From: Candidatus Hydrogenedentota bacterium
GTDB lineage: Bacteria; Hydrogenedentota; Hydrogenedentia; Hydrogenedentales; SLHB01
Reading direction: 5' to 3'
Length of the DNA: 64,000 bases
Assembly (NCBI GenBank): GCA_045863335.1
Contig: BTVY01000004.1
Location: forward strand, 1-64,000
The position numbers were made by a program, and so were the translations under genes. Below, in pieces: positions 1-64,000 of the stretch. The notes under the pieces are model-generated. The model had not been told where the DNA came from. It did no database searches and saw only the letters and a program-made list of their open reading frames with translations. The number at the start of each line of letters is the position of its first letter. Position 1 is the stretch's first letter.

Positions 1-8
1 ACGGTGGT

Positions 9-395
9 GTGAGAGGACGGGGGAGGAACTATCCTCCCCCTCCTACTCGATTGCAGGAGACCGGCGATGTGGTGCTGGTGGATGTTCGAACCGAAGACGA
101 GCGAGAGATATCCGGCATTCCGGATGCCATTTCCAAGGCCAAGTTTGAGCAGTACGAGGACGCGTACGCGGACAAGACCATCGTAACGTACTGTACGATC
201 GGGTACCGCAGTGGAATCTACGCCGAGACCCTTCGGGAGAAGGGCCTCGACGCGCGAAATCTGCGGGGCAGTATTTTGTCGTGGGTCCACGAGGGGAGAC
301 CTGTAGTCGATCCGGAAGGCGCGGAAACCAGGCGCGTGCACATCTACGGGCCGGAGTGGAATCTCCTGCCCGAAGGCTACACGGCGGTCTGGTAG
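9..395 (+). CDS. Rhodanese-like domain protein (5' end uncertain at window edge)
   Basis: LVDVRT..E motif, active-site loop YCTIGYRS, NLRGSILSW. Confidence 0.85.
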   Translation: MRGRGRNYPPPPTRLQETGDVVLVDVRTEDEREISGIPDAISKAKFEQYEDAYADKTIVTYCTIGYRSGIYAETLREKGLDARNLRGSILSWVHEGRPVVDPEGAETRRVHIYGPEWNLLPEGYTAVW

Positions 396-408
396 CGCGC
401 GCGGCGCG

Positions 409-2370
409 TCAGCCTTCCTGCTCTTCGCGAAGTTTTGCGAGCACGGTGAAATCTTCCAGCGTGGTCGTGTCACCCGTGGTGTCGCGGCCGGAGGCAATGT
501 CGCGCAGCAAACGCCGCATGATTTTTCCGGAACGCGTTTTCGGCAGGGCGTCCGTGAAGCGGATCTGATCCGGCTTCGCGATGGCGCCGATTTCCTTCGC
601 CACGTGCTCGCGCAACACATCCTTGTCCGACTCGTGCGGCGACATGCCGACCGGCACGGACACGAAGGCGCAGATGCCCTGGCCCTTGATGTCGTGGGGG
701 AACCCGACGACCGCCGCTTCGGACACGAGCTTGTGCGACACGAGGGCCGACTCGATTTCCATGGTGCCGAGGCGATGGCCGGACACGTTAATCACGTCGT
801 CGATACGGCCGATGATCATGAAGTAGCCGTTCTTGTCGCGGTACGCGCCGTCCCCCGTGAAGTACCAGCCCTGCTTTTCGTACTTGGACCAGTACACTTC
901 CTGGAAGCGCTCGTCGTCCTTGTACAGGGTGCGCAACATCGCCGGCCACGGACTGGTCACGACGAGCAACCCGCTGTGGTTCGCGTCGACCTCGTTGCCT
1001 TCCTCGTCGACGATCATCGCTTTGATCCCGAAGAAGGGGAGTCCGGCTGAACCGGGCTTGGTGCTCATAGCGCCCGGGAGCGTAGTGATCATGATGCCGC
1101 CGGTTTCCGTCTGCCACCACGTGTCGACGATAGGACAATTCCCGCGGCCGATGTGCTTGTGATACCACATCCACGCCTCGGGGTTGATGGGTTCGCCGAC
1201 GGTGCCGAGGAGGCGCAGACTGCTCAAGTCGTTCTTCGCAGGCCAGCCGTCGCCCCATTTGGAGAAGGCGCGAATGGCGGTCGGCGCGGTATAGAAGATG
1301 TTGACGTGATACCGCTCGACGATCTGCCAGAAGCGATCCGGCGTGGGGTAGTTCGGCGCGCCTTCATACATGACGGTCGTGGCGCCGTTGGCCAGAATGC
1401 CGTAGATAATATAGCTGTGCCCCGTCACCCAGCCGATATCGGCGGTACACCAATACGTGTCCTCTTCGCGGAGGTCGAAGACATACTTCGACGTGAGGTA
1501 GGTGCCGACCATGTAGCCGCCGGTCGTGTGGAGAATGCCCTTGGGCTTGCCCGTCGACCCGGAGGTGTAGAGGATGTATAGCGGATGCTCCGCATCCAGT
1601 TCCTCCGCCGGGCACACGTCCGACGCCGTTTCCATCATCTCATGCCAGTACACATCGCGGCCATGGACCATCTGGACCGGCGTCTTCGTGCGTTCCACAC
1701 AGACCACGTGACGGACCGTCGGACATTTCAACATGGCCTCGTCGACCGCCGCCTTCAGTTCGACCACTTGCCCGCGCCGGTAGCCGCCGTCCGCCGTGAT
1801 TACGAGGGACGCGCCCGCATCGTTCACACGATCCACGATAGCCGCCGACGAGAAGCCGCCGAAGATGATGGAGTGGGGAGCGCCGATCCGCGCGCAGGCC
1901 AGCATGGCGATGGCCAGTTCCGGGATCATGGGCATGTAGATGGCCACCCGGTCGCCCTGCTTCACGCCGAGGCTCTTGAGGACGTTCGAGAACTTGGACA
2001 CCTGCCGGTGCAACTCGCGGTAGGTCAGGATGCTGCGCTGGCCGTAAGGCTCGCCTTCCCAGATGATGGCGGCCTTGTTCTTGCGCCAAGTTTGGAGGTG
2101 CCGGTCGAGACAGTTGTAGGCGAGGTTCGTCGTCGCGCCTTCGTACCACTTGTAGAAGGGCGGGTTGTCCGCGTTCAGCACGCGGTCCCACTTTTTGAAC
2201 CAGTGCAGTTCCTCCGCCGCCCTGCCCCAGAACGCCTCCGGGTCCGCGATGGACTCTTCGTAGAGCTTCTTGTAGTCGTCCATGGATTTAACATGGGCCA
2301 GCTCGGAGAACTCCGGAGTCGGCTCGAATTGACGCTTTTCCTCCAGGACATGATCGATTGCAGTGCTCAC
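409..2370 (-). CDS. acs: Acetyl-CoA synthetase
   Basis: [14 protein letters not shown]-binding motif, [24 protein letters not shown]; 653 aa; host-like high GC3. Confidence 0.98.
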
Positions 2371-2857
2371 GTGATGCTCCCTTTCATTGCGAATGGTGCG
2401 CCGAAAACGATACCCCTAGTCGGGGCACAAAAATGCCACCAGTCCCGCTACCTTGCGCACGCAGATGGCGCTAATTCTTTCACGAATCGCCGCAAGTGTC
2501 AATTCTGGAACGATCTGGGCGCGGCGCGGGCGGTCACCACAGCGGTGCGGCGTGTAGCACACAGGCGCGCACGATGGTTCCCAAGACCTGCGAGCGCAGC
2601 GGAATCGCCTATTGTGGTGCAGCCTTCCAGCCTGCACCACAACCCGGACCACCGAGGAATCTCCCCCCGATGGTCTGTCCCTGATTTGCCCGTTCTTCCG
2701 TTGGTCGATTGGGTTTCCTCGATGGGTCATCTTCTGGTCCGCACGCAATCCGCTTGGGGTTTGAACCTGCGGCGGGTACAACCTCGCCGAGTTCCCGTCA
2801 ACCGCCTCCACCGCCCGGTCGTTTTCCTTGTGTCGAGAGTAGATACGAGATCCAGCC

Positions 2858-3154
2858 ATGACCGAAAGAGAACTTAGTAGCCGGCGAGACGTAGCCATTT
2901 CCGTAGTCCTCTTTTTACCAACGTGGAGCGAGGCGGTATTTCATGACCTCGTTTCCTTCTCTCGGCTCCACGGGGTGCACGTCTTTGGCCCGCTCTATGG
3001 TCTTACCTTCTTTGTTCTGACGTATGCCCTGTCCTTTGGATTTGCATTATCCGCTTTGCGCGTAGGGGAAGGGTCCGGGCGGTTCATGGGGGGCGTTATA
3101 CTCGGAGCGGAAGTTGCTTTAGCCATCGCGTGGTGCATGCCCCGCTTTAAATGA
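2858..3154 (+). CDS. Small membrane protein, paralog of the next ORF
   Basis: Three hydrophobic segments; shares SRR.AIS..F.PTWS and FGFALSA.R..EG.GR.MG with 3151-3486. Confidence 0.6.
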   Translation: MTERELSSRRDVAISVVLFLPTWSEAVFHDLVSFSRLHGVHVFGPLYGLTFFVLTYALSFGFALSALRVGEGSGRFMGGVILGAEVALAIAWCMPRFK

Positions 3155-3486
3155 TCGTCACTTCAGAGGAGAAGTCTCGCGTGACTGATGGAGCGCGCAG
3201 GAGCCGGCGAGAGATCGCCATTTCGATGATCTTTTTCATGCCAACCTGGTCTCTTTGGGTACTCCAGGAACACCACCCGCTGCTTCCGCTTTGTCTGACG
3301 CTTTTCGGTCGTGGCCACTTGCTGGCATTGCTCTACTTCAGTTACACAATGGCTTTCGGATTTGCACTATCCGCCGCGAGGATGGACGAAGGGATGGGAC
3401 GAAAGATGGGATTCATTGCGCTCTGCGCAGTATCGATCGTTGGCCTTGCCTTTGGCTTCATGTTGCTACGACCAAACGTCGGTTAA
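3151..3486 (+). CDS. Small membrane protein, paralog of the previous ORF
   Basis: Same shared motifs; directly follows 2858-3154. Confidence 0.6.
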   Translation: MIVTSEEKSRVTDGARRSRREIAISMIFFMPTWSLWVLQEHHPLLPLCLTLFGRGHLLALLYFSYTMAFGFALSAARMDEGMGRKMGFIALCAVSIVGLAFGFMLLRPNVG

Positions 3487-3761
3487 GTAAAAACTAGATC
3501 GTGAGCGGATTGCGCGACCGATAAAAACAGACAGACATCGCATCAAACCTTTAAAAGGCTTGACATGACCGGGATGCATCGGCCCGTCTCCCAAAATGTG
3601 CGCAGAACAATAAATGGGGACACCCAATTATTGCTCACGCCCATGGTGCTTATTCTTTAACGTATCGCCCCCAGCGGTCCAGCAAGACTCCGGCAAATGC
3701 CCGGCTACGATTCCAAACCTTCGAGAGCAGCGAAGCGCGAACCGGTGACGGGGTTGTCTTC

Positions 3762-3890
3762 GTTGCCCCAACGGGGCTCTGGGCTCCCAGCCCCAGGTTG
3801 CGCGACACGTCGAGCCACGCGAGACGCAGGCGCGCTACCTGGGGTATGGTTGGTGATATCGATCGGGCTAGCCCAACGGGCTTGTGGCCT
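3762..3890. repeat. Left REP-like palindromic arm flanking tnpA
   Basis: cccaacggg...gcgctacctgggg...cccaacgggcttgtggcct is an imperfect inverted copy of 4381-4511. Confidence 0.7.
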
Positions 3891-3925
3891 GCTTGCAACC
3901 GATGCGACCCAAGGAGGAATCTCTC

Positions 3926-4381
3926 ATGCCGCAATCCTTGTCTGCCGTGTTTGTGCACCTGGTCTGGTCCACCAAGGATCGCAAACCGTGGCTACGCGAT
4001 CCCGAAGTCCGCACGTGCCTCCACGCGTACTTGGGGGGCGTCTCGCGGGAAATGCAGTGTCCTCCTGTCATTGCCGGCGGGGTGGACGATCATGTCCATA
4101 TCCTGGGGCAACTGGGCCGCGAGGTGTCCATCGCGGGATGGGTGAAGGAGTTGAAGCGCGTTTCCAGCATCTGGATGAAGGATGTCGACCCAGAGTTTAA
4201 GGAATTCTATTGGCAGGGGGGATACGGGGCGTTTTCCGTGAGCCAATCAAACCTCGCGCGCGTGGAGCAGTACATCGTGGATCAAGAAACGCATCACGCG
4301 AAGTTCTCGTTCCAGGACGAACTGCGCACGCTCCTTCGCAAACACGGGATCGAGTGGGACGAACGGTATGTTTGGGATTAA
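3926..4381 (+). CDS. tnpA: IS200/IS605-family (RAYT-like) Y1 HuH transposase
   Basis: HLVWSTKDR, DHVHIL (HuH), WQGGYGAFSVS, YI.DQ..HH; RBS aaggagg before ATG 3926. Confidence 0.92.
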   Translation: MPQSLSAVFVHLVWSTKDRKPWLRDPEVRTCLHAYLGGVSREMQCPPVIAGGVDDHVHILGQLGREVSIAGWVKELKRVSSIWMKDVDPEFKEFYWQGGYGAFSVSQSNLARVEQYIVDQETHHAKFSFQDELRTLLRKHGIEWDERYVWD

Positions 4382-4511
4382 GGCCGCAACCCCTTTGGGG
4401 TAGTCCCTGGGGTATGTCATCGTTTCCCCAGGTAGCGCGGCGGCGTCGTACCGACACCGCCGCGCAACCACGCCCATGGCGTGGCTGAGAGCCCAATGTC
4501 CCGTTGGGACA
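4381..4511. repeat. Right REP-like palindromic arm flanking tnpA
   Basis: aggccgcaacccctttgggg...ccccaggtagcgc...cccgttggg, inverted relative to 3762-3890. Confidence 0.7.
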
Positions 4512-4749
4512 CAAGAATTCGGTGGAGTCGCAATCCCGCACTCCGCAGGGGCTGAGAACCCAATACTTCGATGGGTACACGTCCAAAGTGGAGTTGCGAC
4601 CGACAACCCGCACGTCAGTCTTGAACACCCGGGGACCGCCAATCAGAATCCCCTTGCGCAAAACAGGGACTTGCGCTACTCTACTAGGAGTTTCCTCCGC
4701 CCGGCGTCTCTAGGACCGGTCGGAATGGCTTTGAGTGGAGTGATACAAT

Positions 4750-5589
4750 ATGCGACCCGTATTCCTAAGCATCTGCGTGGGCATGGCACTATTCTGTCTT
4801 GGTCTGCCGTGTGCCCATTCATCCAATGACAATGCCGAGCACCCTGCCCTTACGCAAGAGGAAATGGAAGAAGTTCGCAGTCGACTCGATCGAGTTACAG
4901 CAGGGGTATTCGCCGATGCAATCGCCAAAGACTATGAGTCCAAGGGTCTCAATATATCTCCGTTTCTGGCAACCATAGTTATCGACGAAAGCGAGAGTGT
5001 GTCGACGAGAACTCACGCGATATTCTTGCTTGGACAATTGGAGAAGTCTGCCTCTACGGGCGTTTTCATACAGGTTATCGAACCTCGTCTAAAGCAAGAT
5101 ATCGTGAAAGACGACCTCAGCTTGATTCGGTGTTCGATGATTGGGCTCGGGTGGCAAGGAGATCAGCGTGGATTGGAACTTCTCTTTCAAATGGCTTCAA
5201 AGGAGTTCTGGGCTCAGATTGCGCCCGATGGGGTTACATGCGCCGATTGCGACAACATTCCGGCGGGTGATGTGAGCACCTATCTGCGTAAGCAGGCTCT
5301 GTCAGCTCTTGCAGAATCGGGCACAGATGAAGCTATGAGGGCGTTCGCGACGGGCGAAGGGTTACCGGCGGACCTGAGTAGGAGCTTTCCCCATCGTCTA
5401 GACCTTGCCGTGTACCGCAAGTGCGACATAATGAGCATACCGGACAAACTTTCGAAGCTCGATCAGGATAAGCGTTCCCAATATTGGGATACCTGGTCAT
5501 GGATTGAGAAAAACTTCGGGTCGCGCGAAGAGATATACAAGAGGTTTGGAAATGAGTCCGGTGGTTACCAGTCGGCGCCAGAGGGCTAA
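4750..5589 (+). CDS. Secreted helical (HEAT-like) protein; orphan paralog of 53771-54619
   Basis: Signal peptide; long identical blocks with 53771-54619 (VFADAIAKDYESK, GLPADLSRSFPHRLD, RSQYWDTWSWI). Confidence 0.85.
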   Translation: MRPVFLSICVGMALFCLGLPCAHSSNDNAEHPALTQEEMEEVRSRLDRVTAGVFADAIAKDYESKGLNISPFLATIVIDESESVSTRTHAIFLLGQLEKSASTGVFIQVIEPRLKQDIVKDDLSLIRCSMIGLGWQGDQRGLELLFQMASKEFWAQIAPDGVTCADCDNIPAGDVSTYLRKQALSALAESGTDEAMRAFATGEGLPADLSRSFPHRLDLAVYRKCDIMSIPDKLSKLDQDKRSQYWDTWSWIEKNFGSREEIYKRFGNESGGYQSAPEG

Positions 5590-5687
5590 AGCCTCGCGGG
5601 AATCCGCGTCACAAGTTGCCGGGTCAAGAACGGTACAGGTTTCTGCCAAACTTCCGGAGTGCCAACGGCCTTTTGGAGAGCGTTCAA

Positions 5688-6467
5688 GTGAATATCGTCA
5701 GATCGCTGCACATTCAATTACTCTTCATTGCCTATTTCGGGGTAGTCGGCGTTGCGCATGCACAGCCGGCGTCACCTGAAGGGGCGGCAAAGAACGAGGC
5801 TGCCGATTGGATAGTCGATGGCCAACTGACGCCCAAGGGCAAGGCAGAGATAGATTTAATTCTCGAGAATAGGCTTGTAAACCTCGACGACCAGGCCTTG
5901 GTGAACTTGGTCAATAGGCATCCGGAAGCCGCTGTTGCGCAATATCTAATCAAAGCGGCAGATGATGCTAACAGGGATAGCGTGACGCGCCAACGCGCCA
6001 TGGCATGGCTCGCCTATACTCGGGATGATAGAGCAGAAGATTTCCTGCGGAGCTACGTCGAGAAACTCACTCCCCAAGAGGGGAAGGTCTTATCTTTTGC
6101 GGAGTACAATTTGCTCCATGCAGCGATCATATCGCAGGGAGCAATCGGGAGCGATTCTGCAATTGATTATCTCTTACAGATTGCGAGCAAGGACTTTTGG
6201 GACAGTAGAGTCATAACCTGCAGCGGGCTCCATGGCGATGCGGAAGATCTAGCGGTTCACATGCGAAAGGCGGCGCTTTGGGGGATAGTGAGGTCCGAAA
6301 CGGACCGTGCAATTGCCCTTTTTCCAAAGCACTCGAATCCTATGCCGGACCTGTTGAGCGACGAGGAAGCCGCGAGTCTTGCGCGCACGGCGAGGTTGCG
6401 TGCGCAGAAGATATACGGAAATCCGGATGCCAATAGGGAGCCATCGCAGAAAAAAGTGAAGAAGTGA
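5688..6467 (+). CDS. Secreted helical (HEAT-like) protein; orphan paralog of 55940-56734
   Basis: Shared VTRQRAMAWLAYT.DDRAEDFLRSYVE, HMRKAALWGIVRSET, EEAASLARTARLRAQK; GTG start after ggag. Confidence 0.85.
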   Translation: MNIVRSLHIQLLFIAYFGVVGVAHAQPASPEGAAKNEAADWIVDGQLTPKGKAEIDLILENRLVNLDDQALVNLVNRHPEAAVAQYLIKAADDANRDSVTRQRAMAWLAYTRDDRAEDFLRSYVEKLTPQEGKVLSFAEYNLLHAAIISQGAIGSDSAIDYLLQIASKDFWDSRVITCSGLHGDAEDLAVHMRKAALWGIVRSETDRAIALFPKHSNPMPDLLSDEEAASLARTARLRAQKIYGNPDANREPSQKKVKK

Positions 6468-6471
6468 TCGA

Positions 6472-7368
6472 GTGGGATGTGCCGCCCCGTCTCGTGAGAT
6501 AGCACGCTGTTTCTTATTCCCCTATGGCGTATACCTGGCGCAACCTGGAGCGGAAATCACAATGGACACATCGGCTGGGATCAGCCTGGGGCCTTCGGCG
6601 ACGTTGCTGTGCGTGCTGAACGGGGGTGACCCGCGCGTGGCGGCACGGGTCCATGGATACCGCGACTTGGTCGCGGCGCCGGTGCGGCCGGAACCCGAGC
6701 CTGCCAGGCAGGGCGGCTTGGCGGGCCTCATCGGACGGTTCGCCGGAGGGAAGCGGACTCCGGAATCGGCTGACACTCGTTTCCCCTTCGCCCGCGCGGG
6801 CGCACTGCTCCGGGACCTGATGGCCGCGACACCGCCCGGCGAGCCCCGCCGCGTCTGCGTCGCGGTCCCCGCGTGGGCCAATGACGTCCAGCGCCAGCAG
6901 GTGGCCACGGGCGCGCGCGAGGCCGGGTGGGAACTGATCGCCCTGTGCAACGAACCCACCGCCGCCGCCATGGCCTCCGGACTCCTCCGCGACGGCGATG
7001 GCACGGCCCTCGTCTACGACCTCGCCGCCGACCACTTCGACGTGACGATCGTCGCATTCCGGGGCATCGACTTCGAGGTCCTCGCCAGCGACGGGCTCTT
7101 GAATCAGGACGCCTCCGTCCCCCTGCAGCAACGTCTTGCCGATACGACAGCCCCGTGCAAACGCGCCCTCGCCTACGCCAACCTCGACGCCGCCCACATC
7201 GACAGCGTCGTGCTCGTGGGTGACGCGACGCGGGAAACCCAGACCGTGGATTTCGTGACCACGCTGTTCGGAAAGGCGCCGATCACCCGCTTCGACCCCG
7301 AAGAAGTCACCGCCATCGGCGCCGCCGTGCATGCGAGTTTGCTGGAAATGCGCAAGGCATCGGGATAG
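6472..7368 (+). CDS. Hsp70/DnaK-like ATPase-domain protein (truncated, degenerate)
   Basis: VAVPAW.ND.QRQ, NEPTAAAMA.G, LVYDL...HFDVTI, VVLVG, DPEEVTAIGAAVHA. Confidence 0.8.
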   Translation: MGCAAPSREIARCFLFPYGVYLAQPGAEITMDTSAGISLGPSATLLCVLNGGDPRVAARVHGYRDLVAAPVRPEPEPARQGGLAGLIGRFAGGKRTPESADTRFPFARAGALLRDLMAATPPGEPRRVCVAVPAWANDVQRQQVATGAREAGWELIALCNEPTAAAMASGLLRDGDGTALVYDLAADHFDVTIVAFRGIDFEVLASDGLLNQDASVPLQQRLADTTAPCKRALAYANLDAAHIDSVVLVGDATRETQTVDFVTTLFGKAPITRFDPEEVTAIGAAVHASLLEMRKASG

Positions 7369-7441
7369 CAGATCCAGATTCTGGGAACCGAATGCGTCGT
7401 TCCATTTCGTCTTAGGATCTGCTTACACGTGTAAAACCGGA

Positions 7442-7590
7442 AAGACCCCCCTCTAGCTCCCCCCGTGGACGGGGGGGAGAACTTTTGCTCCTCCTAAACG
7501 TAGGAAGCAATTCGGACGCTGTGGATTCGCCAATAGAAATGGCGGTCTTGCTCACTCCCCGTCCACGGGGAGGGCCGGGGAGGGGGTCTT
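7442..7590. repeat. Inverted pair of REP-like palindromes upstream of mutM
   Basis: aagacccccctctagctccccccgtggacggggggg (7442) is an inverted imperfect copy of ctccccgtccacggggagggccggggagggggtctt (7555-7590). Confidence 0.75.
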
Positions 7591-7722
7591 CAATCCTCAA
7601 CGCGATCGCTGTGGAAACTTTGAAACGTCCCCACTTCCTGGAGCTGAACCGTTCGCGCCGCGGTTTTCGTGGTGGTAGCATTGTGGCGGTTCAACTAATC
7701 CCTGCGCGAAAGGTTTGCAGCG

Positions 7723-8520
7723 TTGCCTGAACTGCCTGAAGTCGAGATCCGCCGCCGGTATCTTGCGGCCCACGCGTTGCACCGGCCGATCCTGCGGACG
7801 GAAATCCTGGACCGGGCGCTGCTGAACGGGGCGAGCGCCCGGTCCTTCCGCAAGGCGCTGACGAGCCATGCACTGGTGGGCACGTTTCGTCACGGCAAAT
7901 GGTTGTTCGTGCAGGCGGAGTCGCTGCGTTGGATGGCCCTGCACCTCGGCATGACGGGCAACCTGCGGGTGATCGAGGCCGGCGTGGCGCTGCCGCGCTA
8001 CGTGCGTCTGCGGCTCCGGTTTCGCGATGGCGGTTCGCTGGTGTTCACCGACCCGCGGAAGTTCGGCGAGGCGCATTTGGTCGAGAGCGTAAGCGCCTTC
8101 CTCGAAGCACGGAAGTGGGGACCGGACCCCACGCTTGACGGGTTCGATCGGAACGCGTTCCGAGCGCGTCTGCGCGGACGCTCCGGCGTGCTCAAAGGGA
8201 TTCTGCTCAACCAGCAGATCATCGCGGGGATCGGGAACCTCTACGCCGACGAGATGCTGTTCCAGTGCGGTCTCCATCCAGACACCCGCGTGTCCGGTCT
8301 GAAGCCGCGCACCGTCGATGCGCTGTACGACGCCATGATGGAAATCTTCGAAGCGTCCATCGCCGTCGAGACGCGGTACGAGGAATTGCCGGACCGATAC
8401 CTGCTCCGTCACCGGAACTACGACGGACTCTGCCCGAAATGCCGCCGCCCGTTGGTGACCACGACCGCCGGCGGCCGCACCACCTACTACTGCCCAACCC
8501 ACCAACGCCGGCGGGGGTGA
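7723..8520 (+). CDS. mutM: Formamidopyrimidine-DNA glycosylase
   Basis: N-terminal PELPEVE, HLGMTG, DPRKFG, GIGNLYADE, C-terminal Zn finger. Confidence 0.95.
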   Translation: MPELPEVEIRRRYLAAHALHRPILRTEILDRALLNGASARSFRKALTSHALVGTFRHGKWLFVQAESLRWMALHLGMTGNLRVIEAGVALPRYVRLRLRFRDGGSLVFTDPRKFGEAHLVESVSAFLEARKWGPDPTLDGFDRNAFRARLRGRSGVLKGILLNQQIIAGIGNLYADEMLFQCGLHPDTRVSGLKPRTVDALYDAMMEIFEASIAVETRYEELPDRYLLRHRNYDGLCPKCRRPLVTTTAGGRTTYYCPTHQRRRG

Positions 8521-8545
8521 CATACGACCATTTCTGCGAGACGCG

Positions 8546-8727
8546 GAAGAACATCCCCCTTGATCCCCCTTCGAAGGGGGAATTTCGCAGCCTCGAATTT
8601 CGGGTGAACGCAATGACAAACAGCAAACTTGAAGATCTTCATTCATCGCAATCGCCTCGCGAAGCGCGGGCCAGAGAATCTCCCGTTGAAGGGGGCAGAC
8701 CCGAAGGGTCGAGGGGGATGTTTCTTC
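8546..8727. repeat. Inverted pair of REP-like palindromes between mutM and comM
   Basis: gaagaacatcccccttgatcccccttcgaaggggg ... cccgttgaagggggcagacccgaagggtcgagggggatgtttcttc. Confidence 0.75.
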
Positions 8728-8819
8728 GTCTGCCAAGTTGACTTCTTGAACGCGCGGCGTTTGCGCACTAAGATGCTGGCGAGTGTACGGGTTGACTGTT
8801 TCAAGGAAACGCCATCGCC

Positions 8820-9852
<1,033 letters not shown>

Positions 9853-9881
<29 letters not shown>

Positions 9882-11373
9882 AGTTGCGTTGCCTTGTTGC
9901 CATCAATTCAGGTGATACCGGCAGGTAGCACAGGTTGATGGTGATATCTTGTTCACCGATAACGATTTGGTCTGTTATGGTTTCTACGATTTGGCGGCGT
10001 TCCGAACTATCGAATCGGGTCCAACGATCGGCCAAAGTCTGGGCTTCGTAGAGAACCTGATCGTTAGACAGGAGGTTAATCTTTAGGAAGTCGACATCGG
10101 CTTGGATCTGGGGAATCTGTAGTTCAATCTGATCCAAACGGTCCTGGAGAGGCTGGTATCGCTTCCCAAACCCTTGGGTGGGGATTTCGCCGTCCCGGTG
10201 AAGGTTGAACAGGTGGTCGATGTCCTGTTCCAGCTTCTTCCGCTCTTTCGTTAAGGCTTGCAGGAGTTGCTCCTGATCTGCGATGGCTTTCTCCGCACCC
10301 GCGACGTATTCATGGAGATCCTCTGGCGACAAGAGGAATCCCTTGAGCTGTTCCTGGTAGATGTTCTCCATGTCAATGACGGGAATCTTGTTTCGACACT
10401 TCCGGCAGACATACTTCGGAGTATTGGAGGGAACGTACATCTTTTCACCGCAGTGGCAGACGACGAGTCCTGCGAAAAGGTGGGCTGGCCTTGGTCCGGG
10501 CCGGGAACGCTTGTTCCGCTGTTCTTGGAGTATGGCGTTGCACTGCTCCCAGAGTTCGACCGAGACTACTGGCTCTACTTCCGTCAAGACCCATTCGGAT
10601 TCGGGTTTCAGGTGCCACTGCTTGCCGTTTCCGGCGCTCTTCGTGTAGTTGGCCCGGCGGATACCTTTGGCGGTTGGATCTTGGATGAGCCGGTCTACGG
10701 TGGTATCGGAGAATTTCCCACCGTTACGAGTTCTGTGGCCCGCTTCATTGAGTAGCCGTGCCACGGCCTTCTTGCGCCGGTGCTGAGCGAACAATTCATA
10801 GATGCGGCGCCGAACCGGGGCTTCATTCGGTTCCGGAACCAGCTTTCCATCCTGCCACTGGTACCCGAAGGGTGCCTGACCGCCGAGCGGCTTGCCGAGT
10901 TTGGCGCGGACGGGTACCGAAGCCGCTACGCGCTCTGCGATTTCCTCTCGCTCCCATTGGGCCATGGCGGCGATCATGGTGTAGAACAGCCGGCCGGCCG
11001 GGGTGGACGTGTCTATCGACTCTTGAAGCGAGACAAGGTCCGCGCCGTGGGCTTGGAAGATGTCTGCGAAATCGAGCAATTCGCGGGTATTCCGCGCCAA
11101 ACGCGCCAGCTTGGAGAAGATCAGCCCGGAAATGTGGCCCGACTCGATATCTTTGAGCATTCGTTTCGTTTCCGGATGCGCACTGACCGCTTTCCCGCTA
11201 ATGCCCTCCAAGTGGTAAATCTCAGTGACTTTCCAACCCTTGGATTCGGCGTAGTATTTAGCCCGCTTTTCATGGTGCTCCGGACTATCGCCTTGGGCTT
11301 GGTCTTCAGTGGATACGCGAATCCAGATTCCAACACGTTTGCCTCCCGGATTCGTGCCCGGCCTATCCTTCAT
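9853..11373 (-). CDS. Large serine recombinase 1 (comM-targeting integrase)
   Basis: WIRVSTEDQ catalytic Ser, KLARLARN, recombinase domain, Zn ribbon CHCG...YVCRKC, coiled coil. Confidence 0.95.
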
Positions 11374-11589
11374 TGTTGCAGCCCTCCGAACTTTCAGTTC
11401 TTAGCAGTAGATGCCATTATAGCGGATATCCATGGCGGGCGGTTGGGCTATTCGCCGTATTAGGCGAAGTAGTGGTCGGGCGTCGAATTCTGAACTCGTG
11501 GTCGCGTTGGTGGATTTCTTGATTTGGACGAAATAAATAGTCCCCGCTTTGGTAGCGGGGACAGGGAGTTCCGGTCGAACTTGGTCTGT

Positions 11590-11814
11590 TCAAAGGAGGG
11601 AGATGAATTTGTCGACCGTCAAGCCAGCCTGTTTGATGATCGCGTGCACGGTGGGCCGTTTCAAATCGCGGGCGTGGATGGGCACGGGGATGCGCCGTTT
11701 TCGTTGGGGATGCTTAAGCAGAAGGTGGCTTCCGGTTTGAGCGTCTTCGGTGAACCCGGCTTTCTTGAGGGCAGCGATAACTTGGCGAGGCCGGAGCGTC
11801 GGAACCCGGCTCAT
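11590..11814 (-). CDS. hicA: HicA-family mRNA interferase toxin
   Basis: LKKAGF...QTGSH, VPIH.RDLK..T..AIIKQAGL. Confidence 0.92.
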   Translation of the reverse strand: MSRVPTLRPRQVIAALKKAGFTEDAQTGSHLLLKHPQRKRRIPVPIHARDLKRPTVHAIIKQAGLTVDKFISLL

Positions 11815-12083
11815 ACCTCGACGGCTGCTTGTACCTTCACACGCCGGGATACCACCCGCAGATCGCTCTCTTCAACCGGAACCGGTTTGCCATCGGCCGC
11901 CAACGATTCAACCCACAACCGAATGACATCTTCGGCCATGGCCAGCGCTTCATCCTCCGTTTCCCCTTGGGTGAAACAGCCCGGCAGAGCCGGTACACTC
12001 ACAAAATACCCACCCTCATCGGTTGGCTCAAGAACGACCGTGTAGGTCAGGGTCTTCTTTGTTGCCATTGGACTAAACCTCAT
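11811..12083 (-). CDS. hicB: HicB-family antitoxin
   Basis: YTVVLEP.DEGGYFVSVPALPGCFTQGET.DEAL; hicB-hicA order with 4-nt overlap. Confidence 0.92.
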   Translation of the reverse strand: MRFSPMATKKTLTYTVVLEPTDEGGYFVSVPALPGCFTQGETEDEALAMAEDVIRLWVESLAADGKPVPVEESDLRVVSRRVKVQAAVEV

Positions 12084-12169
12084 AAGCGTATTGACCGGAA
12101 CTACGTCAAGTATAGCGCGTCGGGGGAGCCTGTCAAGACTGGTGCCAAGATCGAAAAGCGGTAGAATTC

Positions 12170-12391
12170 TCAGACTCTCGCATAGCGGTAGACCCCCTTA
12201 ATTCTGTGGGCAAGAAACTGGCCCTTGGAAGGGGCGGTCCGCATCTCGGTATATACGAATTCCGGAACATCATAGTAGTTGTAGAGACCACCGTTGTTAA
12301 ACTCAACAGTAAGAATGAGCGTTGTCGGATCGTGCGCGAAGCGCGCGATGTTCGAGGAATCCGGGGTTTCAATCCATTCCATCTTGTTCAT
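12170..12391 (-). CDS. KTSC-domain protein
   Basis: SSNI....D.....L.VEF.NG.LY.YYDVP..VY......PSKGQF....IKG.Y. Confidence 0.9.
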   Translation of the reverse strand: MNKMEWIETPDSSNIARFAHDPTTLILTVEFNNGGLYNYYDVPEFVYTEMRTAPSKGQFLAHRIKGVYRYARV

Positions 12392-14282
12392 CCTCCGTAT
12401 TTTTGGCGGAAATGGGATGCTCGTAATAAGGCGATTGTTTGCGCCATTGGCGCACTACGGTATCGAAATTGGGAATATCCCGTTTCTGATTCCAGCCTCC
12501 AGGGCCATCGAAACCGTCCCTCTGTAAGCTACCGCGTACAGCCACGCGCGGATCCTCGCTGTCTGGCCGCCGGTGTTTTGGTGGTACATCGATTAATGTT
12601 CGGACCGGCAAGCTGACGGCCTCCCCAACAATGATGGCTTCGCCCGTTCTGAGTACCGGGAGCATATCAAAAAGTCCCTTGAGATTGTCCGAAGCAGCGC
12701 TGGTCACATGACCCCGATCTGTGTCGTTGGCGAGCCGCATAGAGATAAGAGTTCCACATTGGGAGAGAATCGTGGAGTCAATCTCGGATGGGCGCTGACT
12801 GACGATCATCATGCCGACACCGTACTTGCGCCCTTCTTTGGCAATCCGACGCACGGCCGCGGCAGCAGGGCCATTGTCGTGCGTATTTAGGTATGCGTGT
12901 GCCTCTTCGAGAACAATCAAGAGTGGTCGCTCGCGCCCTCCTTCCGGGATATTCCGTGCCCAGAAAATAGCGTCGTAGATGATACGAAGGAGAGCACCAA
13001 TGAGTTTGTCGAGAACGACAGAAGGGATACCCGAAAGATCGAGAATAGAAATTGGAGGAGCACCACCTATCCAATCGAGAAGAAGGGAGTCCAGATCGAT
13101 ACTAGTGCGGCCTGTTTCATCTGGCTTTAAACCACCAGGGTTAAAAAGAAACGAAAAAGATGGATCTCTGAGCTTCCATGCCAAGCCGCTCAATTGCTGG
13201 CGGATCCCAAGAGGATCTCGCCCGTGTTGGACGCGCTCGTGAGCGGGGCCAGTCGTCTTGACGGTGCGGTAAAGCGGTGGTGTGACGGTCATAGGGTCGC
13301 CGATTTGCACCGGTTTGTTGTTTGTCCCAAGCACATAGGCAGGCTCTACCTCGTCTGTACTGCCTCCTGGCCGTGGTATGAGGGTGTGATGCTCTCGTTT
13401 GTGAAGCTCGAACCAGAGCTTGTGGATACAAAATGGAACCGGGGAGTCCACCATAACTTCGTCAGCAGATATGCCCGTTAGCGGGCGCGCTTGCAGGGCA
13501 TCTCTCTTGAGAGAAACGACAAGGTCCGCGACGGAGGCCAATTGGGTGTCATTTAATTTATCAAAGGCAAGCGTGACGAACTCCTCGAATCGTAACGCCC
13601 AGAATGGTATTAGAAGAGGCTTTTCTCCTCGGTCAGAGTTGGCGTTGACTCGAAAGACTGAGCTTCGATCCGCCAATGCGCGTGGATACTCACCGTGAAT
13701 ATCAAGAATGAGGATTCGTGCGGAAGGGTAACGCGTCGGGTCTGAAAGCGAACTTAAAAGTCCTGCAACAGTGGTAGATTTTCCAGCACCGGTAGTGCCA
13801 ACCACAGCGGAATGGCGAGTCACGAGTCTATTGATGTTGACGAGTGCCGGGATGGACTCAGCACTCGCAAGGTGCCCAATCGAGACGTGGTCGTCCGGGT
13901 CACCGGGTCCGTAGATTCCGTGAAGGTCCAGTTCTGTAACTACATGCACGGGGTCATTGATCGTTGGGTGCTGGGAAACGCCACGCTCAAAATGGCCGCC
14001 TCGCGTCGCTTCCCCGACCAGCTGAATACGCAGCCAACGGTTACCGAATGGGTGTGGTTCATTCTCTCGTTGCGGTGCAGCGCCAGCGCCGACTTGCGAG
14101 ACGATGCCATAGAGATTGACGAAACCGAGGGGAATTCGGACGAAGCTGCCAACTTGCCCGACTCTGTAAGCATCACCATGGACAAAAGTAAGCCCCGTGA
14201 CCGTGTCAGCAGCAAGTTCTACCGTAACCGTTGCGCCTTGCACATCCTGGACAGTGCCTATGCGCGAAGGATCATGCGCCAT
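12369..14282 (-). CDS. herA: HerA-like ATPase (SIR2-HerA defence)
   Basis: HAS barrel, RHSAVVGTTGAGKS, LEEAH, RIAKEGRKYG, SQRPSE. Confidence 0.92.
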   Translation of the reverse strand: MAHDPSRIGTVQDVQGATVTVELAADTVTGLTFVHGDAYRVGQVGSFVRIPLGFVNLYGIVSQVGAGAAPQRENEPHPFGNRWLRIQLVGEATRGGHFERGVSQHPTINDPVHVVTELDLHGIYGPGDPDDHVSIGHLASAESIPALVNINRLVTRHSAVVGTTGAGKSTTVAGLLSSLSDPTRYPSARILILDIHGEYPRALADRSSVFRVNANSDRGEKPLLIPFWALRFEEFVTLAFDKLNDTQLASVADLVVSLKRDALQARPLTGISADEVMVDSPVPFCIHKLWFELHKREHHTLIPRPGGSTDEVEPAYVLGTNNKPVQIGDPMTVTPPLYRTVKTTGPAHERVQHGRDPLGIRQQLSGLAWKLRDPSFSFLFNPGGLKPDETGRTSIDLDSLLLDWIGGAPPISILDLSGIPSVVLDKLIGALLRIIYDAIFWARNIPEGGRERPLLIVLEEAHAYLNTHDNGPAAAAVRRIAKEGRKYGVGMMIVSQRPSEIDSTILSQCGTLISMRLANDTDRGHVTSAASDNLKGLFDMLPVLRTGEAIIVGEAVSLPVRTLIDVPPKHRRPDSEDPRVAVRGSLQRDGFDGPGGWNQKRDIPNFDTVVRQWRKQSPYYEHPISAKNTEDEQDGMD

Positions 14283-15510
14283 CGTCGCCTCGCAAATTTG
14301 GGCCTTGCTGAGACAGTTGCCATGACAAAAAGCTTCCAAGCGCGTTGAAGTCGCCCAAGAGAAATTTGCACGAGCTGGATGCCGCGGACGTATCGCGTTG
14401 GACACCGTCTACCGAAACGGCAATAGAATGCAATGGATGGTCCGCCCTTGGTGTGGAGTGCCAGTCGCGTTCAAAAGTGCCGAAGATGGCTCCATCAAGG
14501 GCCACTAGGCGAAAGTTTGGATGGAGTCGTATTTGCTGGCGGACATCATCCGAAAGGGATGTACGGTCCTGATAGAGTAGCCCGAAGCAAACGGCATTCG
14601 GATTGCTGTTCAAGCCATCCATAATAACTTCGTTAAGATGCTGGTCGGAAAACGAGTACCCGCAGGTGACAAGAACGGCCTGTCCCGAAGCAAGGAATTT
14701 CCGTAGGCGGTCCAGCATGGCTAGGTATGGCATGCGACGGCTTTGGTCGTACTTAAGATGGGAGGGATAAATCATTTGGCGAGATTCCGTGTCCTCCACT
14801 TTTTCTCGGCGTTGAACATGGCCATTGGGGATGCGCCACCAATTGATTGAACCATGAAGTTTCCAGAGTCGTGCCCATCGTGGGGGCAGTAGATCATGGT
14901 CCATATCGGTAGATTTCAAATCGAAGAATGGGTGGCTGGATCCCACGAACCCATCAAAAAATGGGACTCGTCGTTCTTCAAGTGCCTGCTCAAGCAAGAG
15001 GTCGTAATTGGTAGTGAATAGTTCGACGGGCGTACGTCTTTCTATAGCGCCTATCCATGCAGCGAGTTGATGATAGGCTGTGTTTTCATGCGCGAGACGG
15101 ACAGAAACAGCCTCCGTGGTGAGGCGACAGATTTCTCGGTCTAGGGCTTCTAGGGTGTCTTTTCCCGTTCCGTCGATTCCGTTTGCGCCAGCAACGTCAA
15201 TTAAGGTGCGTACTAGAGTAAGGATGTCCTCTATGGTCGGTGGTTCTTGGTTGGGTAGCAAAAGGCGGTTTTGTACGACAGCAAAGGATGAGGAGAATTG
15301 AGAATCGCCGTTCAGTGACTGGATGACTTGCTGGGTGAGTCCTGCAACATCGGGAATGAGAGGAATTGCACAACCGGCGCCCAGGAAGAATGCGACGCGC
15401 ATTTTATCGGGGGCGAGTGCTTGCTGGAGAAGTGAAGCCTGCCTATATGGACAATGCGTCGGTTCAGGTGAAGCGGTATCGGTTGGTTGAGAGAGTGTTT
15501 CCGTGCTCAC
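14272..15510 (-). CDS. SIR2-family NADase-like protein
   Basis: FFLGAGC, FTTNYDLLLE, WKLHGSINW, GYSFSD.H. Confidence 0.92.
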   Translation of the reverse strand: MSTETLSQPTDTASPEPTHCPYRQASLLQQALAPDKMRVAFFLGAGCAIPLIPDVAGLTQQVIQSLNGDSQFSSSFAVVQNRLLLPNQEPPTIEDILTLVRTLIDVAGANGIDGTGKDTLEALDREICRLTTEAVSVRLAHENTAYHQLAAWIGAIERRTPVELFTTNYDLLLEQALEERRVPFFDGFVGSSHPFFDLKSTDMDHDLLPPRWARLWKLHGSINWWRIPNGHVQRREKVEDTESRQMIYPSHLKYDQSRRMPYLAMLDRLRKFLASGQAVLVTCGYSFSDQHLNEVIMDGLNSNPNAVCFGLLYQDRTSLSDDVRQQIRLHPNFRLVALDGAIFGTFERDWHSTPRADHPLHSIAVSVDGVQRDTSAASSSCKFLLGDFNALGSFLSWQLSQQGPNLRGDDGA

Positions 15511-16784
15511 GACTTGGTAACCTCGTCCGGTGCTTCAAGCGCTGGTAAGGCAATCCCTTCGATTTCCTGTAGTGATTTTCCGGCGATACCCTGCAAGTCG
15601 CCATACATCCCAACCGTCGCTTGAATGACGCGATCAATTTGTTCTTGACGCTTTGCCCATTGCTTCATGATGGCTCTCTTCTCCTTGTCGAGGTCCTCCT
15701 GCATTGAGGAAAAGGCCTCGGCAATAGCTTGAACGCGCTGGCGGAAGCGGGGGCCTGTGAGGTACTGGTAAACCATCTCCATCTTGGTCTGTTGGCCTTC
15801 GATGGCTTGGCGTGCCATGGCCACTTCGGTCAGGGTGTGCCGCAACGAGAGAGCGACCGGTAGGACGGCGCGGGGATGGACAACCCAGACGCCGTCCTTA
15901 AGGTCGAACGAGTCGATGTCCTTGGGAAGCGCCTGGCTGACGATCACGGCTATTTCGGCTTTGGCCGCACGTTGGTCGTCCCGGAGTTTGGAAAGCCAAC
16001 CGTCGCTCCAATTCTTGGTCCGTTTGGACTCCCAGAGAATTGTGCCGCAGGTCAGGCCGACAGGTGTCATTACGCAATGCAGGACATCGCCGCCAAACTC
16101 GCCCTTGGGTACAGGGGTAATCGTGTCCATGGGAAACCGGGCTGCAAGCACAGCCTCCAGTTCGAGTTCTTGAACCTCGCCCTGTAATTGTTGAGAGCCT
16201 TGCTCGGCCTTTCGCTTGAGTTCTTCAATCTGCTTCTGCATCGAGGTGATAGTCTGTTCCTTCTCCATCACCTTGAGCTTGAGCGATTCCTCGGCCTCTT
16301 TTCGGGCCTGCTCCCGAGTGGCGTCAAGGCTCTCCTGCACCCGTTTCTCGACGGTGAGTTCAAGTTCACGTTTGGCATCGTCCAGTTCGCGTTTGGCTCG
16401 GATGAGTTCGGCCTGGGCCTTTTGGGCCTCGGCAAGCTTCGCATCGCGTTCTTGCAGGACATCCTGGAGATCGGAGATCTCTTTGGTCTTCTGCTCGATG
16501 TCGGTCGCCAGGGCCAGCTTGGCCTTCTTGGCCTCTTCTGCGGCGATCTTGGTGCGCTCCTGGCGCAGTTTCTCGGTAACTAAGTCCTCGATGGATTCCT
16601 TCTGCTTTTCGAGGTTCTCCTCGCGCTCACGTAGAACAGCCTCACGCCTGGCCACGTCGGCGTCTTTCTTTGCGAGGCGTTGCTCATACTCGTGGCGTGT
16701 GGCCTCGATGAGGGGAGCAGCGAGCGATTCCGTGAGTTTGATTTCGTACTGGCATTGCGGACAAGTGATGGTCGGCTCGGTCAT
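15507..16784 (-). CDS. DUF2130-family coiled-coil protein
   Basis: N-terminal CPQC, long coiled coil, GSQQLQGEVQELELE, ILWESKRTKNWSDGWL.KL. Confidence 0.88.
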   Translation of the reverse strand: MTEPTITCPQCQYEIKLTESLAAPLIEATRHEYEQRLAKKDADVARREAVLREREENLEKQKESIEDLVTEKLRQERTKIAAEEAKKAKLALATDIEQKTKEISDLQDVLQERDAKLAEAQKAQAELIRAKRELDDAKRELELTVEKRVQESLDATREQARKEAEESLKLKVMEKEQTITSMQKQIEELKRKAEQGSQQLQGEVQELELEAVLAARFPMDTITPVPKGEFGGDVLHCVMTPVGLTCGTILWESKRTKNWSDGWLSKLRDDQRAAKAEIAVIVSQALPKDIDSFDLKDGVWVVHPRAVLPVALSLRHTLTEVAMARQAIEGQQTKMEMVYQYLTGPRFRQRVQAIAEAFSSMQEDLDKEKRAIMKQWAKRQEQIDRVIQATVGMYGDLQGIAGKSLQEIEGIALPALEAPDEVTKS

Positions 16785-17009
16785 GGATGCCTCCTGATCC
16801 ACATAGGCGTGCCATGATGCCATGAACAACTCTCACGACTCAGAAATCCCCCCAAAAAAGCAACCGTCTAGGGTTCTACTTCATAAGGTCCCAAATTTCG
16901 TCTTGGACTACCTCGTAATTCGCACGCTGGAAGACGACGTACGTAACTATACTCCAGAAGCTCACAGTAGGGAAACGAACGACCTTTATCCCGGTTGGAT
17001 CATTCGATA

Positions 17010-20000
17010 TCACTTATCTACGCTCTTTCGCTTCAATGCCTGTAACACCACACGCGAAATCGCTCTACGCCGATCTTTCTGCTCATCCGAGGGCAGAGTT
17101 TGGTAATTCACGTTAACTCGGTACCCCCGAATCATGGTGTCGTGTGACGCACCTTTCGCCTCCCGGTCCTGGAGAACCTGAAGGAATTCCGCCGGATCGC
17201 AGAATGATACCTTGACCTGCTCTGCTCCGGACATGGATTCTTCCACTGCATTCCGAACGCGGCCCAGTTTCTTGGCGTCCGTCGCGATGGCGAAGACTTG
17301 GCCGATGCCCGCGTCCAGACATTTGCGAATATTCTGCACTTCATGTTCTGGCATCGTGGTCACGGAAATCTCACAAGCGATCGTAGCCCCGTCCTTTTCG
17401 AGCAAGACATCCACGCTACCACCATTTTCGAGCGGCTTCTCTATCGTCGCGCGATACCCGAGTCCCTCTGCCCATCGCTTGATCAACTGTTGCACGTACC
17501 GGTGTTCCGGCCCACCTTTCCCCATCACCTTTGAAGTGGGAAGTGCGCGAGCTCTTGGTATAGGTGGTGCTTCGGGGGCCGTCACCGGTAAACGAGACTC
17601 CGGTTCTTCTACCGCTACGCTGCGCGGCTCAGTGGGCGGTGGTGCTGTTATGGGAGCGTTCGCAGGCTTGGAAAATTTTGCGTCCTGTGCGAGCGAATCC
17701 CGCAGGACCCGCTCCACGTCCACTCTTGGCATCGCGTAGCGCTCGCGGGACTGGGCTAAAAGGCGCTCCATTCGCTCCCGTGCCTGGGAATCGGGCGTTG
17801 GAGCGGCAAACGTCCGGAGGTTGAAATCGTGGCGTGCCTGTTCAAAGCGAACCAACGCTTCCCCTGTACCAAGATTCAGAAGATCCGCAGGCGTGAACGA
17901 GCTAAATCCGTCGGCAAGACGTTTCGCGTCCGGTTCTCCAACCCGGAAACATACTCGCGCGTAGGGGTTCGCCAAAACCGCATGCGCCACCTCGGGCGAC
18001 TGTTTCTCCAATTGCCGCAACTCCTGATGAGCCAGAACCAACCCAAGCCGGTACTTCCGGGCTCCGGTCAGAATGGAAGCCATGGATGGGGTGGCGACGT
18101 TGTGGAATTCGTCGATATAGAGGTAGAAGGGGCGGCGCTCGGATTCCTGCATGCCTTGACGACTCAACGCGATCTGATGGAATTTGGAGACCAGGAAGGT
18201 TCCCAGAAGGTATGCGTTCTCTTCGCCGATTAGGCCCTGGGGCAGCCGGGCCAGGAACACCTTACCCTCATTCATAATCGCGCCGAAGTCCAAACGGTTT
18301 TCTCGTTGACAGACGATGTTCCGGATTACCTTCGGCCGGAGGAAAGCATCCAGACGGGTCAGAATAGAGCCGTGTGGCCGGCCGGACAAGAGCGGATACT
18401 CGCGTTGCCAGTAGTAGGCGATACTCGGATCGTCTACTATCCTCAAGAATGTATTGCGATAGTCCTTCTCCAACAAGAACCGGCGCAAATCGGCGAGTGT
18501 GCCGCCTTCTTTGCTCTCCAGGAACGCAAGCACTGCGTTAGCCAAGACCGTCGTCATCTGGTCGCCCCAACTGGTGGATTGCCGGCGGAAGACAGCCACC
18601 AAGTCCGAGGCCATTAGATCCCGTTCCAGTTCGGAGTGGGCGCTGAGGATGTTGAAGCCAATGGGATACTCGGCATCGGCGGGATCGAACACGATCACGT
18701 CATCCACCCGGTGTTCCGGTATCCGAAGCAGCACTTCATCAACGAGATCACCGTGAGGATCGAGGAGGGCGAGTCCATTCCCTCGCTCCAAATCCTGAAC
18801 GATAAGGTTGAGCAGAAGCGTGCTCTTACCCGTGCCGGACGCGCCAATCACGTACATGTGCCGGATTCGCTGCGCATCGTCCAGAGTCACTTCTGTTCGC
18901 TCGCCGTGGTGGACGTTTTCGCCCAGGATGACGCCCCGGCCTTCGCGGATAGCGGGCGGGGCTTTGGTGTGCGAATCCGCGCGCATGAGGCGTTCACAGC
19001 GAATGGATGGGCTGGGCGGATGAACGAAACCAACCAACTCCTCGACATTCAGAATCATCCCCTGGCGCCTGCTTCGCCGGCACAGGAGATCCTCGACGTG
19101 GTCCACGTCATAGTAACCGTCGTTGTCCAGCGGGATCAGTTCGTTACTGGCGGGGTCGCTGAATTGCCGCAAGACGCCACCCACGGATCGCGCGATATCC
19201 CAAGCGCGGGAAGAATCCGGCGCAGATACACCCAATCGCAGAACCGCTGAATACAGTGGCGTGGACACCTTGCTCCGTGCCAAGGACAGCATCTCCGGCG
19301 CATCCGCGAAGAAACACCCGCCGCCGCCGTCCGATACGGCCCTGAGGATATTGGCAGCCCAGGAGAACGTACACGGCTGAAAGAGAACCTGGAACACGGC
19401 CAATTCTTCATCGCGGAGTCCATCAAAGCTCGCCACCACTCCCAACAAGGGATCGGGCTCCAGAGAACTAAATGTGCGCAGCGGCCGGATGAACTCATTG
19501 GATAGACCAAAGTCCACGCAAAGGATATCGTTGTATTCCCGAGAATGCCAAAGGTCCTCCAGAGGCTCTGCGCTGGGGAGAGTCACGGCGGCGGGCAGGT
19601 GCGCGCGGAGTTGAGGAAGGAGCGTATGCGAGTCTATCGGGCGACAAGTGTACTGATACCAGATGGCATCCTTTGTCCCGATGATTTCAAATGCAATGGG
19701 CCAAGGCAGCGAGGAAAGACTCACGAGCAATTGAGTGGCGATGGTCTTGGATGTAGCTGAGTCCGCGGGCACCAAAAGCCGATGTTCGTCGACGAAATCT
19801 CCATAGACCACCGGATACGGTCCGGGTTCGAGCGGATGGGAGATATCCGCCTGAAGACTTGTAAGCTCCGGTCCTCTCGGGTTCGAGGTGAACAACCCAT
19901 CGACAATCTTGCTGAGAAACGTGGGCCGTCTGCCGTCGTCCAGTACCGGTTGGGTCTGTGGTAGGTAGTAGTATATCGGCCGGAACGGTGGTTCCAAGTC

Positions 20001-20138
20001 TACCGGCTCATCCCAGACCAGCCACCCGCGGCCCCGGCATTCCCACTCATAGAACTGCTGGGTAAGCTGCTCGGCCAGCGTCAGCCGGACGGGCATTGCC
20101 GGTACCGGGAGATTTTGCCCCTCGCCCATGATCCCCAC
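17010..20138 (-). CDS. VirD4/TrwB-like ATPase with C-terminal PD-(D/E)xK-like domain
   Basis: HMYVIGASGTGKS, LDPHGDL, YIDEFHN, ARKYRL.L.LAHQ; Pro-rich linker then VDVLLEKDG..IACEIS. Confidence 0.8.
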   Translation of the reverse strand: MGIMGEGQNLPVPAMPVRLTLAEQLTQQFYEWECRGRGWLVWDEPVDLEPPFRPIYYYLPQTQPVLDDGRRPTFLSKIVDGLFTSNPRGPELTSLQADISHPLEPGPYPVVYGDFVDEHRLLVPADSATSKTIATQLLVSLSSLPWPIAFEIIGTKDAIWYQYTCRPIDSHTLLPQLRAHLPAAVTLPSAEPLEDLWHSREYNDILCVDFGLSNEFIRPLRTFSSLEPDPLLGVVASFDGLRDEELAVFQVLFQPCTFSWAANILRAVSDGGGGCFFADAPEMLSLARSKVSTPLYSAVLRLGVSAPDSSRAWDIARSVGGVLRQFSDPASNELIPLDNDGYYDVDHVEDLLCRRSRRQGMILNVEELVGFVHPPSPSIRCERLMRADSHTKAPPAIREGRGVILGENVHHGERTEVTLDDAQRIRHMYVIGASGTGKSTLLLNLIVQDLERGNGLALLDPHGDLVDEVLLRIPEHRVDDVIVFDPADAEYPIGFNILSAHSELERDLMASDLVAVFRRQSTSWGDQMTTVLANAVLAFLESKEGGTLADLRRFLLEKDYRNTFLRIVDDPSIAYYWQREYPLLSGRPHGSILTRLDAFLRPKVIRNIVCQRENRLDFGAIMNEGKVFLARLPQGLIGEENAYLLGTFLVSKFHQIALSRQGMQESERRPFYLYIDEFHNVATPSMASILTGARKYRLGLVLAHQELRQLEKQSPEVAHAVLANPYARVCFRVGEPDAKRLADGFSSFTPADLLNLGTGEALVRFEQARHDFNLRTFAAPTPDSQARERMERLLAQSRERYAMPRVDVERVLRDSLAQDAKFSKPANAPITAPPPTEPRSVAVEEPESRLPVTAPEAPPIPRARALPTSKVMGKGGPEHRYVQQLIKRWAEGLGYRATIEKPLENGGSVDVLLEKDGATIACEISVTTMPEHEVQNIRKCLDAGIGQVFAIATDAKKLGRVRNAVEESMSGAEQVKVSFCDPAEFLQVLQDREAKGASHDTMIRGYRVNVNYQTLPSDEQKDRRRAISRVVLQALKRKSVDK

Positions 20139-20142
20139 ACCC

Positions 20143-20637
20143 CTAGAAATTGCGCATGATCGGCTTTCGTTCCGTCTCGGTTAGCCCGCGGACGCCTTTG
20201 GCGGACGTAATCTTGTCCAGCACCTCGGTAATCGCGCTATGTACCGCCTGCTGGAACATGAGTGCGGTGTCAATCTTATAGTATGTGACGGGGCGGACCA
20301 GTAGCCCGGCGATCAGATTCAAACCGGGAATCGCCGATAGGAGCATGAGGCAACCGTCGGCTCTGCTGCTTAGCCACCAGGAGACAAAGAAGCCATTTCC
20401 GAAGGGTGCGCCGCAGATGTCGAAGATATGGTCCTTTCGAAGTACCCGCAAGTAGATGCGCTTGGCCGAAAACACGCCGCCTTCTTGCATGGTGATTTTC
20501 GTTGTTCGCACGTCCGGGATGTTGCGAGCTTTGATTGCCGTATCAATTTGCTCGTAGAGATCCTGGGAAGAGAACTGGAGATCGTCGAACACGTGGTGCC
20601 AGTGCGAAATCACATCGGTCAGTTGCGAGTCTGCCAT
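20143..20637 (-). CDS. Hypothetical membrane-associated protein
   Basis: Between the two ATPases in an operon; hydrophobic hairpin CLMLLSAIPGLNLIAGLLV. Confidence 0.7.
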   Translation of the reverse strand: MADSQLTDVISHWHHVFDDLQFSSQDLYEQIDTAIKARNIPDVRTTKITMQEGGVFSAKRIYLRVLRKDHIFDICGAPFGNGFFVSWWLSSRADGCLMLLSAIPGLNLIAGLLVRPVTYYKIDTALMFQQAVHSAITEVLDKITSAKGVRGLTETERKPIMRNF

Positions 20638-20714
20638 GGGTCATCCCTCCGCTTGAGTAGCCCCTGTGCCCAGGTGAGAGTCTAGTACAGAAGGAGCTAG
20701 AAAGTAAAGAACTA

Positions 20715-21926
20715 TTACGGAGTCTGTACGCTTAGAGGGCTTGCGCCCCGAGCCATGGGATCAAGCGTTTCGGCGCTGAAGGGGCGAGACGCGGTTCCGT
20801 CTATCATCATGCGCAGGTAGATATGCCGATTCGCTAAATTGGCGAAATCGGACTGCTTGAAGGTGGGATAGAACTCCTGTGCGAGTACTTCCGCGTCTGT
20901 ATTGCCCAGTCTGAACGCAACCAGTGTCCCAACATTTCCAACGATTGCTTCATAAACAGCGGGGTCCAATTGACCCAGATACTGATGAGCCAAGACCATG
21001 CCTACCCTGTATTTGCGTAATTCAGAAAGCATCGTGACAAAGGCCTGTGAGGTGAAGGACTGGAATTCGTCCAGGTAGGCAAAGAACGGAGGGCGTTCAC
21101 TCTCGGTCACTTCCGCGCGGCTCAGGGCCGCCAGATTGATCCGGGATACCAACAGCGACCCCAGCAAAGAAGAGGTGTCCTCTCCGATCCGGCCTTTGGC
21201 CAGGTTCACGAGGAGGATTTTCCCTTCATCTAGAACGGGTCGCAGGAGCAAACTCGATTGTTTGTTTCCCAGGATTCGTTGCAACACCGGGTCTGCCAGA
21301 AACGCTCCCACCTTGTTCTGGACGGGTGCGATGGCCTCCGCCTGGAGACGAGGTGGGTACTTTGGAAATTCCTCCAGCCAGAACCGGCGGACCTGGGAGT
21401 TGGAAACATGTCTGATGGCATCAGAGCGGTACTCGCGGTCCTCGAAGAGGCGGAGGATGTCGAATAAGGTGGCATCTTGCTGCTCTAGGAGCGCGAAAAT
21501 CGCATTGCGGAGCAGATGCTCAAGCCGCGGTCCCCAGGAGTCGGCCCAAAGTTTCTTGAAGGCGTCCAGCATTCCGCCTGCGGCCAAACCGCGCCTGGGA
21601 GCTGACACGTGCTGGAGTGGATTGAAGGTGACGCGATTAGCGGGATCAGGCACATTGAAGTCTATGAGGTCCTGCCGTCTCCGGTCTGGGATGACTTGCT
21701 TCACGTGGTCAATCAATTCTCCGTGCGGATCGAGGACGGCCACTCCACGCCCGGCGACGGTGTCCTGCCAAATCAGGTTCTCCAATAACGTCGATTTACC
21801 TACGCCGGTCTTGCCGATGACGTACATGTGGGACAGCCGATCCGCCTGCCGGATGCCAAATACCTGCCGTTTGTTTCGGTACGTCGTTTGGGCGAAGTAC
21901 GAGATGTCGCCGGTTGGGTCCAGCAT
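20715..21926 (-). CDS. Second VirD4/TrwB-like ATPase
   Basis: HMYVIGKTGVGKS, LDPHGEL, YLDEFQ, SELRKYRVGMVLAHQY. Confidence 0.85.
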   Translation of the reverse strand: MLDPTGDISYFAQTTYRNKRQVFGIRQADRLSHMYVIGKTGVGKSTLLENLIWQDTVAGRGVAVLDPHGELIDHVKQVIPDRRRQDLIDFNVPDPANRVTFNPLQHVSAPRRGLAAGGMLDAFKKLWADSWGPRLEHLLRNAIFALLEQQDATLFDILRLFEDREYRSDAIRHVSNSQVRRFWLEEFPKYPPRLQAEAIAPVQNKVGAFLADPVLQRILGNKQSSLLLRPVLDEGKILLVNLAKGRIGEDTSSLLGSLLVSRINLAALSRAEVTESERPPFFAYLDEFQSFTSQAFVTMLSELRKYRVGMVLAHQYLGQLDPAVYEAIVGNVGTLVAFRLGNTDAEVLAQEFYPTFKQSDFANLANRHIYLRMMIDGTASRPFSAETLDPMARGASPLSVQTP

Positions 21927-22081
21927 GTCCCTAGCGTGACATTGCTCAACCCCTCTCGCGAGGCGCTCCGGCTTGTCTTACCGCGCCAATTCCGCCCTCT
22001 ACCTGAACTCCTCTCCCTCCCGCAAGCTGTGTTCAGTTATTGGTCTTTCACTTCTACCCAGAACACAAGGAGAGCAGAACC

Positions 22082-22909
22082 ATGTCGATTTCAGCCACTG
22101 AACACGGCAACCATCGCGGGAACCAGGCGGCGCCGTTCGTCACTATCCCGCACGCCCAAGGGTATACGGTCTATGCGGCCGATAACCCCAGCAATGCGTT
22201 TCAGGTGTCCGGGAGCCCGGACAACCCAAGCTGCACCTGTACCGATTTTCGAGCCCATCCGCCTCATCTGCGGTACCGCTGTCCCCACATCTATGCGGTA
22301 TTCCGGGATGTCGGGAACGGGAGCGCGAATCCGCCGGTACAGCCTGCACCTGTCCCGGCGAGCAAGTCAGGCACGATTGTACCGCTGACGCTTTCCGAAG
22401 GCATCGGCATGGTGCTCAAGCGAAGCGTCAGCCCGGACCGTAGGATCGATTCATTATCTGTCGAGTTGACGGTTCCGCCGGAAGTTCTTGTGGACAAGGA
22501 TATCGATGAGGTGGCCATGGCGGTCCTAAACCGTCAGGATGCCATTGTCTCAGCGTTTCTGGACTCCCGTAGCCCAGACACGGCAAGGCAGGGTTCAGAA
22601 GCCCATTCTGAGCCTTCTAGCCCCGTCGATGCCGTGCTCCGTGACGTGGGCGGCATGCAAACCCGCCTGGGCTGGCGTTACTTCATCAACGTGGCCGTCG
22701 GCGACAAGGTGTACAAGCTTTTCGGCACCCGCAAGCAATTGGCCGAAAAGCTCATGGCCGCCGGATGCGCAAGCTACGCCAACAACATCACCAAGGGGGC
22801 TGTTTTCAACGCCCGGTGCGCGGCGGTATTGGCCCCAAGTGAAGATGGTAAGTACGTGAATGTCGAGACCATCCTGCCGTGGGCGCCTCCGAACGGAAAT
22901 GGGAGGTAG
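22082..22909 (+). CDS. SWIM Zn-finger-containing hypothetical protein
   Basis: CTCTDF...CPHI motif; RBS aaggag. Confidence 0.7.
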   Translation: MSISATEHGNHRGNQAAPFVTIPHAQGYTVYAADNPSNAFQVSGSPDNPSCTCTDFRAHPPHLRYRCPHIYAVFRDVGNGSANPPVQPAPVPASKSGTIVPLTLSEGIGMVLKRSVSPDRRIDSLSVELTVPPEVLVDKDIDEVAMAVLNRQDAIVSAFLDSRSPDTARQGSEAHSEPSSPVDAVLRDVGGMQTRLGWRYFINVAVGDKVYKLFGTRKQLAEKLMAAGCASYANNITKGAVFNARCAAVLAPSEDGKYVNVETILPWAPPNGNGR

Positions 22910-22913
22910 CGCC

Positions 22914-23681
22914 ATGGGTACGATGCTGGACGATTTCGTTCAGGTGGCCGAACCGGACGCGACGCTGCCTTATCTCTCCCACTCGCGGGTGGATCGTTAT
23001 CTCCGCTGTCCCGAGCAATACCGGCTGTATTACGTGGAGAACTTGCGGCCGGCGGTAAAGGCCGCGAGTCTGGAATTCGGGCAAGCTATCCACCATTCCT
23101 TGGCGCGGTTCTACCAGAACCAAGAAAACCCAATCGATGTCTTTCTGGAGATCTGGGAAGGCTGGCGTGAAGAGGAACTCCGCTATGCGTTCCGGGAATC
23201 TTGGGAGAAGCTCCGGGAGCGGGGCCAAGGATTGCTCGCGCAGTTCCTGATGAAGCAGCAGCCGTCCCTGAGTTGCATCGAAGCCTCGGAGGAGAGGTTC
23301 GAGTTGAGTATCTCGAACCTGGACGTTTCCTTCGTGGGCGTTATCGACCTCGTGGCCCGAGTGGACGGTGTGGTGAGTGTCATCGACTTCAAGACATCGT
23401 CGTCCGCCTATCAGGACCATGAGGTTGAGTTGTCTGATCAGCTCACGGCATATCAGCTCGCCAAGCCGGAGGCTCAACAGAGCGTGTTCTGTGTCTTCGT
23501 TAAGACGAAGGAGCCGCGGATCGATTGGTATTATGCGCGACGCCGCCCGGAGCAGTTGACGGAATACCTAGAGAAGGTTGGTCAGGTGGGCAAACTGATT
23601 CAGCAGCAGGTGTTCTTCAAGCGGCCGGGGAAGTGGTGTGCGTATTGCGACTATTTGCCGATATGCGTGGGAAGTTGGTAG
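22914..23681 (+). CDS. PD-(D/E)xK (RecB/Cas4-like) nuclease
   Basis: LSHS....YL.CP, GVIDLV....VIDFKT, QL.AY, C..CDY..IC. Confidence 0.9.
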   Translation: MGTMLDDFVQVAEPDATLPYLSHSRVDRYLRCPEQYRLYYVENLRPAVKAASLEFGQAIHHSLARFYQNQENPIDVFLEIWEGWREEELRYAFRESWEKLRERGQGLLAQFLMKQQPSLSCIEASEERFELSISNLDVSFVGVIDLVARVDGVVSVIDFKTSSSAYQDHEVELSDQLTAYQLAKPEAQQSVFCVFVKTKEPRIDWYYARRRPEQLTEYLEKVGQVGKLIQQQVFFKRPGKWCAYCDYLPICVGSW

Positions 23682-23712
23682 ACGACGCAAATCGCAGGAA
23701 ACATTCTCGTCC

Positions 23713-23740
23713 AAGCCAGTACACCTTGTACTGGCTTTTC
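23713..23740 (+). terminator. Intrinsic terminator
   Basis: aagccagtaca-cct-tgtactggctt-ttc hairpin after the nuclease gene. Confidence 0.65.
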
Positions 23741-23821
23741 AAGCATACAGAAACAGCGTGGCTTGGTTTCGGCACAGCAAAAAAACCGCCGAAAGCTCGG
23801 CGGTTGAGAGTTGGGAGCCCT

Positions 23822-24013
23822 TTACGTTTTTGTGTCGGCTAACCGTTCTGACTTCGCTTGTCCCTTTGCCCGTTCATCTGACCCTCGAAGAAGTTTATCC
23901 ATCAAATCAAGGAAATCACTGTCGACGTAGCCAATATCTACTTCGCTGCTGTTCTGCGGTATATCCTCGTGAATAATCCGTTGGATTTCTGAATCAAACA
24001 GTACTTTGCCCAT
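23822..24013 (-). CDS. Small hypothetical protein
   Basis: Purine-rich RBS upstream; hairpin aaccgccg-aaagct-cggcggtt downstream. Confidence 0.45.
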   Translation of the reverse strand: MGKVLFDSEIQRIIHEDIPQNSSEVDIGYVDSDFLDLMDKLLRGSDERAKGQAKSERLADTKT

Positions 24014-24160
24014 ATGCTAGTCCCTTCCCTTCACGCAAGATAAAGGCCTTTCCCGCTCTCTACCCTATATAGTACCAGTCTCTGCTCTAAACTACAAGAT
24101 TTAGGGGGTAAGTTCTTTTAGAAAGCCAATTCTGATTCAGATCATGTCGCTCCCGGCGCG

Positions 24161-25354
24161 TCATTTTGACGGGGGATGAAGAACAGGTAGCAGAGTGACA
24201 TAGAGCATGTCCGCAATGCAAGCGCCGAGATGCCAGGCGGGAGATTCACGACAGAGAGTCTCATACTGTTCCCATTTCTTCCGATGCTCAAAAGCACAGG
24301 GTATTTGCGGGAATCCATCTATACAATTCCGATCAAAAGTAAGAAACCCCGAAAAGGTGAACTTCTCGGCCCCAGATGGCCTATGGCGTATCGGATACGC
24401 CAACGTAGACTTGTAGAGGCGTTTCCAGTTCTTTCTGTCACACGCGAATATTCTCCGATGTCGTACTAGATTGTTACAGGAGAACGATGAGAATGGTTGA
24501 GGCCAGTCATTGATACCGTCAGATTTGCCGAGAATGCTTGCGAAGACGCTGTTGCTCGTCGCGACATGTGCATTCTCTCTCCCATATTCAGGCTCTCTAT
24601 CAGAGGGGGAGGAACGGCCAATCGTGACGATTCGATAGACTTTGTTCGAGAAATCATTGACTTTAAGACAACAATGAGGAGGATCAGTTTCCGGACAATC
24701 TAGAATCTTTCCCAACGTTTTTCCTACACTCGAGCAGAAGACATTCGTGTCAGCACGTACTGGTGCATCCAACAATGTCTGGTGATCAACGGATGATATC
24801 CAGTGGGCGAGTTCCCGTATCATGTGAACGACACCATAGTGACAAAGGGTGTGCCAGGCCGTGTCAGTGCAATTTAAGGGGAGGCCCATGGTGACCTCTT
24901 GGATCTCTCGCATGATTTCATTACAGGCTGTTCCAAGTGCTGCTTTCAGATTTCCGTCACTTCGCCCGGAGTCGTACTCGGCGGCAACCACACCAAGTAG
25001 GTCAGTCGGGATGCGAAGTCGGGTTCGATTCTCGGGGATAACGATGAATACTCGGTTTCGTCCCAACCGGCCGGTAAACAAACCCAACTCAAAAATAACG
25101 TTGTCTCGCGTAACCCCTTCTTTCTTGCCCCTTATCCATAGTTTATCGACATCGGTAAGATCAAAGATCGCGAAATCAGCGCGCTCGGAAGCTTTCAATA
25201 GGGCGTCAAGTTGGAACTGCGCTGGTCGAAAGACTCCTTGATCCCACACAGTGATTTCGAAACTACGGCCCAGATTTGCTTGGATTGCGTGCGCGACATC
25301 GAGGTTCTCCGTAGCTGAACCGATAAAGATCCGAGGTTTGCGTCTAGCGAGCAT
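24161..25354 (-). CDS. TIR-domain (Cap12/Pycsar-type) protein with unknown C-terminal domain
   Basis: IFIGS, DFAIF, RDNVIFELGLF.GRLG..RVF, IPTDL.G. Confidence 0.85.
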   Translation of the reverse strand: MLARRKPRIFIGSATENLDVAHAIQANLGRSFEITVWDQGVFRPAQFQLDALLKASERADFAIFDLTDVDKLWIRGKKEGVTRDNVIFELGLFTGRLGRNRVFIVIPENRTRLRIPTDLLGVVAAEYDSGRSDGNLKAALGTACNEIMREIQEVTMGLPLNCTDTAWHTLCHYGVVHMIRELAHWISSVDHQTLLDAPVRADTNVFCSSVGKTLGKILDCPETDPPHCCLKVNDFSNKVYRIVTIGRSSPSDREPEYGRENAHVATSNSVFASILGKSDGINDWPQPFSSFSCNNLVRHRRIFACDRKNWKRLYKSTLAYPIRHRPSGAEKFTFSGFLTFDRNCIDGFPQIPCAFEHRKKWEQYETLCRESPAWHLGACIADMLYVTLLPVLHPPSK

Positions 25355-25551
25355 TATCCATTGCCTCCGTCTGAATGGATAATGCTAGAATCATATTCTA
25401 TAGTCAAGTAGACGAATATCCTCGACACTCGCTCGACAGGTGTGGATCGCTTCGCTTTTCTCTCTGACTGACCGCGTATTGTCATACCTTTTCCAGCCTT
25501 GAATGTTTTCGCCTGCTGTCAGACAGTGTTGAATATTGGGTTTCGCCGGAC

Positions 25552-25944
25552 CTAAAAGGCCGCCCGACCATCGGCGATAATGTTCGCAAATTGGCTGTGC
25601 TGATAGCCGCCCGGATGTTCTTGCTTGTACTCCTGCCACAACAGAATCAGTGTCACCTCTTTACGCTTGAGTTCCTGGTGGACCTGCGGCCAGTCCGGCT
25701 GGGGGCGCCGGTTCACTGCTCCCGACAGGGGCGCTGCGAACAGAAGCCTTTCCAGACCTTCCTCGTCCAGTTCCTCTGGCAGGGGCCAGGACAACCCCGC
25801 GCGCACCGCCCGCCGAAGATAATCCCGCACCGTCGTCTCGCCAACCCCACAACTCTCGGCTACCGCCCGGTTGCTCAGTCCGCCTTCCCATTTCAGTCGT
25901 AGCACTTCCTGAATCTTGCGCATGGACAATCTCTCCCTCGGCAT
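25552..25944 (-). pseudogene. istA: IS21-family istA 5' fragment
   Basis: MPRERLSMRKIQEVLRL, GLSWPLP, PDW..VH.ELKRK.VTL.LLWQEY; ends before the DDE domain. Confidence 0.9.
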
Positions 25945-26019
25945 CGCGGCCTCCTTCGCTTGCGGTCCCTGCGACCACAAAAGGCACACGATACGTTTAA
26001 GGTTTGAAACTGTCCCGCG

Positions 26020-26193
26020 TTCGCTACGCCCCGCTGCGCGGGGTCCGGAACGGGTGCGCGGATTCCTCCGGAACGGATCCGCGCGCGCCCCGGAATCACT
26101 GCGCGGATTGAATCGGAATTCGTGCGCGGATTATCCCGGAATCACTCCGCGCTTTCCCCCGGAATCCAACCGCGCTTTGCTCCGGAATACGCA
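26020..26193 (-). repeat. IS21 left end with tandem transposase-binding repeats
   Basis: Terminal TGCGTATTCCGG (minus strand) and several cgcg..tt..ccggaat repeats. Confidence 0.8.
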
Positions 26194-26308
26194 CCAGTAC
26201 TTGGTTCTTAGTCATAATGCAAGAATAGCAGGAAGACGCCTCGTTTGTACGGTGCTGGCAGAAGAAGCAGCGGAATGACGGACTTTGCTCTCGTAGGATG
26301 ACCTTTGC

Positions 26309-26435
26309 CAGTGGACTTCGGGGACTTCACCTGGAGTCCTACCAGCCTCTTGCCAATCTCCCTCTGTCCGATAGAATGGAATCACCCCGGCAAGCATTAC
26401 CCCCAAAGTTCGAAGTCTGGCTCGATACGGGGCAC
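26309..26435. repeat. Array repeat R1 (GACTTC iterons + motif + internally deleted recombinase tail + att core)
   Basis: gtggacttcggggacttcacctgg...ttgccaatctccctctgtccgatagaatggaat-caccccggcaagcatt...aaagttcgaagtctggctcgatacggggcac. Confidence 0.9.
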
Positions 26436-26705
26436 GCGTTCCATTGCGGAACGATATGCCTTTTCTAACTTAAACTTATTCAAGAATGCATCGTACTCTT
26501 CGGTCCGCGGGGTTCCAGTGCGTCTGAGAGATTTTTGGAGTATGGGCTTACCCGCTCGTGTGTAGGTGAAGCGAACGAACTAGGTACAGAGCTGGAACTG
26601 AACATCCACAAAAATCTCTTCATTCGGTGGCAAATTCCGTTTGTTGCTCCGCAGTAAATAAGTAGAGGCAATTGGGCCTCGACAGAAGTCGTAGGAGAAG
26701 GACTA

Positions 26706-27206
26706 ATGGAAACCAAAGAAACCGGACCGAAAGTCGCGTACCCGCAAGGTGATCGCGAGAGTGAGGTGCGCATCCACATCGATCACAAGCCGTACGACTC
26801 GCCCAATCCAACGACTGGAAAGGCGCTGTACACGCTCGGTCAAATCGTTGAAGACCTCGTGCTTCTCCGTCAGGTTCAGTGCGGTGGAGAAGTCATCGAG
26901 ATTCCCAACAGTACGGACGTGATTGAACTGCGGCCAGGCGAACAATTTCACACCGGACCGCGTGAGAAGACGGAAACCACGATCATCGTCAACGGCCGGC
27001 AGAGATCAGTATCCCAAAAACACCTGTCGTTTCTTGAAGTAGTTGCTCTCGCCTTTGACCCCATCCCCACCGGGCCAAACCTGATCTTCACGATTACCTA
27101 TTGGCACGGACCGCGTCCCAACCCGGAAGGAACGTTGTTAGAAGGATCGAAGGTCAGAATCGCCGAGGGTATGGTTTTCAATGTCACACAAACTGATAAA
27201 TCGTAG
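26706..27206 (+). CDS. Multi-ubiquitin-domain protein (bacterial Ubl)
   Basis: Two beta-grasp-like repeats (IHID.K.Y...TG.ALY; IIVNGR...LSF.EVV.LAF), ends FNVTQTDKS. Confidence 0.85.
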   Translation: METKETGPKVAYPQGDRESEVRIHIDHKPYDSPNPTTGKALYTLGQIVEDLVLLRQVQCGGEVIEIPNSTDVIELRPGEQFHTGPREKTETTIIVNGRQRSVSQKHLSFLEVVALAFDPIPTGPNLIFTITYWHGPRPNPEGTLLEGSKVRIAEGMVFNVTQTDKS

Positions 27207-28368
27207 CCCGGACCTGAATCGTCTACGTGACGAAGGTTACAATCTAGAGATTCGGTCCGGCTTTCTGCTGGTCAAGGACGTTCCTTATGTAAACTCTTCC
27301 AAAGAGGTCAAGAGGGGAACGCTTGTTACAAAACTTGTACTCGCGGGTGACGTGACCACACAGCCGGATAATCATGTCGCCTACTTCATAGGCGAGCACC
27401 CGTGCCGTCAAGATGGGCGCGAAATCCACCAGATCAAGAATCAGAGCAATAATCAGGTGCTTGCGGAGGACGTAGTGATTAATCACACATTCTCGGCAAA
27501 ACCAAAACCGACGGGTCAGTATCCCGACTACTATGCCAAGGTGAGCACCTATGTTGCCATTCTCTCGGGACCTGCCCAAGCGATTGACCCGTCTGCGGTG
27601 GCGACAATGCACTCACTAATTGAGCCAGATCGAGAAGATGATACGGCGGTGTTTAACTATGTCGACACAGCGTCAAGCCGGGCCGAGATCGGAACCATCA
27701 CGTGCAAATTGGAACTTGGAAACATCGCAATTGTCGGCATGGGAGGAACGGGGGGCTATGTGCTGGACCTCGTGGCAAAAACTCCCGTGAAGCAGATTCA
27801 TCTTTACGACGGCGATACCTTCTATCAGCACAACGCATTTCGCTCTCCCGGCGCACCATCGGTGAATGAACTCAGGGCCAAGCCAAGCAAGGCGGCATAC
27901 ATGCGTGAAGTGTATTCGAAGATGCATCGCGGAATAGTTGCTCATGAACATTACATCGATACCGGAAGTGTGGAACAGTTGCGGAGTATGGACTTCGTCT
28001 TCCTCTGTCTCGACCGGGGAGCCGCGAAGGAGCTGATCGTCCCGTGGCTGGAGGAGTTTGACGTGCCCTTCGTCGATGTCGGAATGGGCCTTCATGTCAA
28101 CGACGGCTCGCTGGGGGGTATCGTGCGCGTTACAGCCAGCACGTCTGCAAAGCGCGATCATGTCAGGTCTAGGATTCAGTTCTCTGATGGCGACGGCCAC
28201 AACGACTACGCACAGAACATTCAGATTGCCGACTTGAATGCCCTGAACGCGGCTTTGGCCGTCATCAAATGGAAGAAGCACTTTGGCTTTTACCGGGACT
28301 TAAGTCATGAACACAACAGCACATACACGTTGGACGGCAACGTCCTCGTTAATGAAGACTGCCCATGA
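27181..28368 (+). CDS. E2-like/ThiF (E1) fusion protein
   Basis: N-terminal LLVKDVPYVN...HTFS.KP domain; IAIVGMGGTGGY, DGD....HN.FR.PG, FVFLCLD. Confidence 0.88.
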   Translation: MSHKLINRSPDLNRLRDEGYNLEIRSGFLLVKDVPYVNSSKEVKRGTLVTKLVLAGDVTTQPDNHVAYFIGEHPCRQDGREIHQIKNQSNNQVLAEDVVINHTFSAKPKPTGQYPDYYAKVSTYVAILSGPAQAIDPSAVATMHSLIEPDREDDTAVFNYVDTASSRAEIGTITCKLELGNIAIVGMGGTGGYVLDLVAKTPVKQIHLYDGDTFYQHNAFRSPGAPSVNELRAKPSKAAYMREVYSKMHRGIVAHEHYIDTGSVEQLRSMDFVFLCLDRGAAKELIVPWLEEFDVPFVDVGMGLHVNDGSLGGIVRVTASTSAKRDHVRSRIQFSDGDGHNDYAQNIQIADLNALNAALAVIKWKKHFGFYRDLSHEHNSTYTLDGNVLVNEDCP

Positions 28369-28817
28369 GAACTACGAAGTTATCCCACCAATTCGTGGAG
28401 TTCATTCCCGATACTATCCAGGAGCGGACATTGTATGTGTCGGTGAAATTCGCAACGGTCGTCCACAAATGCTGCTGCGGTTGCGGAAAGGAGGTTGTCA
28501 CTCCCCTGAGCCCTACGGACTGGAAGCTCACGTACGATGGAAAGACAATCTCCCTCGCGCCTTCCATCGGGAACTGGGGCCTCGAATGCCGATCCCATTA
28601 TTGGATCAGGAACAATCGTGTCTACTGGGCGCCTTCCTGGTCACAATGGGAGATCCAGGCCGGGCGCGCGCATGACCGGATATCAAAGGAGGAGTACTTC
28701 GGCACCGGTCCCAAGTCACAGGCTGCCGTTTCCGACCAACCGCCGATTCCGGCCTCCCGTGAGGAAGGCGGAATGTGGTCGATACTGAGCAAGCTTTGGC
28801 GACGCTCGTTCAAGTAA
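28365..28817 (+). CDS. DUF6527-family protein (putative Ubl peptidase)
   Basis: HKCCCGCG..VVTPL, SL.PSIGNW...CRSHYWI; ATGA overlap with the E1 gene. Confidence 0.85.
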   Translation: MRTTKLSHQFVEFIPDTIQERTLYVSVKFATVVHKCCCGCGKEVVTPLSPTDWKLTYDGKTISLAPSIGNWGLECRSHYWIRNNRVYWAPSWSQWEIQAGRAHDRISKEEYFGTGPKSQAAVSDQPPIPASREEGGMWSILSKLWRRSFK

Positions 28818-29313
28818 GTTCGGCTCGTCATCTGGCGGACTGAGCTTAGCACATTATAAAGGACGTTTTTCTACACTAAGATGGCACAATCGATCAAATT
28901 GGCGACCGGCACTAACGGTCATTCCTCTACCGCGCTAGCAGTGACCAGGGACGAAAGCGCCTCCTGTCGGTTCGTCGGGTTGCCCACAGTCAACACCCGA
29001 AATTTGAACAGCCGTCACGCCTATGCGTGTACCGTGACCAGCTTATGTCTGTGGTGCAAATCCCGATACCCCCTCGGACCGGCGACTCTGAATCTGATTA
29101 CGGGGTTGCAAGAAGTTTCCCTAAATCTCACCCGTACCAGTAATTGGTCCGGTCCTTACCCGGCAAGCCAAGATACAAGGTCATTGGTTTCCGGAAACCG
29201 GTTTTGCCGTGTTCCGCTACCGCCTCGGTGGAATCTTCGCAAAAAGTCGCAAAATATGCCGATCCCGTGGCAGTGTATAATTACGGGCAGGCAAGGAGAG
29301 GTAGACGAGAGGA

Positions 29314-29958
29314 ATGGACAGAGAAGCCAATCGTATTCAACTACTCGAACAACAGCCTTGGGAAGAAATCATTCTAGGGCTGGACAAGTATGCGCTCCAG
29401 AAGGCGCGGCGCCTGTATTGGCCCACCGCCTCAGGGCGGCTCGACATACTGGCCAAGGGTGCATCCCCAACGGACATCGCGCGAGAGGCGATAGCGAGGC
29501 TGTTTGAAGGCACACGGGATTGGGACCCGGACAAAGAGCCTGATGTTCTTCGCTATCTCAAGAGTGTCGTCGACAGTTTGATGTCAGCTCTTGTGGAGTC
29601 GGCCGAAGTGGCAGAGGTGAGAGTCAGCGTCGCATATGATGAAACGGATGCTTCCACAGTGATAAGCCCTTCTCAGGCATCCGTTGTGGTGGAATCGACC
29701 GCGCTGCACCCAGCGCCACTTTCGCCAGAGCTTGTGGCGCAAGAGAACGAACTGCGGGAGCGAATATTGGCGGCCGTAGCTGGAGACGAATTCCTGGAAC
29801 TACTTGTGCTTTGTCTGGCTGAAGGCCACACCAAGCGCAGCGACATTGCAAGGGAGCTCGGCGTGTCGGCGGACGAAGTAACGAACCTTAGGAGGCGGCT
29901 GCAGCGCGTTGTTGACTGCGACGTGCTGGGGGTGACAGGGAAAGGGAGGCGAGAGTGA
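29314..29958 (+). CDS. ECF-sigma-like HTH protein
   Basis: DIAREAI..LF.G.R.WDP region-2-like segment; C-terminal HTH DIARELGVS.DEV.N.RRRL. Confidence 0.7.
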   Translation: MDREANRIQLLEQQPWEEIILGLDKYALQKARRLYWPTASGRLDILAKGASPTDIAREAIARLFEGTRDWDPDKEPDVLRYLKSVVDSLMSALVESAEVAEVRVSVAYDETDASTVISPSQASVVVESTALHPAPLSPELVAQENELRERILAAVAGDEFLELLVLCLAEGHTKRSDIARELGVSADEVTNLRRRLQRVVDCDVLGVTGKGRRE

Positions 29959-30410
29959 TGAGCAATCAAGATGGTAAAAGCTCGAGAGACTTTGCTTCCA
30001 ATCTCTTCGAGTTTCTGGAAGAAGAGGAGACATTAGGTAGTCTGGCCGATCTCAAGGAAGAGCTGCAAGCAAGCGGCATTGATCCAGAGGTAGAGACGCG
30101 CTGGGCAACTGAATACGCGGGCGAGCAGATTCGGATGCTGAAAACAAGGCGCATACAGGCTGCCTCGGAAACACGCAACGCGCTGTTGAACCAGCTTAAG
30201 ACACTCCGGACGCGCGGTTCTGCAGGAGTGGTCGCCGTGGTTGATCGACTGCTTAGCCAATTCCAATGTGGCCAACTCCAAGGCCTGGAAGCGATACAAG
30301 CCCAGTTCAGCAAACTGGAAAATCCTACCGAAGCCGACTTGCGCAGTCTCTTGGAAGATTGGGTAGAAATCGAGAAGTGGGGTGACAGTACCGAATCGGA
30401 CAAGGAGTAG
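29955..30410 (+). CDS. Hypothetical protein (possible anti-sigma-like partner)
   Basis: Overlaps the sigma-like stop; lies between it and the peptidase gene. Confidence 0.65.
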   Translation: MMSNQDGKSSRDFASNLFEFLEEEETLGSLADLKEELQASGIDPEVETRWATEYAGEQIRMLKTRRIQAASETRNALLNQLKTLRTRGSAGVVAVVDRLLSQFQCGQLQGLEAIQAQFSKLENPTEADLRSLLEDWVEIEKWGDSTESDKE

Positions 30411-30416
30411 AGTCTG

Positions 30417-31265
30417 TTGCCCGAACCATCTGAGGCACACGCACGAGCAATCGCGCTTCGGGTACTGAACGAATCCATGGTATGCGAACCCGCGCACCTC
30501 GATGTGTACGCCATCGCGTTCATGAGAAAGGTTCTTGTAGAAGAGGGGATGCTTCAGGGTGCCCAAGGGAGGCTAATTATTCGCGAAGGCCGCGGAAAGG
30601 TGCGGATAGATGAGACGATACCCGAGTTGGGAAGAAAGCGATTCGTCGCCGCGCATGAATTAGGCCATTTTGAACTACACTACTCCAAGGCGCCTCTGTT
30701 ATTTTCTTGCAAAGCAGAGTATTTCGATCTTTGGAGGCAGACGAATCCAGCTGCCGAGCGGGAGGCGAATGCGTTCGCTGCCGAATTTCTGATGCCAAAG
30801 CCTATGTTCGCGCCCCTGTGTACGGGGTGCAATCCTACCTTTGACGTCATTACGGACTTGGCCGGCACTTTCAAAACCAGCCTGACAGCGACGAGCCTTC
30901 GGTTCATTGATCTAACATCCGCCGCATGTCTCGTTGTGAGTTCCAATGCGGGCGTAGTCCAATGGAGCGTATCCTCAAAGGGCTTCGATCAAAGGATTCG
31001 GTCCGGGCAGTCCTTGAGCCAAAACACATACGCGTACGATTTTTTTCAAGGACAAGCGCTGCCCAAAGGACCTCAGGAAGTATTAGCCGCTGCTTGGTTT
31101 CCCGAGGCGCGTCTGAAGCCAGATGCCACCTTATTGGAAGACTCCGTTGGCATGTCGGCCTACGGATCGGTCCTGACGATTCTCCATATTCTGAATCTAA
31201 TCGAAGCCGAGGATGACCCGGTGGACGAACATTTTACACCCGATGGCCGTCGATATCGCTGGTAG
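30417..31265 (+). CDS. ImmA/IrrE-family metallopeptidase
   Basis: RKRFVAAHELGH, EREANAFAAEFLMP, F.TSLTA. Confidence 0.92.
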   Translation: MPEPSEAHARAIALRVLNESMVCEPAHLDVYAIAFMRKVLVEEGMLQGAQGRLIIREGRGKVRIDETIPELGRKRFVAAHELGHFELHYSKAPLLFSCKAEYFDLWRQTNPAAEREANAFAAEFLMPKPMFAPLCTGCNPTFDVITDLAGTFKTSLTATSLRFIDLTSAACLVVSSNAGVVQWSVSSKGFDQRIRSGQSLSQNTYAYDFFQGQALPKGPQEVLAAAWFPEARLKPDATLLEDSVGMSAYGSVLTILHILNLIEAEDDPVDEHFTPDGRRYRW

Positions 31266-31279
31266 CCTGATATCCCCCG

Positions 31280-31304
31280 TTCACCTGCCTCGATACGGGT
31301 CACA
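31280..31304. repeat. Array repeat R2 (collapsed: ttcacctg fused to att core)
   Basis: ttcacctgcctcgatacgggtcaca; the 19-mer ctgcctcgatacgggtcac is identical to R3 and R6. Confidence 0.8.
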
Positions 31305-31768
31305 CGCCTTTGCCGCTCACGGCAAGATTTCACAGACGAAGATTTGGCTCAACTGAGCCGTTTTTCGATTACGGTTGGTGGAGACAACTATTTGAATTCT
31401 ATCGGACAGTTCCGAATTCCGGTGAGGATTCGAACCGGAATTCTTCAAGCGGTCGGGGAAGTGGTGTGTACAGTGTGATTTTTTCCAATCTGCATCGGAA
31501 ACGGGAGGTGAAACGCATCCCTCAAGACTCTGTAAAATCATTAAGCCAACACAATCTCTTGATTTTTCTTGTCTCCTTCTTTTCTTGGCTTGCAGATTGC
31601 TTCTGGTATGTTGGGCAATAAGGACCGACACTGGAATTCCATCCACATCCTCCCGCAAGTCGTTGCAGCCACGTATTACGAATCGCGCATGACTCGAATT
31701 GTGGCTGTAGCTTGTACTAATTGCGCGCCCGCCAGAAGTGCCGTGCAGGGCTATACCGCATTCGTCAG

Positions 31769-32500
31769 TCATCCCAACCATTCCGTAACGAGAAGCTTAA
31801 TGTGTTCCGCTTCTGCCACACCACCAGCATGAATTAGGTTCCGTACTTGATGACCACGTCCTCGTTGGTACCGAAAAAAATACCGCACATACGTCTTTAC
31901 CCACTCGAGACCGGCAAAGCTTTGTTCCCCTTCAAGGAGCAGTAAACATGATTCACCCCTACAGAGGTACGATACAAGAGGTCGAAACAAAGCAGGCTCC
32001 CGACGGATTGCGTCTGCACAGATGAAGCGTACGTCACTTGCGGTGAATGTAAAATGACCAGAGGCCAGAACGTGCAGTCCCAACGCTTCAGCACTGTTTG
32101 TGACTATATCAAGAAGCGTGAAAGAACTCCTGATCGCTTCGCAATCCACCGCGCATTTCGCTAAACGCTCAGTGCATAAACTGCGATCAAGTAGCGGCTC
32201 GGCAAAGCTAGCTTCGGCCCGTGCACGAAAGCAGACTTGTTCGAGTGCGGCCGTAGCCCGCCATATTGAGCTTCGGCATTTGAAATCCTTTTGTTCCGGA
32301 AGGACATTCGCTAAGCCGCATCGAAGCGCATAAAAGTAATCCCTTGATCGCAGATAACCACATGTCGCGTACGACCCTCTAAGTGCATCTGGCTTGAGTA
32401 CCATCGCTCCTCTGAGGGTCGAGAGGGACGCCATGGCGGCTAGCCTAGTCTTCGCGCAACTGCCCAGGACCGCACTTAAGTGTCCGAGCTTCCGGAACAA
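31769..32500 (-). CDS. Nucleoside-diphosphate-kinase-like protein
   Basis: MVLKPDA near the N-terminus and VRNLIHA near the C-terminus resemble NDK motifs; real start probably near 32435. Confidence 0.55.
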   Translation of the reverse strand: MFRKLGHLSAVLGSCAKTRLAAMASLSTLRGAMVLKPDALRGSYATCGYLRSRDYFYALRCGLANVLPEQKDFKCRSSIWRATAALEQVCFRARAEASFAEPLLDRSLCTERLAKCAVDCEAIRSSFTLLDIVTNSAEALGLHVLASGHFTFTASDVRFICADAIRREPALFRPLVSYLCRGESCLLLLEGEQSFAGLEWVKTYVRYFFRYQRGRGHQVRNLIHAGGVAEAEHIKLLVTEWLG

Positions 32501-32936
32501 AACCCTTTACTAAGTCATCTGCGAGCCAGTCACGTACCTCCAAAGGATACAGGGTGATAGAGTGTAGATCCTTAAACGAGACCCACATCGGTTCATGAAG
32601 GTCGCCAGCCTTCGATTCCTCCAATTCCTCACCGCCCAAGGCGACTTGGCCTGAACAATAACTGCAGGCATAGAAGTAATGGTCACTATCGCCCACAAGG
32701 TCGTGGTGGTAAAGGAGTCGATCGACGGACACGACTACCGAACACTCTTCCAGAATCTCCCGCACTACAGCTTCCTCAACCGATTCACCGCACTCTACCC
32801 CCCCGCCGGGAAAAGTAAAATACACCCGGCCGTAGTGCGAACGTCTCATAAGCAAGACGGCCTGTTGGTGGAGAACGATTCCAACGGCGCGGGTGCCATT
32901 CGGCTTATCTAATCGCGTTATTTGTTTCATACCCAT
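32445..32936 (-). CDS. NUDIX hydrolase
   Basis: FPGGGVECGESVEEAVVREILEECS Nudix box. Confidence 0.92.
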   Translation of the reverse strand: MGMKQITRLDKPNGTRAVGIVLHQQAVLLMRRSHYGRVYFTFPGGGVECGESVEEAVVREILEECSVVVSVDRLLYHHDLVGDSDHYFYACSYCSGQVALGGEELEESKAGDLHEPMWVSFKDLHSITLYPLEVRDWLADDLVKGFVPEARTLKCGPGQLRED

Positions 32937-33065
32937 GCTTCACATTATTCTCAGCTACCGCCTTCGACTATCACGTAGACTGTCCCATTGCATACGGCAC
33001 TGCTTTATATGCCCCCCGGGAAACATCCGTACAGCCCACACTAAACCGTAAATTGGTGTCGAAAC

Positions 33066-34136
33066 TTACGACATTCCATTCACCAAAGCCTCCCACATTC
33101 TGGCCACGTGTTCCGAGGAGAGCTCCTCCGCTTCCTGCCGTGCTCTGACGCCCATCTTCGCTCTTAGCGAACAACAACTCAACAGCCTGCAAATGAGCTC
33201 GGTAAATTTTGCTTCGGTTGCAGGAACTTCAGGATCGCCAGCGACAAGATAACCTGTAGTACCTTCACGTACCCGCTCGGCTAAAGCTTCATAGTCGCTC
33301 AGGATGCATGGCGTGCCCGCGGCGGCGCTTTCAGCGGCGCTCAAACAAAACATTTCAGGGAAGCGGCAGGGGTAAATCATCAAAGCGGCCGATGCTTGTA
33401 TACATCGTAAGGCGTCTTTTGGGATCACTCCAAGCACCTCTACATTATAGCCTCCTGAAGTCAGCTTGTGAAGCAGGCGGTGATAGGGCTCCTCTCTGTC
33501 CTTTGCCTCTTCTGCTGTATAGCCCCACTGCTGATATCCACCTGTAACCCTCAGTAAAGCACTAGGGTGCCGATCCTGCACGCTCGGCCACAGACGCGCT
33601 ACAATATCTAATCCGCGGTTGGGCATGCTGCTGAAAAGACAAACCAGGTCGCGTTTTTCATGAGGAACAGGATTATACAAGTCGTAATCCACCGGAAGGG
33701 GTATGTACGATAGCCAGTTTGATGGAACCCCTGCGTCCCCTAGAACACGAGCCATCGCCCTTGAAGCAACAACGATTCTCGCTGCCCTGGGCCGGTACGT
33801 ACTTGCGAAGCGGCGTGAGCCTGAAGTCCGGTTGTCTAGCATCCAGAACAGTGTGGCCAGACGGCCGTGGGTGGGCTGTATCGCTTCTTCGCAGCGAACT
33901 GCGACGTACACATCCGGCGCTGGTGCTACTGACCACTCGTGAAGCAAATGCCAGTAGACCCCGTCGTAGCGGCCGGGTCTTAGACACGCATTAAACACGT
34001 GTATCTCATGTCCGAGCTTAGCCAAGGCTCGAGTCAACGTTACGAGGCAGCTTTCTCCACCGCCCAACCCAGGCATTTCGTAATCTGCGGGGGAAAAGGC
34101 AAAACGCTTGGGATAGTAAAAGTGCCATCTAGTCAC
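33066..34136 (-). CDS. Glycosyltransferase (GT-B, family 4-like)
   Basis: GLGGGE, SS.PNRGL, YPCRFPEMFCLSAAES.AAGTP. Confidence 0.88.
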   Translation of the reverse strand: MTRWHFYYPKRFAFSPADYEMPGLGGGESCLVTLTRALAKLGHEIHVFNACLRPGRYDGVYWHLLHEWSVAPAPDVYVAVRCEEAIQPTHGRLATLFWMLDNRTSGSRRFASTYRPRAARIVVASRAMARVLGDAGVPSNWLSYIPLPVDYDLYNPVPHEKRDLVCLFSSMPNRGLDIVARLWPSVQDRHPSALLRVTGGYQQWGYTAEEAKDREEPYHRLLHKLTSGGYNVEVLGVIPKDALRCIQASAALMIYPCRFPEMFCLSAAESAAAGTPCILSDYEALAERVREGTTGYLVAGDPEVPATEAKFTELICRLLSCCSLRAKMGVRARQEAEELSSEHVARMWEALVNGMS

Positions 34137-34810
34137 TGTATGAGCCCTCGGCGCCTACAACGATCAAAGTGCTCGAGAACGATTTCTGTCAGAACTTCCG
34201 GTTCTACGCCATCGGTATTCAGGACCAGTACATCTGGTACATTTTCTTGAAGAAGGCGGAGAAGGCTTAGGTCCCATTCTTCAAATACGGATTGGTCGTA
34301 CTCCAAGAACCTGTAATTCTCTACCTTGGTGGTGCGGCCATTCTCAAAGTCACTTCTATGGCGGAGGATTCTCACCTGGAATGGCGTTGTCAGAAAAGCA
34401 CATCCGCCGTAACAAACAAGCAAAGACCGGAACGCTTCAAAGAAGTTCGTCATAATCGTGTCAGAGTCGATGATGGCTTTTGCCCAGGCCCTGTAGTGAG
34501 AACTCACCTTTACAGTGGTGTTACCGTTCCGCTCGCAAAAAAGTATGCCGTCTACAAGCGGTCCGAGCAAATAAACACTGCGCTTCAGCGTTTTCTCTAA
34601 CCGCGAGGAGCGTCCAACCCCTGCAAGGTATGTCAGGCGGCAGTCAAGATACTGAAGCGGTGACCGAACAAGAGGACCAATGACAACTGAAATCGGTCGC
34701 ATGCACCGCTCGCCCAGCGCGCTCGCGAGATGCCGAGCGAGCGTCTTCTTTCCCGAGCAATCGAGCCCTTCTATTAGATACGGGCGGCAATTGCGACGAT
34801 GTAGCATCAT
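34133..34810 (-). CDS. Thymidylate-kinase-like P-loop protein
   Basis: LIEGLDCSGKKTLA Walker A. Confidence 0.65.
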   Translation of the reverse strand: MMLHRRNCRPYLIEGLDCSGKKTLARHLASALGERCMRPISVVIGPLVRSPLQYLDCRLTYLAGVGRSSRLEKTLKRSVYLLGPLVDGILFCERNGNTTVKVSSHYRAWAKAIIDSDTIMTNFFEAFRSLLVCYGGCAFLTTPFQVRILRHRSDFENGRTTKVENYRFLEYDQSVFEEWDLSLLRLLQENVPDVLVLNTDGVEPEVLTEIVLEHFDRCRRRGLIQ

Positions 34811-35982
34811 GACACCAGTCTTGGCGAAGATACGGTGTCATCTAAACTACCATGCGGGGCTAGGTACAAGGGTTCACCCACTCGGAGACTTTCCTGTACG
34901 AGCTGTTCTACTTGTGCCAAGGCCACCGTGCCAAGTGAAAGTAGATCAAGAAGGTGGAGAGGGCACGGTGGAGAACTAGCTACAAAGGCGTAATTCCACG
35001 AATCCTGCCCATCCGGCAGACAGTGTACAGGTTCTCTCGTTCTCAACGCAAAGCCAAGATCTTCGAGCGCAGACAGAGCCAAACCTATCCTCCCATATGT
35101 ATTGCCGAAATGAGTCACTCTTGCTCCAAGACAGGAGAGCACCGCCTCAACGATAGCGATGAGGCGTGCGCCCACTACCGTAGTCCCTGAGACAAGTCCT
35201 TCCGCGATGTCATGGAGGTTAGTACTCTTCACTGGCCCTGCCCTGCCCGATAGCGGGTCGATCACAATTTGGCAAAAGGTTCCGCTTCCCGCGGCCCACG
35301 CAACTCGGTATATGCTCAAGTCCTCTGAATGCCCGAAAGCTAGTTTTGTATACTCAGAAGCATGGTCAGCAATGGCCATTCGCGCGAGGACGGACTCAAT
35401 AGTCCGAGCGTAGGAATCCAAAACCCGGGCAATGACAAAACGTTCTGGAGCCTTTGTTAGACTCCGTAAGTGGACATCGGGTAACGAACAGAAGACATAT
35501 CTTGAAAGGTCAAAATTGCTCATGTTCACAACTTCACCCAAAGTTGTATTTCCACTTTCACTGAGATTAGTCCTCAGACAGTCATACTGCATCGCTACTG
35601 CATTTCTTTCAGACGCCGTAAGTCCAGAACCGGATCGCACCCCGTTGTCAAACACTGGGTGGAGAAACTGCCAAGCCAAGTGCGAGGGCATCCACCATGG
35701 CACGTATGCAAGAAAACTTGGGAGTTCGAACAGATTGGCACGCACGGCATCACTCGACGGTAGGGTTGGAATACCCGTACCGCTGAAGCGGATAAACCTG
35801 AGCGTGCATCCTCCCCCTTTTCGCGGTACCTCGTTTAATATTCCGATGTTCTCGCGAACGATACTAATATGTCGGTGATAATATACGGGCATGCGGGATG
35901 ATGGGTTCACTGTAGGATGCCACCCATCGGTATAGGAGAAGCTCCCAGAGTACTCTACTGCCGTCACTGGAGTAACTCCCAA
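34807..35982 (-). CDS. Hypothetical protein
   Basis: 391-aa ORF overlapping both neighbours in the operon. Confidence 0.7.
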   Translation of the reverse strand: MGVTPVTAVEYSGSFSYTDGWHPTVNPSSRMPVYYHRHISIVRENIGILNEVPRKGGGCTLRFIRFSGTGIPTLPSSDAVRANLFELPSFLAYVPWWMPSHLAWQFLHPVFDNGVRSGSGLTASERNAVAMQYDCLRTNLSESGNTTLGEVVNMSNFDLSRYVFCSLPDVHLRSLTKAPERFVIARVLDSYARTIESVLARMAIADHASEYTKLAFGHSEDLSIYRVAWAAGSGTFCQIVIDPLSGRAGPVKSTNLHDIAEGLVSGTTVVGARLIAIVEAVLSCLGARVTHFGNTYGRIGLALSALEDLGFALRTREPVHCLPDGQDSWNYAFVASSPPCPLHLLDLLSLGTVALAQVEQLVQESLRVGEPLYLAPHGSLDDTVSSPRLVS

Positions 35983-37442
35983 GGGGTTAAGGGTGACTCG
36001 CGAAGTAACTCACGATAGACGGCCAGATTACGGTCCAGTTCATTTCTTTTTGCATCCGTGCTCCCGGAGCGAGGCAGGTGATGGACGTGGAAAACACCAG
36101 TACTAAGAACTGGGCTCACGAAGAAACCTCGCGCAATCATCTTAGCTGCAAAACTGACGTCTTCGGGCCCCCAACCTTCGAAAGCTTTGGCAAATCCTAC
36201 CTCTGTCGCCGCGTTGCGTCTAATACTGAAGTTGTTGCCTTTGACCATAAAAGGAAGGTCTACGGGCCCCAAATTCGAGTAGTATCCAAAAGTACGAAAG
36301 TTATCAGTAGATGCCAGCGGGGTAACCCTAACTCGTTCTGGTACTTGCCGGAGTCCCGGCCAGTTCGCGGGGTAAGTGGCAACAGTTCGAGAATCAAGCG
36401 ACGTGTCTGGGAGACGGTCCGGGATCGCAGTGTTGTTGATGTCCTCTCTCAAGGACACAAGTATCAGGTTCGGAAAAACCCTGTGCCTCAACCAGTGATT
36501 TATGATGTAATTCCGCGAGAGGTACGTATCTGCATCCAAGAAGAAGACAATACTGCCCCGCGCAACAGCGAGTCCCAGATTTCTGGCTCCCGCGCAATGC
36601 TGGCGGGAGGTAGAACGGATAACTGCGACCGAAGGACTAATCTTAGTAAAGTCACACTTGGTAGTACAGCCGTCATCAACAACGATGATCTCCGCCTTCA
36701 CGTTGTGCGGAAGTGGCTCTAAAGCGAGCAACACCGATGACACAGTGTTCGCTATTGTGCTATCAGCGCGATAGCAGGGGATGACAAACGAGATGGTATC
36801 TGAAACGAGGTCGAAGTGGGAAGGAGTATGGTGACAGTCGCCGTAGACGAAGTCGACGTTGAAGAGCGATTGACAGAGATGTGCTGCCAATGAATAGTCA
36901 TTGGATTTCCTTTGGAGAAAGTCAACCGTAGTCCCAAAAGAGGCAGACTGGGAAACAGGTGTAAGGTAGCCGAGGCACGAAAGAGCGTCAGTTCCTGCGT
37001 GAATCGGGAAAGCTGCTGCAACAGAGCATGAGGCAAGGTCCCTTGATGCGAACCGACGCAAGTTCTCTAGGGTCACTGGTACGAAGCCTTGAGTTGCCCA
37101 AAAACATCGTGATTCTCGAGCCTTTGTCTCTAACAATAACGTAAAGTTTTCGCAATCTCGAAGTTCGGGAGCGCTAAGAAGGGCAAAAGTTGAGTTCGTG
37201 TTGATAGAGAAGGACTGCCCAGAGGACGAGAGGCGAAGTGATGGGTAGCCGGGTGGTCTGAGGAGCAAGAGCTCGGAATGTCCGAGGCGCCAAAGAATAC
37301 TAGGAATCAACGGAGGCATACCGGCGCAATGAAAATGCGATAAGTCATCCATAGCACGCCCTGTCCTGGGGTGGTTGCACATTTGGAAAGGTATGCTTGA
37401 CCATGTTCGAGGCAGCATCTCCTCAGCTCTCAAAATGAGCAC
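35964..37442 (-). CDS. Glycosyltransferase family 2 with unknown N-terminal domain
   Basis: SFVIPCY, IIVVDDG, ARN.G, FLDAD, FEGWGPED. Confidence 0.88.
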   Translation of the reverse strand: MLILRAEEMLPRTWSSIPFQMCNHPRTGRAMDDLSHFHCAGMPPLIPSILWRLGHSELLLLRPPGYPSLRLSSSGQSFSINTNSTFALLSAPELRDCENFTLLLETKARESRCFWATQGFVPVTLENLRRFASRDLASCSVAAAFPIHAGTDALSCLGYLTPVSQSASFGTTVDFLQRKSNDYSLAAHLCQSLFNVDFVYGDCHHTPSHFDLVSDTISFVIPCYRADSTIANTVSSVLLALEPLPHNVKAEIIVVDDGCTTKCDFTKISPSVAVIRSTSRQHCAGARNLGLAVARGSIVFFLDADTYLSRNYIINHWLRHRVFPNLILVSLREDINNTAIPDRLPDTSLDSRTVATYPANWPGLRQVPERVRVTPLASTDNFRTFGYYSNLGPVDLPFMVKGNNFSIRRNAATEVGFAKAFEGWGPEDVSFAAKMIARGFFVSPVLSTGVFHVHHLPRSGSTDAKRNELDRNLAVYRELLRESPLTPWELLQ

Positions 37443-37549
37443 ACATACCGCGATGGGTCAGCACATGGAGAGCTTTAGCAATTGCAGTATAGCAGACGGC
37501 GTACCAAAGGACATCGTCTTTAAGGAACTTTGTTTAAGAAGCTGACCTT

Positions 37550-37801
37550 CAGTAGACTTCGAGACTTCAGGGACTTCACCCGGGGCCTGGTCTCCCCCTT
37601 GCCAATCTCCCCCTGTCCGATAGAATGGAATGGCCCATCGAGTCAGTCTGAAAAATCGTTTTCCTCTTGACCACCTTCCGGCAAAATGACGTTTTCCTCG
37701 GCAGTTGTACGGCAATGTTTGATCACTCCGGCAAGCATTACCTCCAAAGTTCGAAGTCTGCCTCGATACGGGTCACAATAAGCCCAAACTTCGAACTTTA
37801 G
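37550..37801. repeat. Array repeat R3 (complete; att with 12-bp inverted arms)
   Basis: Three GACTTC, conserved motif, open 43-codon recombinase tail, AAAGTTCGAAGT (37746-57) and ACTTCGAACTTT (37788-99). Confidence 0.92.
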
Positions 37802-37893
37802 AATTTGGCTCAACGAAGCCATTTATGAGGAACGAAAAACCGTAGATTCTGAGGATTTTTGCCTTGTCTCATTGAATCCACTCGGGAATCGAA

Positions 37894-38361
37894 CTAACTT
37901 TTCGAATTGGCTTGTTGGTTTTGATTTAAGTGAAGGTACTGCACATATTTCTCTCTTATTTCGGGTAGCCGCTCTAGGTTCCCCCGGCTTAGGATGGAGA
38001 CGAGCTCGTCAATCAAGGATAGGGTATCTTTGATTGGTTTTAATGCGGATCGCGGATTCATTCTAAGATGCAACGCTACCCGTTCGAGTGTGGGCGTGTT
38101 CGATTTGGGTTGAGTGCCGTCATGGCGTGTATGGATGGTGAAGAGTTCTTCTTCATCCTGAACAAATTCAAATAATTGCTGGTGGGTTTTCTTAGTGGAA
38201 TTCTCGGACGAATCTTCGTTCTCCATAGAATCAAGGGCTGAACCAATAGAATCCAACAACTGAGTGTTGAGAGCTTGGAGTTTCTTGCGAGCATCCGGAA
38301 GTTCGAGTCCCGTTGACCCTTCTAACCCCCTTAATTGTGCCTCAAGATCTGTGTATGTCAT
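37894..38361 (-). CDS. Hypothetical protein (cassette cargo)
   Basis: Helical 155-aa ORF in an AT-richer block. Confidence 0.6.
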   Translation of the reverse strand: MTYTDLEAQLRGLEGSTGLELPDARKKLQALNTQLLDSIGSALDSMENEDSSENSTKKTHQQLFEFVQDEEELFTIHTRHDGTQPKSNTPTLERVALHLRMNPRSALKPIKDTLSLIDELVSILSRGNLERLPEIREKYVQYLHLNQNQQANSKS

Positions 38362-38420
38362 TAGCCTAAGAATATAGAAACAGGGCACAGCCCGCAAGAC
38401 TCTGCCCTGTTTCATCAAAA

Positions 38421-38627
38421 TTATCTACTGGCAGGGTCGCTACACTCGTCGCAACTACCCCGATGCTCTACGCCGCTATTTCCGGTATCCTTCTCGACCC
38501 AGGCATGGCAATGGTCACTTTCTCCCTTGCCGGTAGAGAAGACATCAACTTGATGGCTTGATTCCTTGATGATTATGCGATCATCACCGCTACGATGTAC
38601 TTCGGGCTTTGGAGCCACTGTTTTCAC
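38421..38627 (-). CDS. Small His/Cys-containing hypothetical protein
   Basis: Strong RBS aaggag before GTG; HCH...H..CxxC. Confidence 0.6.
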   Translation of the reverse strand: MKTVAPKPEVHRSGDDRIIIKESSHQVDVFSTGKGESDHCHAWVEKDTGNSGVEHRGSCDECSDPASR

Positions 38628-38761
38628 CTCCTTCGTCTTCGTTGAGTGTCAGTGCCTCCTCTTCTTGCACCCCAATTGTACCCGGCAATCTATCATTTTG
38701 TCCAATTTTAGGACAATTGAATTAAATCTCACTTCGTATGCGGTATATGCGGGATCGCATG

Positions 38762-38790
38762 CCAAAAGAGCCCCGATGGGGCTCTTTTGG
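38762..38790. terminator. Bidirectional intrinsic terminator
   Basis: ccaaaagagcccc-gat-ggggctcttttgg. Confidence 0.8.
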
Positions 38791-39039
38791 TTACGCTTTT
38801 TCTTCGATTTTTTCCAGTCGCCGGCGATGATCGCCAAGGTGGTCGGCAAAGTAATCCAAACGATTCTCGACACTGGTTAGCCTTAACTCTACCCGGGCTA
38901 ACCTGTTTTCAACTTTATCCAAACGATTCTCGACGCCATCGAATCTTTCGTCCACGGCATTAAATCGTTCGTCCACCGCGTCAAAACCGCATTTGACCAT
39001 CAGTGCTAAATCATCAAGAGTGGTTTTCTTCTTCGGCAT
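38791..39039 (-). CDS. Small heptad-repeat coiled-coil protein
   Basis: TLDDLA.MV..GF then repeated VDERF/VENRL heptads; terminator directly after the stop. Confidence 0.8.
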   Translation of the reverse strand: MPKKKTTLDDLALMVKCGFDAVDERFNAVDERFDGVENRLDKVENRLARVELRLTSVENRLDYFADHLGDHRRRLEKIEEKA

Positions 39040-39086
39040 ATTACTTTAAGTTTAATGCTTGTGTGTTGTCTGTCAAGATTGAAAAA

Positions 39087-39312
39087 CAGTAGACTTCCGG
39101 ACTTCGGGGACTTCACCTGGGGTCTACCCACCTCTTGCCAATCTCCCTCTGTCCGATAGAATGAAGTGGCCGATAGGATTAGTCTAAAAACTCCTCTTCC
39201 TCTTGACCATCCTTCGGTACCGAAGCAAAATCAGCCATGTGTGTACCGCAATATTCGACCACTCCGGCAAAGATTGAGTCCAAAGTTCGAAACCTGCCTC
39301 TATACGGGTCAC
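39087..39312. repeat. Array repeat R4 (complete, diverged tail)
   Basis: GACTTC x3, ttgccaatctccctctgtccgatagaatg, tail DPYRGRFRTLDSIFAGVVEYC...FLD*, ctgcctctatacgggtcac. Confidence 0.92.
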
Positions 39313-39385
39313 AATAATTTGCCTCCGGCGGCAAAAAATACCACCTAGACAAGGTGAAAATTTGTGTCAAAAGACACCCTTAGGA

Positions 39386-39541
39386 CTACTTAGTCTGGTT
39401 GTTCTGATACTCCGATTCCTCGACTATTTTATAGGCAACCTCGACAAACCGCCTGAGATTCTCTTCGGCTGCCTCAAGCCCATTATCCGAGAGTTGAGGG
39501 AACAATCGTCTTAATCGATTAAGACTTTCCTTGTGGGTCAT
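39386..39541 (-). CDS. Small protein, paralog of 42325-42564
   Basis: L.P.LS...LE.AEENLRRFVEVA shared with 42325-42564. Confidence 0.75.
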   Translation of the reverse strand: MTHKESLNRLRRLFPQLSDNGLEAAEENLRRFVEVAYKIVEESEYQNNQTK

Positions 39542-39579
39542 ATAAATCAAGGGATTATGGTTTATACACATCGACCATC

Positions 39580-39607
39580 TTGACAATCCCACCAAACCCG
39601 CTAGAAT
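39580..39607 (+). promoter_or_regulatory. Sigma70-type promoter
   Basis: TTGACA-16 nt-TAGAAT. Confidence 0.7.
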
Positions 39608-39612
39608 GAAGA

Positions 39613-39699
39613 TGTGCTTGTGGGCGCAAGCCCCGTTCAGCTAAGGATTTCCTAAGCTGAAGGCAAGCACACCAAAGGAGCCCCTGTGGGGGCTTTTTT
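39613..39699 (+). ncRNA. Putative small structured RNA (three-way junction plus terminator)
   Basis: P1 TGTGCTTG/CAAGCACA, P2 GGGC-GCAA-GCCC, P3 TTCAGCTAAGG-ATTT-CCTAAGCTGAA, then AGCCCC..GGGGCT-TTTTT; no ORF. Confidence 0.65.
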
Positions 39700-39701
39700 G
39701 G

Positions 39702-40163
39702 TTACTCATCTTCGATATTCTTGTCATGTAACCGTTGGCCATTCTTGAGTTTTGAATCCGGCATGACGCTCCAGAAAATAATATTGCCGTCACCAATCCG
39801 TCTGAGAATTACCCGGATCTTGATTTTATTCTGGCCAGTGATGGCGGCGAAGCCCCAGTAGGTAGTCTGCTTCAAGGCAGTGAAGCCACTTTTGGATTTC
39901 TTGCCAATCGGACTCATCGTTTCGCGGAATTCTTGAAGAGTTCCTGATTTCCGAATCACATCAAGCGCTAGTGGCAGCAGGCGGAATTTAAGCATCTGCT
40001 CATCCTTGGACCGCTCTCGCCTGGCTGAAAATTGAAGATGATGAAAACCGTCCGAATTGAGTCTAATCGGAGACTGAAAATAAGGGCAGAGGATCTCCTT
40101 CTGGCGGGAGTAGATAGTCTCGGCCTTACGTTTGTATTCGGCGAACTTTTCCGCTTCAATCAT
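39702..40163 (-). CDS. Basic hypothetical protein, possibly a BECR/RelE-fold RNase toxin
   Basis: GFHHL motif, K/R-rich, C-terminal beta-meander IRVILRRIGDGNIIFWSVMP; the fold call is inference. Confidence 0.6.
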   Translation of the reverse strand: MIEAEKFAEYKRKAETIYSRQKEILCPYFQSPIRLNSDGFHHLQFSARRERSKDEQMLKFRLLPLALDVIRKSGTLQEFRETMSPIGKKSKSGFTALKQTTYWGFAAITGQNKIKIRVILRRIGDGNIIFWSVMPDSKLKNGQRLHDKNIEDE

Positions 40164-40200
40164 AGCGTCATCATAATATCGGCAAAAGCCGAGTCTGCCA

Positions 40201-40268
40201 AGTAGACTTCAAGACTTCAGGGACTTCACCTGGGGCGTACCCGCCTTTGCTAATCCTCCTTTTATCCA
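40201..40268. repeat. Array repeat R5 (iteron half only)
   Basis: agtagacttcaagacttcagggacttcacctgggg plus a degenerate ttgctaatcctcctttatcc. Confidence 0.8.
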
Positions 40269-40365
40269 AATGTGTGTGCACATTACCATAGACCCTTGAC
40301 GCGATTTGTAAGACTGGTAGTATTGACTCTAGATTCCACAACTAGAACCTAAGAGGAGAAATGAT

Positions 40366-40620
40366 ATGTTACTCAACAACACGGAGTTTTGGCTACTTGA
40401 GCACATCGAAAGAAATCAAACTGTGCCCAAAGAACTGTGCAACTTAGCCCGCAAGCTTGCGTCGTTAGGATTGCTTTGTCTTGGCTACCACAGAGACGGG
40501 ACTAAGGTTAAGGAGACGGGTAGTTTAACTTTCTTGGGGCGGCAGATTGTGAGATTGGAACGAATTGAGCGTAGTCCGTTTCGGTGCGCTCTTCAATCTT
40601 TCTTTGCACCTTTTATTTGA
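40366..40620 (+). CDS. Small hypothetical protein inserted between R5 and R6
   Basis: RBS gaggag; promoter-like TTGAC boxes upstream; hairpin plus T-run downstream. Confidence 0.6.
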   Translation: MLLNNTEFWLLEHIERNQTVPKELCNLARKLASLGLLCLGYHRDGTKVKETGSLTFLGRQIVRLERIERSPFRCALQSFFAPFI

Positions 40621-40718
40621 TTGCCCACAATACCTATCTTGTAATGACGCGGCACCTATTAGTTTAGATCAACTAAATGACTAGGTGCTTTTCTTTTTCT
40701 GTTTACGTTCAGTAATCA

Positions 40719-40899
40719 CTCTTGCCAATCTCCCCCTGTCCGATAGAATGGAATGGCCCATAGAGTCAGTCTGAAAAATAGTCTTCCTCTTGACCGCCTT
40801 CCGACACCATGTCCATATTTTCCACATTTGTACGGCAATGTTTGATCACCCCGGCAAGCATTGCCTCCAAAGTTCGAAGTCTGCCTCGATACGGGTCAC
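40719..40899. repeat. Array repeat R6 (native 3' end of recombinase 2 with att core)
   Basis: Closely matches R3; core aaagttcgaagtctgcctcgatacgggtcac at 40869-40899. Confidence 0.92.
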
Positions 40900-42328
40900 C
40901 GTTTGTCGGTTTTCGCCGATTAGCGATGATGTCGAAGGGAGAGGATAGCTCAACCACAACGTTTCTTTCGTTCACCGCCAGGTTCGAAGTCAGCGTTCCG
41001 AGCAATTCTCGCTTCGTGTCTTTTAGAGCCATTTCGTAAAGCACTGGAGCCGAATTTGCCCGTTCGAAGATCTCACGCACCCGATATAGGACATCATTTG
41101 CAGAGGACTCCAATTCTGTCCGGGCTTTTTCAGCCGCCATCCGGTCGGCAATCAGGTTCTCCTTTCTTTCTTCATACATTTTGCGGTCAATAGCCTGATC
41201 GAGATAGGCGTCGGTCAGTCGGTTGAGTCTGTCTGTGACTCGTTTAATCCGAAGTTCCAGGGCTTTGGTCAGTCCGGCTTTCGTTTCTAACCACGACGCC
41301 CGATGCGCATCGATGAGTTGGGTCAACTTCTTCCTTTCGCGATCGGAGAATTCCAGAGAGCCTAGTGTTGCGACTACCGCTACATCTATGGCTTCCTCAC
41401 GGACGCCTTTCGTCGGACAAGTTCGAGAGTGGCACCGGTAGTAAGTGTGCCCCTTCTGGCATTCCCCAGACATCGTATAGCCGCAATGACGGCATGTGAT
41501 GAGTTTTCGGTAGAGGAAGCTATTTCTTCGCGTGCGAACGGGTGTCCGGCCGGTGAGAATGGCTTGAACACGGTCAAAGACGATACGGCTGATTAAAGGT
41601 TCATGATTGCCCTCGAAAACTTCGCGGGTTCGGGCGAGTCGGATCAGACCCGTATAGAAGGGATTGTTCAAGAGCCTTGAAATGCCGTTCAGCGAAATAC
41701 TCGTTCCGTGACGGTTACGAAGGCCTGATTGATGCAATTCCGCCCGAAGCGTGTCCAGCGTATATCGGCCGGTGGCGTACAGATCAAAAGCCCGCTTCAC
41801 CGACGGTGCCGTCGATGGGTCGAGAGTCTTCTTGGCGCCACCGCCATTATCCAAGTATCCAAGTGGGGCAGGCAACGGATAAAACCCTTGTTTCAGCCGG
41901 CCATAGAAGCCCTTGCGGCTTTCCTCTCGGAGATTCCGAATGTAGTCAGCAGCAACGACAGCCTGAATGTCTGCCGATAATCTTCCGCCACGCGTGTGCA
42001 GATCCAAGCCTTCATTCGCAAAGTGGATCTTTATCCCCCTATCGATGAGTTCACCGAGCTTTGCCCAGTCGCGTAGATTCCGGGCGCTACGGTCGATCTT
42101 GTGAATGACGATTCCGCTGGCCTTCCCTTGTCTTAACCGGCTTAACATTTGGCCGAAGACCGGCCGACCGCTCTTGGCCGCTGTCTGGCGCTCTTCGAAC
42201 CATTCCACGATCTCTAACGATTCGCGCTCGCAGTAGCGCACAATGGCGTCTCGTTGCTCCTGGAGCGAAACGCCCTTTTCTCCTTGTTTGACGGTGGATA
42301 CGCGCACATAGGCGAAGACTTTGTTCAT
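40766..42328 (-). CDS. Large serine recombinase 2
   Basis: YVRVST..Q, HKIDRSARN, L.NPFY.G, Zn ribbon CRHCG...YYRC...C, coiled coil. Confidence 0.95.
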   Translation of the reverse strand: MNKVFAYVRVSTVKQGEKGVSLQEQRDAIVRYCERESLEIVEWFEERQTAAKSGRPVFGQMLSRLRQGKASGIVIHKIDRSARNLRDWAKLGELIDRGIKIHFANEGLDLHTRGGRLSADIQAVVAADYIRNLREESRKGFYGRLKQGFYPLPAPLGYLDNGGGAKKTLDPSTAPSVKRAFDLYATGRYTLDTLRAELHQSGLRNRHGTSISLNGISRLLNNPFYTGLIRLARTREVFEGNHEPLISRIVFDRVQAILTGRTPVRTRRNSFLYRKLITCRHCGYTMSGECQKGHTYYRCHSRTCPTKGVREEAIDVAVVATLGSLEFSDRERKKLTQLIDAHRASWLETKAGLTKALELRIKRVTDRLNRLTDAYLDQAIDRKMYEERKENLIADRMAAEKARTELESSANDVLYRVREIFERANSAPVLYEMALKDTKRELLGTLTSNLAVNERNVVVELSSPFDIIANRRKPTNGDPYRGRLRTLEAMLAGVIKHCRTNVENMDMVSEGGQEEDYFSD

Positions 42329-42564
42329 CGTCGCTTTGGATTAGTGATTGGTGATGATCGGATCGTAGATCGCGATTCGGAATCTGTCAACGGTGGGGTT
42401 GTGGACTGATTCACGCTATCTTGTTCGGCCTGCTCACAGATGCGGATAGCGACCTCCACAAACCGCCGGAGATTCTCCTCCGCGATCTCCAATTGTTCTT
42501 CGGAAAGCTCTGGGTACAGTCCGGCCAATTCCGCCCGCGAAGGCCTCTCCTTGTCGCTATTCAT
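42325..42564 (-). CDS. Small protein translationally coupled to recombinase 2
   Basis: ATGA overlap with the recombinase start; paralog at 39386-39541. Confidence 0.7.
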   Translation of the reverse strand: MNSDKERPSRAELAGLYPELSEEQLEIAEENLRRFVEVAIRICEQAEQDSVNQSTTPPLTDSESRSTIRSSPITNPKRR

Positions 42565-42677
42565 GACTGCAGTTTGCCTGAAACGAAATGTGAGAGAGAG
42601 GCAGTGCTTCTTTACCCATCCAACAAGATCGAACGCCTACGATGCCCTCGCCCGGACCGGCACAATGGTCACACACT

Positions 42678-43991
42678 ATGGCTAAGTCATACAAAGAATC
42701 ATCCCTCAGTCTGGCAAAGGCGTCTCCATCCAAACCGCTCGCTTCGGCAACCCTTGCGGACGGTGGTCTACTGGAGACCCTCTACGATCCAATCGAGAAG
42801 CGGACAAGTTTTTGTCTCGCGAGGGAAGGCAAATGGAAGACTGCTTCGGAGATCGTGATCGATCGTCAGAAGTTTGTGCCGTATTCGCCGGAGAATAATC
42901 TTATCCAACACGGCACGGTACTGTTTCCTTCGGCCGTGGAAGAGTACGGAACCGAAGCGGAGTTGGTACAAGACATCAGGGAGTTCATTCGCCGCTATGT
43001 GGACTTGTCTCCACTTTTCGAAGAGGTTGCCGCCTATTACGTCCTGTTCACGTGGCTCTACGATAGTTTCAATGAATTGCCATATCTCCGCGCAATGGGT
43101 GACTACGGCTCGGGTAAGACTCGGTTCCTGCTAACGGTTGGGTCTATCTGCTATCTGCCTATCTTTGCGAGTGGTGCTTCCACCGTCTCACCCTTGTTCC
43201 GAATCCTGGATGCGTTTCGGGGTACGCTCATCATTGACGAGGCCGACCTTCGTTGGAGTGATGAGCGGGCGGATATGGTCAAAATCCTGAACAACGGGAA
43301 TGCGCGCGGGTTCCCGGTACTACGAACGGAACTCACACCTACTCGGGAATTAAACCCCGTCGCGTACTCCGTATTCGGACCCAAGTTGGTGGCGACACGC
43401 GCTGAATTCAGCGACAAGGCGCTGGAAAGCCGGTTTCTAACCGAACGGATGGGCGTACGCCCGCTCCGAGCGGATATCCCTATCAACCTACCCAAATCGC
43501 TTTGGCAGGAAGCCCGAAATCTGCGTAACAAGCTGCTTGCTTTTCGTATTCGAAATCATTCGCTCGTGCGGCCCCTGGAGGGTGTCGCAGACGCCAATTT
43601 AGAGCCCAGACTGAACCAGATATTTTCCCCGCTCCTAAGTGTGATCCAGGAACCCGAGGCACGTGATAAGATTCGGTCACTCATCCGGCAATACAACCGG
43701 CAGGTGATTTCCGAGCGGGGTATGACGGCGGAGGCACAAGTTTTGGAGGTGATGCGTGCGCTTCTGAACGCCAACGAACCACTGTCTGTTAAGGTCATAA
43801 CGGAACGTTTCGCCAATCTTCATGAAGCCGAGTATCAACGAAAGATCACGCCAAGATGGATTGGTTGGCTTATCCGGCAGCGCTTGGGCTTCTCGACAAA
43901 CAAGACCAACGGAACTTTTGTCGTATCAAACCTCGATCCCGAAGTTCTTGAGAGATTGGAAGCAAAGTATGGTTTGAAGTCGCTCGATTAA
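42678..43991 (+). CDS. Replication-associated P-loop helicase-like protein (DUF3631-like)
   Basis: PYL...GDYGSGKTR, LFR......TLIIDEAD, ILN.G, ALESRFL; C-terminal wHTH-like region. Confidence 0.7.
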   Translation: MAKSYKESSLSLAKASPSKPLASATLADGGLLETLYDPIEKRTSFCLAREGKWKTASEIVIDRQKFVPYSPENNLIQHGTVLFPSAVEEYGTEAELVQDIREFIRRYVDLSPLFEEVAAYYVLFTWLYDSFNELPYLRAMGDYGSGKTRFLLTVGSICYLPIFASGASTVSPLFRILDAFRGTLIIDEADLRWSDERADMVKILNNGNARGFPVLRTELTPTRELNPVAYSVFGPKLVATRAEFSDKALESRFLTERMGVRPLRADIPINLPKSLWQEARNLRNKLLAFRIRNHSLVRPLEGVADANLEPRLNQIFSPLLSVIQEPEARDKIRSLIRQYNRQVISERGMTAEAQVLEVMRALLNANEPLSVKVITERFANLHEAEYQRKITPRWIGWLIRQRLGFSTNKTNGTFVVSNLDPEVLERLEAKYGLKSLD

Positions 43992-44012
43992 CCAGTCCAG
44001 TGATTCACTCCG

Positions 44013-44049
44013 TGTACCCCTGCGAAGTCCCTGAAGTCCCGATGTCCAC
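44013..44049. repeat. Inverted copy of the GACTTC iteron cluster (possible origin)
   Basis: gtacccctgcgaagtccctgaagtcccgatgtccac resembles the reverse complement of R1/R3/R4/R5. Confidence 0.75.
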
Positions 44050-44147
44050 AGAAACTTGCCGGTGTAGGCAAAGCAAACACCCTTCGGAGTCGCTCATCTT
44101 GCGGTAAACTGGAAAGGCACAAAGGTCGAAATTATTCGCAAACAAAC

Positions 44148-44507
44148 TTGCATGAAGTGTCATCTCCACAGTTCCTCCCCAACTACATTCGTTCGCATCG
44201 AAAGCAGCTGAATCTGACACAAGATGAAGTGGCATTCTTGATGGGTTGTGTTAGCAGCGCCAGCGTGTCTCGCTACGAGCGTTTTGCTCGAACGCCCACT
44301 TTGAAGAGTGCCCTTTGGTTTGAACACATACTTCAAGTTCCGGCTCGAGAGCTATTTGCGGGCACGTTTGAGACGGTAAGAAAATCGACGCATGCCCATG
44401 CTCGCGTTCTAGCACGGCAAGTCGAGCGAAAGTGCCCAGCCGGTCCGGCTCGTGACCGCAAACTGAAAGCACTTCTCGCAATTATAAGGACCACCGAATC
44501 TCGATAG
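44148..44507 (+). CDS. XRE-family HTH protein
   Basis: RKQLNLTQDEVAFLMG.....VSRYE...RTP. Confidence 0.85.
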   Translation: MHEVSSPQFLPNYIRSHRKQLNLTQDEVAFLMGCVSSASVSRYERFARTPTLKSALWFEHILQVPARELFAGTFETVRKSTHAHARVLARQVERKCPAGPARDRKLKALLAIIRTTESR

Positions 44508-44509
44508 CC

Positions 44510-45049
44510 ATGTCTGTGGGCACGGGAATTCGCACGCTTGCGATCCACATTGATTACCGGGGTTTTGGCTATATCGTTTTGGAGGGCGGGAACCGGTTGG
44601 TCGATTGGGGGACCAAACAGACAACAGGGGCGGGGCGCAAGAAGACGCTCGATGTTGTTGCGGACCTCGTTGTCCTCTACCAGCCTGACTACGTACTTCT
44701 TGAAGACTTGATTCACGATACGCATCGCCGAAGTGCCCGCGCCGTTCTTCTGACGAGAAAGATCGCAATACACATGGTGGAAAGCGGCAAAGATTGCCGA
44801 CTCGTACCGACAGAACTCATCAAGTCCACTTTTCGCCGATGGGGCGCCAATACGAAGCAGGAGCGGGCCAACCTCATCTCTAGGCAGTTGCCGGTGTTGG
44901 AACCGCGCCTGCCCCCGCCGCGCAAGCCCTGGATGAGCGAAGATGCGCGCATGAGCATTTTTTCGGCCGCGACTGTTGCTTTGACGTTCCTTGACAACTA
45001 CCGATTCATAAACGCGCCACAGACTAACCGCGATCAAGATGAAGCGTGA
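44510..45049 (+). CDS. RNase H/RuvC-like fold hypothetical protein
   Basis: LAIH...RGFGYIVLEG...LVDWG, YQPD.VLLED. Confidence 0.55.
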   Translation: MSVGTGIRTLAIHIDYRGFGYIVLEGGNRLVDWGTKQTTGAGRKKTLDVVADLVVLYQPDYVLLEDLIHDTHRRSARAVLLTRKIAIHMVESGKDCRLVPTELIKSTFRRWGANTKQERANLISRQLPVLEPRLPPPRKPWMSEDARMSIFSAATVALTFLDNYRFINAPQTNRDQDEA

Positions 45050-45482
45050 ACCGCGGGTGCTGGGCGTTGCGTCTGCTGCTCGCGCCTGTGGACTCGTCGT
45101 CCTTGAAGGCTCCGACATCGTCTATTACTGGGCCGTACCGTACGACCGCTCCAAGTCTCCTGTCCAGAATTTCGCTGCGATACGAAAGCGGCTCGTATCC
45201 GTGACAAACTACCTTCGTCCGAGTCAAATTGCCCTTTCTATGCGGGAGTACGTGCGTTCTAGAGACCGTGCGATTGTTGATTGCGTGTTCGCGGAAGCGC
45301 AATGGCTAGCTCGCACCCACCAGATCCGGTTCCGGTCGATCGATGTTCACAATAGATTCCGGACCAATCTTCGATTGGCCGAGCTATCCCGTATGTCATT
45401 GCCTACCGGCGCGCGCCGTTCACTTCACCTGGCTTATGAGGCTGCCTGGGCGGTCTATCACCGTTCCAACCGAGCACGCTGA
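45039..45482 (+). CDS. Degenerate paralog of the preceding RNase H-like protein
   Basis: RVLGV....CGLVVLEG..IVYYW, LRPS.IAL. Confidence 0.5.
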   Translation: MKREPRVLGVASAARACGLVVLEGSDIVYYWAVPYDRSKSPVQNFAAIRKRLVSVTNYLRPSQIALSMREYVRSRDRAIVDCVFAEAQWLARTHQIRFRSIDVHNRFRTNLRLAELSRMSLPTGARRSLHLAYEAAWAVYHRSNRAR

Positions 45483-45671
45483 GAACTTAAGCCGAACCAA
45501 ACCGCCAACAAGACTTCTTTTCGGGAGCACGACCGTCCCTAAAGCTGCGAGGACCGATTAACCCCCTCGTGGCTTTAGGGCCGGTGGTGCAAACAAAGCA
45601 GAGATCTTTAACAACCCGACAACTAACTTGCGGCCACGCCTGTGGCGTGGTTCGCAGAAAGGAGAATTGAA

Positions 45672-46700
45672 ATGGCGACATTGACACGCGCACATGATGA
45701 GTTGTTCCGGCGCGCGCCGGATACACGGTTCGCGTCACTGGACGATCTTCACTCGCACTGCGATCGGGAGAAGAAGGAGTCCATGGAACGGTGGGTAGTC
45801 CCGGAAAAGTTCCGTTTCGTCGTAGACGGCGGTTATCCCCGGTTGGCCTTCAATGGGGATATGCCGCATACCATGTCCGACTGGAGCTTTTCCCAAGTAT
45901 GCCGCATGGCGGAGGTCCAGAAAGACACAGTGAACCGGCTTACTGCTGAGACCGCCAGTCGAGTGCTTATGGAAACCCTGCCAAGGGGCAGTCGGCCGAT
46001 TCAGGCATTTTCCTTGGGAGAGTCGCTGCGGTCGATTCACGGGGTGAGTTACCGTCGGCTGTACAATGCCGATTTGCTCAACACCGTCCGCGAGCACGCG
46101 GTGGGATTCTCTCCGCCGCAGGTGGCGGCGAATGGCGGCACCGGGTTGTATTGTGGCGAGCAGGACATGTTCTGTTTCCTCGTCGACCCGACCGGCTGGG
46201 TGGAGATCGAGAACGAAGCTTTCGCACCGGGGTTCTTCCTGTGGAATTCGGAGGTTGGCCGGCGGTCCGTGGGGATTCAGAGTTTCTGGTTCCAAGCGGT
46301 CTGCCAGAACCATATCGTCTGGGATGCCATCCCGGCGACGCAATACCACCGAAAGCATACGGCGAATGTCGATACGGCCCTGGACGAGATCCGGGAAACT
46401 ATCGACTACCTCGTTTCCAAACGGGATGAGCGCCGCGATCGCTTCGTTCGTATTGTGCAGCAGGCCATGAACATACGGCTGGACGATGACCTGGAGGAAA
46501 CGTTGCAGACGGTTCAGCAACAAGGTTTCAGCCGATCCCTGGCCAACGCCGCGCTGGAAGCGGCGCAGCGACAGGGCGCATTGACCCTGTTCTCCCTGAT
46601 TGATGCGCTGACGCGGCTTTCCCAGGAACGTCATTCCTACGCCGGAGACCGGGCGGACGCAGACGAACGCGCCGGGAAGTTGCTGGCGCTAGCCGCCTAG
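45672..46700 (+). CDS. DUF932-like mobile-element protein
   Basis: GFFLWNSEVG..S, VCQNH, ends LALAA; RBS aggag. Confidence 0.7.
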   Translation: MATLTRAHDELFRRAPDTRFASLDDLHSHCDREKKESMERWVVPEKFRFVVDGGYPRLAFNGDMPHTMSDWSFSQVCRMAEVQKDTVNRLTAETASRVLMETLPRGSRPIQAFSLGESLRSIHGVSYRRLYNADLLNTVREHAVGFSPPQVAANGGTGLYCGEQDMFCFLVDPTGWVEIENEAFAPGFFLWNSEVGRRSVGIQSFWFQAVCQNHIVWDAIPATQYHRKHTANVDTALDEIRETIDYLVSKRDERRDRFVRIVQQAMNIRLDDDLEETLQTVQQQGFSRSLANAALEAAQRQGALTLFSLIDALTRLSQERHSYAGDRADADERAGKLLALAA

Positions 46701-46830
46701 CTTCCAGCTTGTATCCACGGGCTCATTCCCACTTCTCACCTCGTTGTTTCTCACCCGCACCACCGGCCCAAAACAATGTAGGAAGCAGGCTTGCAGCCGC
46801 TCTTGCCAAAACGATATACCGGGAGGAATC

Positions 46831-47124
46831 ATGGGAGATGTTTGCGATCACAACGACTTGGAGCGCTTCCTGCGGTCGCCCGAAGGGCAGGAACATCTGG
46901 AAGGTTTCCGCAGAACTCTCATCGACCGCTCTATCGTCGATGTGGAGTTCTCTAACGAGATTCATGCCATCGTCTTGACCCTTCATCTGGACAATGGCGA
47001 ATCATTTGCTCTTTGTCAGGCGTCCTTGGAAGTGGACGCCATTCGGAAGGAATTCAGTGAAGTGTTGGAACGGGAGTTCAAAGAGGATTACCCCGATCCG
47101 ACATCGAACGATTCACCCTCGTGA
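46831..47124 (+). CDS. Acidic hypothetical protein
   Basis: RBS ggagg; 97 aa. Confidence 0.6.
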   Translation: MGDVCDHNDLERFLRSPEGQEHLEGFRRTLIDRSIVDVEFSNEIHAIVLTLHLDNGESFALCQASLEVDAIRKEFSEVLEREFKEDYPDPTSNDSPS

Positions 47125-47152
47125 GAACGTCAGAACCGGCCTGGCACTGCGT

Positions 47153-47701
47153 CTATCGTAGCGCCGGGCCTTTTTCTCGTCTCCGATTTCCACCGTTTTT
47201 CCAGTTCGTACTAATGGAAGGTAACCGGCAAATCCCATACTCGCTTCGCGTCCAGGCATAGTCTGAGGACCATACGTCGTTCACGAGGTTGTCGTACCAA
47301 CTGCATCGGCCGGTCATCTGGCAAGAATCGGCACTGATCTGGAGCACGAAGGTTCCCGTTCCGGCCAGGATGTGGGAGTCTACGCGACGGAAGCTTCCAT
47401 AGAAGGCGTTTCGCTTGATAGTCCCGCGGTAGACGAACAAGTCACCCGGTTTGTCTTGGACATGGCCGGTTCCCCAGACGTATCGGCCGAACTGTTGGAG
47501 CAAGGCGTCGATTTTGCGGCTTCTGGAGTTGCCGGAAGGCGTGGGATCATCGAAGCTCACGACCCAGGCGCCGTCTAGGTCCGGAACGTCGCCCACCACG
47601 TGCATACACAGACGAGCGAGTTGCCTTTGGAAGGCCGGTGTAAGTACACGAGCGACGAGCGCGAGAACGTAGGCGGCAATGTTCTGAAAGAGCGACTTCA
47701 T
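47153..47701 (-). CDS. Hypothetical membrane-anchored beta-barrel protein
   Basis: Hydrophobic N-terminus, PDLDGAW, beta-rich; overlaps the GNAT stop. Confidence 0.6.
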   Translation of the reverse strand: MKSLFQNIAAYVLALVARVLTPAFQRQLARLCMHVVGDVPDLDGAWVVSFDDPTPSGNSRSRKIDALLQQFGRYVWGTGHVQDKPGDLFVYRGTIKRNAFYGSFRRVDSHILAGTGTFVLQISADSCQMTGRCSWYDNLVNDVWSSDYAWTRSEYGICRLPSISTNWKNGGNRRREKGPALR

Positions 47702-48258
47702 GCATGGGTTGTTAAGTCTTTACAATATACGACCATGTCACCGCCTGCCGGAAGGTAACTTTCGACGCTTCCCACATGAAAGAACCCCATCGTTCGGTAG
47801 AACGCGCGGGCTTTGGCGAATTCCGGTGTGGAATAGGTTTCGATAAAGATTTTCATGTATCCAAATTGCTTTGCGAGGCGGCAGGCAAATTTCAGCATTT
47901 GCCTGCCGAGGCCCCGCTTCTGATGGTCCGGGTCCACGGCGAACCATGCCAGCCACACGTTCTGCGGGGGACCCCACAGATATTGATGGAGCCCGACAAC
48001 GCCGTCGATGCGGCCGTCGCGATCGAGCACGAAGTATCGTCGGCCATCATTCAGATCGTGTCGTTGGCAGGTGAAGTGGAATCCAAAGGTCTTCTGGGCC
48101 TGGCCCGCCTCGTCCTGATTCATGGCCCGCCCGATCAGGCGAGTTACCGCCGAGATATCCTCCACCGTCATCGGACGTGGTTCGTGCGCGCGCAGGCCGG
48201 TGGAATCGGACCTACGAGCGACGGTACCGGGCGCAAGGTGGGAGTTGTCCGCAATCAA
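47698..48258 (-). CDS. GNAT acetyltransferase
   Basis: FAVDPDHQKRGLGRQM, ARAFYRTMGF. Confidence 0.9.
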   Translation of the reverse strand: MIADNSHLAPGTVARRSDSTGLRAHEPRPMTVEDISAVTRLIGRAMNQDEAGQAQKTFGFHFTCQRHDLNDGRRYFVLDRDGRIDGVVGLHQYLWGPPQNVWLAWFAVDPDHQKRGLGRQMLKFACRLAKQFGYMKIFIETYSTPEFAKARAFYRTMGFFHVGSVESYLPAGGDMVVYCKDLTTHA

Positions 48259-48277
48259 GAGTTACGATCCTCTGGGA

Positions 48278-48335
48278 AATTTCCCACATGTGGGAAATTA
48301 TACGCGATACCATGATTTCCCGCAAGTGGGAAATC
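48278..48335. promoter_or_regulatory. Tandem palindromic operators between divergent GNAT and HTH genes
   Basis: AATTTCCCACATGTGGGAAATT (perfect 22-mer) and GATTTCCCGCAAGTGGGAAATC. Confidence 0.8.
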
Positions 48336-48336
48336 G

Positions 48337-48546
48337 ATGAACACATTAGCGAAAAGATTAGGAATTCGGCTGCGAGAACTCCGGGGAGATGAGTCTCAAC
48401 TCCAGTTCTCCAAGAAGCTTGGGATATCGAATTCGTCCCTTAACCGCATGGAATTGGGCGAACAGAACGTCTCTCTAAACACGCTGGAAGTCTTGTGCAA
48501 ACGGCTGAAATGTGATGTAGGGGATCTGTTCGCCGACCGCCGCTGA
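48337..48546 (+). CDS. Small XRE-family regulator
   Basis: LRELRG..SQ..FS.KLGIS.SSL.R.E.G..N.SL.TL. Confidence 0.9.
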   Translation: MNTLAKRLGIRLRELRGDESQLQFSKKLGISNSSLNRMELGEQNVSLNTLEVLCKRLKCDVGDLFADRR

Positions 48547-48658
48547 CGATGCGCCATTCAGACCCTATTTGAGCCGTTCTCCGATCCTTCACTCTTCATG
48601 CTATTCTGTCACGGGTATGTACCGTTATGAGCCGAAGTGGCGGTTATGTGAGGATCAG

Positions 48659-50194
48659 TTGTTAGCACGAATCCAATCTTGCGTCATACTGGGGATCGAT
48701 GGGATTCCTCTGTCCGTCGAGGTGGACAATCATCCGGGATTGAACAAACTCACGATTGTGGGATTGCCCGATACCGCCGTGAAGGAAAGTCAGGAGCGGG
48801 TTACCTCAGCGATCAGAAACTCCGGGTTTCGAGTTCCGAGGGGGGTCACAGTCGTCAACCTTGCGCCCGCGGACATTCGGAAGGAAGGGAGTTCACTCGA
48901 TCTTCCCATTGCGTTGGGTATCTTAGCGGCCACGGAACAAATCAATGGAGAGCGAATCTTCGAATACTCCACCGTCGGTGAGCTTGCACTCGACGGCTCG
49001 GTCCGCACCGTTGCGGGTGTCCTTCCAATGACTCTGTCATCTCGCGAACAAGGTCTTCGGGGAATTCTGATCCCAAAAGTCAACGCCCAAGAGGCTGGCA
49101 TCGTGCCGGATGTAAACGCGATTCCTGTAGAAACACTAACCGATGCAGTTGGCTTCATGACCGGAACGAGCGACATCGAGCCGTTCGTGACCAGCCTTGA
49201 GGCAGTGCTCCAGAACGGGCGCACGCACGTTGCCGATTTCAGCGATGTGAAAGGTCAAGCCCACGTCAAACGGGCGCTCACCATTGCGGCCGCTGGCGGC
49301 CACAACGTCCTCATGGTCGGGCCTCCTGGTACCGGCAAGACTATGCTGGCATCCCGGCTACCCGGAATCCTACCGGATATGACGTTTGACGAAGCTTTGG
49401 AAACCACTCGTGTGTATAGCGTGGCGGGAGCTTTGGGCAACGGCAGGCACCTTGTCGCGCAACGGCCGTTCCGGGCACCCCATCAAACCGCGACCACAGT
49501 GGCGATTTCCGGCGGTGGACACGGACAGCGGCCCATGCCGGGAGAAGTTAGCATGGCACATAATGGCGTCCTGTTTTTGGACGAACTGCCCGAGTTCAAT
49601 CGCGCCGCGCTGGAAGTTTTGCGGCAGCCTCTCGAGGAAGGGTTGGTGCACATCAGGCGAGCGCTCTATTCGGTAACATTTCCGTCGCGTTTCTTGCTCG
49701 TAGTGGCGCTCAATTCATGTCCCTGTGGATATCGTTCGCATCCGACCAAGTCCTGTCGTTGCTCGGTCGGCGAGATTCAACGATACATGTCCCGTCTGTC
49801 TGGGCCATTGCTTGACCGTATCGATATCCATGTCGACGTTCCTACCTTGACATACGACGAGATCGCCAATCGAGCGCCAACGGGTCCAACAAGCGCGGAA
49901 GTAAGAACCACAGTGCAAGACGCCCGTGACCGCCAACGAATTCGCTACAAAGGTCGGATAGCCTGCAACGCCAGACTGGATTCCGGTGCGATCAGAGAAC
50001 ACTGTCCGGTAAGCAAGGAATCCGAGCGGCTGCTGGAAAACGTCATGGATGAATTCGGCCTTAGCGCACGTGCTTACGATAAGATCCTCAGGGTGGCGCG
50101 AACCATCGCCGACGTGAAAGGAGCAGAACACATCTCGGAAATGCACGTGGCGGAGGCGGTTCATTACAGAAGTATGGATCGGCACCTTCCTTGA
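48659..50194 (+). CDS. comM: Second, full-length comM/YifB homolog
   Basis: Co-linear with the host 5' copy, then CPCG, SGPLLDRID, SARAYDKILRVARTIAD; lower GC3 throughout. Confidence 0.93.
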   Translation: MLARIQSCVILGIDGIPLSVEVDNHPGLNKLTIVGLPDTAVKESQERVTSAIRNSGFRVPRGVTVVNLAPADIRKEGSSLDLPIALGILAATEQINGERIFEYSTVGELALDGSVRTVAGVLPMTLSSREQGLRGILIPKVNAQEAGIVPDVNAIPVETLTDAVGFMTGTSDIEPFVTSLEAVLQNGRTHVADFSDVKGQAHVKRALTIAAAGGHNVLMVGPPGTGKTMLASRLPGILPDMTFDEALETTRVYSVAGALGNGRHLVAQRPFRAPHQTATTVAISGGGHGQRPMPGEVSMAHNGVLFLDELPEFNRAALEVLRQPLEEGLVHIRRALYSVTFPSRFLLVVALNSCPCGYRSHPTKSCRCSVGEIQRYMSRLSGPLLDRIDIHVDVPTLTYDEIANRAPTGPTSAEVRTTVQDARDRQRIRYKGRIACNARLDSGAIREHCPVSKESERLLENVMDEFGLSARAYDKILRVARTIADVKGAEHISEMHVAEAVHYRSMDRHLP

Positions 50195-50623
50195 GTATAG
50201 GGCCCCTCCGACGCTAACGCCATAATACGATCTGCAAGTCCCACAGCAACTCTACAACCCCCTCCATGCGAGATTTCGACAAGTGTAACAGGATGTTGCG
50301 CTTGTAATGTAAATCTTTTTTACACTTTCCTGGATAATGCGACCCTTTGTCTCGCTTAAGAAGATCGTCTTGCCTACCTTTTCGCCAATGACTTAGCAAA
50401 ATGCGAGCTTGCGAGACAGTTTCTGGTGTGGATCTTGCGTGTACACCCATAGTCGACAAAACAATTTCATGCGGGTACCGCGCGGCGATTGGATACAACC
50501 GAGAAAATGAGATCGATTACTGTGACAGGATTTTACTCTTGGCCGTCTTCCGCCAGTTCGTTGTCACGCGGAACTCTTAGCGTTGCGGAGGCGCGCGCAA
50601 GTTCTTGTCAGTACGGGGATTAT

Positions 50624-51037
50624 ATGTATGACCTAGATTCAATTCCTACGGAAGCCCAGATCAGGAAGTTCATCCGCCGCGGGCTCTTCGGAAAGAATGT
50701 CTATTGCCCGCAATGCAGGAATAGACGGGTCCATAAAGATGGCGCGCGGTATTGGTGCGCCAAATGTCGACGAAGGTTCTCGCTTCTTTCCCACACTTGG
50801 CTCCGCGACCTCAAAATTACGCTGCAAAAATGGTGGCTAATTCTGTGGTGTTGGAGTTCCCGCATGTCGCTCAAGCAAGCGGCCGACATCACTGGTCTGT
50901 CCGAAGCAACGGTTCGGCGCTGGTACACTCGGTTCCAGCAAAAAGCACCGAGGGATCCCAGCATACTCGCAAGTGCCCTCTCGCTGGACCAAGAATGTGA
51001 AGTGAGATGGTTGCTCGGTCCAGAAGAGAAGGTTTAG
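50624..51037 (+). pseudogene. IS1595-like transposase N-terminal fragment
   Basis: CPQC...YWCAKCRRRFSL Zn ribbon plus HTH; no DDE domain. Confidence 0.7.
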
Positions 51038-51257
51038 TCCAAGTAGTACGCTCGCTAGTGCAAAATTTCCCTGATAACAAAACGCAAAATTCCGCGACAA
51101 ACGTAAGAAAAATCACCGATCTATGCGCCAATTGGATAAGGGTTTGGGTAGTACTGGCGTCCCCCATGGCAAGCCCATTGACATTTCGAACGAAGTGTAG
51201 TACAGTCATATTTGGAACCCAGTCAAAAAAGGTAGCGAGAAATTGGAGGGTACACAA

Positions 51258-51368
51258 ATGTCCGGGAGCAGGAAAAATGTCTACGAGCCACCGAAAATCG
51301 AAACTTATGAGGAAAGTGACTTCGTTGCGGAGGCGGCTCTTGCTGACATAAGTTGCGACCAGCTGTAA
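51258..51368 (+). CDS. Putative RiPP-like precursor peptide MSGSRKNVYEPPKIETYEESDFVAEAALADISCDQL (not in ORF track)
   Basis: RBS ggagg at 51245; YxxP leader motif; directly upstream of the kinase gene. Confidence 0.7.
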   Translation: MSGSRKNVYEPPKIETYEESDFVAEAALADISCDQL

Positions 51369-52351
51369 AGGTGTTAGTGCCTTCGGTTGCGAATGAACTC
51401 TTCATAAGTGTCTTGGGTATAACGATTCTAATCAAGGGCACTAGGGGGAGTCCAGAGTTGAAACGCCTGCGGGAGCATTTTGCTCCCTATATTGAAGAGA
51501 AGGTCCCTGAGATAATTCACGCCAGCATCGGCGTCGAGCGAAACGGCGTAGATTCGGTGATCTCCTATGGTGATCGAGAGGCACATATAGAATTTCGTTC
51601 GCAGTGGCCGAATATTGAGCATTTTGTCCAAATGGTTTTAATTCAGCTTCGTCCGAAGTATTTCTTCCTTCATGCTGCGAGCATTTCTCAAGGCGACGAA
51701 TGTGTGCTGCTAATTGGCAGTACAGGCGCCGGGAAGTCAACGCTGGCAAGAACTCTCACTTCCTGGGGATTTACGATAGAATGCGAGGACGTAACGCCAA
51801 TAGACGTGAGAACTCAATCGGCCCATCGGTATCGTCCACAAATATGTTCCCAGAATGAAGATGCAACCCGACGTTCTGAGTCTTTCTGTGTGGACGCCGG
51901 TGGGTATGAATCACACCAGAAGCCGATCTCCCTGCTAATCTATTTGGGGAATTTGGACGATCTTTCTGTCATGGGACGCGAATTAACATTACGGACTCTG
52001 GAATCCAAATCAATTGGCGAACAATTTCGTGCGTGGCGAGTTCTCTGTCGACTTTGTCTTGGCGATGAGAATGCCGAACGAAATCCGTCAAGTACAGGTC
52101 CAGTTTTGATACCACGATTCTCGTTTAATGAGGCCCTGACAATGCGGAAGCTGACTCCGTCCACTGCGGTAAGAGTATTCTCAAAACACTTGCTTTATCC
52201 CGCACCTGACATTGGAGAAGTGATTCGCCAGTTCAGCCCAGTACTCGCTCGCTTGCCAATGTTTAACATAATTCACGGAAGCCCTGCGCAGCGGGCAGAG
52301 AGTGTAATTAAGTTATTCAATGAGCGGGCGAAATCCGCTTCCCTTGCCTAG
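51353..52351 (+). CDS. HPr-kinase-related P-loop kinase
   Basis: FLHAAS.......LL.G.TGAGKSTL....L...GF....ED. Confidence 0.8.
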   Translation: MRPAVKVLVPSVANELFISVLGITILIKGTRGSPELKRLREHFAPYIEEKVPEIIHASIGVERNGVDSVISYGDREAHIEFRSQWPNIEHFVQMVLIQLRPKYFFLHAASISQGDECVLLIGSTGAGKSTLARTLTSWGFTIECEDVTPIDVRTQSAHRYRPQICSQNEDATRRSESFCVDAGGYESHQKPISLLIYLGNLDDLSVMGRELTLRTLESKSIGEQFRAWRVLCRLCLGDENAERNPSSTGPVLIPRFSFNEALTMRKLTPSTAVRVFSKHLLYPAPDIGEVIRQFSPVLARLPMFNIIHGSPAQRAESVIKLFNERAKSASLA

Positions 52352-52418
52352 AGAAAGCGAATACGTTGTGACGGGGTGTCGGGGTGGGCGTAGATTAATA
52401 ACACTTGGGGAGAGAACG

Positions 52419-53585
52419 ATGAGAGACCTGGTGCAGAATCTTTGTTCGGCCTCTTTGGCATTTATTCTCATATCGACCATTTGCCTAGCTCAAGCTCCCA
52501 CGGACCGCCTTGTAGAGACAGGTTGTCTCAGTGGAACCGTTCCTGCTAACTACCCCGCGAAATCACAGTCCGAAACCAACAATAATAAGCCAATCCTCAT
52601 TGAAGGTTTAATCAATGGCGAGATATTCGTGTGTGCAGGGAAGATTTTTGAAGTGACCGCAAGCGGTGGTAGCGATTGTGATCTGAAACAGGGCAGCGGG
52701 TGTTCTGGCTGTTCCGGCATGCGGTGCGCTGAGAAATGGGACAATTTCAACGCCAACTACGGTTGGAGCGGCAGTGGTCTCGTTGACCAAGCGTACGGTG
52801 TTTGGGAATCAAAACACTTAGTTGAGGCTCCCGTGGATTGGGGGGCAAGCACAACGATCACGGTAACGCGAGAAGAATGTACTATCAAATCCGGCGAGAC
52901 TGCTGCAAACAAGACTTGTACTCTAAAGATAACTGCTACTGAGCCTTCGCGCAATTCATTGACGGTCTGTGCGCATACATCCTTGGGTTACAGTATGAGC
53001 ACGGCACAGCAGCTGATGGATGATGCAGCTAAAGAAGTCTATTTGCTCGACGAAGATAGCAATTCCGGTACTGAGGATATTCACTGTTGTACTGGCTTCA
53101 CGGCGAGTGGAAGCCTTGTAACATTTACTGACAATAATGTGTCTTCGGCCGACACCGTGGAAGATGGAACGTTTGACGGAATCTCGGATGAAGATACATA
53201 TAGAGATATGGTTGAAGACCAAGACGCGAATGGTGACTGGTATGGTATAACCTGGAATAATGAGAGTAAGTACATGAAGATAGTTGTTGTGGACGAGATC
53301 CTGTGGACTCGAACCTTGGGGAATATCCCGCAGAATAATCGTCCTGGTTTCTATTTGCCGGCGAGACACAAACTCTACTACGCGGTCAACGCCAACGCGA
53401 AGGTGTGGGCCCATGAATATGGGCACTACGCGGGACTCGCAGATTTGTACGACGCGCAAGGTCCGCTGCAGGGTTATGAAAATAACTTTATGGCGACACT
53501 CACTGCTGGCGGAGTGACCACAGTGAATGACCCAGATTTGGGTGCCGGTACAAACCAGTGTACAAAATTGACGAACGCAAATTAG
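52419..53585 (+). CDS. Secreted Cys-rich protein with C-terminal zincin motif (variant 1)
   Basis: Signal peptide; WAHEYGHYAGLADLY...NNFM. Confidence 0.8.
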   Translation: MRDLVQNLCSASLAFILISTICLAQAPTDRLVETGCLSGTVPANYPAKSQSETNNNKPILIEGLINGEIFVCAGKIFEVTASGGSDCDLKQGSGCSGCSGMRCAEKWDNFNANYGWSGSGLVDQAYGVWESKHLVEAPVDWGASTTITVTREECTIKSGETAANKTCTLKITATEPSRNSLTVCAHTSLGYSMSTAQQLMDDAAKEVYLLDEDSNSGTEDIHCCTGFTASGSLVTFTDNNVSSADTVEDGTFDGISDEDTYRDMVEDQDANGDWYGITWNNESKYMKIVVVDEILWTRTLGNIPQNNRPGFYLPARHKLYYAVNANAKVWAHEYGHYAGLADLYDAQGPLQGYENNFMATLTAGGVTTVNDPDLGAGTNQCTKLTNAN

Positions 53586-53770
53586 AATTCCTGCGGAATT
53601 AGATCACCGTCGCGCAGTCGTGATGTCTGTTGAGTGGAGTCGGTAGCGGGCATATATTCGTTTGCATATGAGAGTTGAAACCAGACGAGCCTGTACGCCT
53701 ACGAAGTTCGGTACATGGCAGGAGCTTCGTAAACGGCTATAGGCAACTCCTAGTGTGGAGGGCATGTAAA

Positions 53771-54619
53771 ATGAAATTCATTACAAGAATATCTGTTTGT
53801 ATGACTGTATTGCCGTTCGCGGTCGGTTTTTCCCATGCCCAGCCAGTGGATACTAATAGTAGTAGTGAGCACTTAGCCCTCACCCAACAGGAGAGGGATG
53901 AAGTTCGCAGTAGCCTCGACCGGGTTACGGCAGAGGTATTCGCGGATGCAATCGCCAAGGATTATGAGTCCAAGAATTTAAACATATCTCCATTCCTGGA
54001 AACCATAGTTCTTGACGAGAGCGAGAGTGTATCGACTAGAACTCAGGCAATATTCTTGCTCGGACAATTGGAAGAGAATAGCTCTACGGACGTATTTATA
54101 GACATTATCGATTCACGACTGAAGCAAGAAATGATGAAGGATGACATCGAGTTGATTAGGTGTTCAATGATTGCACTCGGCTGGCAAGGAGACAAGCGTG
54201 CATTAGAGCTTCTCTTTAAGTTGGCTTCAAAGGAGTTTTGGGCTCAGGTTACGCCCGATGGTATCGCATGCGCCGATTGCGACACTATTCAGGAGGGTAA
54301 TGTGATCACCTATTTACGCAAACAGGCCCTGTCGGCTCTTGCAGGATCGGGGACTGATGAAGCGATAAAGGCATTCGCGACGGGCGAGGGGTTACCGGCG
54401 GACCTAAGCAGAAGCTTTCCCCATCGTCTAGACATTGCTGTTTACCGTAAGTGCGACATAATCGCCATACCGGACAAGCTTTCGAAGCTCGATCAGGATG
54501 AGCGTTCCCAATATTGGGATACCTGGTCATGGATTCAGAAAGAATTCGGATCGCGCGAAGAAATTTATCAGAGGTTTAGGAACGAATCCGGTCAAGCCCC
54601 GTCGGAGCCGGAAGGCTAG
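53771..54619 (+). CDS. Secreted HEAT-like partner of variant 1
   Basis: Signal peptide; paralog of 4750-5589. Confidence 0.85.
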   Translation: MKFITRISVCMTVLPFAVGFSHAQPVDTNSSSEHLALTQQERDEVRSSLDRVTAEVFADAIAKDYESKNLNISPFLETIVLDESESVSTRTQAIFLLGQLEENSSTDVFIDIIDSRLKQEMMKDDIELIRCSMIALGWQGDKRALELLFKLASKEFWAQVTPDGIACADCDTIQEGNVITYLRKQALSALAGSGTDEAIKAFATGEGLPADLSRSFPHRLDIAVYRKCDIIAIPDKLSKLDQDERSQYWDTWSWIQKEFGSREEIYQRFRNESGQAPSEPEG

Positions 54620-54723
54620 AAGACTCACGAACGAAGACCCAGAGTTCCTTGCCTAGAGAAAGCGAATACGTTGTGACGGGGTGTCGGGGTGGGCGTAGAT
54701 TAATAACACTTGGGGAGAGAACG

Positions 54724-55848
54724 ATGAGAGACCTGGTGCAGAATCTTTGTTCGGCCTCTTTGGCATTTATTCTCATATCGACCATTTGCCTAGCTCAAGC
54801 TCCCACGGACCGCCTTGTAGAGACAGGTTGTCTCAGTGGAACCGTTCCTGCTAACTACCCCGCGAAATCACAGTCCGAAACCAACAATAATAAGCCAATC
54901 CTCATTGAAGGTTTAATCAATGGCGAGATATTCGTGTGTGCAGGGAAGATTTTTGAAGTGACCGCAAGCGGTGGTAGCGATTGTGATCTGAAACAGGGCA
55001 GCGGGTGTTCTGGCTGTTCCGGCATGCGGTGCGCTGAGAAATGGGACAATTTCAACGCCAACTACGGTTGGAGCGGCAGTGGTCTCGTTGACCAAGCGTA
55101 CGGTGTTTGGGAATCAAAACACTTAGTTGAGGCTCCCGTGGATTGGGGGGCAAGCACAACGATCACGGTAACGCGAGAAGAATGTACTATCAAATCCGGC
55201 GAGACTGCTGCAAACAAGACTTGTACTCTAAAGATAACTGCTACTGAGCCTTCGCGAGACGCGATCACAGTTTCGAAGCACACGTCAGGAAGCATTAACC
55301 CGAATATACAAATCTTAACGGCGCAACAAACCAAAGAAGTATTGCTGAAGGACGACGACACTCTAGCGCTTACGGCGGACAACCACTGCTGCAAAGGCTT
55401 CAAGCATTCGGCAACTTACATCTTTGATGACAGCGACGTACACTCTTCCCTGACAGGTTTTACTTCAATCGATACTCAGGCTAAGCACAATGCAATTAAA
55501 GGATCGTGGGCCGACGGTAGCAAGAAGAAACGATACATAATGGTGGATAGTTACACGTTTGACTACAATAATAATGTGCCTACGCAGACGCAGCAGCGCA
55601 GCTATACAACTGCGAATCATGTATACATGAACATGGCTAACGCTACTGATTGGACATGGATTCACGAATGGGGACACGAGGCTGGCGATTTGGCGGACCT
55701 CTACTGCAGAACGCCTGGCTCATCAGCGTGGTGCCAGAATGAGGGCGACCCAAACCCTGCCTATCCCAACAACTGGATGAACATTCACAACGGGAAATTT
55801 GTGGGCACCGTCTCGCCAGACGGCGATCAATGTGCCGAGCTCCCGTAG
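54724..55848 (+). CDS. Secreted Cys-rich protein with C-terminal zincin motif (variant 2)
   Basis: Same N-terminus as variant 1; WIHEWGHEAGDLADLY...NNWM. Confidence 0.8.
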   Translation: MRDLVQNLCSASLAFILISTICLAQAPTDRLVETGCLSGTVPANYPAKSQSETNNNKPILIEGLINGEIFVCAGKIFEVTASGGSDCDLKQGSGCSGCSGMRCAEKWDNFNANYGWSGSGLVDQAYGVWESKHLVEAPVDWGASTTITVTREECTIKSGETAANKTCTLKITATEPSRDAITVSKHTSGSINPNIQILTAQQTKEVLLKDDDTLALTADNHCCKGFKHSATYIFDDSDVHSSLTGFTSIDTQAKHNAIKGSWADGSKKKRYIMVDSYTFDYNNNVPTQTQQRSYTTANHVYMNMANATDWTWIHEWGHEAGDLADLYCRTPGSSAWCQNEGDPNPAYPNNWMNIHNGKFVGTVSPDGDQCAELP

Positions 55849-55939
55849 TTGCGGCTTAAGTAAAAGGCCAGCAAGCAGGTCTTGTCTGGCTCCTTTCACC
55901 AGAAGTAGCCAGTAGACTCACAAAAGAGGAGGCGTCCCA

Positions 55940-56734
55940 ATGTTAACGATAAGGCCGCAGCATTTTCAGTTACTCCTCATTACTTATTTCGGCGTATTCG
56001 CCGTTGTACATGCTCAGTCGGCGGCACCTGAAGGGGGAGCCAATAACGAAGTCGTCGATTTGATAGTAGGTAACGAATTGACAGTCAAGGGAAAGGCAAA
56101 GATTGACTCGATTCTTGAGAATAGGCTTGTAAATTTTGACGATCAAATGATGGTGAATCTTGTAGAAATGTATCCAGAAACCGCTGTGGCGGAATATCTA
56201 ATCGAAGTGGCAGATGATAGTAATCGGCACGCGGTCACGCGCCAGCGCGCCATGGCATGGCTCGCCTACACGAAAGATGATCGAGCTGAAGACTTCCTGC
56301 GGAGCTATGTTGAACGACTCACCAACCTAGAGAAGAAGGATTTAGACTTCGTGGAGTTTAATCTGCTCCACGCAGCGATAATGTCGCAGGGATCAATTGG
56401 GAGCAATTCTTCGATTGACTATCTTTTACAAATATCCAGCAAGGACTTTTGGGAAAGGAAAACTATAAGCTGCAATTGGCTAAATATGGACGCGGAAGGT
56501 ATAGAAACTCATATGCGAAAGGCTGCGCTTTGGGGTATAGTCAGATCCGAAACAAGCCGCGCAGTTGCACTATTCCCAAGCGATTCCAATCCAATGCCAG
56601 GCCTGCTCAGCGAAGAGGAAGCCGCCAGTTTAGCCCGTACCGCGAGGTTACGTGCGCAGAAAGTATACGTCGATCCGGAAGCTCAAAGAGAGGCATCTCA
56701 ACAGTCAGAACCCTCGAACATCCAAGGAGAATAG
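55940..56734 (+). CDS. Secreted HEAT-like partner of variant 2
   Basis: RBS ggagg; signal peptide; paralog of 5688-6467. Confidence 0.85.
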   Translation: MLTIRPQHFQLLLITYFGVFAVVHAQSAAPEGGANNEVVDLIVGNELTVKGKAKIDSILENRLVNFDDQMMVNLVEMYPETAVAEYLIEVADDSNRHAVTRQRAMAWLAYTKDDRAEDFLRSYVERLTNLEKKDLDFVEFNLLHAAIMSQGSIGSNSSIDYLLQISSKDFWERKTISCNWLNMDAEGIETHMRKAALWGIVRSETSRAVALFPSDSNPMPGLLSEEEAASLARTARLRAQKVYVDPEAQREASQQSEPSNIQGE

Positions 56735-56737
56735 TTC

Positions 56738-58447
56738 GTGGTACGAATAGGAACGGCGGTGGGTTATATTACCACCTGCGCAGGGTGGTTACGGGCGCCG
56801 TCGATACTAGGCATGGCTCCACTGGTTGTGATGGGCTGTTATAGATCTGACGTTTACCATCAGGAGCAGAGTCACCGTATCGAAATTGAGAAAGCGGAGG
56901 GAGAGTCGCAGACTATAGTTGGACATGAAGACTTCCTTAGTTCCCGCGAAGCAAGGACTGTAGTAGAGTGCATCCGAAACGGCAACGCTCCCCAATCAAA
57001 TTGTTACGCACAACTGGAGCGTCGTGGCGTCAGAACCGAGTCGATTCTAGCGATTCTAGAGCAGCTTGAAGTCGAGGATTTTGAGAAACATGCAAGCAGT
57101 CTCGAAGCGTTACTCGCACTAATCGAGCAATCAGAAGACAGCGTTTCGATCAGTTTAAGCGCACTTGAAGCGTTGTCAGTACGGGACATAGAAATATACG
57201 AGTGTTGGGTTGAGCTTTGCGAAAACTCGGGGAATATCGAAACGAAATTCGCGGCTCTGTACCAGAAGTATGTATATCACCAACTTCGCGAGCAACAAAG
57301 TGAAGTAGCCCGCAGCGCATTAGATTTATGGATATTTTGTCCCAAGTTAGTGCAAGAAAAGAACTTAGGCCTTCGACTTCAGGGGTCCCTTGAAAGCGCG
57401 GGGTACATTCTTGAATCCGATCTTCTGGGTCGAGAATTGGACCCCCAAGCAGTTGCCACGTACATAAAGACTGAATTGTGGCGAAAGAAAGTGCCAGGAA
57501 AGACATCCGGTAGTTACGAAGGTGATGCTATTGGCTTTTCGACACGTTTACCACAATTCTCCTTCCTAGACAGTGCGTTACACGCGGATTTCTGGCCAGT
57601 TATGAATTCGGTCTGTGAGGCGTCCAGGGCGGGAGATTGGCAATTAGTGCTGGAAGGTATAGCGACATGCAATTCGGTCTTGCGGCATCATCTCGTTGAA
57701 GGCCAAATGTCGATACATGACTTGCGCGTCGTGCGTGCAGCGGCGCTAGTTATCTACGCCGCAATGGATAAACTAGTTCTTGCGCATGAGCTAGGCCAAT
57801 CGCATAATATCACTCCGTTCGCGCTTGCATTGGAAAAGAGTTTGTGCACGCAACTAATCTGCGAACTTGCGATCCGCGAGTCCGAACTTAATCTCGCTGC
57901 CAACAGGGGACAAGCCTTAGGAAGCATCGAATGGTTGTTGGATTTTGCCAGAACTGAAGAATTACCCGCGATAACTCTAGAAGCGTATGGATTTGTTGTC
58001 GAGAAATTCCCAGGTACAGAGAATGCACTGGATGCGCAGTGCCTTCGGGGGGAATTGCTAGAGAAGGAATTCGGAAACCACCGCTCAGCAGTTAAAGATT
58101 ATTGGGCAGTTTTAGAGAGGGATTTATCGCCAGACAAGCGAGAGTATATAACTTTCCGACTCGCAAAGGCATTATTGCTCGGGATTAGGGATCCTCTGGC
58201 AGCTCAGGAGGTCCTCGTAAATTATCTGGAGGATCACCCTAACGGCGCCCATGCTGTGGGTTTGATGTACTTGCTGGCTTTGGCAGAATACGAGACGGGT
58301 TTGGAACCGGATGCGATCGAACGGATGCGGCGAATCGCAACGGGGCCGGATGGGCAGGACGAGAACGTAAGAAGTGCGGCCGAGAACTGGATCTCTCGAC
58401 TAAATGGAGAAAGCGGTGTGTCGCTACATGATACGCAGGCCAATTAG
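56738..58447 (+). CDS. TPR-containing putative lipoprotein
   Basis: VVMGC lipobox-like motif; C-terminal TPR-type repeats (VVEKFPGT, YLEDHPNG). Confidence 0.7.
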   Translation: MVRIGTAVGYITTCAGWLRAPSILGMAPLVVMGCYRSDVYHQEQSHRIEIEKAEGESQTIVGHEDFLSSREARTVVECIRNGNAPQSNCYAQLERRGVRTESILAILEQLEVEDFEKHASSLEALLALIEQSEDSVSISLSALEALSVRDIEIYECWVELCENSGNIETKFAALYQKYVYHQLREQQSEVARSALDLWIFCPKLVQEKNLGLRLQGSLESAGYILESDLLGRELDPQAVATYIKTELWRKKVPGKTSGSYEGDAIGFSTRLPQFSFLDSALHADFWPVMNSVCEASRAGDWQLVLEGIATCNSVLRHHLVEGQMSIHDLRVVRAAALVIYAAMDKLVLAHELGQSHNITPFALALEKSLCTQLICELAIRESELNLAANRGQALGSIEWLLDFARTEELPAITLEAYGFVVEKFPGTENALDAQCLRGELLEKEFGNHRSAVKDYWAVLERDLSPDKREYITFRLAKALLLGIRDPLAAQEVLVNYLEDHPNGAHAVGLMYLLALAEYETGLEPDAIERMRRIATGPDGQDENVRSAAENWISRLNGESGVSLHDTQAN

Positions 58448-58620
58448 ATCGCATATCATGTATCTGCTTTCACAAACGTGCACCGGCAGGATGTGACTCA
58501 CTAAACGTGAAATCGTAATCAGGTTGTAACACATAACAGGAACCGAAGCTCGGTCGGCGAGTGTATCGGACTTTGACTGAAAAGCGGCAGGAAGAGCGTT
58601 TACTGCCAGTATGGTAGGGA

Positions 58621-60003
58621 GTGTTAACTGTGCAAAAAAGGAATAAGGGCTGGCCTACAAGGATGGTGTTGGGGTTCTCCACGGCGATGCCAAATAGAGT
58701 ATTGGGGCACGGGCGGCTTAAGACCTGGACAAGATCCATCCTGCTGGCTGTTCACTCAGTAGCTCTTATGTCGAGAGTTTGGGCTGCTGATCCTGTCGCA
58801 ATCGAAGTTGGCACATGGAGCGCTGAATACGGCCGGGAATGGTTGACTACCGAGTTGACGGCTTTCCAGGAAGCGTATTCAGATGTTTCGGTATCGACTG
58901 TCTCACTTTTTGACCCCTCTCGATACAAAAATCCCGTTGAGAAATTTCCTCGGCTAGCTGAGAATGTAATCGCAATAGACAGTGAGTCTGGCTACGAAAC
59001 GGTGTATTTCGTGGAACGTGACATGCTAGTTCCAATTGAAGATTTCTTGCCTGACCCCGACTTCGACTTTGATAGCTTTTACCCGAAGGTATTCGACAGC
59101 GTCCGATATCAGGGAAAGACTTGGGGTGTTCCTTGGACGTACTGGACCGCGTTCTTGGTTATAGACGAGCAGTTGTTCAATGAATCCAAGATTCCTTTGC
59201 CTCAATCTTGGAAGGACGTACACGAAGCTGCACGGAAGCTAACTAAGGATCGTGATGGCGACGGACAAGTGGATCAATGGGGAATGAGGCTAACTTTCTT
59301 TGACGAAAGTACGCCGTACGCCGCGGTAAGCAAAGTTTTGCAAGATGGTGGACATGTAATGAAGAACGGAATGTTCGACATTAACCATCCTGCATTTATT
59401 GACGCCTTCGAGTTCTTTGGGGAACTCGCAAATGACAGATCAGCCTCAAAACTCGATGCAAGGCAGCCCGAAGAGTTCTTGCAGGACCAGGACGTACGAT
59501 ACGCAATGTTCATTATACCTAGCTTCGATTTGCCACAAATAGAGAATCGGACTGACTTGCGAGTTATGCCGCTGCCGACCGATAAGGAGAAGGTGTGCAT
59601 CGCGGAGTGCAGACGATATTTTGCAATAAGAAAATCTACTCCACAGCAAGAAATGGCTTCTTGGAAGTTTGTTAAGTGGATGACACGAGAAGGGATATCC
59701 CTGCCTACGAATTGGGACGTGTTTCCTTGCAGAAGTAACATTACAGGACGCGAGGATTTTCGGCTCCAATCGAAGAGCAAAATCCAGGGATTGGCAGAAG
59801 CGCTTACTACAAACTCAATTGCAGTTGACCCCGGAGATCCGGTGTACGGCAGGAGGGATGCCTTAATATACATAGTTTCGGGGTTGGCGGGTCCAATGGT
59901 TGAGGGTCAGCCGTTGTCCCCTATTGTTGAGAAAATTGAGATCCAAGCAAATACCATGATACGGCAGATTCTACCTGATATCGCCAGAGATAGTCCGCGG
60001 TAA
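58621..60003 (+). CDS. Extracellular solute-binding protein (sugar ABC type), no permease adjacent
   Basis: YQGKTWGVPW, PQSW.DV..AA.KLT.D.DGDG.VDQWG, ASWKFVKWM. Confidence 0.85.
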   Translation: MLTVQKRNKGWPTRMVLGFSTAMPNRVLGHGRLKTWTRSILLAVHSVALMSRVWAADPVAIEVGTWSAEYGREWLTTELTAFQEAYSDVSVSTVSLFDPSRYKNPVEKFPRLAENVIAIDSESGYETVYFVERDMLVPIEDFLPDPDFDFDSFYPKVFDSVRYQGKTWGVPWTYWTAFLVIDEQLFNESKIPLPQSWKDVHEAARKLTKDRDGDGQVDQWGMRLTFFDESTPYAAVSKVLQDGGHVMKNGMFDINHPAFIDAFEFFGELANDRSASKLDARQPEEFLQDQDVRYAMFIIPSFDLPQIENRTDLRVMPLPTDKEKVCIAECRRYFAIRKSTPQQEMASWKFVKWMTREGISLPTNWDVFPCRSNITGREDFRLQSKSKIQGLAEALTTNSIAVDPGDPVYGRRDALIYIVSGLAGPMVEGQPLSPIVEKIEIQANTMIRQILPDIARDSPR

Positions 60004-60151
60004 GCTTTTGGCCATATGATGGGTCGAAGATTATAGTCCGTGATCGCACGCGACTTACCAAGTTCCTGAGTATAAAACGGGTAACCTCCGATTTGGAGCG
60101 TTTGAACAACAGAAAAGATCTGAAACTATGCACAGGAAAATAAGGTAGAAA

Positions 60152-61195
60152 ATGATGGCCGTAGCGGTGTTTCTCCTAAGTGGACTTGTAAGTCAGTACA
60201 ACCACCCACAAGATTTGTTGAAGGAATTGCAGAGACAATACGTATTACCAGGGGGGCTTGTTGAAGCACTTGGTGAGGGGTCCCTGGACCAAGTTGAACA
60301 AGAATATATTGATCAGTACTCTCAGGCTATTAGCGAGGGAGACGGCGTTGCGGTTCTGGCTTCGTTGAATTCAATTCTTAGCCGAGGGAGTATGACTGAG
60401 GAGCTACGTTCATACTTGCAGCTCGAGAAAGCGGTATGGGAGCTTGGTGTCGAGCAGTATGGCGAGGCTATTGAGACTATGTCTAGTTTGCGGAGTATGT
60501 TGCCGAATGAAGGAATGGAACAGTGCCTTCTAGATTTAGCCGAATTAAAGACTCTCTCATCAGCATACGAGTTAATGGATGTTCCTTTTCAATCTGTCTT
60601 AACCAAATATGAAGAAGCGTTTATAACCCATGACCCTTTCAACGTTTATATGGCCAACGCCTATTATGATTGCGCGAGACTAGCATACAACGGCGGAACG
60701 AAAAATCAGGACACTACATTACTAAACCTGGCCCAACAACGACTTTCGGAATGTGAAGGAATTATCGTCGCAATCGGCACAGATAATGATGAATTGATGA
60801 GAAAGGAGTACGCGAGCCTGGTAGCTCTGGGCCGTAACATAAAGACAATGTCGGCAAAATTGGATCTCGCGGTGCGGAGAGCCGAGGAAGGGAAGATATC
60901 CAGAGTTTCAACCTCTGATTACGCCAAAGGAATTGAGATTCCGAAACCCGAGTTTTCCCAGTTCCGAGGGAGTTCCGAGTCGATAACACCTAGCGAAGCG
61001 GAGTACTCTGCGTCTGTGAAGAACTCGGAAGTTTCCAATATCGCGGTGATCGAGCAACCGTCCGACGAGGCCAGAGAGTCATCGCGTAGGAGTGAGACAC
61101 ATTCGGGTCATTTGTATCTCATTGGAGCGTTTTCGTGCGGGCTACTGGCTGTAGTTGTCTATCGATGGAAGTTTTCGCGAGCAGCCGGAAAATAA
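60152..61195 (+). CDS. Exported helical protein with C-terminal membrane anchor
   Basis: Hydrophobic N-terminus; C-terminal TM plus basic tail (LLAVVVYRWKFSRAAGK). Confidence 0.7.
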   Translation: MMAVAVFLLSGLVSQYNHPQDLLKELQRQYVLPGGLVEALGEGSLDQVEQEYIDQYSQAISEGDGVAVLASLNSILSRGSMTEELRSYLQLEKAVWELGVEQYGEAIETMSSLRSMLPNEGMEQCLLDLAELKTLSSAYELMDVPFQSVLTKYEEAFITHDPFNVYMANAYYDCARLAYNGGTKNQDTTLLNLAQQRLSECEGIIVAIGTDNDELMRKEYASLVALGRNIKTMSAKLDLAVRRAEEGKISRVSTSDYAKGIEIPKPEFSQFRGSSESITPSEAEYSASVKNSEVSNIAVIEQPSDEARESSRRSETHSGHLYLIGAFSCGLLAVVVYRWKFSRAAGK

Positions 61196-61278
61196 CAAAT
61201 AACAAACAACGAGCCCCAGGCGAATGAAATTAATGTGAATTTTTCCTGAACCATGCGAGGGTGTCGCTTTAGCCAGTA

Positions 61279-62691
61279 ATGCATGATTTCGTACGGACAA
61301 GGTGTATGACCTGTACTATAAATAGGAAAACTGCAAAGGTTGACGCGTGCGTCGCAGCGACGATGCTTTCATGGCCTAAGCCATATCTAGCGTCGGATTC
61401 AATTGAATCCCTGCAAATTGGGGGCGTTTTGAATTCCTCCCGATTCCGTGACTTCGTTATTGCGCATCGAATCTACCCTCTGGTTTTACGTAACCTCTCT
61501 CACCTAGGACGAGGTTCTATAGAAGTCCACCATCGACAACTTGCAGGAGTACTCTATAAGGTGCTTCTGCGGGATTGGTGCCCGACTTTTGCTATACTGC
61601 GAGATACCTACATCGCAACTAGGGCTATATTCGAAAGCCTATCACAACCGTTTACCATATTGAGGGGGTTGCATTTGGCTTCGCTGTACTACGAGGAGCC
61701 ACACGATCGCGTCTTTGGGGATATAGACATACTATGCATGGACAAGCCGAACATGGTTACGCTTAGCGCGTTCGCAGACGCTGGTTTTCTTCCATTAAGA
61801 CTGGCAGATTTTCGTGCGGCCCAAGAAAAGTACGTCTGCCAGATAGAACTAAGGCATAGGATGACCGGCGTACGGCTGGACATCAACTGGAAATTGACCG
61901 GCAACGGACAAAATGGTGGTTTGAGTTTCGATACGACCAAAGTGTGGGAGCGCGCCCAAGGGAAATCGGCAGTCGAATACGAACTTTCCCCAACAGACAC
62001 GCTGTTAGATGTCGCTAGGCACATCGCACAAGGCCATGAATACGATGGTTATACTGTGCAGGCGTGTGCTGACATTTGTCGCATAATGATCCGAGATGGC
62101 GAAAGAATCGATTGGGACTACTTTGAGAGCCAAGTACGACTCGCAAAATTTGAGCGAGCTGCTGCGTTTTTTCTTGATTACTATGATCGTAATTATGCCT
62201 TAAATGAACGAATGCCGAGATTCAGCGAGCGTTTTCTCGGATTTCGAAACTTCGGAGTGCCCCTCTACGAGCGAAGATATATGCGCCACTTAATTACTGT
62301 TCAATCATGGAATTTCCGAAGACGCTCAAACAGTGTCGGCCGACTTTTCATAGCAAATGTCTGTCTAATTGTGAAGTACTTTTCGACCACAAATGGTGCT
62401 GACCTCGTGAGACTAGGCCGCATAACGGTTATTTGGCCGCCAAGCGGTATTGTGATTTTACTCGATGACGAAGCGTTTACGGGTGCACTTTACATGAAGA
62501 GGATGCGTGTCTACGTAATGCTTTGCACATACCTATTTCCGGGGCTCGTGTTTGGGGTGTCTACCAGATTAGTTTGCATGATTTTGTCCCTACTGCATCC
62601 TCGCAATCGCCGCAAGCAAGCGTTCTTGATGGGCAAAATAGAGAGTGGCCTCGCACGTAGCGAATGTGGTGAAAAGGAGAAAATGGTGTGA
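61279..62691 (+). CDS. Nucleotidyltransferase-family (NTP_transf_5-like) protein
   Basis: LRG..LA..YY..P..R..GDIDIL, LDINW. Confidence 0.8.
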   Translation: MHDFVRTRCMTCTINRKTAKVDACVAATMLSWPKPYLASDSIESLQIGGVLNSSRFRDFVIAHRIYPLVLRNLSHLGRGSIEVHHRQLAGVLYKVLLRDWCPTFAILRDTYIATRAIFESLSQPFTILRGLHLASLYYEEPHDRVFGDIDILCMDKPNMVTLSAFADAGFLPLRLADFRAAQEKYVCQIELRHRMTGVRLDINWKLTGNGQNGGLSFDTTKVWERAQGKSAVEYELSPTDTLLDVARHIAQGHEYDGYTVQACADICRIMIRDGERIDWDYFESQVRLAKFERAAAFFLDYYDRNYALNERMPRFSERFLGFRNFGVPLYERRYMRHLITVQSWNFRRRSNSVGRLFIANVCLIVKYFSTTNGADLVRLGRITVIWPPSGIVILLDDEAFTGALYMKRMRVYVMLCTYLFPGLVFGVSTRLVCMILSLLHPRNRRKQAFLMGKIESGLARSECGEKEKMV

Positions 62692-63725
62692 AAAGTTGTT
62701 TTCGACTTCAGTCGATTGGTGTTCTCGCATTGGCATTTTCCTTTGGCGTTTTTTCACTACTTGAGCTCGAAGCGCATGCGGAGGCGATAGTTCACGTTTT
62801 GGAACCAAACGTCGAAATCGAAGAATGGCCACTTGAGATTTCGTTTGAGCATCAGTTCGTAGTCGAGAATAGAGGGGATGAAGATTTAGTGCTGGAAGTT
62901 GGATCAAAGAGTTGTGGCTGTATTACATCCTTTCTAACGTTAGAGCATATTAGTCCTGGCGCTGTTGGAAAAGTCGGGATACGGACCGATAATCGTTCGG
63001 TTGCAAATCGGCCCTACCTAGAAAGTATGACCGTAGTACTAGAGACAAATGATCCGGACCATCCAACTATTACCCTTTCGGCGAGGGCCAATATTGTGCC
63101 GGTCGCGTATGTTGTAGAAAAGACGGTTAACCTTGGAGAACTGGAAGTGGGAAGTATCGGGACCGGAAAGTTTCTGCTTCGGCACCGAGTACCAATGGAG
63201 ATTGTTGATATTGAGAATTCCTCCCCTGCGCTCACGGTAAGCAATGTAAGAAGCTTTCCTGATGGAGAGTGGAGAATAAAGGAGTTCTCAGTCGAGTTTA
63301 TGCAGCCGGAAGTTGCCGCATGGGTGAGTGAGACAACTATGCTAACAACGGACAACGTCCTGATTCCCGTGATAGAGGTAGATATTGAGTCGAAGTCAAA
63401 GTATGTACTTAGGGCGGATCCTGGGGTGGTGAGTTTCGGCGGAGTATTGCTTGGGGATTCTGCATTGCGAACCGTAATACTGAATTCTGAGGACGAAGGC
63501 ATCTCAGAGCCGGATCATCTTGCCTTAGACAATCCGGACATTGAGGGAAAGATCGTCAAGTCGAATGCTCGGTCGGAATACGAATTGGAGATTCTCGTAC
63601 ATCCTACGTCGCTTTGCGGGGTTCGCCGTGGTTTCGTGCGAGTTTATTCATCTGATGCTCAGCTTTTGAGTCTCGTTGGATATATCTACAGCTGCCCAAG
63701 AAGACTAAACTTGGAGGCGAAATGA
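62688..63725 (+). CDS. DUF1573-domain exported protein
   Basis: F.V.N.GDEDL......SCGC......I.PG..G; TNDPD.P. Confidence 0.85.
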   Translation: MKSCFRLQSIGVLALAFSFGVFSLLELEAHAEAIVHVLEPNVEIEEWPLEISFEHQFVVENRGDEDLVLEVGSKSCGCITSFLTLEHISPGAVGKVGIRTDNRSVANRPYLESMTVVLETNDPDHPTITLSARANIVPVAYVVEKTVNLGELEVGSIGTGKFLLRHRVPMEIVDIENSSPALTVSNVRSFPDGEWRIKEFSVEFMQPEVAAWVSETTMLTTDNVLIPVIEVDIESKSKYVLRADPGVVSFGGVLLGDSALRTVILNSEDEGISEPDHLALDNPDIEGKIVKSNARSEYELEILVHPTSLCGVRRGFVRVYSSDAQLLSLVGYIYSCPRRLNLEAK

Positions 63726-63771
63726 AAAATCATTTAGGGTGAGATTCACTCAGAGGAGTTAAAGGAGTCCG

Positions 63772-64000
63772 ATGTCGAATATGAATAAGGAAATGCTTCT
63801 ACCGAAGTGGGTGCCCGGAATTGTCAAACACGATTTAGGTTCTGAGTCATTTCTCCATGATGAGCAGAATGAGCGCATCCACGTGCTTAATTGCACTGCG
63901 AGTCTTATCTGGGATCATTGCGATGGTCATACTTCCTATCAAGAGATGCTTGGTATTTTACTGAGAGAGTTTTCGGATGTTACGGTTGATGTGCTACGAA
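63772..64000 (+). CDS. PqqD-family (RiPP recognition element) protein, runs off the window
   Basis: My translation: ...IHVLNCTASLIWDHCDGHTS..EM...L...F; RBS aaggag. Confidence 0.8.
   Translation, partial: MSNMNKEMLLPKWVPGIVKHDLGSESFLHDEQNERIHVLNCTASLIWDHCDGHTSYQEMLGILLREFSDVTVDVLR

Follow-up and report, generated by a model that had tools for sequence, protein, structure and literature searches.

In this study we describe two adjacent gene pairs, A1-B1 and A2-B2, each encoding a putative secreted metallopeptidase and a predicted secreted helical protein, in a 64,000-nucleotide stretch of DNA from a Candidatus Hydrogenedentota bacterium (contig BTVY01000004.1, positions 1 to 64,000), called the window below. 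The reading that we favour, and hold to be somewhat better than an even guess, is that these pairs are cassettes of a protease and its cognate inhibitor that shuffle at a domain border. All four genes lie on the plus strand in the order A1-B1-A2-B2 (Table 1), the layout given in the first-pass annotation, which had also noted an exact 610-bp block heading both A genes, an abrupt divergence after TATEPSR and a set of peptidase (HExGH..G.LADLY, NxM) and B-protein motifs. All of these were found again: the two copies of the direct repeat show 0 mismatches in a window free of N, they comprise 77 bp 5' of the ATG and codons 1-178, the last codon being the Arg of TATEPSR, and past the repeat end the ungapped identity between A1 and A2 drops from 30/30 to 6-13/30. 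The 610-bp pair is the only long exact repeat within the 64 kb. A promoter and terminator scan gave counts no higher than chance.

Table 1. Coordinates of the features discussed, numbered from the first letter of the window
Feature	Position	Strand	Remarks
B1'	4750..5589	+	B1-type orphan, 73% aa identity to B1, without a nearby A gene
B2'	5688..6467	+	B2-type orphan, 68-70% aa identity to B2, directly adjoins B1'
HprK-related kinase-like ORF	51353..52351	+	TIGR04352 E 6e-7, far below cut-off; its 3' 10 bp open repeat copy 1
Repeat copy 1	52342..52951	+	last 10 bp of kinase ORF, spacer, RBS, A1 codons 1-178
A1	52419..53585	+	388 aa; two-domain metzincin, predicted secreted; HEYGHYAGLAD + NFM Met-turn
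B1	53771..54619	+	282 aa; HEAT-like helical solenoid, predicted secreted; assigned partner of the A1 peptidase domain
Repeat copy 2	54647..55256	+	identical to copy 1
A2	54724..55848	+	374 aa; N-domain as in A1, peptidase domain from a different lineage (HEWGHEAGDLAD + NWM)
B2	55940..56734	+	264 aa; HEAT-like, predicted secreted; assigned partner of the A2 peptidase domain
TPR-like exported protein (predicted)	56738..58447	+	directly 3' of B2
Solute-binding protein	58621..60003	+	counterpart adjoins the A-B-C cluster in L002, E 6e-55
C	60152..61195	+	predicted exported helical protein, hydrophobic C-terminal segment (peak residue 326)
DUF1573 Ig-like protein	62688..63725	+	counterpart within the L002 cluster, E 4e-7

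The A proteins consist of a signal peptide (called, as in B, solely by a hydrophobic peak plus an AxA-like site), a Cys-rich Ig-like domain and a peptidase domain. The N-domain gave weak Ig/PKD-like matches to Atlas models (residues about 45-178, TM 0.46-0.52); an Atlas feature search with it was uninformative (best 0.77), and an AlphaFold model of A1 from a 3-sequence alignment was set aside (pLDDT 32.5). Metzincins are recognised by the zinc motif HExxHxxGxx(H/D) and a downstream Met-turn. A1 has the exact zinc motif, whereas in A2 the third ligand is shifted by an additional residue in front of it; HExxH is present in 20 of 22 proteins examined, and the NxM Met-turn motif is conserved. In both features A resembles the metzincins of M6, M10, M12 and M66 (InhA, MMP, serralysin, myroilysin, snapalysin), and among the 60 listed of its 73 weak PDB sequence matches these enzymes predominate (best E 0.002). 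Neither A1 nor A2 reaches a curated family cut-off; scores against Peptidase_M6 (for A1, E 0.001, 18.8 of 22 bits) and the NCBIfam model of M6 (InhA; 21 of 110.8 bits) stay below it, and among 20 members only P0020 does so (Reprolysin_4, 22.3 vs 22). The HCCxG motif together with the Cys-rich Ig-like N-domain is peculiar to the A family among metzincins.

The family is small, with 21 matches among 1.84 billion representatives, forming about 20 clusters whose nearest members are in Hydrogenedentota. Every complete protein among these matches that bears the N-domain carries the same metzincin, and unrelated toxin tips behind the N-domain were looked for there and not found. P0022 is a truncated sequence, and P0029 belongs to the TIG-repeat proteins. 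We found no stand-alone C-terminal cassette in the window, in the fetched loci or among 148 short candidates; A1 has no matches among plasmids and phages, and PADLOC returned none for A1, A2, B1 and B2. The C-terminal domains of A1 and A2 are homologous over their full length (35-37% identity), have HCCxGF, the zinc motif, NNxM and a terminal QC in common, and are saturated at synonymous sites (pS 0.86). Hence the "different" domains of the first-pass annotation, although strongly diverged, are divergent paralogues rather than unrelated toxins: as far as sequence can tell, they are old paralogues in one undescribed metzincin family.

The B proteins are predicted to be secreted HEAT-like alpha-solenoids. 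The B1 model is confidently all-helical (pLDDT 79.8) and resembles alphaRep/HEAT binders in Foldseek (best E 1.8e-3); the window B proteins stay below Pfam cut-offs, and the HEAT_2 cut-off is exceeded by three B proteins from related loci (L002_Ba, L003_Ba, L003_Bb). B1 and B2 align with E 3e-8 at 24% identity. Both the helical nature of B and the descent of B1 and B2 from one family, as proposed earlier, thus stand. A complex prediction with A1 176-388, Zn and B1 30-275, run with alignments, gave a score of 0.05 and a mark of 0.32, which speaks neither for nor against binding.

A1 and A2 are exceptional in how far their two parts differ: the gap between N- and C-domain identity is 65 points (100% N, 35% C), and in the remaining 104 of 105 full-length pairs the gap is at most 19 points and N-domain identity at most 44%. 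A sister relationship of the two peptidase domains was rejected (AU test, p=0.0027), so the identical 5' block points to recent recombination. On the same test and the saturated synonymous sites, a recent whole-gene duplication with fast C-terminal divergence was rejected. Since the A1/A2 N-domain groups with that of P0002, an A1-type protein (support 94/90), and the block starts with the last 10 bp of the ORF 5' of A1, copying apparently went from A1 to A2. The donor lineage is not fixed, as A1+A2+P0002 was not rejected as a C-domain clade (p=0.08) and A1/A2+L002_Ab was rejected only marginally as an N clade (p=0.05). N- and C-domain histories are also discordant for P0011, P0012, P0017 and P0023. 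The earlier proposal of recombination at the constant block therefore holds for a recent exchange ending at the domain border, but a pair of identical blocks was not seen in the 4 related loci; likewise, the survey of homologs for C-terminal swaps yielded discordance elsewhere but one peptidase family and no range of toxin domains.

The related loci came from a GTDB scan with one narrow 8-residue pattern, so genomic context is available for four of them (L001-L004) and missing for most A-family members. A B gene lies directly downstream of A in both window pairs and of all 4 stand-alone A genes in L001-L003 (B profile HMM, E 1.6e-39 to 6.5e-9 among 438 ORFs), in the orders A-B-C (L001), A-B-C twice (L002) and A-B-B (L003). 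The peptidase gene of L004 has no B gene and carries a long fused C-terminal extension; an A-B fusion there gained no support from profile comparison (B profile E 0.4 among 438 ORFs, hhalign probability 1%). The C-terminal half of the L004 protein has a helical look and aligns with B by eye, and its best Atlas hit (0.89) gives no more than a lead. The A1 C-domain groups with P0002 (support 100/99), and the B after P0002 best matches B1 (146 bits vs 62 for B2) and has the B1 tail; the A2 C-domain is placed with P0012 (90/89), whose downstream B protein clusters with B2 (98/96). A single clade of B1-type and B2-type proteins was rejected (AU test, p=0.0055). In these trees the B type follows the type of the peptidase domain and not that of the N-domain. 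The agreement is drawn from 6 A-B pairs, and linkage by itself would produce it between neighbouring genes. Gene order and matching trees support B as a neighbour that belongs specifically to the peptidase domain and is inherited with it.

A tandem of A-less B genes, B1'-B2', lies 49 kb from the main locus; the first-pass annotation had not mentioned it. Both genes are under purifying selection (dN/dS 0.18-0.24 at dS 0.6-1.1), and their GC3 is 0.55-0.59 vs 0.81-0.85 in four host-like genes. If B confers immunity, as we infer, the tandem resembles orphan immunity genes.

In the favoured reading of protease and inhibitor cassettes, A would be a Sec-exported zinc endopeptidase of the metzincin type with an N-terminal Ig-like binding domain; we infer both its export and its proteolysis. 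B would be a co-exported HEAT-repeat binder specific to the peptidase domain encoded just 5' of it, most likely an inhibitor shielding the periplasm and surface of the producer. Peptidase domain and B would be inherited together as one module, and the 5' block, with expression signals, signal peptide and Ig-like domain, would be the interchangeable part. A recent recombination would have put the A1 block in place of the A2 one, or given A2 its block in the first place. The exchange might stop at the domain border because deeper crossovers would produce a chimeric catalytic domain matching neither B. Spare A-less B genes would be retained, as expected for guards against the proteases of neighbours. 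It might even be possible that this is a dedicated, all-protease polymorphic conflict system of Hydrogenedentota in which the constant Ig-like domain directs an exchangeable metzincin against the envelopes of neighbours, although with all of its parts taken together we regard this as rather unlikely. Secreted HEAT-repeat inhibitors, an undescribed class, would then confer allele-specific immunity, orphan B arrays would keep immunity to alleles that the cell has given up, and through the 610-bp repeats modules could be switched, lost or gained; one crossover between the two copies would remove a 2,305-bp C1-B1 unit and place A2-B2 first.

The A and B families are without a curated model; in the literature searched we found no paper describing such an A-B protease/partner system. 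As far as the accounts of MafB/MafI of Neisseria go (PMC4287609, PMC4436062), the likeness comprises a Sec signal peptide, a lineage-restricted conserved N-domain, a sharp constant/variable junction, a partner gene directly 3' and an island location. MafB C-termini are described there as unrelated nuclease and deaminase domains, orphan CT cassettes are numerous and MafI is small and variable; unlike these, the A-B locus has one peptidase family, a single B family whose members bear signal peptides, and two full-length genes, its orphans being B genes only. The KLIKK peptidases and potempins of Tannerella forsythia, in the parts of PMC9890683 that describe them, are likewise secreted peptidases each with a specific exported partner, with orphan partner-like ORFs and with identical 5' segments (signal peptides) common to otherwise divergent paralogues. 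Potempins are given as beta-barrel lipoproteins of 98-132 aa encoded upstream of KLIKK enzymes of several classes, whereas B is about 250 aa, helical and HEAT-like, encoded downstream, and no lipobox was noticed. HExxH peptidases as C-terminal toxins and HEAT-repeat immunity proteins both appear among the polymorphic systems covered in PMC3482391, whose homogeneous polyimmunity loci resemble the B1'-B2' tandem. In the relevant part of that survey Tox-MPTase1-5 have RHS N-termini but no immunity protein listed for them, and Imm-HEAT is listed with Tox-REase-7; the A matches here include no RHS fusion. If B inhibits A, it would be a natural HEAT-repeat metallopeptidase inhibitor, and the several diverged pairs would be a ready specificity set. 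If A is antibacterial, polymorphic conflict systems would reach an uncultured phylum and take a form that varies inside one enzyme family. A1 and A2, with a common N-domain and different catalytic domains, are a natural domain-swap experiment.

A full polymorphic toxin system, in which A acts on the periplasm or surface of other bacteria, B is immunity, orphan B genes are polyimmunity and C-domain plus B are swapped between strains in an arms race, appears improbable to us. The layout of signal peptide, lineage-restricted N-domain, variable C-terminus and downstream partner is that of MafB/MafI as outlined in PMC4287609. The downstream gene varies with the C-terminus (2/2 in the window, 4/4 in L001-L003, none in L004), the region around the main locus is low in GC and also holds defence genes, and, if B is presumed to be immunity, the selected B1'-B2' tandem and A-B-B in L003 would be polyimmunity genes. 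Three B proteins are each listed with no contig longer than 3,485 bases, which would presumably leave too little space for an A gene if this is a single contig. Against this stand the C-termini, which all belong to one peptidase family, the lack of cassettes in the window and among the short candidates, the small size of the A family and its absence (A1 query) from plasmids and phages, and the failure to find a second locus with an identical block. The toxin-like reading in the first-pass annotation is supported by the partner gene, the recombined block and the A-less B genes; a range of toxin domains and C-terminal cassettes were not found. No delivery genes were recognised either, and the neighbours are conserved and of envelope type. 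The C protein is related to the gene after B in L001 and L002 (HMM E 3.8e-4 among 969 ORFs), and solute-binding and DUF1573 genes are common to the window and L002. An A-B pair beside such conserved genes would suit an envelope machine, with B as a possible adaptor for the substrate or chaperone for folding: A would be a protease for the maturation or remodelling of a surface or matrix system that also includes C and the DUF1573, solute-binding and TPR proteins, and the 610 bp would be ordinary gene conversion between tandem paralogues. The glycosyltransferase and FemAB-like genes flanking L002 and the fused extension in L004 are in line with this, but the extra, diverged, A-less B copies (the window orphans, L003 A-B-B) and the recurring N/C discordance are left unexplained, and we consider this explanation doubtful. 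L002 also has a TPR-like gene of equal length, for which homology to the TPR-like gene of the window was not detected.

Finally, similar 5' regions might have been merged into one consensus during assembly, or strain variants joined as a false tandem. A stretch of 610 bp at 100% identity is the expected outcome of bulge removal, and A2 was missing from protein searches that yielded A1, B1, B2 and the orphans. Assembly collapse, however, requires copies that are near-identical from the start, and the N-domains of the A family, at most 44-47% identical, are too far apart. An artefact could account for the exactness of the blocks, which may be partly owed to assembly, but not for their near-identity or for the A-B pairing, and as the whole explanation it is very unlikely. 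All four ORFs are intact, and in the orphan tandem a B1-type gene again precedes a B2-type one, with a spacer colinear with the DNA downstream of B1 plus that upstream of B2 (score reached in 8/2000 shuffles, at a junction picked post hoc).

In the window we found a single long exact repeat (610 bp, zero mismatch by self-comparison), which runs from 77 bp before the start through codon 178 in both A1 and A2, the two predicted secreted zinc peptidases. Each is followed directly by a helical partner gene, so that the A1-B1-A2-B2 layout with an exact 5' block stands as the first-pass annotation had it. The same annotation described abrupt divergence into different domains. The DNA is indeed unalike immediately past the repeat end; however, the proteins can be aligned through to the C-terminus, and the C-terminal peptidase domains (A1C and A2C) share HCCxGF, the zinc motif, NNxM and a terminal QC at 35-37% identity with saturated synonymous sites. 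They are old paralogues rather than unrelated tips.

Features of the window around the A-B cluster and the orphan B genes
Feature	Position	Strand	Remark
Y1 (IS200-like) transposase	3884-4381		just upstream of B1'-B2'
B1'-B2' tandem	4750-6467		orphan B genes
Host-like comM	8820-9881		GC3 0.85; cut off by serine recombinase ORF
SIR2 and HerA pair	12369-15510	-	strong PADLOC matches
CAP12-type TIR protein	24161-25354	-	with an uncharacterized C-terminal part
HTH transposase-like fragment	25552-25989		
Dispersed 40-180 bp repeat family	26303-26435, 37551-37776, 39088-39312, 40201-40267, 40686-40899, 44017-44053		some inverted
Multiubiquitin, DUF6791-ThiF, DUF6527 operon	26706-28817	+	
IrrE/CapP-like metallopeptidase	30417-31265	+	
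NUDIX, two glycosyltransferases, unknown genes	32445-37442	-	one low-GC operon
Second comM	48569-50194		complete; GC3 about 0.6 throughout
HprK-related kinase	51353-52351		bracketing gene
Exact repeat, two copies	52342-52951, 54647-55256		
A1	52419-53585		
B1	53771-54619		directly after A1
A2	54724-55848		
B2	55940-56734		directly after A2
C, exported helical protein	60152-61195	+	
NTP_transf_5 nucleotidyltransferase	61279-62691		bracketing gene
PqqD	63772-64000		bracketing gene

Pfam and NCBIfam gave just sub-threshold M6 matches in A, located at the zinc motif. A word-based protein search brought up a single relative, P0002, which belongs to a Candidatus Hydrogenedentes MAG. Profile searching across 1.84 billion representatives returned 21 matches: A1, P0002, P0011-P0028 (18 further members or fragments of the family) and P0029, a TIG-repeat protein. 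Complete members have a Cys-rich N-domain and the peptidase domain in common, as seen in an alignment of 19 sequences to which P0018 and P0026 were added; HExxH is present in 20 of the 22 proteins examined, the exceptions being P0029 and the truncated P0022, and is followed by an NxM-type Met-turn in nearly all complete family proteins. Against the PDB, the family profile gave weak matches, mostly MMPs, myroilysin, serralysins, snapalysin, InhA and ADAMs. Because of these motifs and the mostly metzincin enzymes among the weak matches, A can be classed as a predicted metzincin by motif. An Atlas model of A gave weak PKD/Ig-like matches (TM 0.46-0.52) over residues about 45-178, which would place the end of the Ig-like domain at the repeat end. 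B1 is confidently predicted as an all-helical solenoid (pLDDT 79.8); among solved structures it comes closest to alphaRep/HEAT binders (best E 1.8e-3), and three B relatives pass the HEAT_2 cut-off. Both A and B proteins show a hydrophobic peak near the N-terminus, consistent with putative Sec export.

We compared N- and C-domain identities in 15 full-length members (105 pairs; fragments P0012, P0016, P0019 and P0022 left out, P0018 and P0026 outside that alignment). The A1/A2 pair has 100% N identity and an N-minus-C gap of 65 points, the other 104 pairs at most 44% and 19 points. Among tree groups, which were named after sight of the first tree, the AU test rejected A1C and A2C as sisters (p=0.0027) and a clade of B1-type and B2-type proteins (p=0.0055); A1, A2 and P0002 as a C clade were not rejected (p=0.08), and A1/A2 with L002_Ab, an A gene of the related GTDB locus L002, was borderline in the N tree (p=0.05). 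The recombination at the constant block proposed from the first reading gains support from these values, and the block is, as far as sequences can tell, the product of a recent event. That the N-domain of A1/A2 groups with P0002 (94/90) and that the block starts inside the final 10 bp of the ORF preceding A1 point to A1 as its likely source. The otherwise most similar N-domains (38-47%) belong to P0011, P0012, P0017 and P0023; these do not resolve as a group in the N tree and are excluded as a C-domain clade (p=8e-8), which suggests earlier shuffling elsewhere in the family. None of the related loci L001-L004 holds a long exact repeat, and in L002 the comparable N part of the two A genes shows 41% identity.

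These four loci came from a GTDB scan with a single 8-residue pattern (5 of 70 matches confirmed). Gene order is A-B-C in L001, A-B-C-DUF1573-A-B-C in L002, with divergent solute-binding and TPR-like genes, and A-B-B in L003. A B gene directly follows all four stand-alone A genes, detected among 438 ORFs by an HMM built without these four (E 1.6e-39 to 6.5e-9). L004 has a peptidase without Ig-like domain; no B gene was found there, and its long C-terminal extension gave no convincing match to B (profile E 0.4 among 438 ORFs, hhalign probability 1%). This Phycisphaerae ORF (L004 7860-9185) has an unnamed 123-member cluster listed in the Atlas at 0.89. In the second A gene of L002 (7789-8909) the frame is broken near the 5' end, with the neighbouring B and C intact; either this is a sequencing error, or the A gene was inactivated and B retained. 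A1C and P0002 are sisters (100/99), and the B of P0002 is B1-like (146 bits versus 62 for B2); A2C groups with P0012 (90/89), whose B falls with B2 (98/96). The B tree does not resolve a sister relation between L001_B and the B1 group. Cognate pairing, first proposed from sequence alone, is better supported. The tree agreement shows that B type goes with the peptidase domain as a heritable module; it is not proof of binding, because linkage alone would produce it.

Orphan B partners extend the earlier picture. The tandem of B1' and B2' carries no A remnant; comparison with B1 and B2 gives a dN/dS of 0.18-0.24 and a dS of 0.6-1.1, and GC3 is island-like (0.55-0.59, versus 0.81-0.85 in four host-like genes). 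The tandem's spacer aligns colinearly with the DNA downstream of B1 joined to that upstream of B2, at a score reached in 8 of 2000 shuffles, with the junction picked by eye and the parts alone reached in 231, 26 and 422 of 2000. From this colinearity the B1-then-B2 order appears to be old, which would favour either conversion inside a long-standing array or the insertion of A2 among B genes that had long stood in tandem. For three further B proteins (two B1-type, one B2-type) the longest contig listed for each has 3,485 bases; if this is one contig, the 2,481 coding bases of the three would exclude an A gene.

The layout resembles MafB/MafI (PMC4287609 and PMC4436062), and the probable function resembles that of KLIKK peptidase/potempin pairs (PMC9890683). 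Unrelated tips and orphan C-terminal cassettes are two defining features of polymorphic toxin systems (PMC3482391). Here the tips found are a single peptidase family, and no orphan C-terminal cassette was found in the window, in the related loci or among 148 short candidates, and because of this we do not file the cluster as a polymorphic toxin system. The literature searched, which largely stops short of subscription journals, held no description of such an A-B system; family lists in the supplement of PMC3482391 may bear on novelty. The system is real, although narrower than a polymorphic toxin: a predicted module of A and its cognate B in which recombination has recently taken place exactly at the domain border, and whose partner genes also occur as orphans.

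With slightly better than even confidence we favour a reading in which the predicted exported protease A would be inhibited by its cognate exported HEAT protein B, the peptidase domain and B would be one module, and the 5' block would be exchanged at the domain border. That the protease attacks other cells is compatible with such inhibition, and we regard it as rather doubtful. We are equally hesitant about a role of A in an envelope system, where B would act as chaperone or adaptor; the main argument for such a non-conflict role is the conserved envelope-type neighbourhood, since the window cluster and L002 have in common the C gene (E 3.8e-4), a solute-binding gene and a DUF1573 gene. The exact identity of the repeat could also stem from assembly, and A2 is absent among the matches of both the word-based and the 1.84-billion-representative profile search; a pure artefact is nevertheless very improbable.

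The A-B cluster lies in a low-GC stretch to the right of the interrupted comM, among HerA-SIR2 and TIR defence-like genes. The second comM, 40 kb on, is of foreign composition (70% amino acid identity). No 3' part of the host comM turned up in the window, therefore the island may reach beyond 64 kb. The bracketing kinase, nucleotidyltransferase and PqqD form a trio known from lasso-peptide and exosortase-type loci. The dispersed repeats lie around small gene units, near the HTH transposase-like fragment, and may be mobile-element ends.
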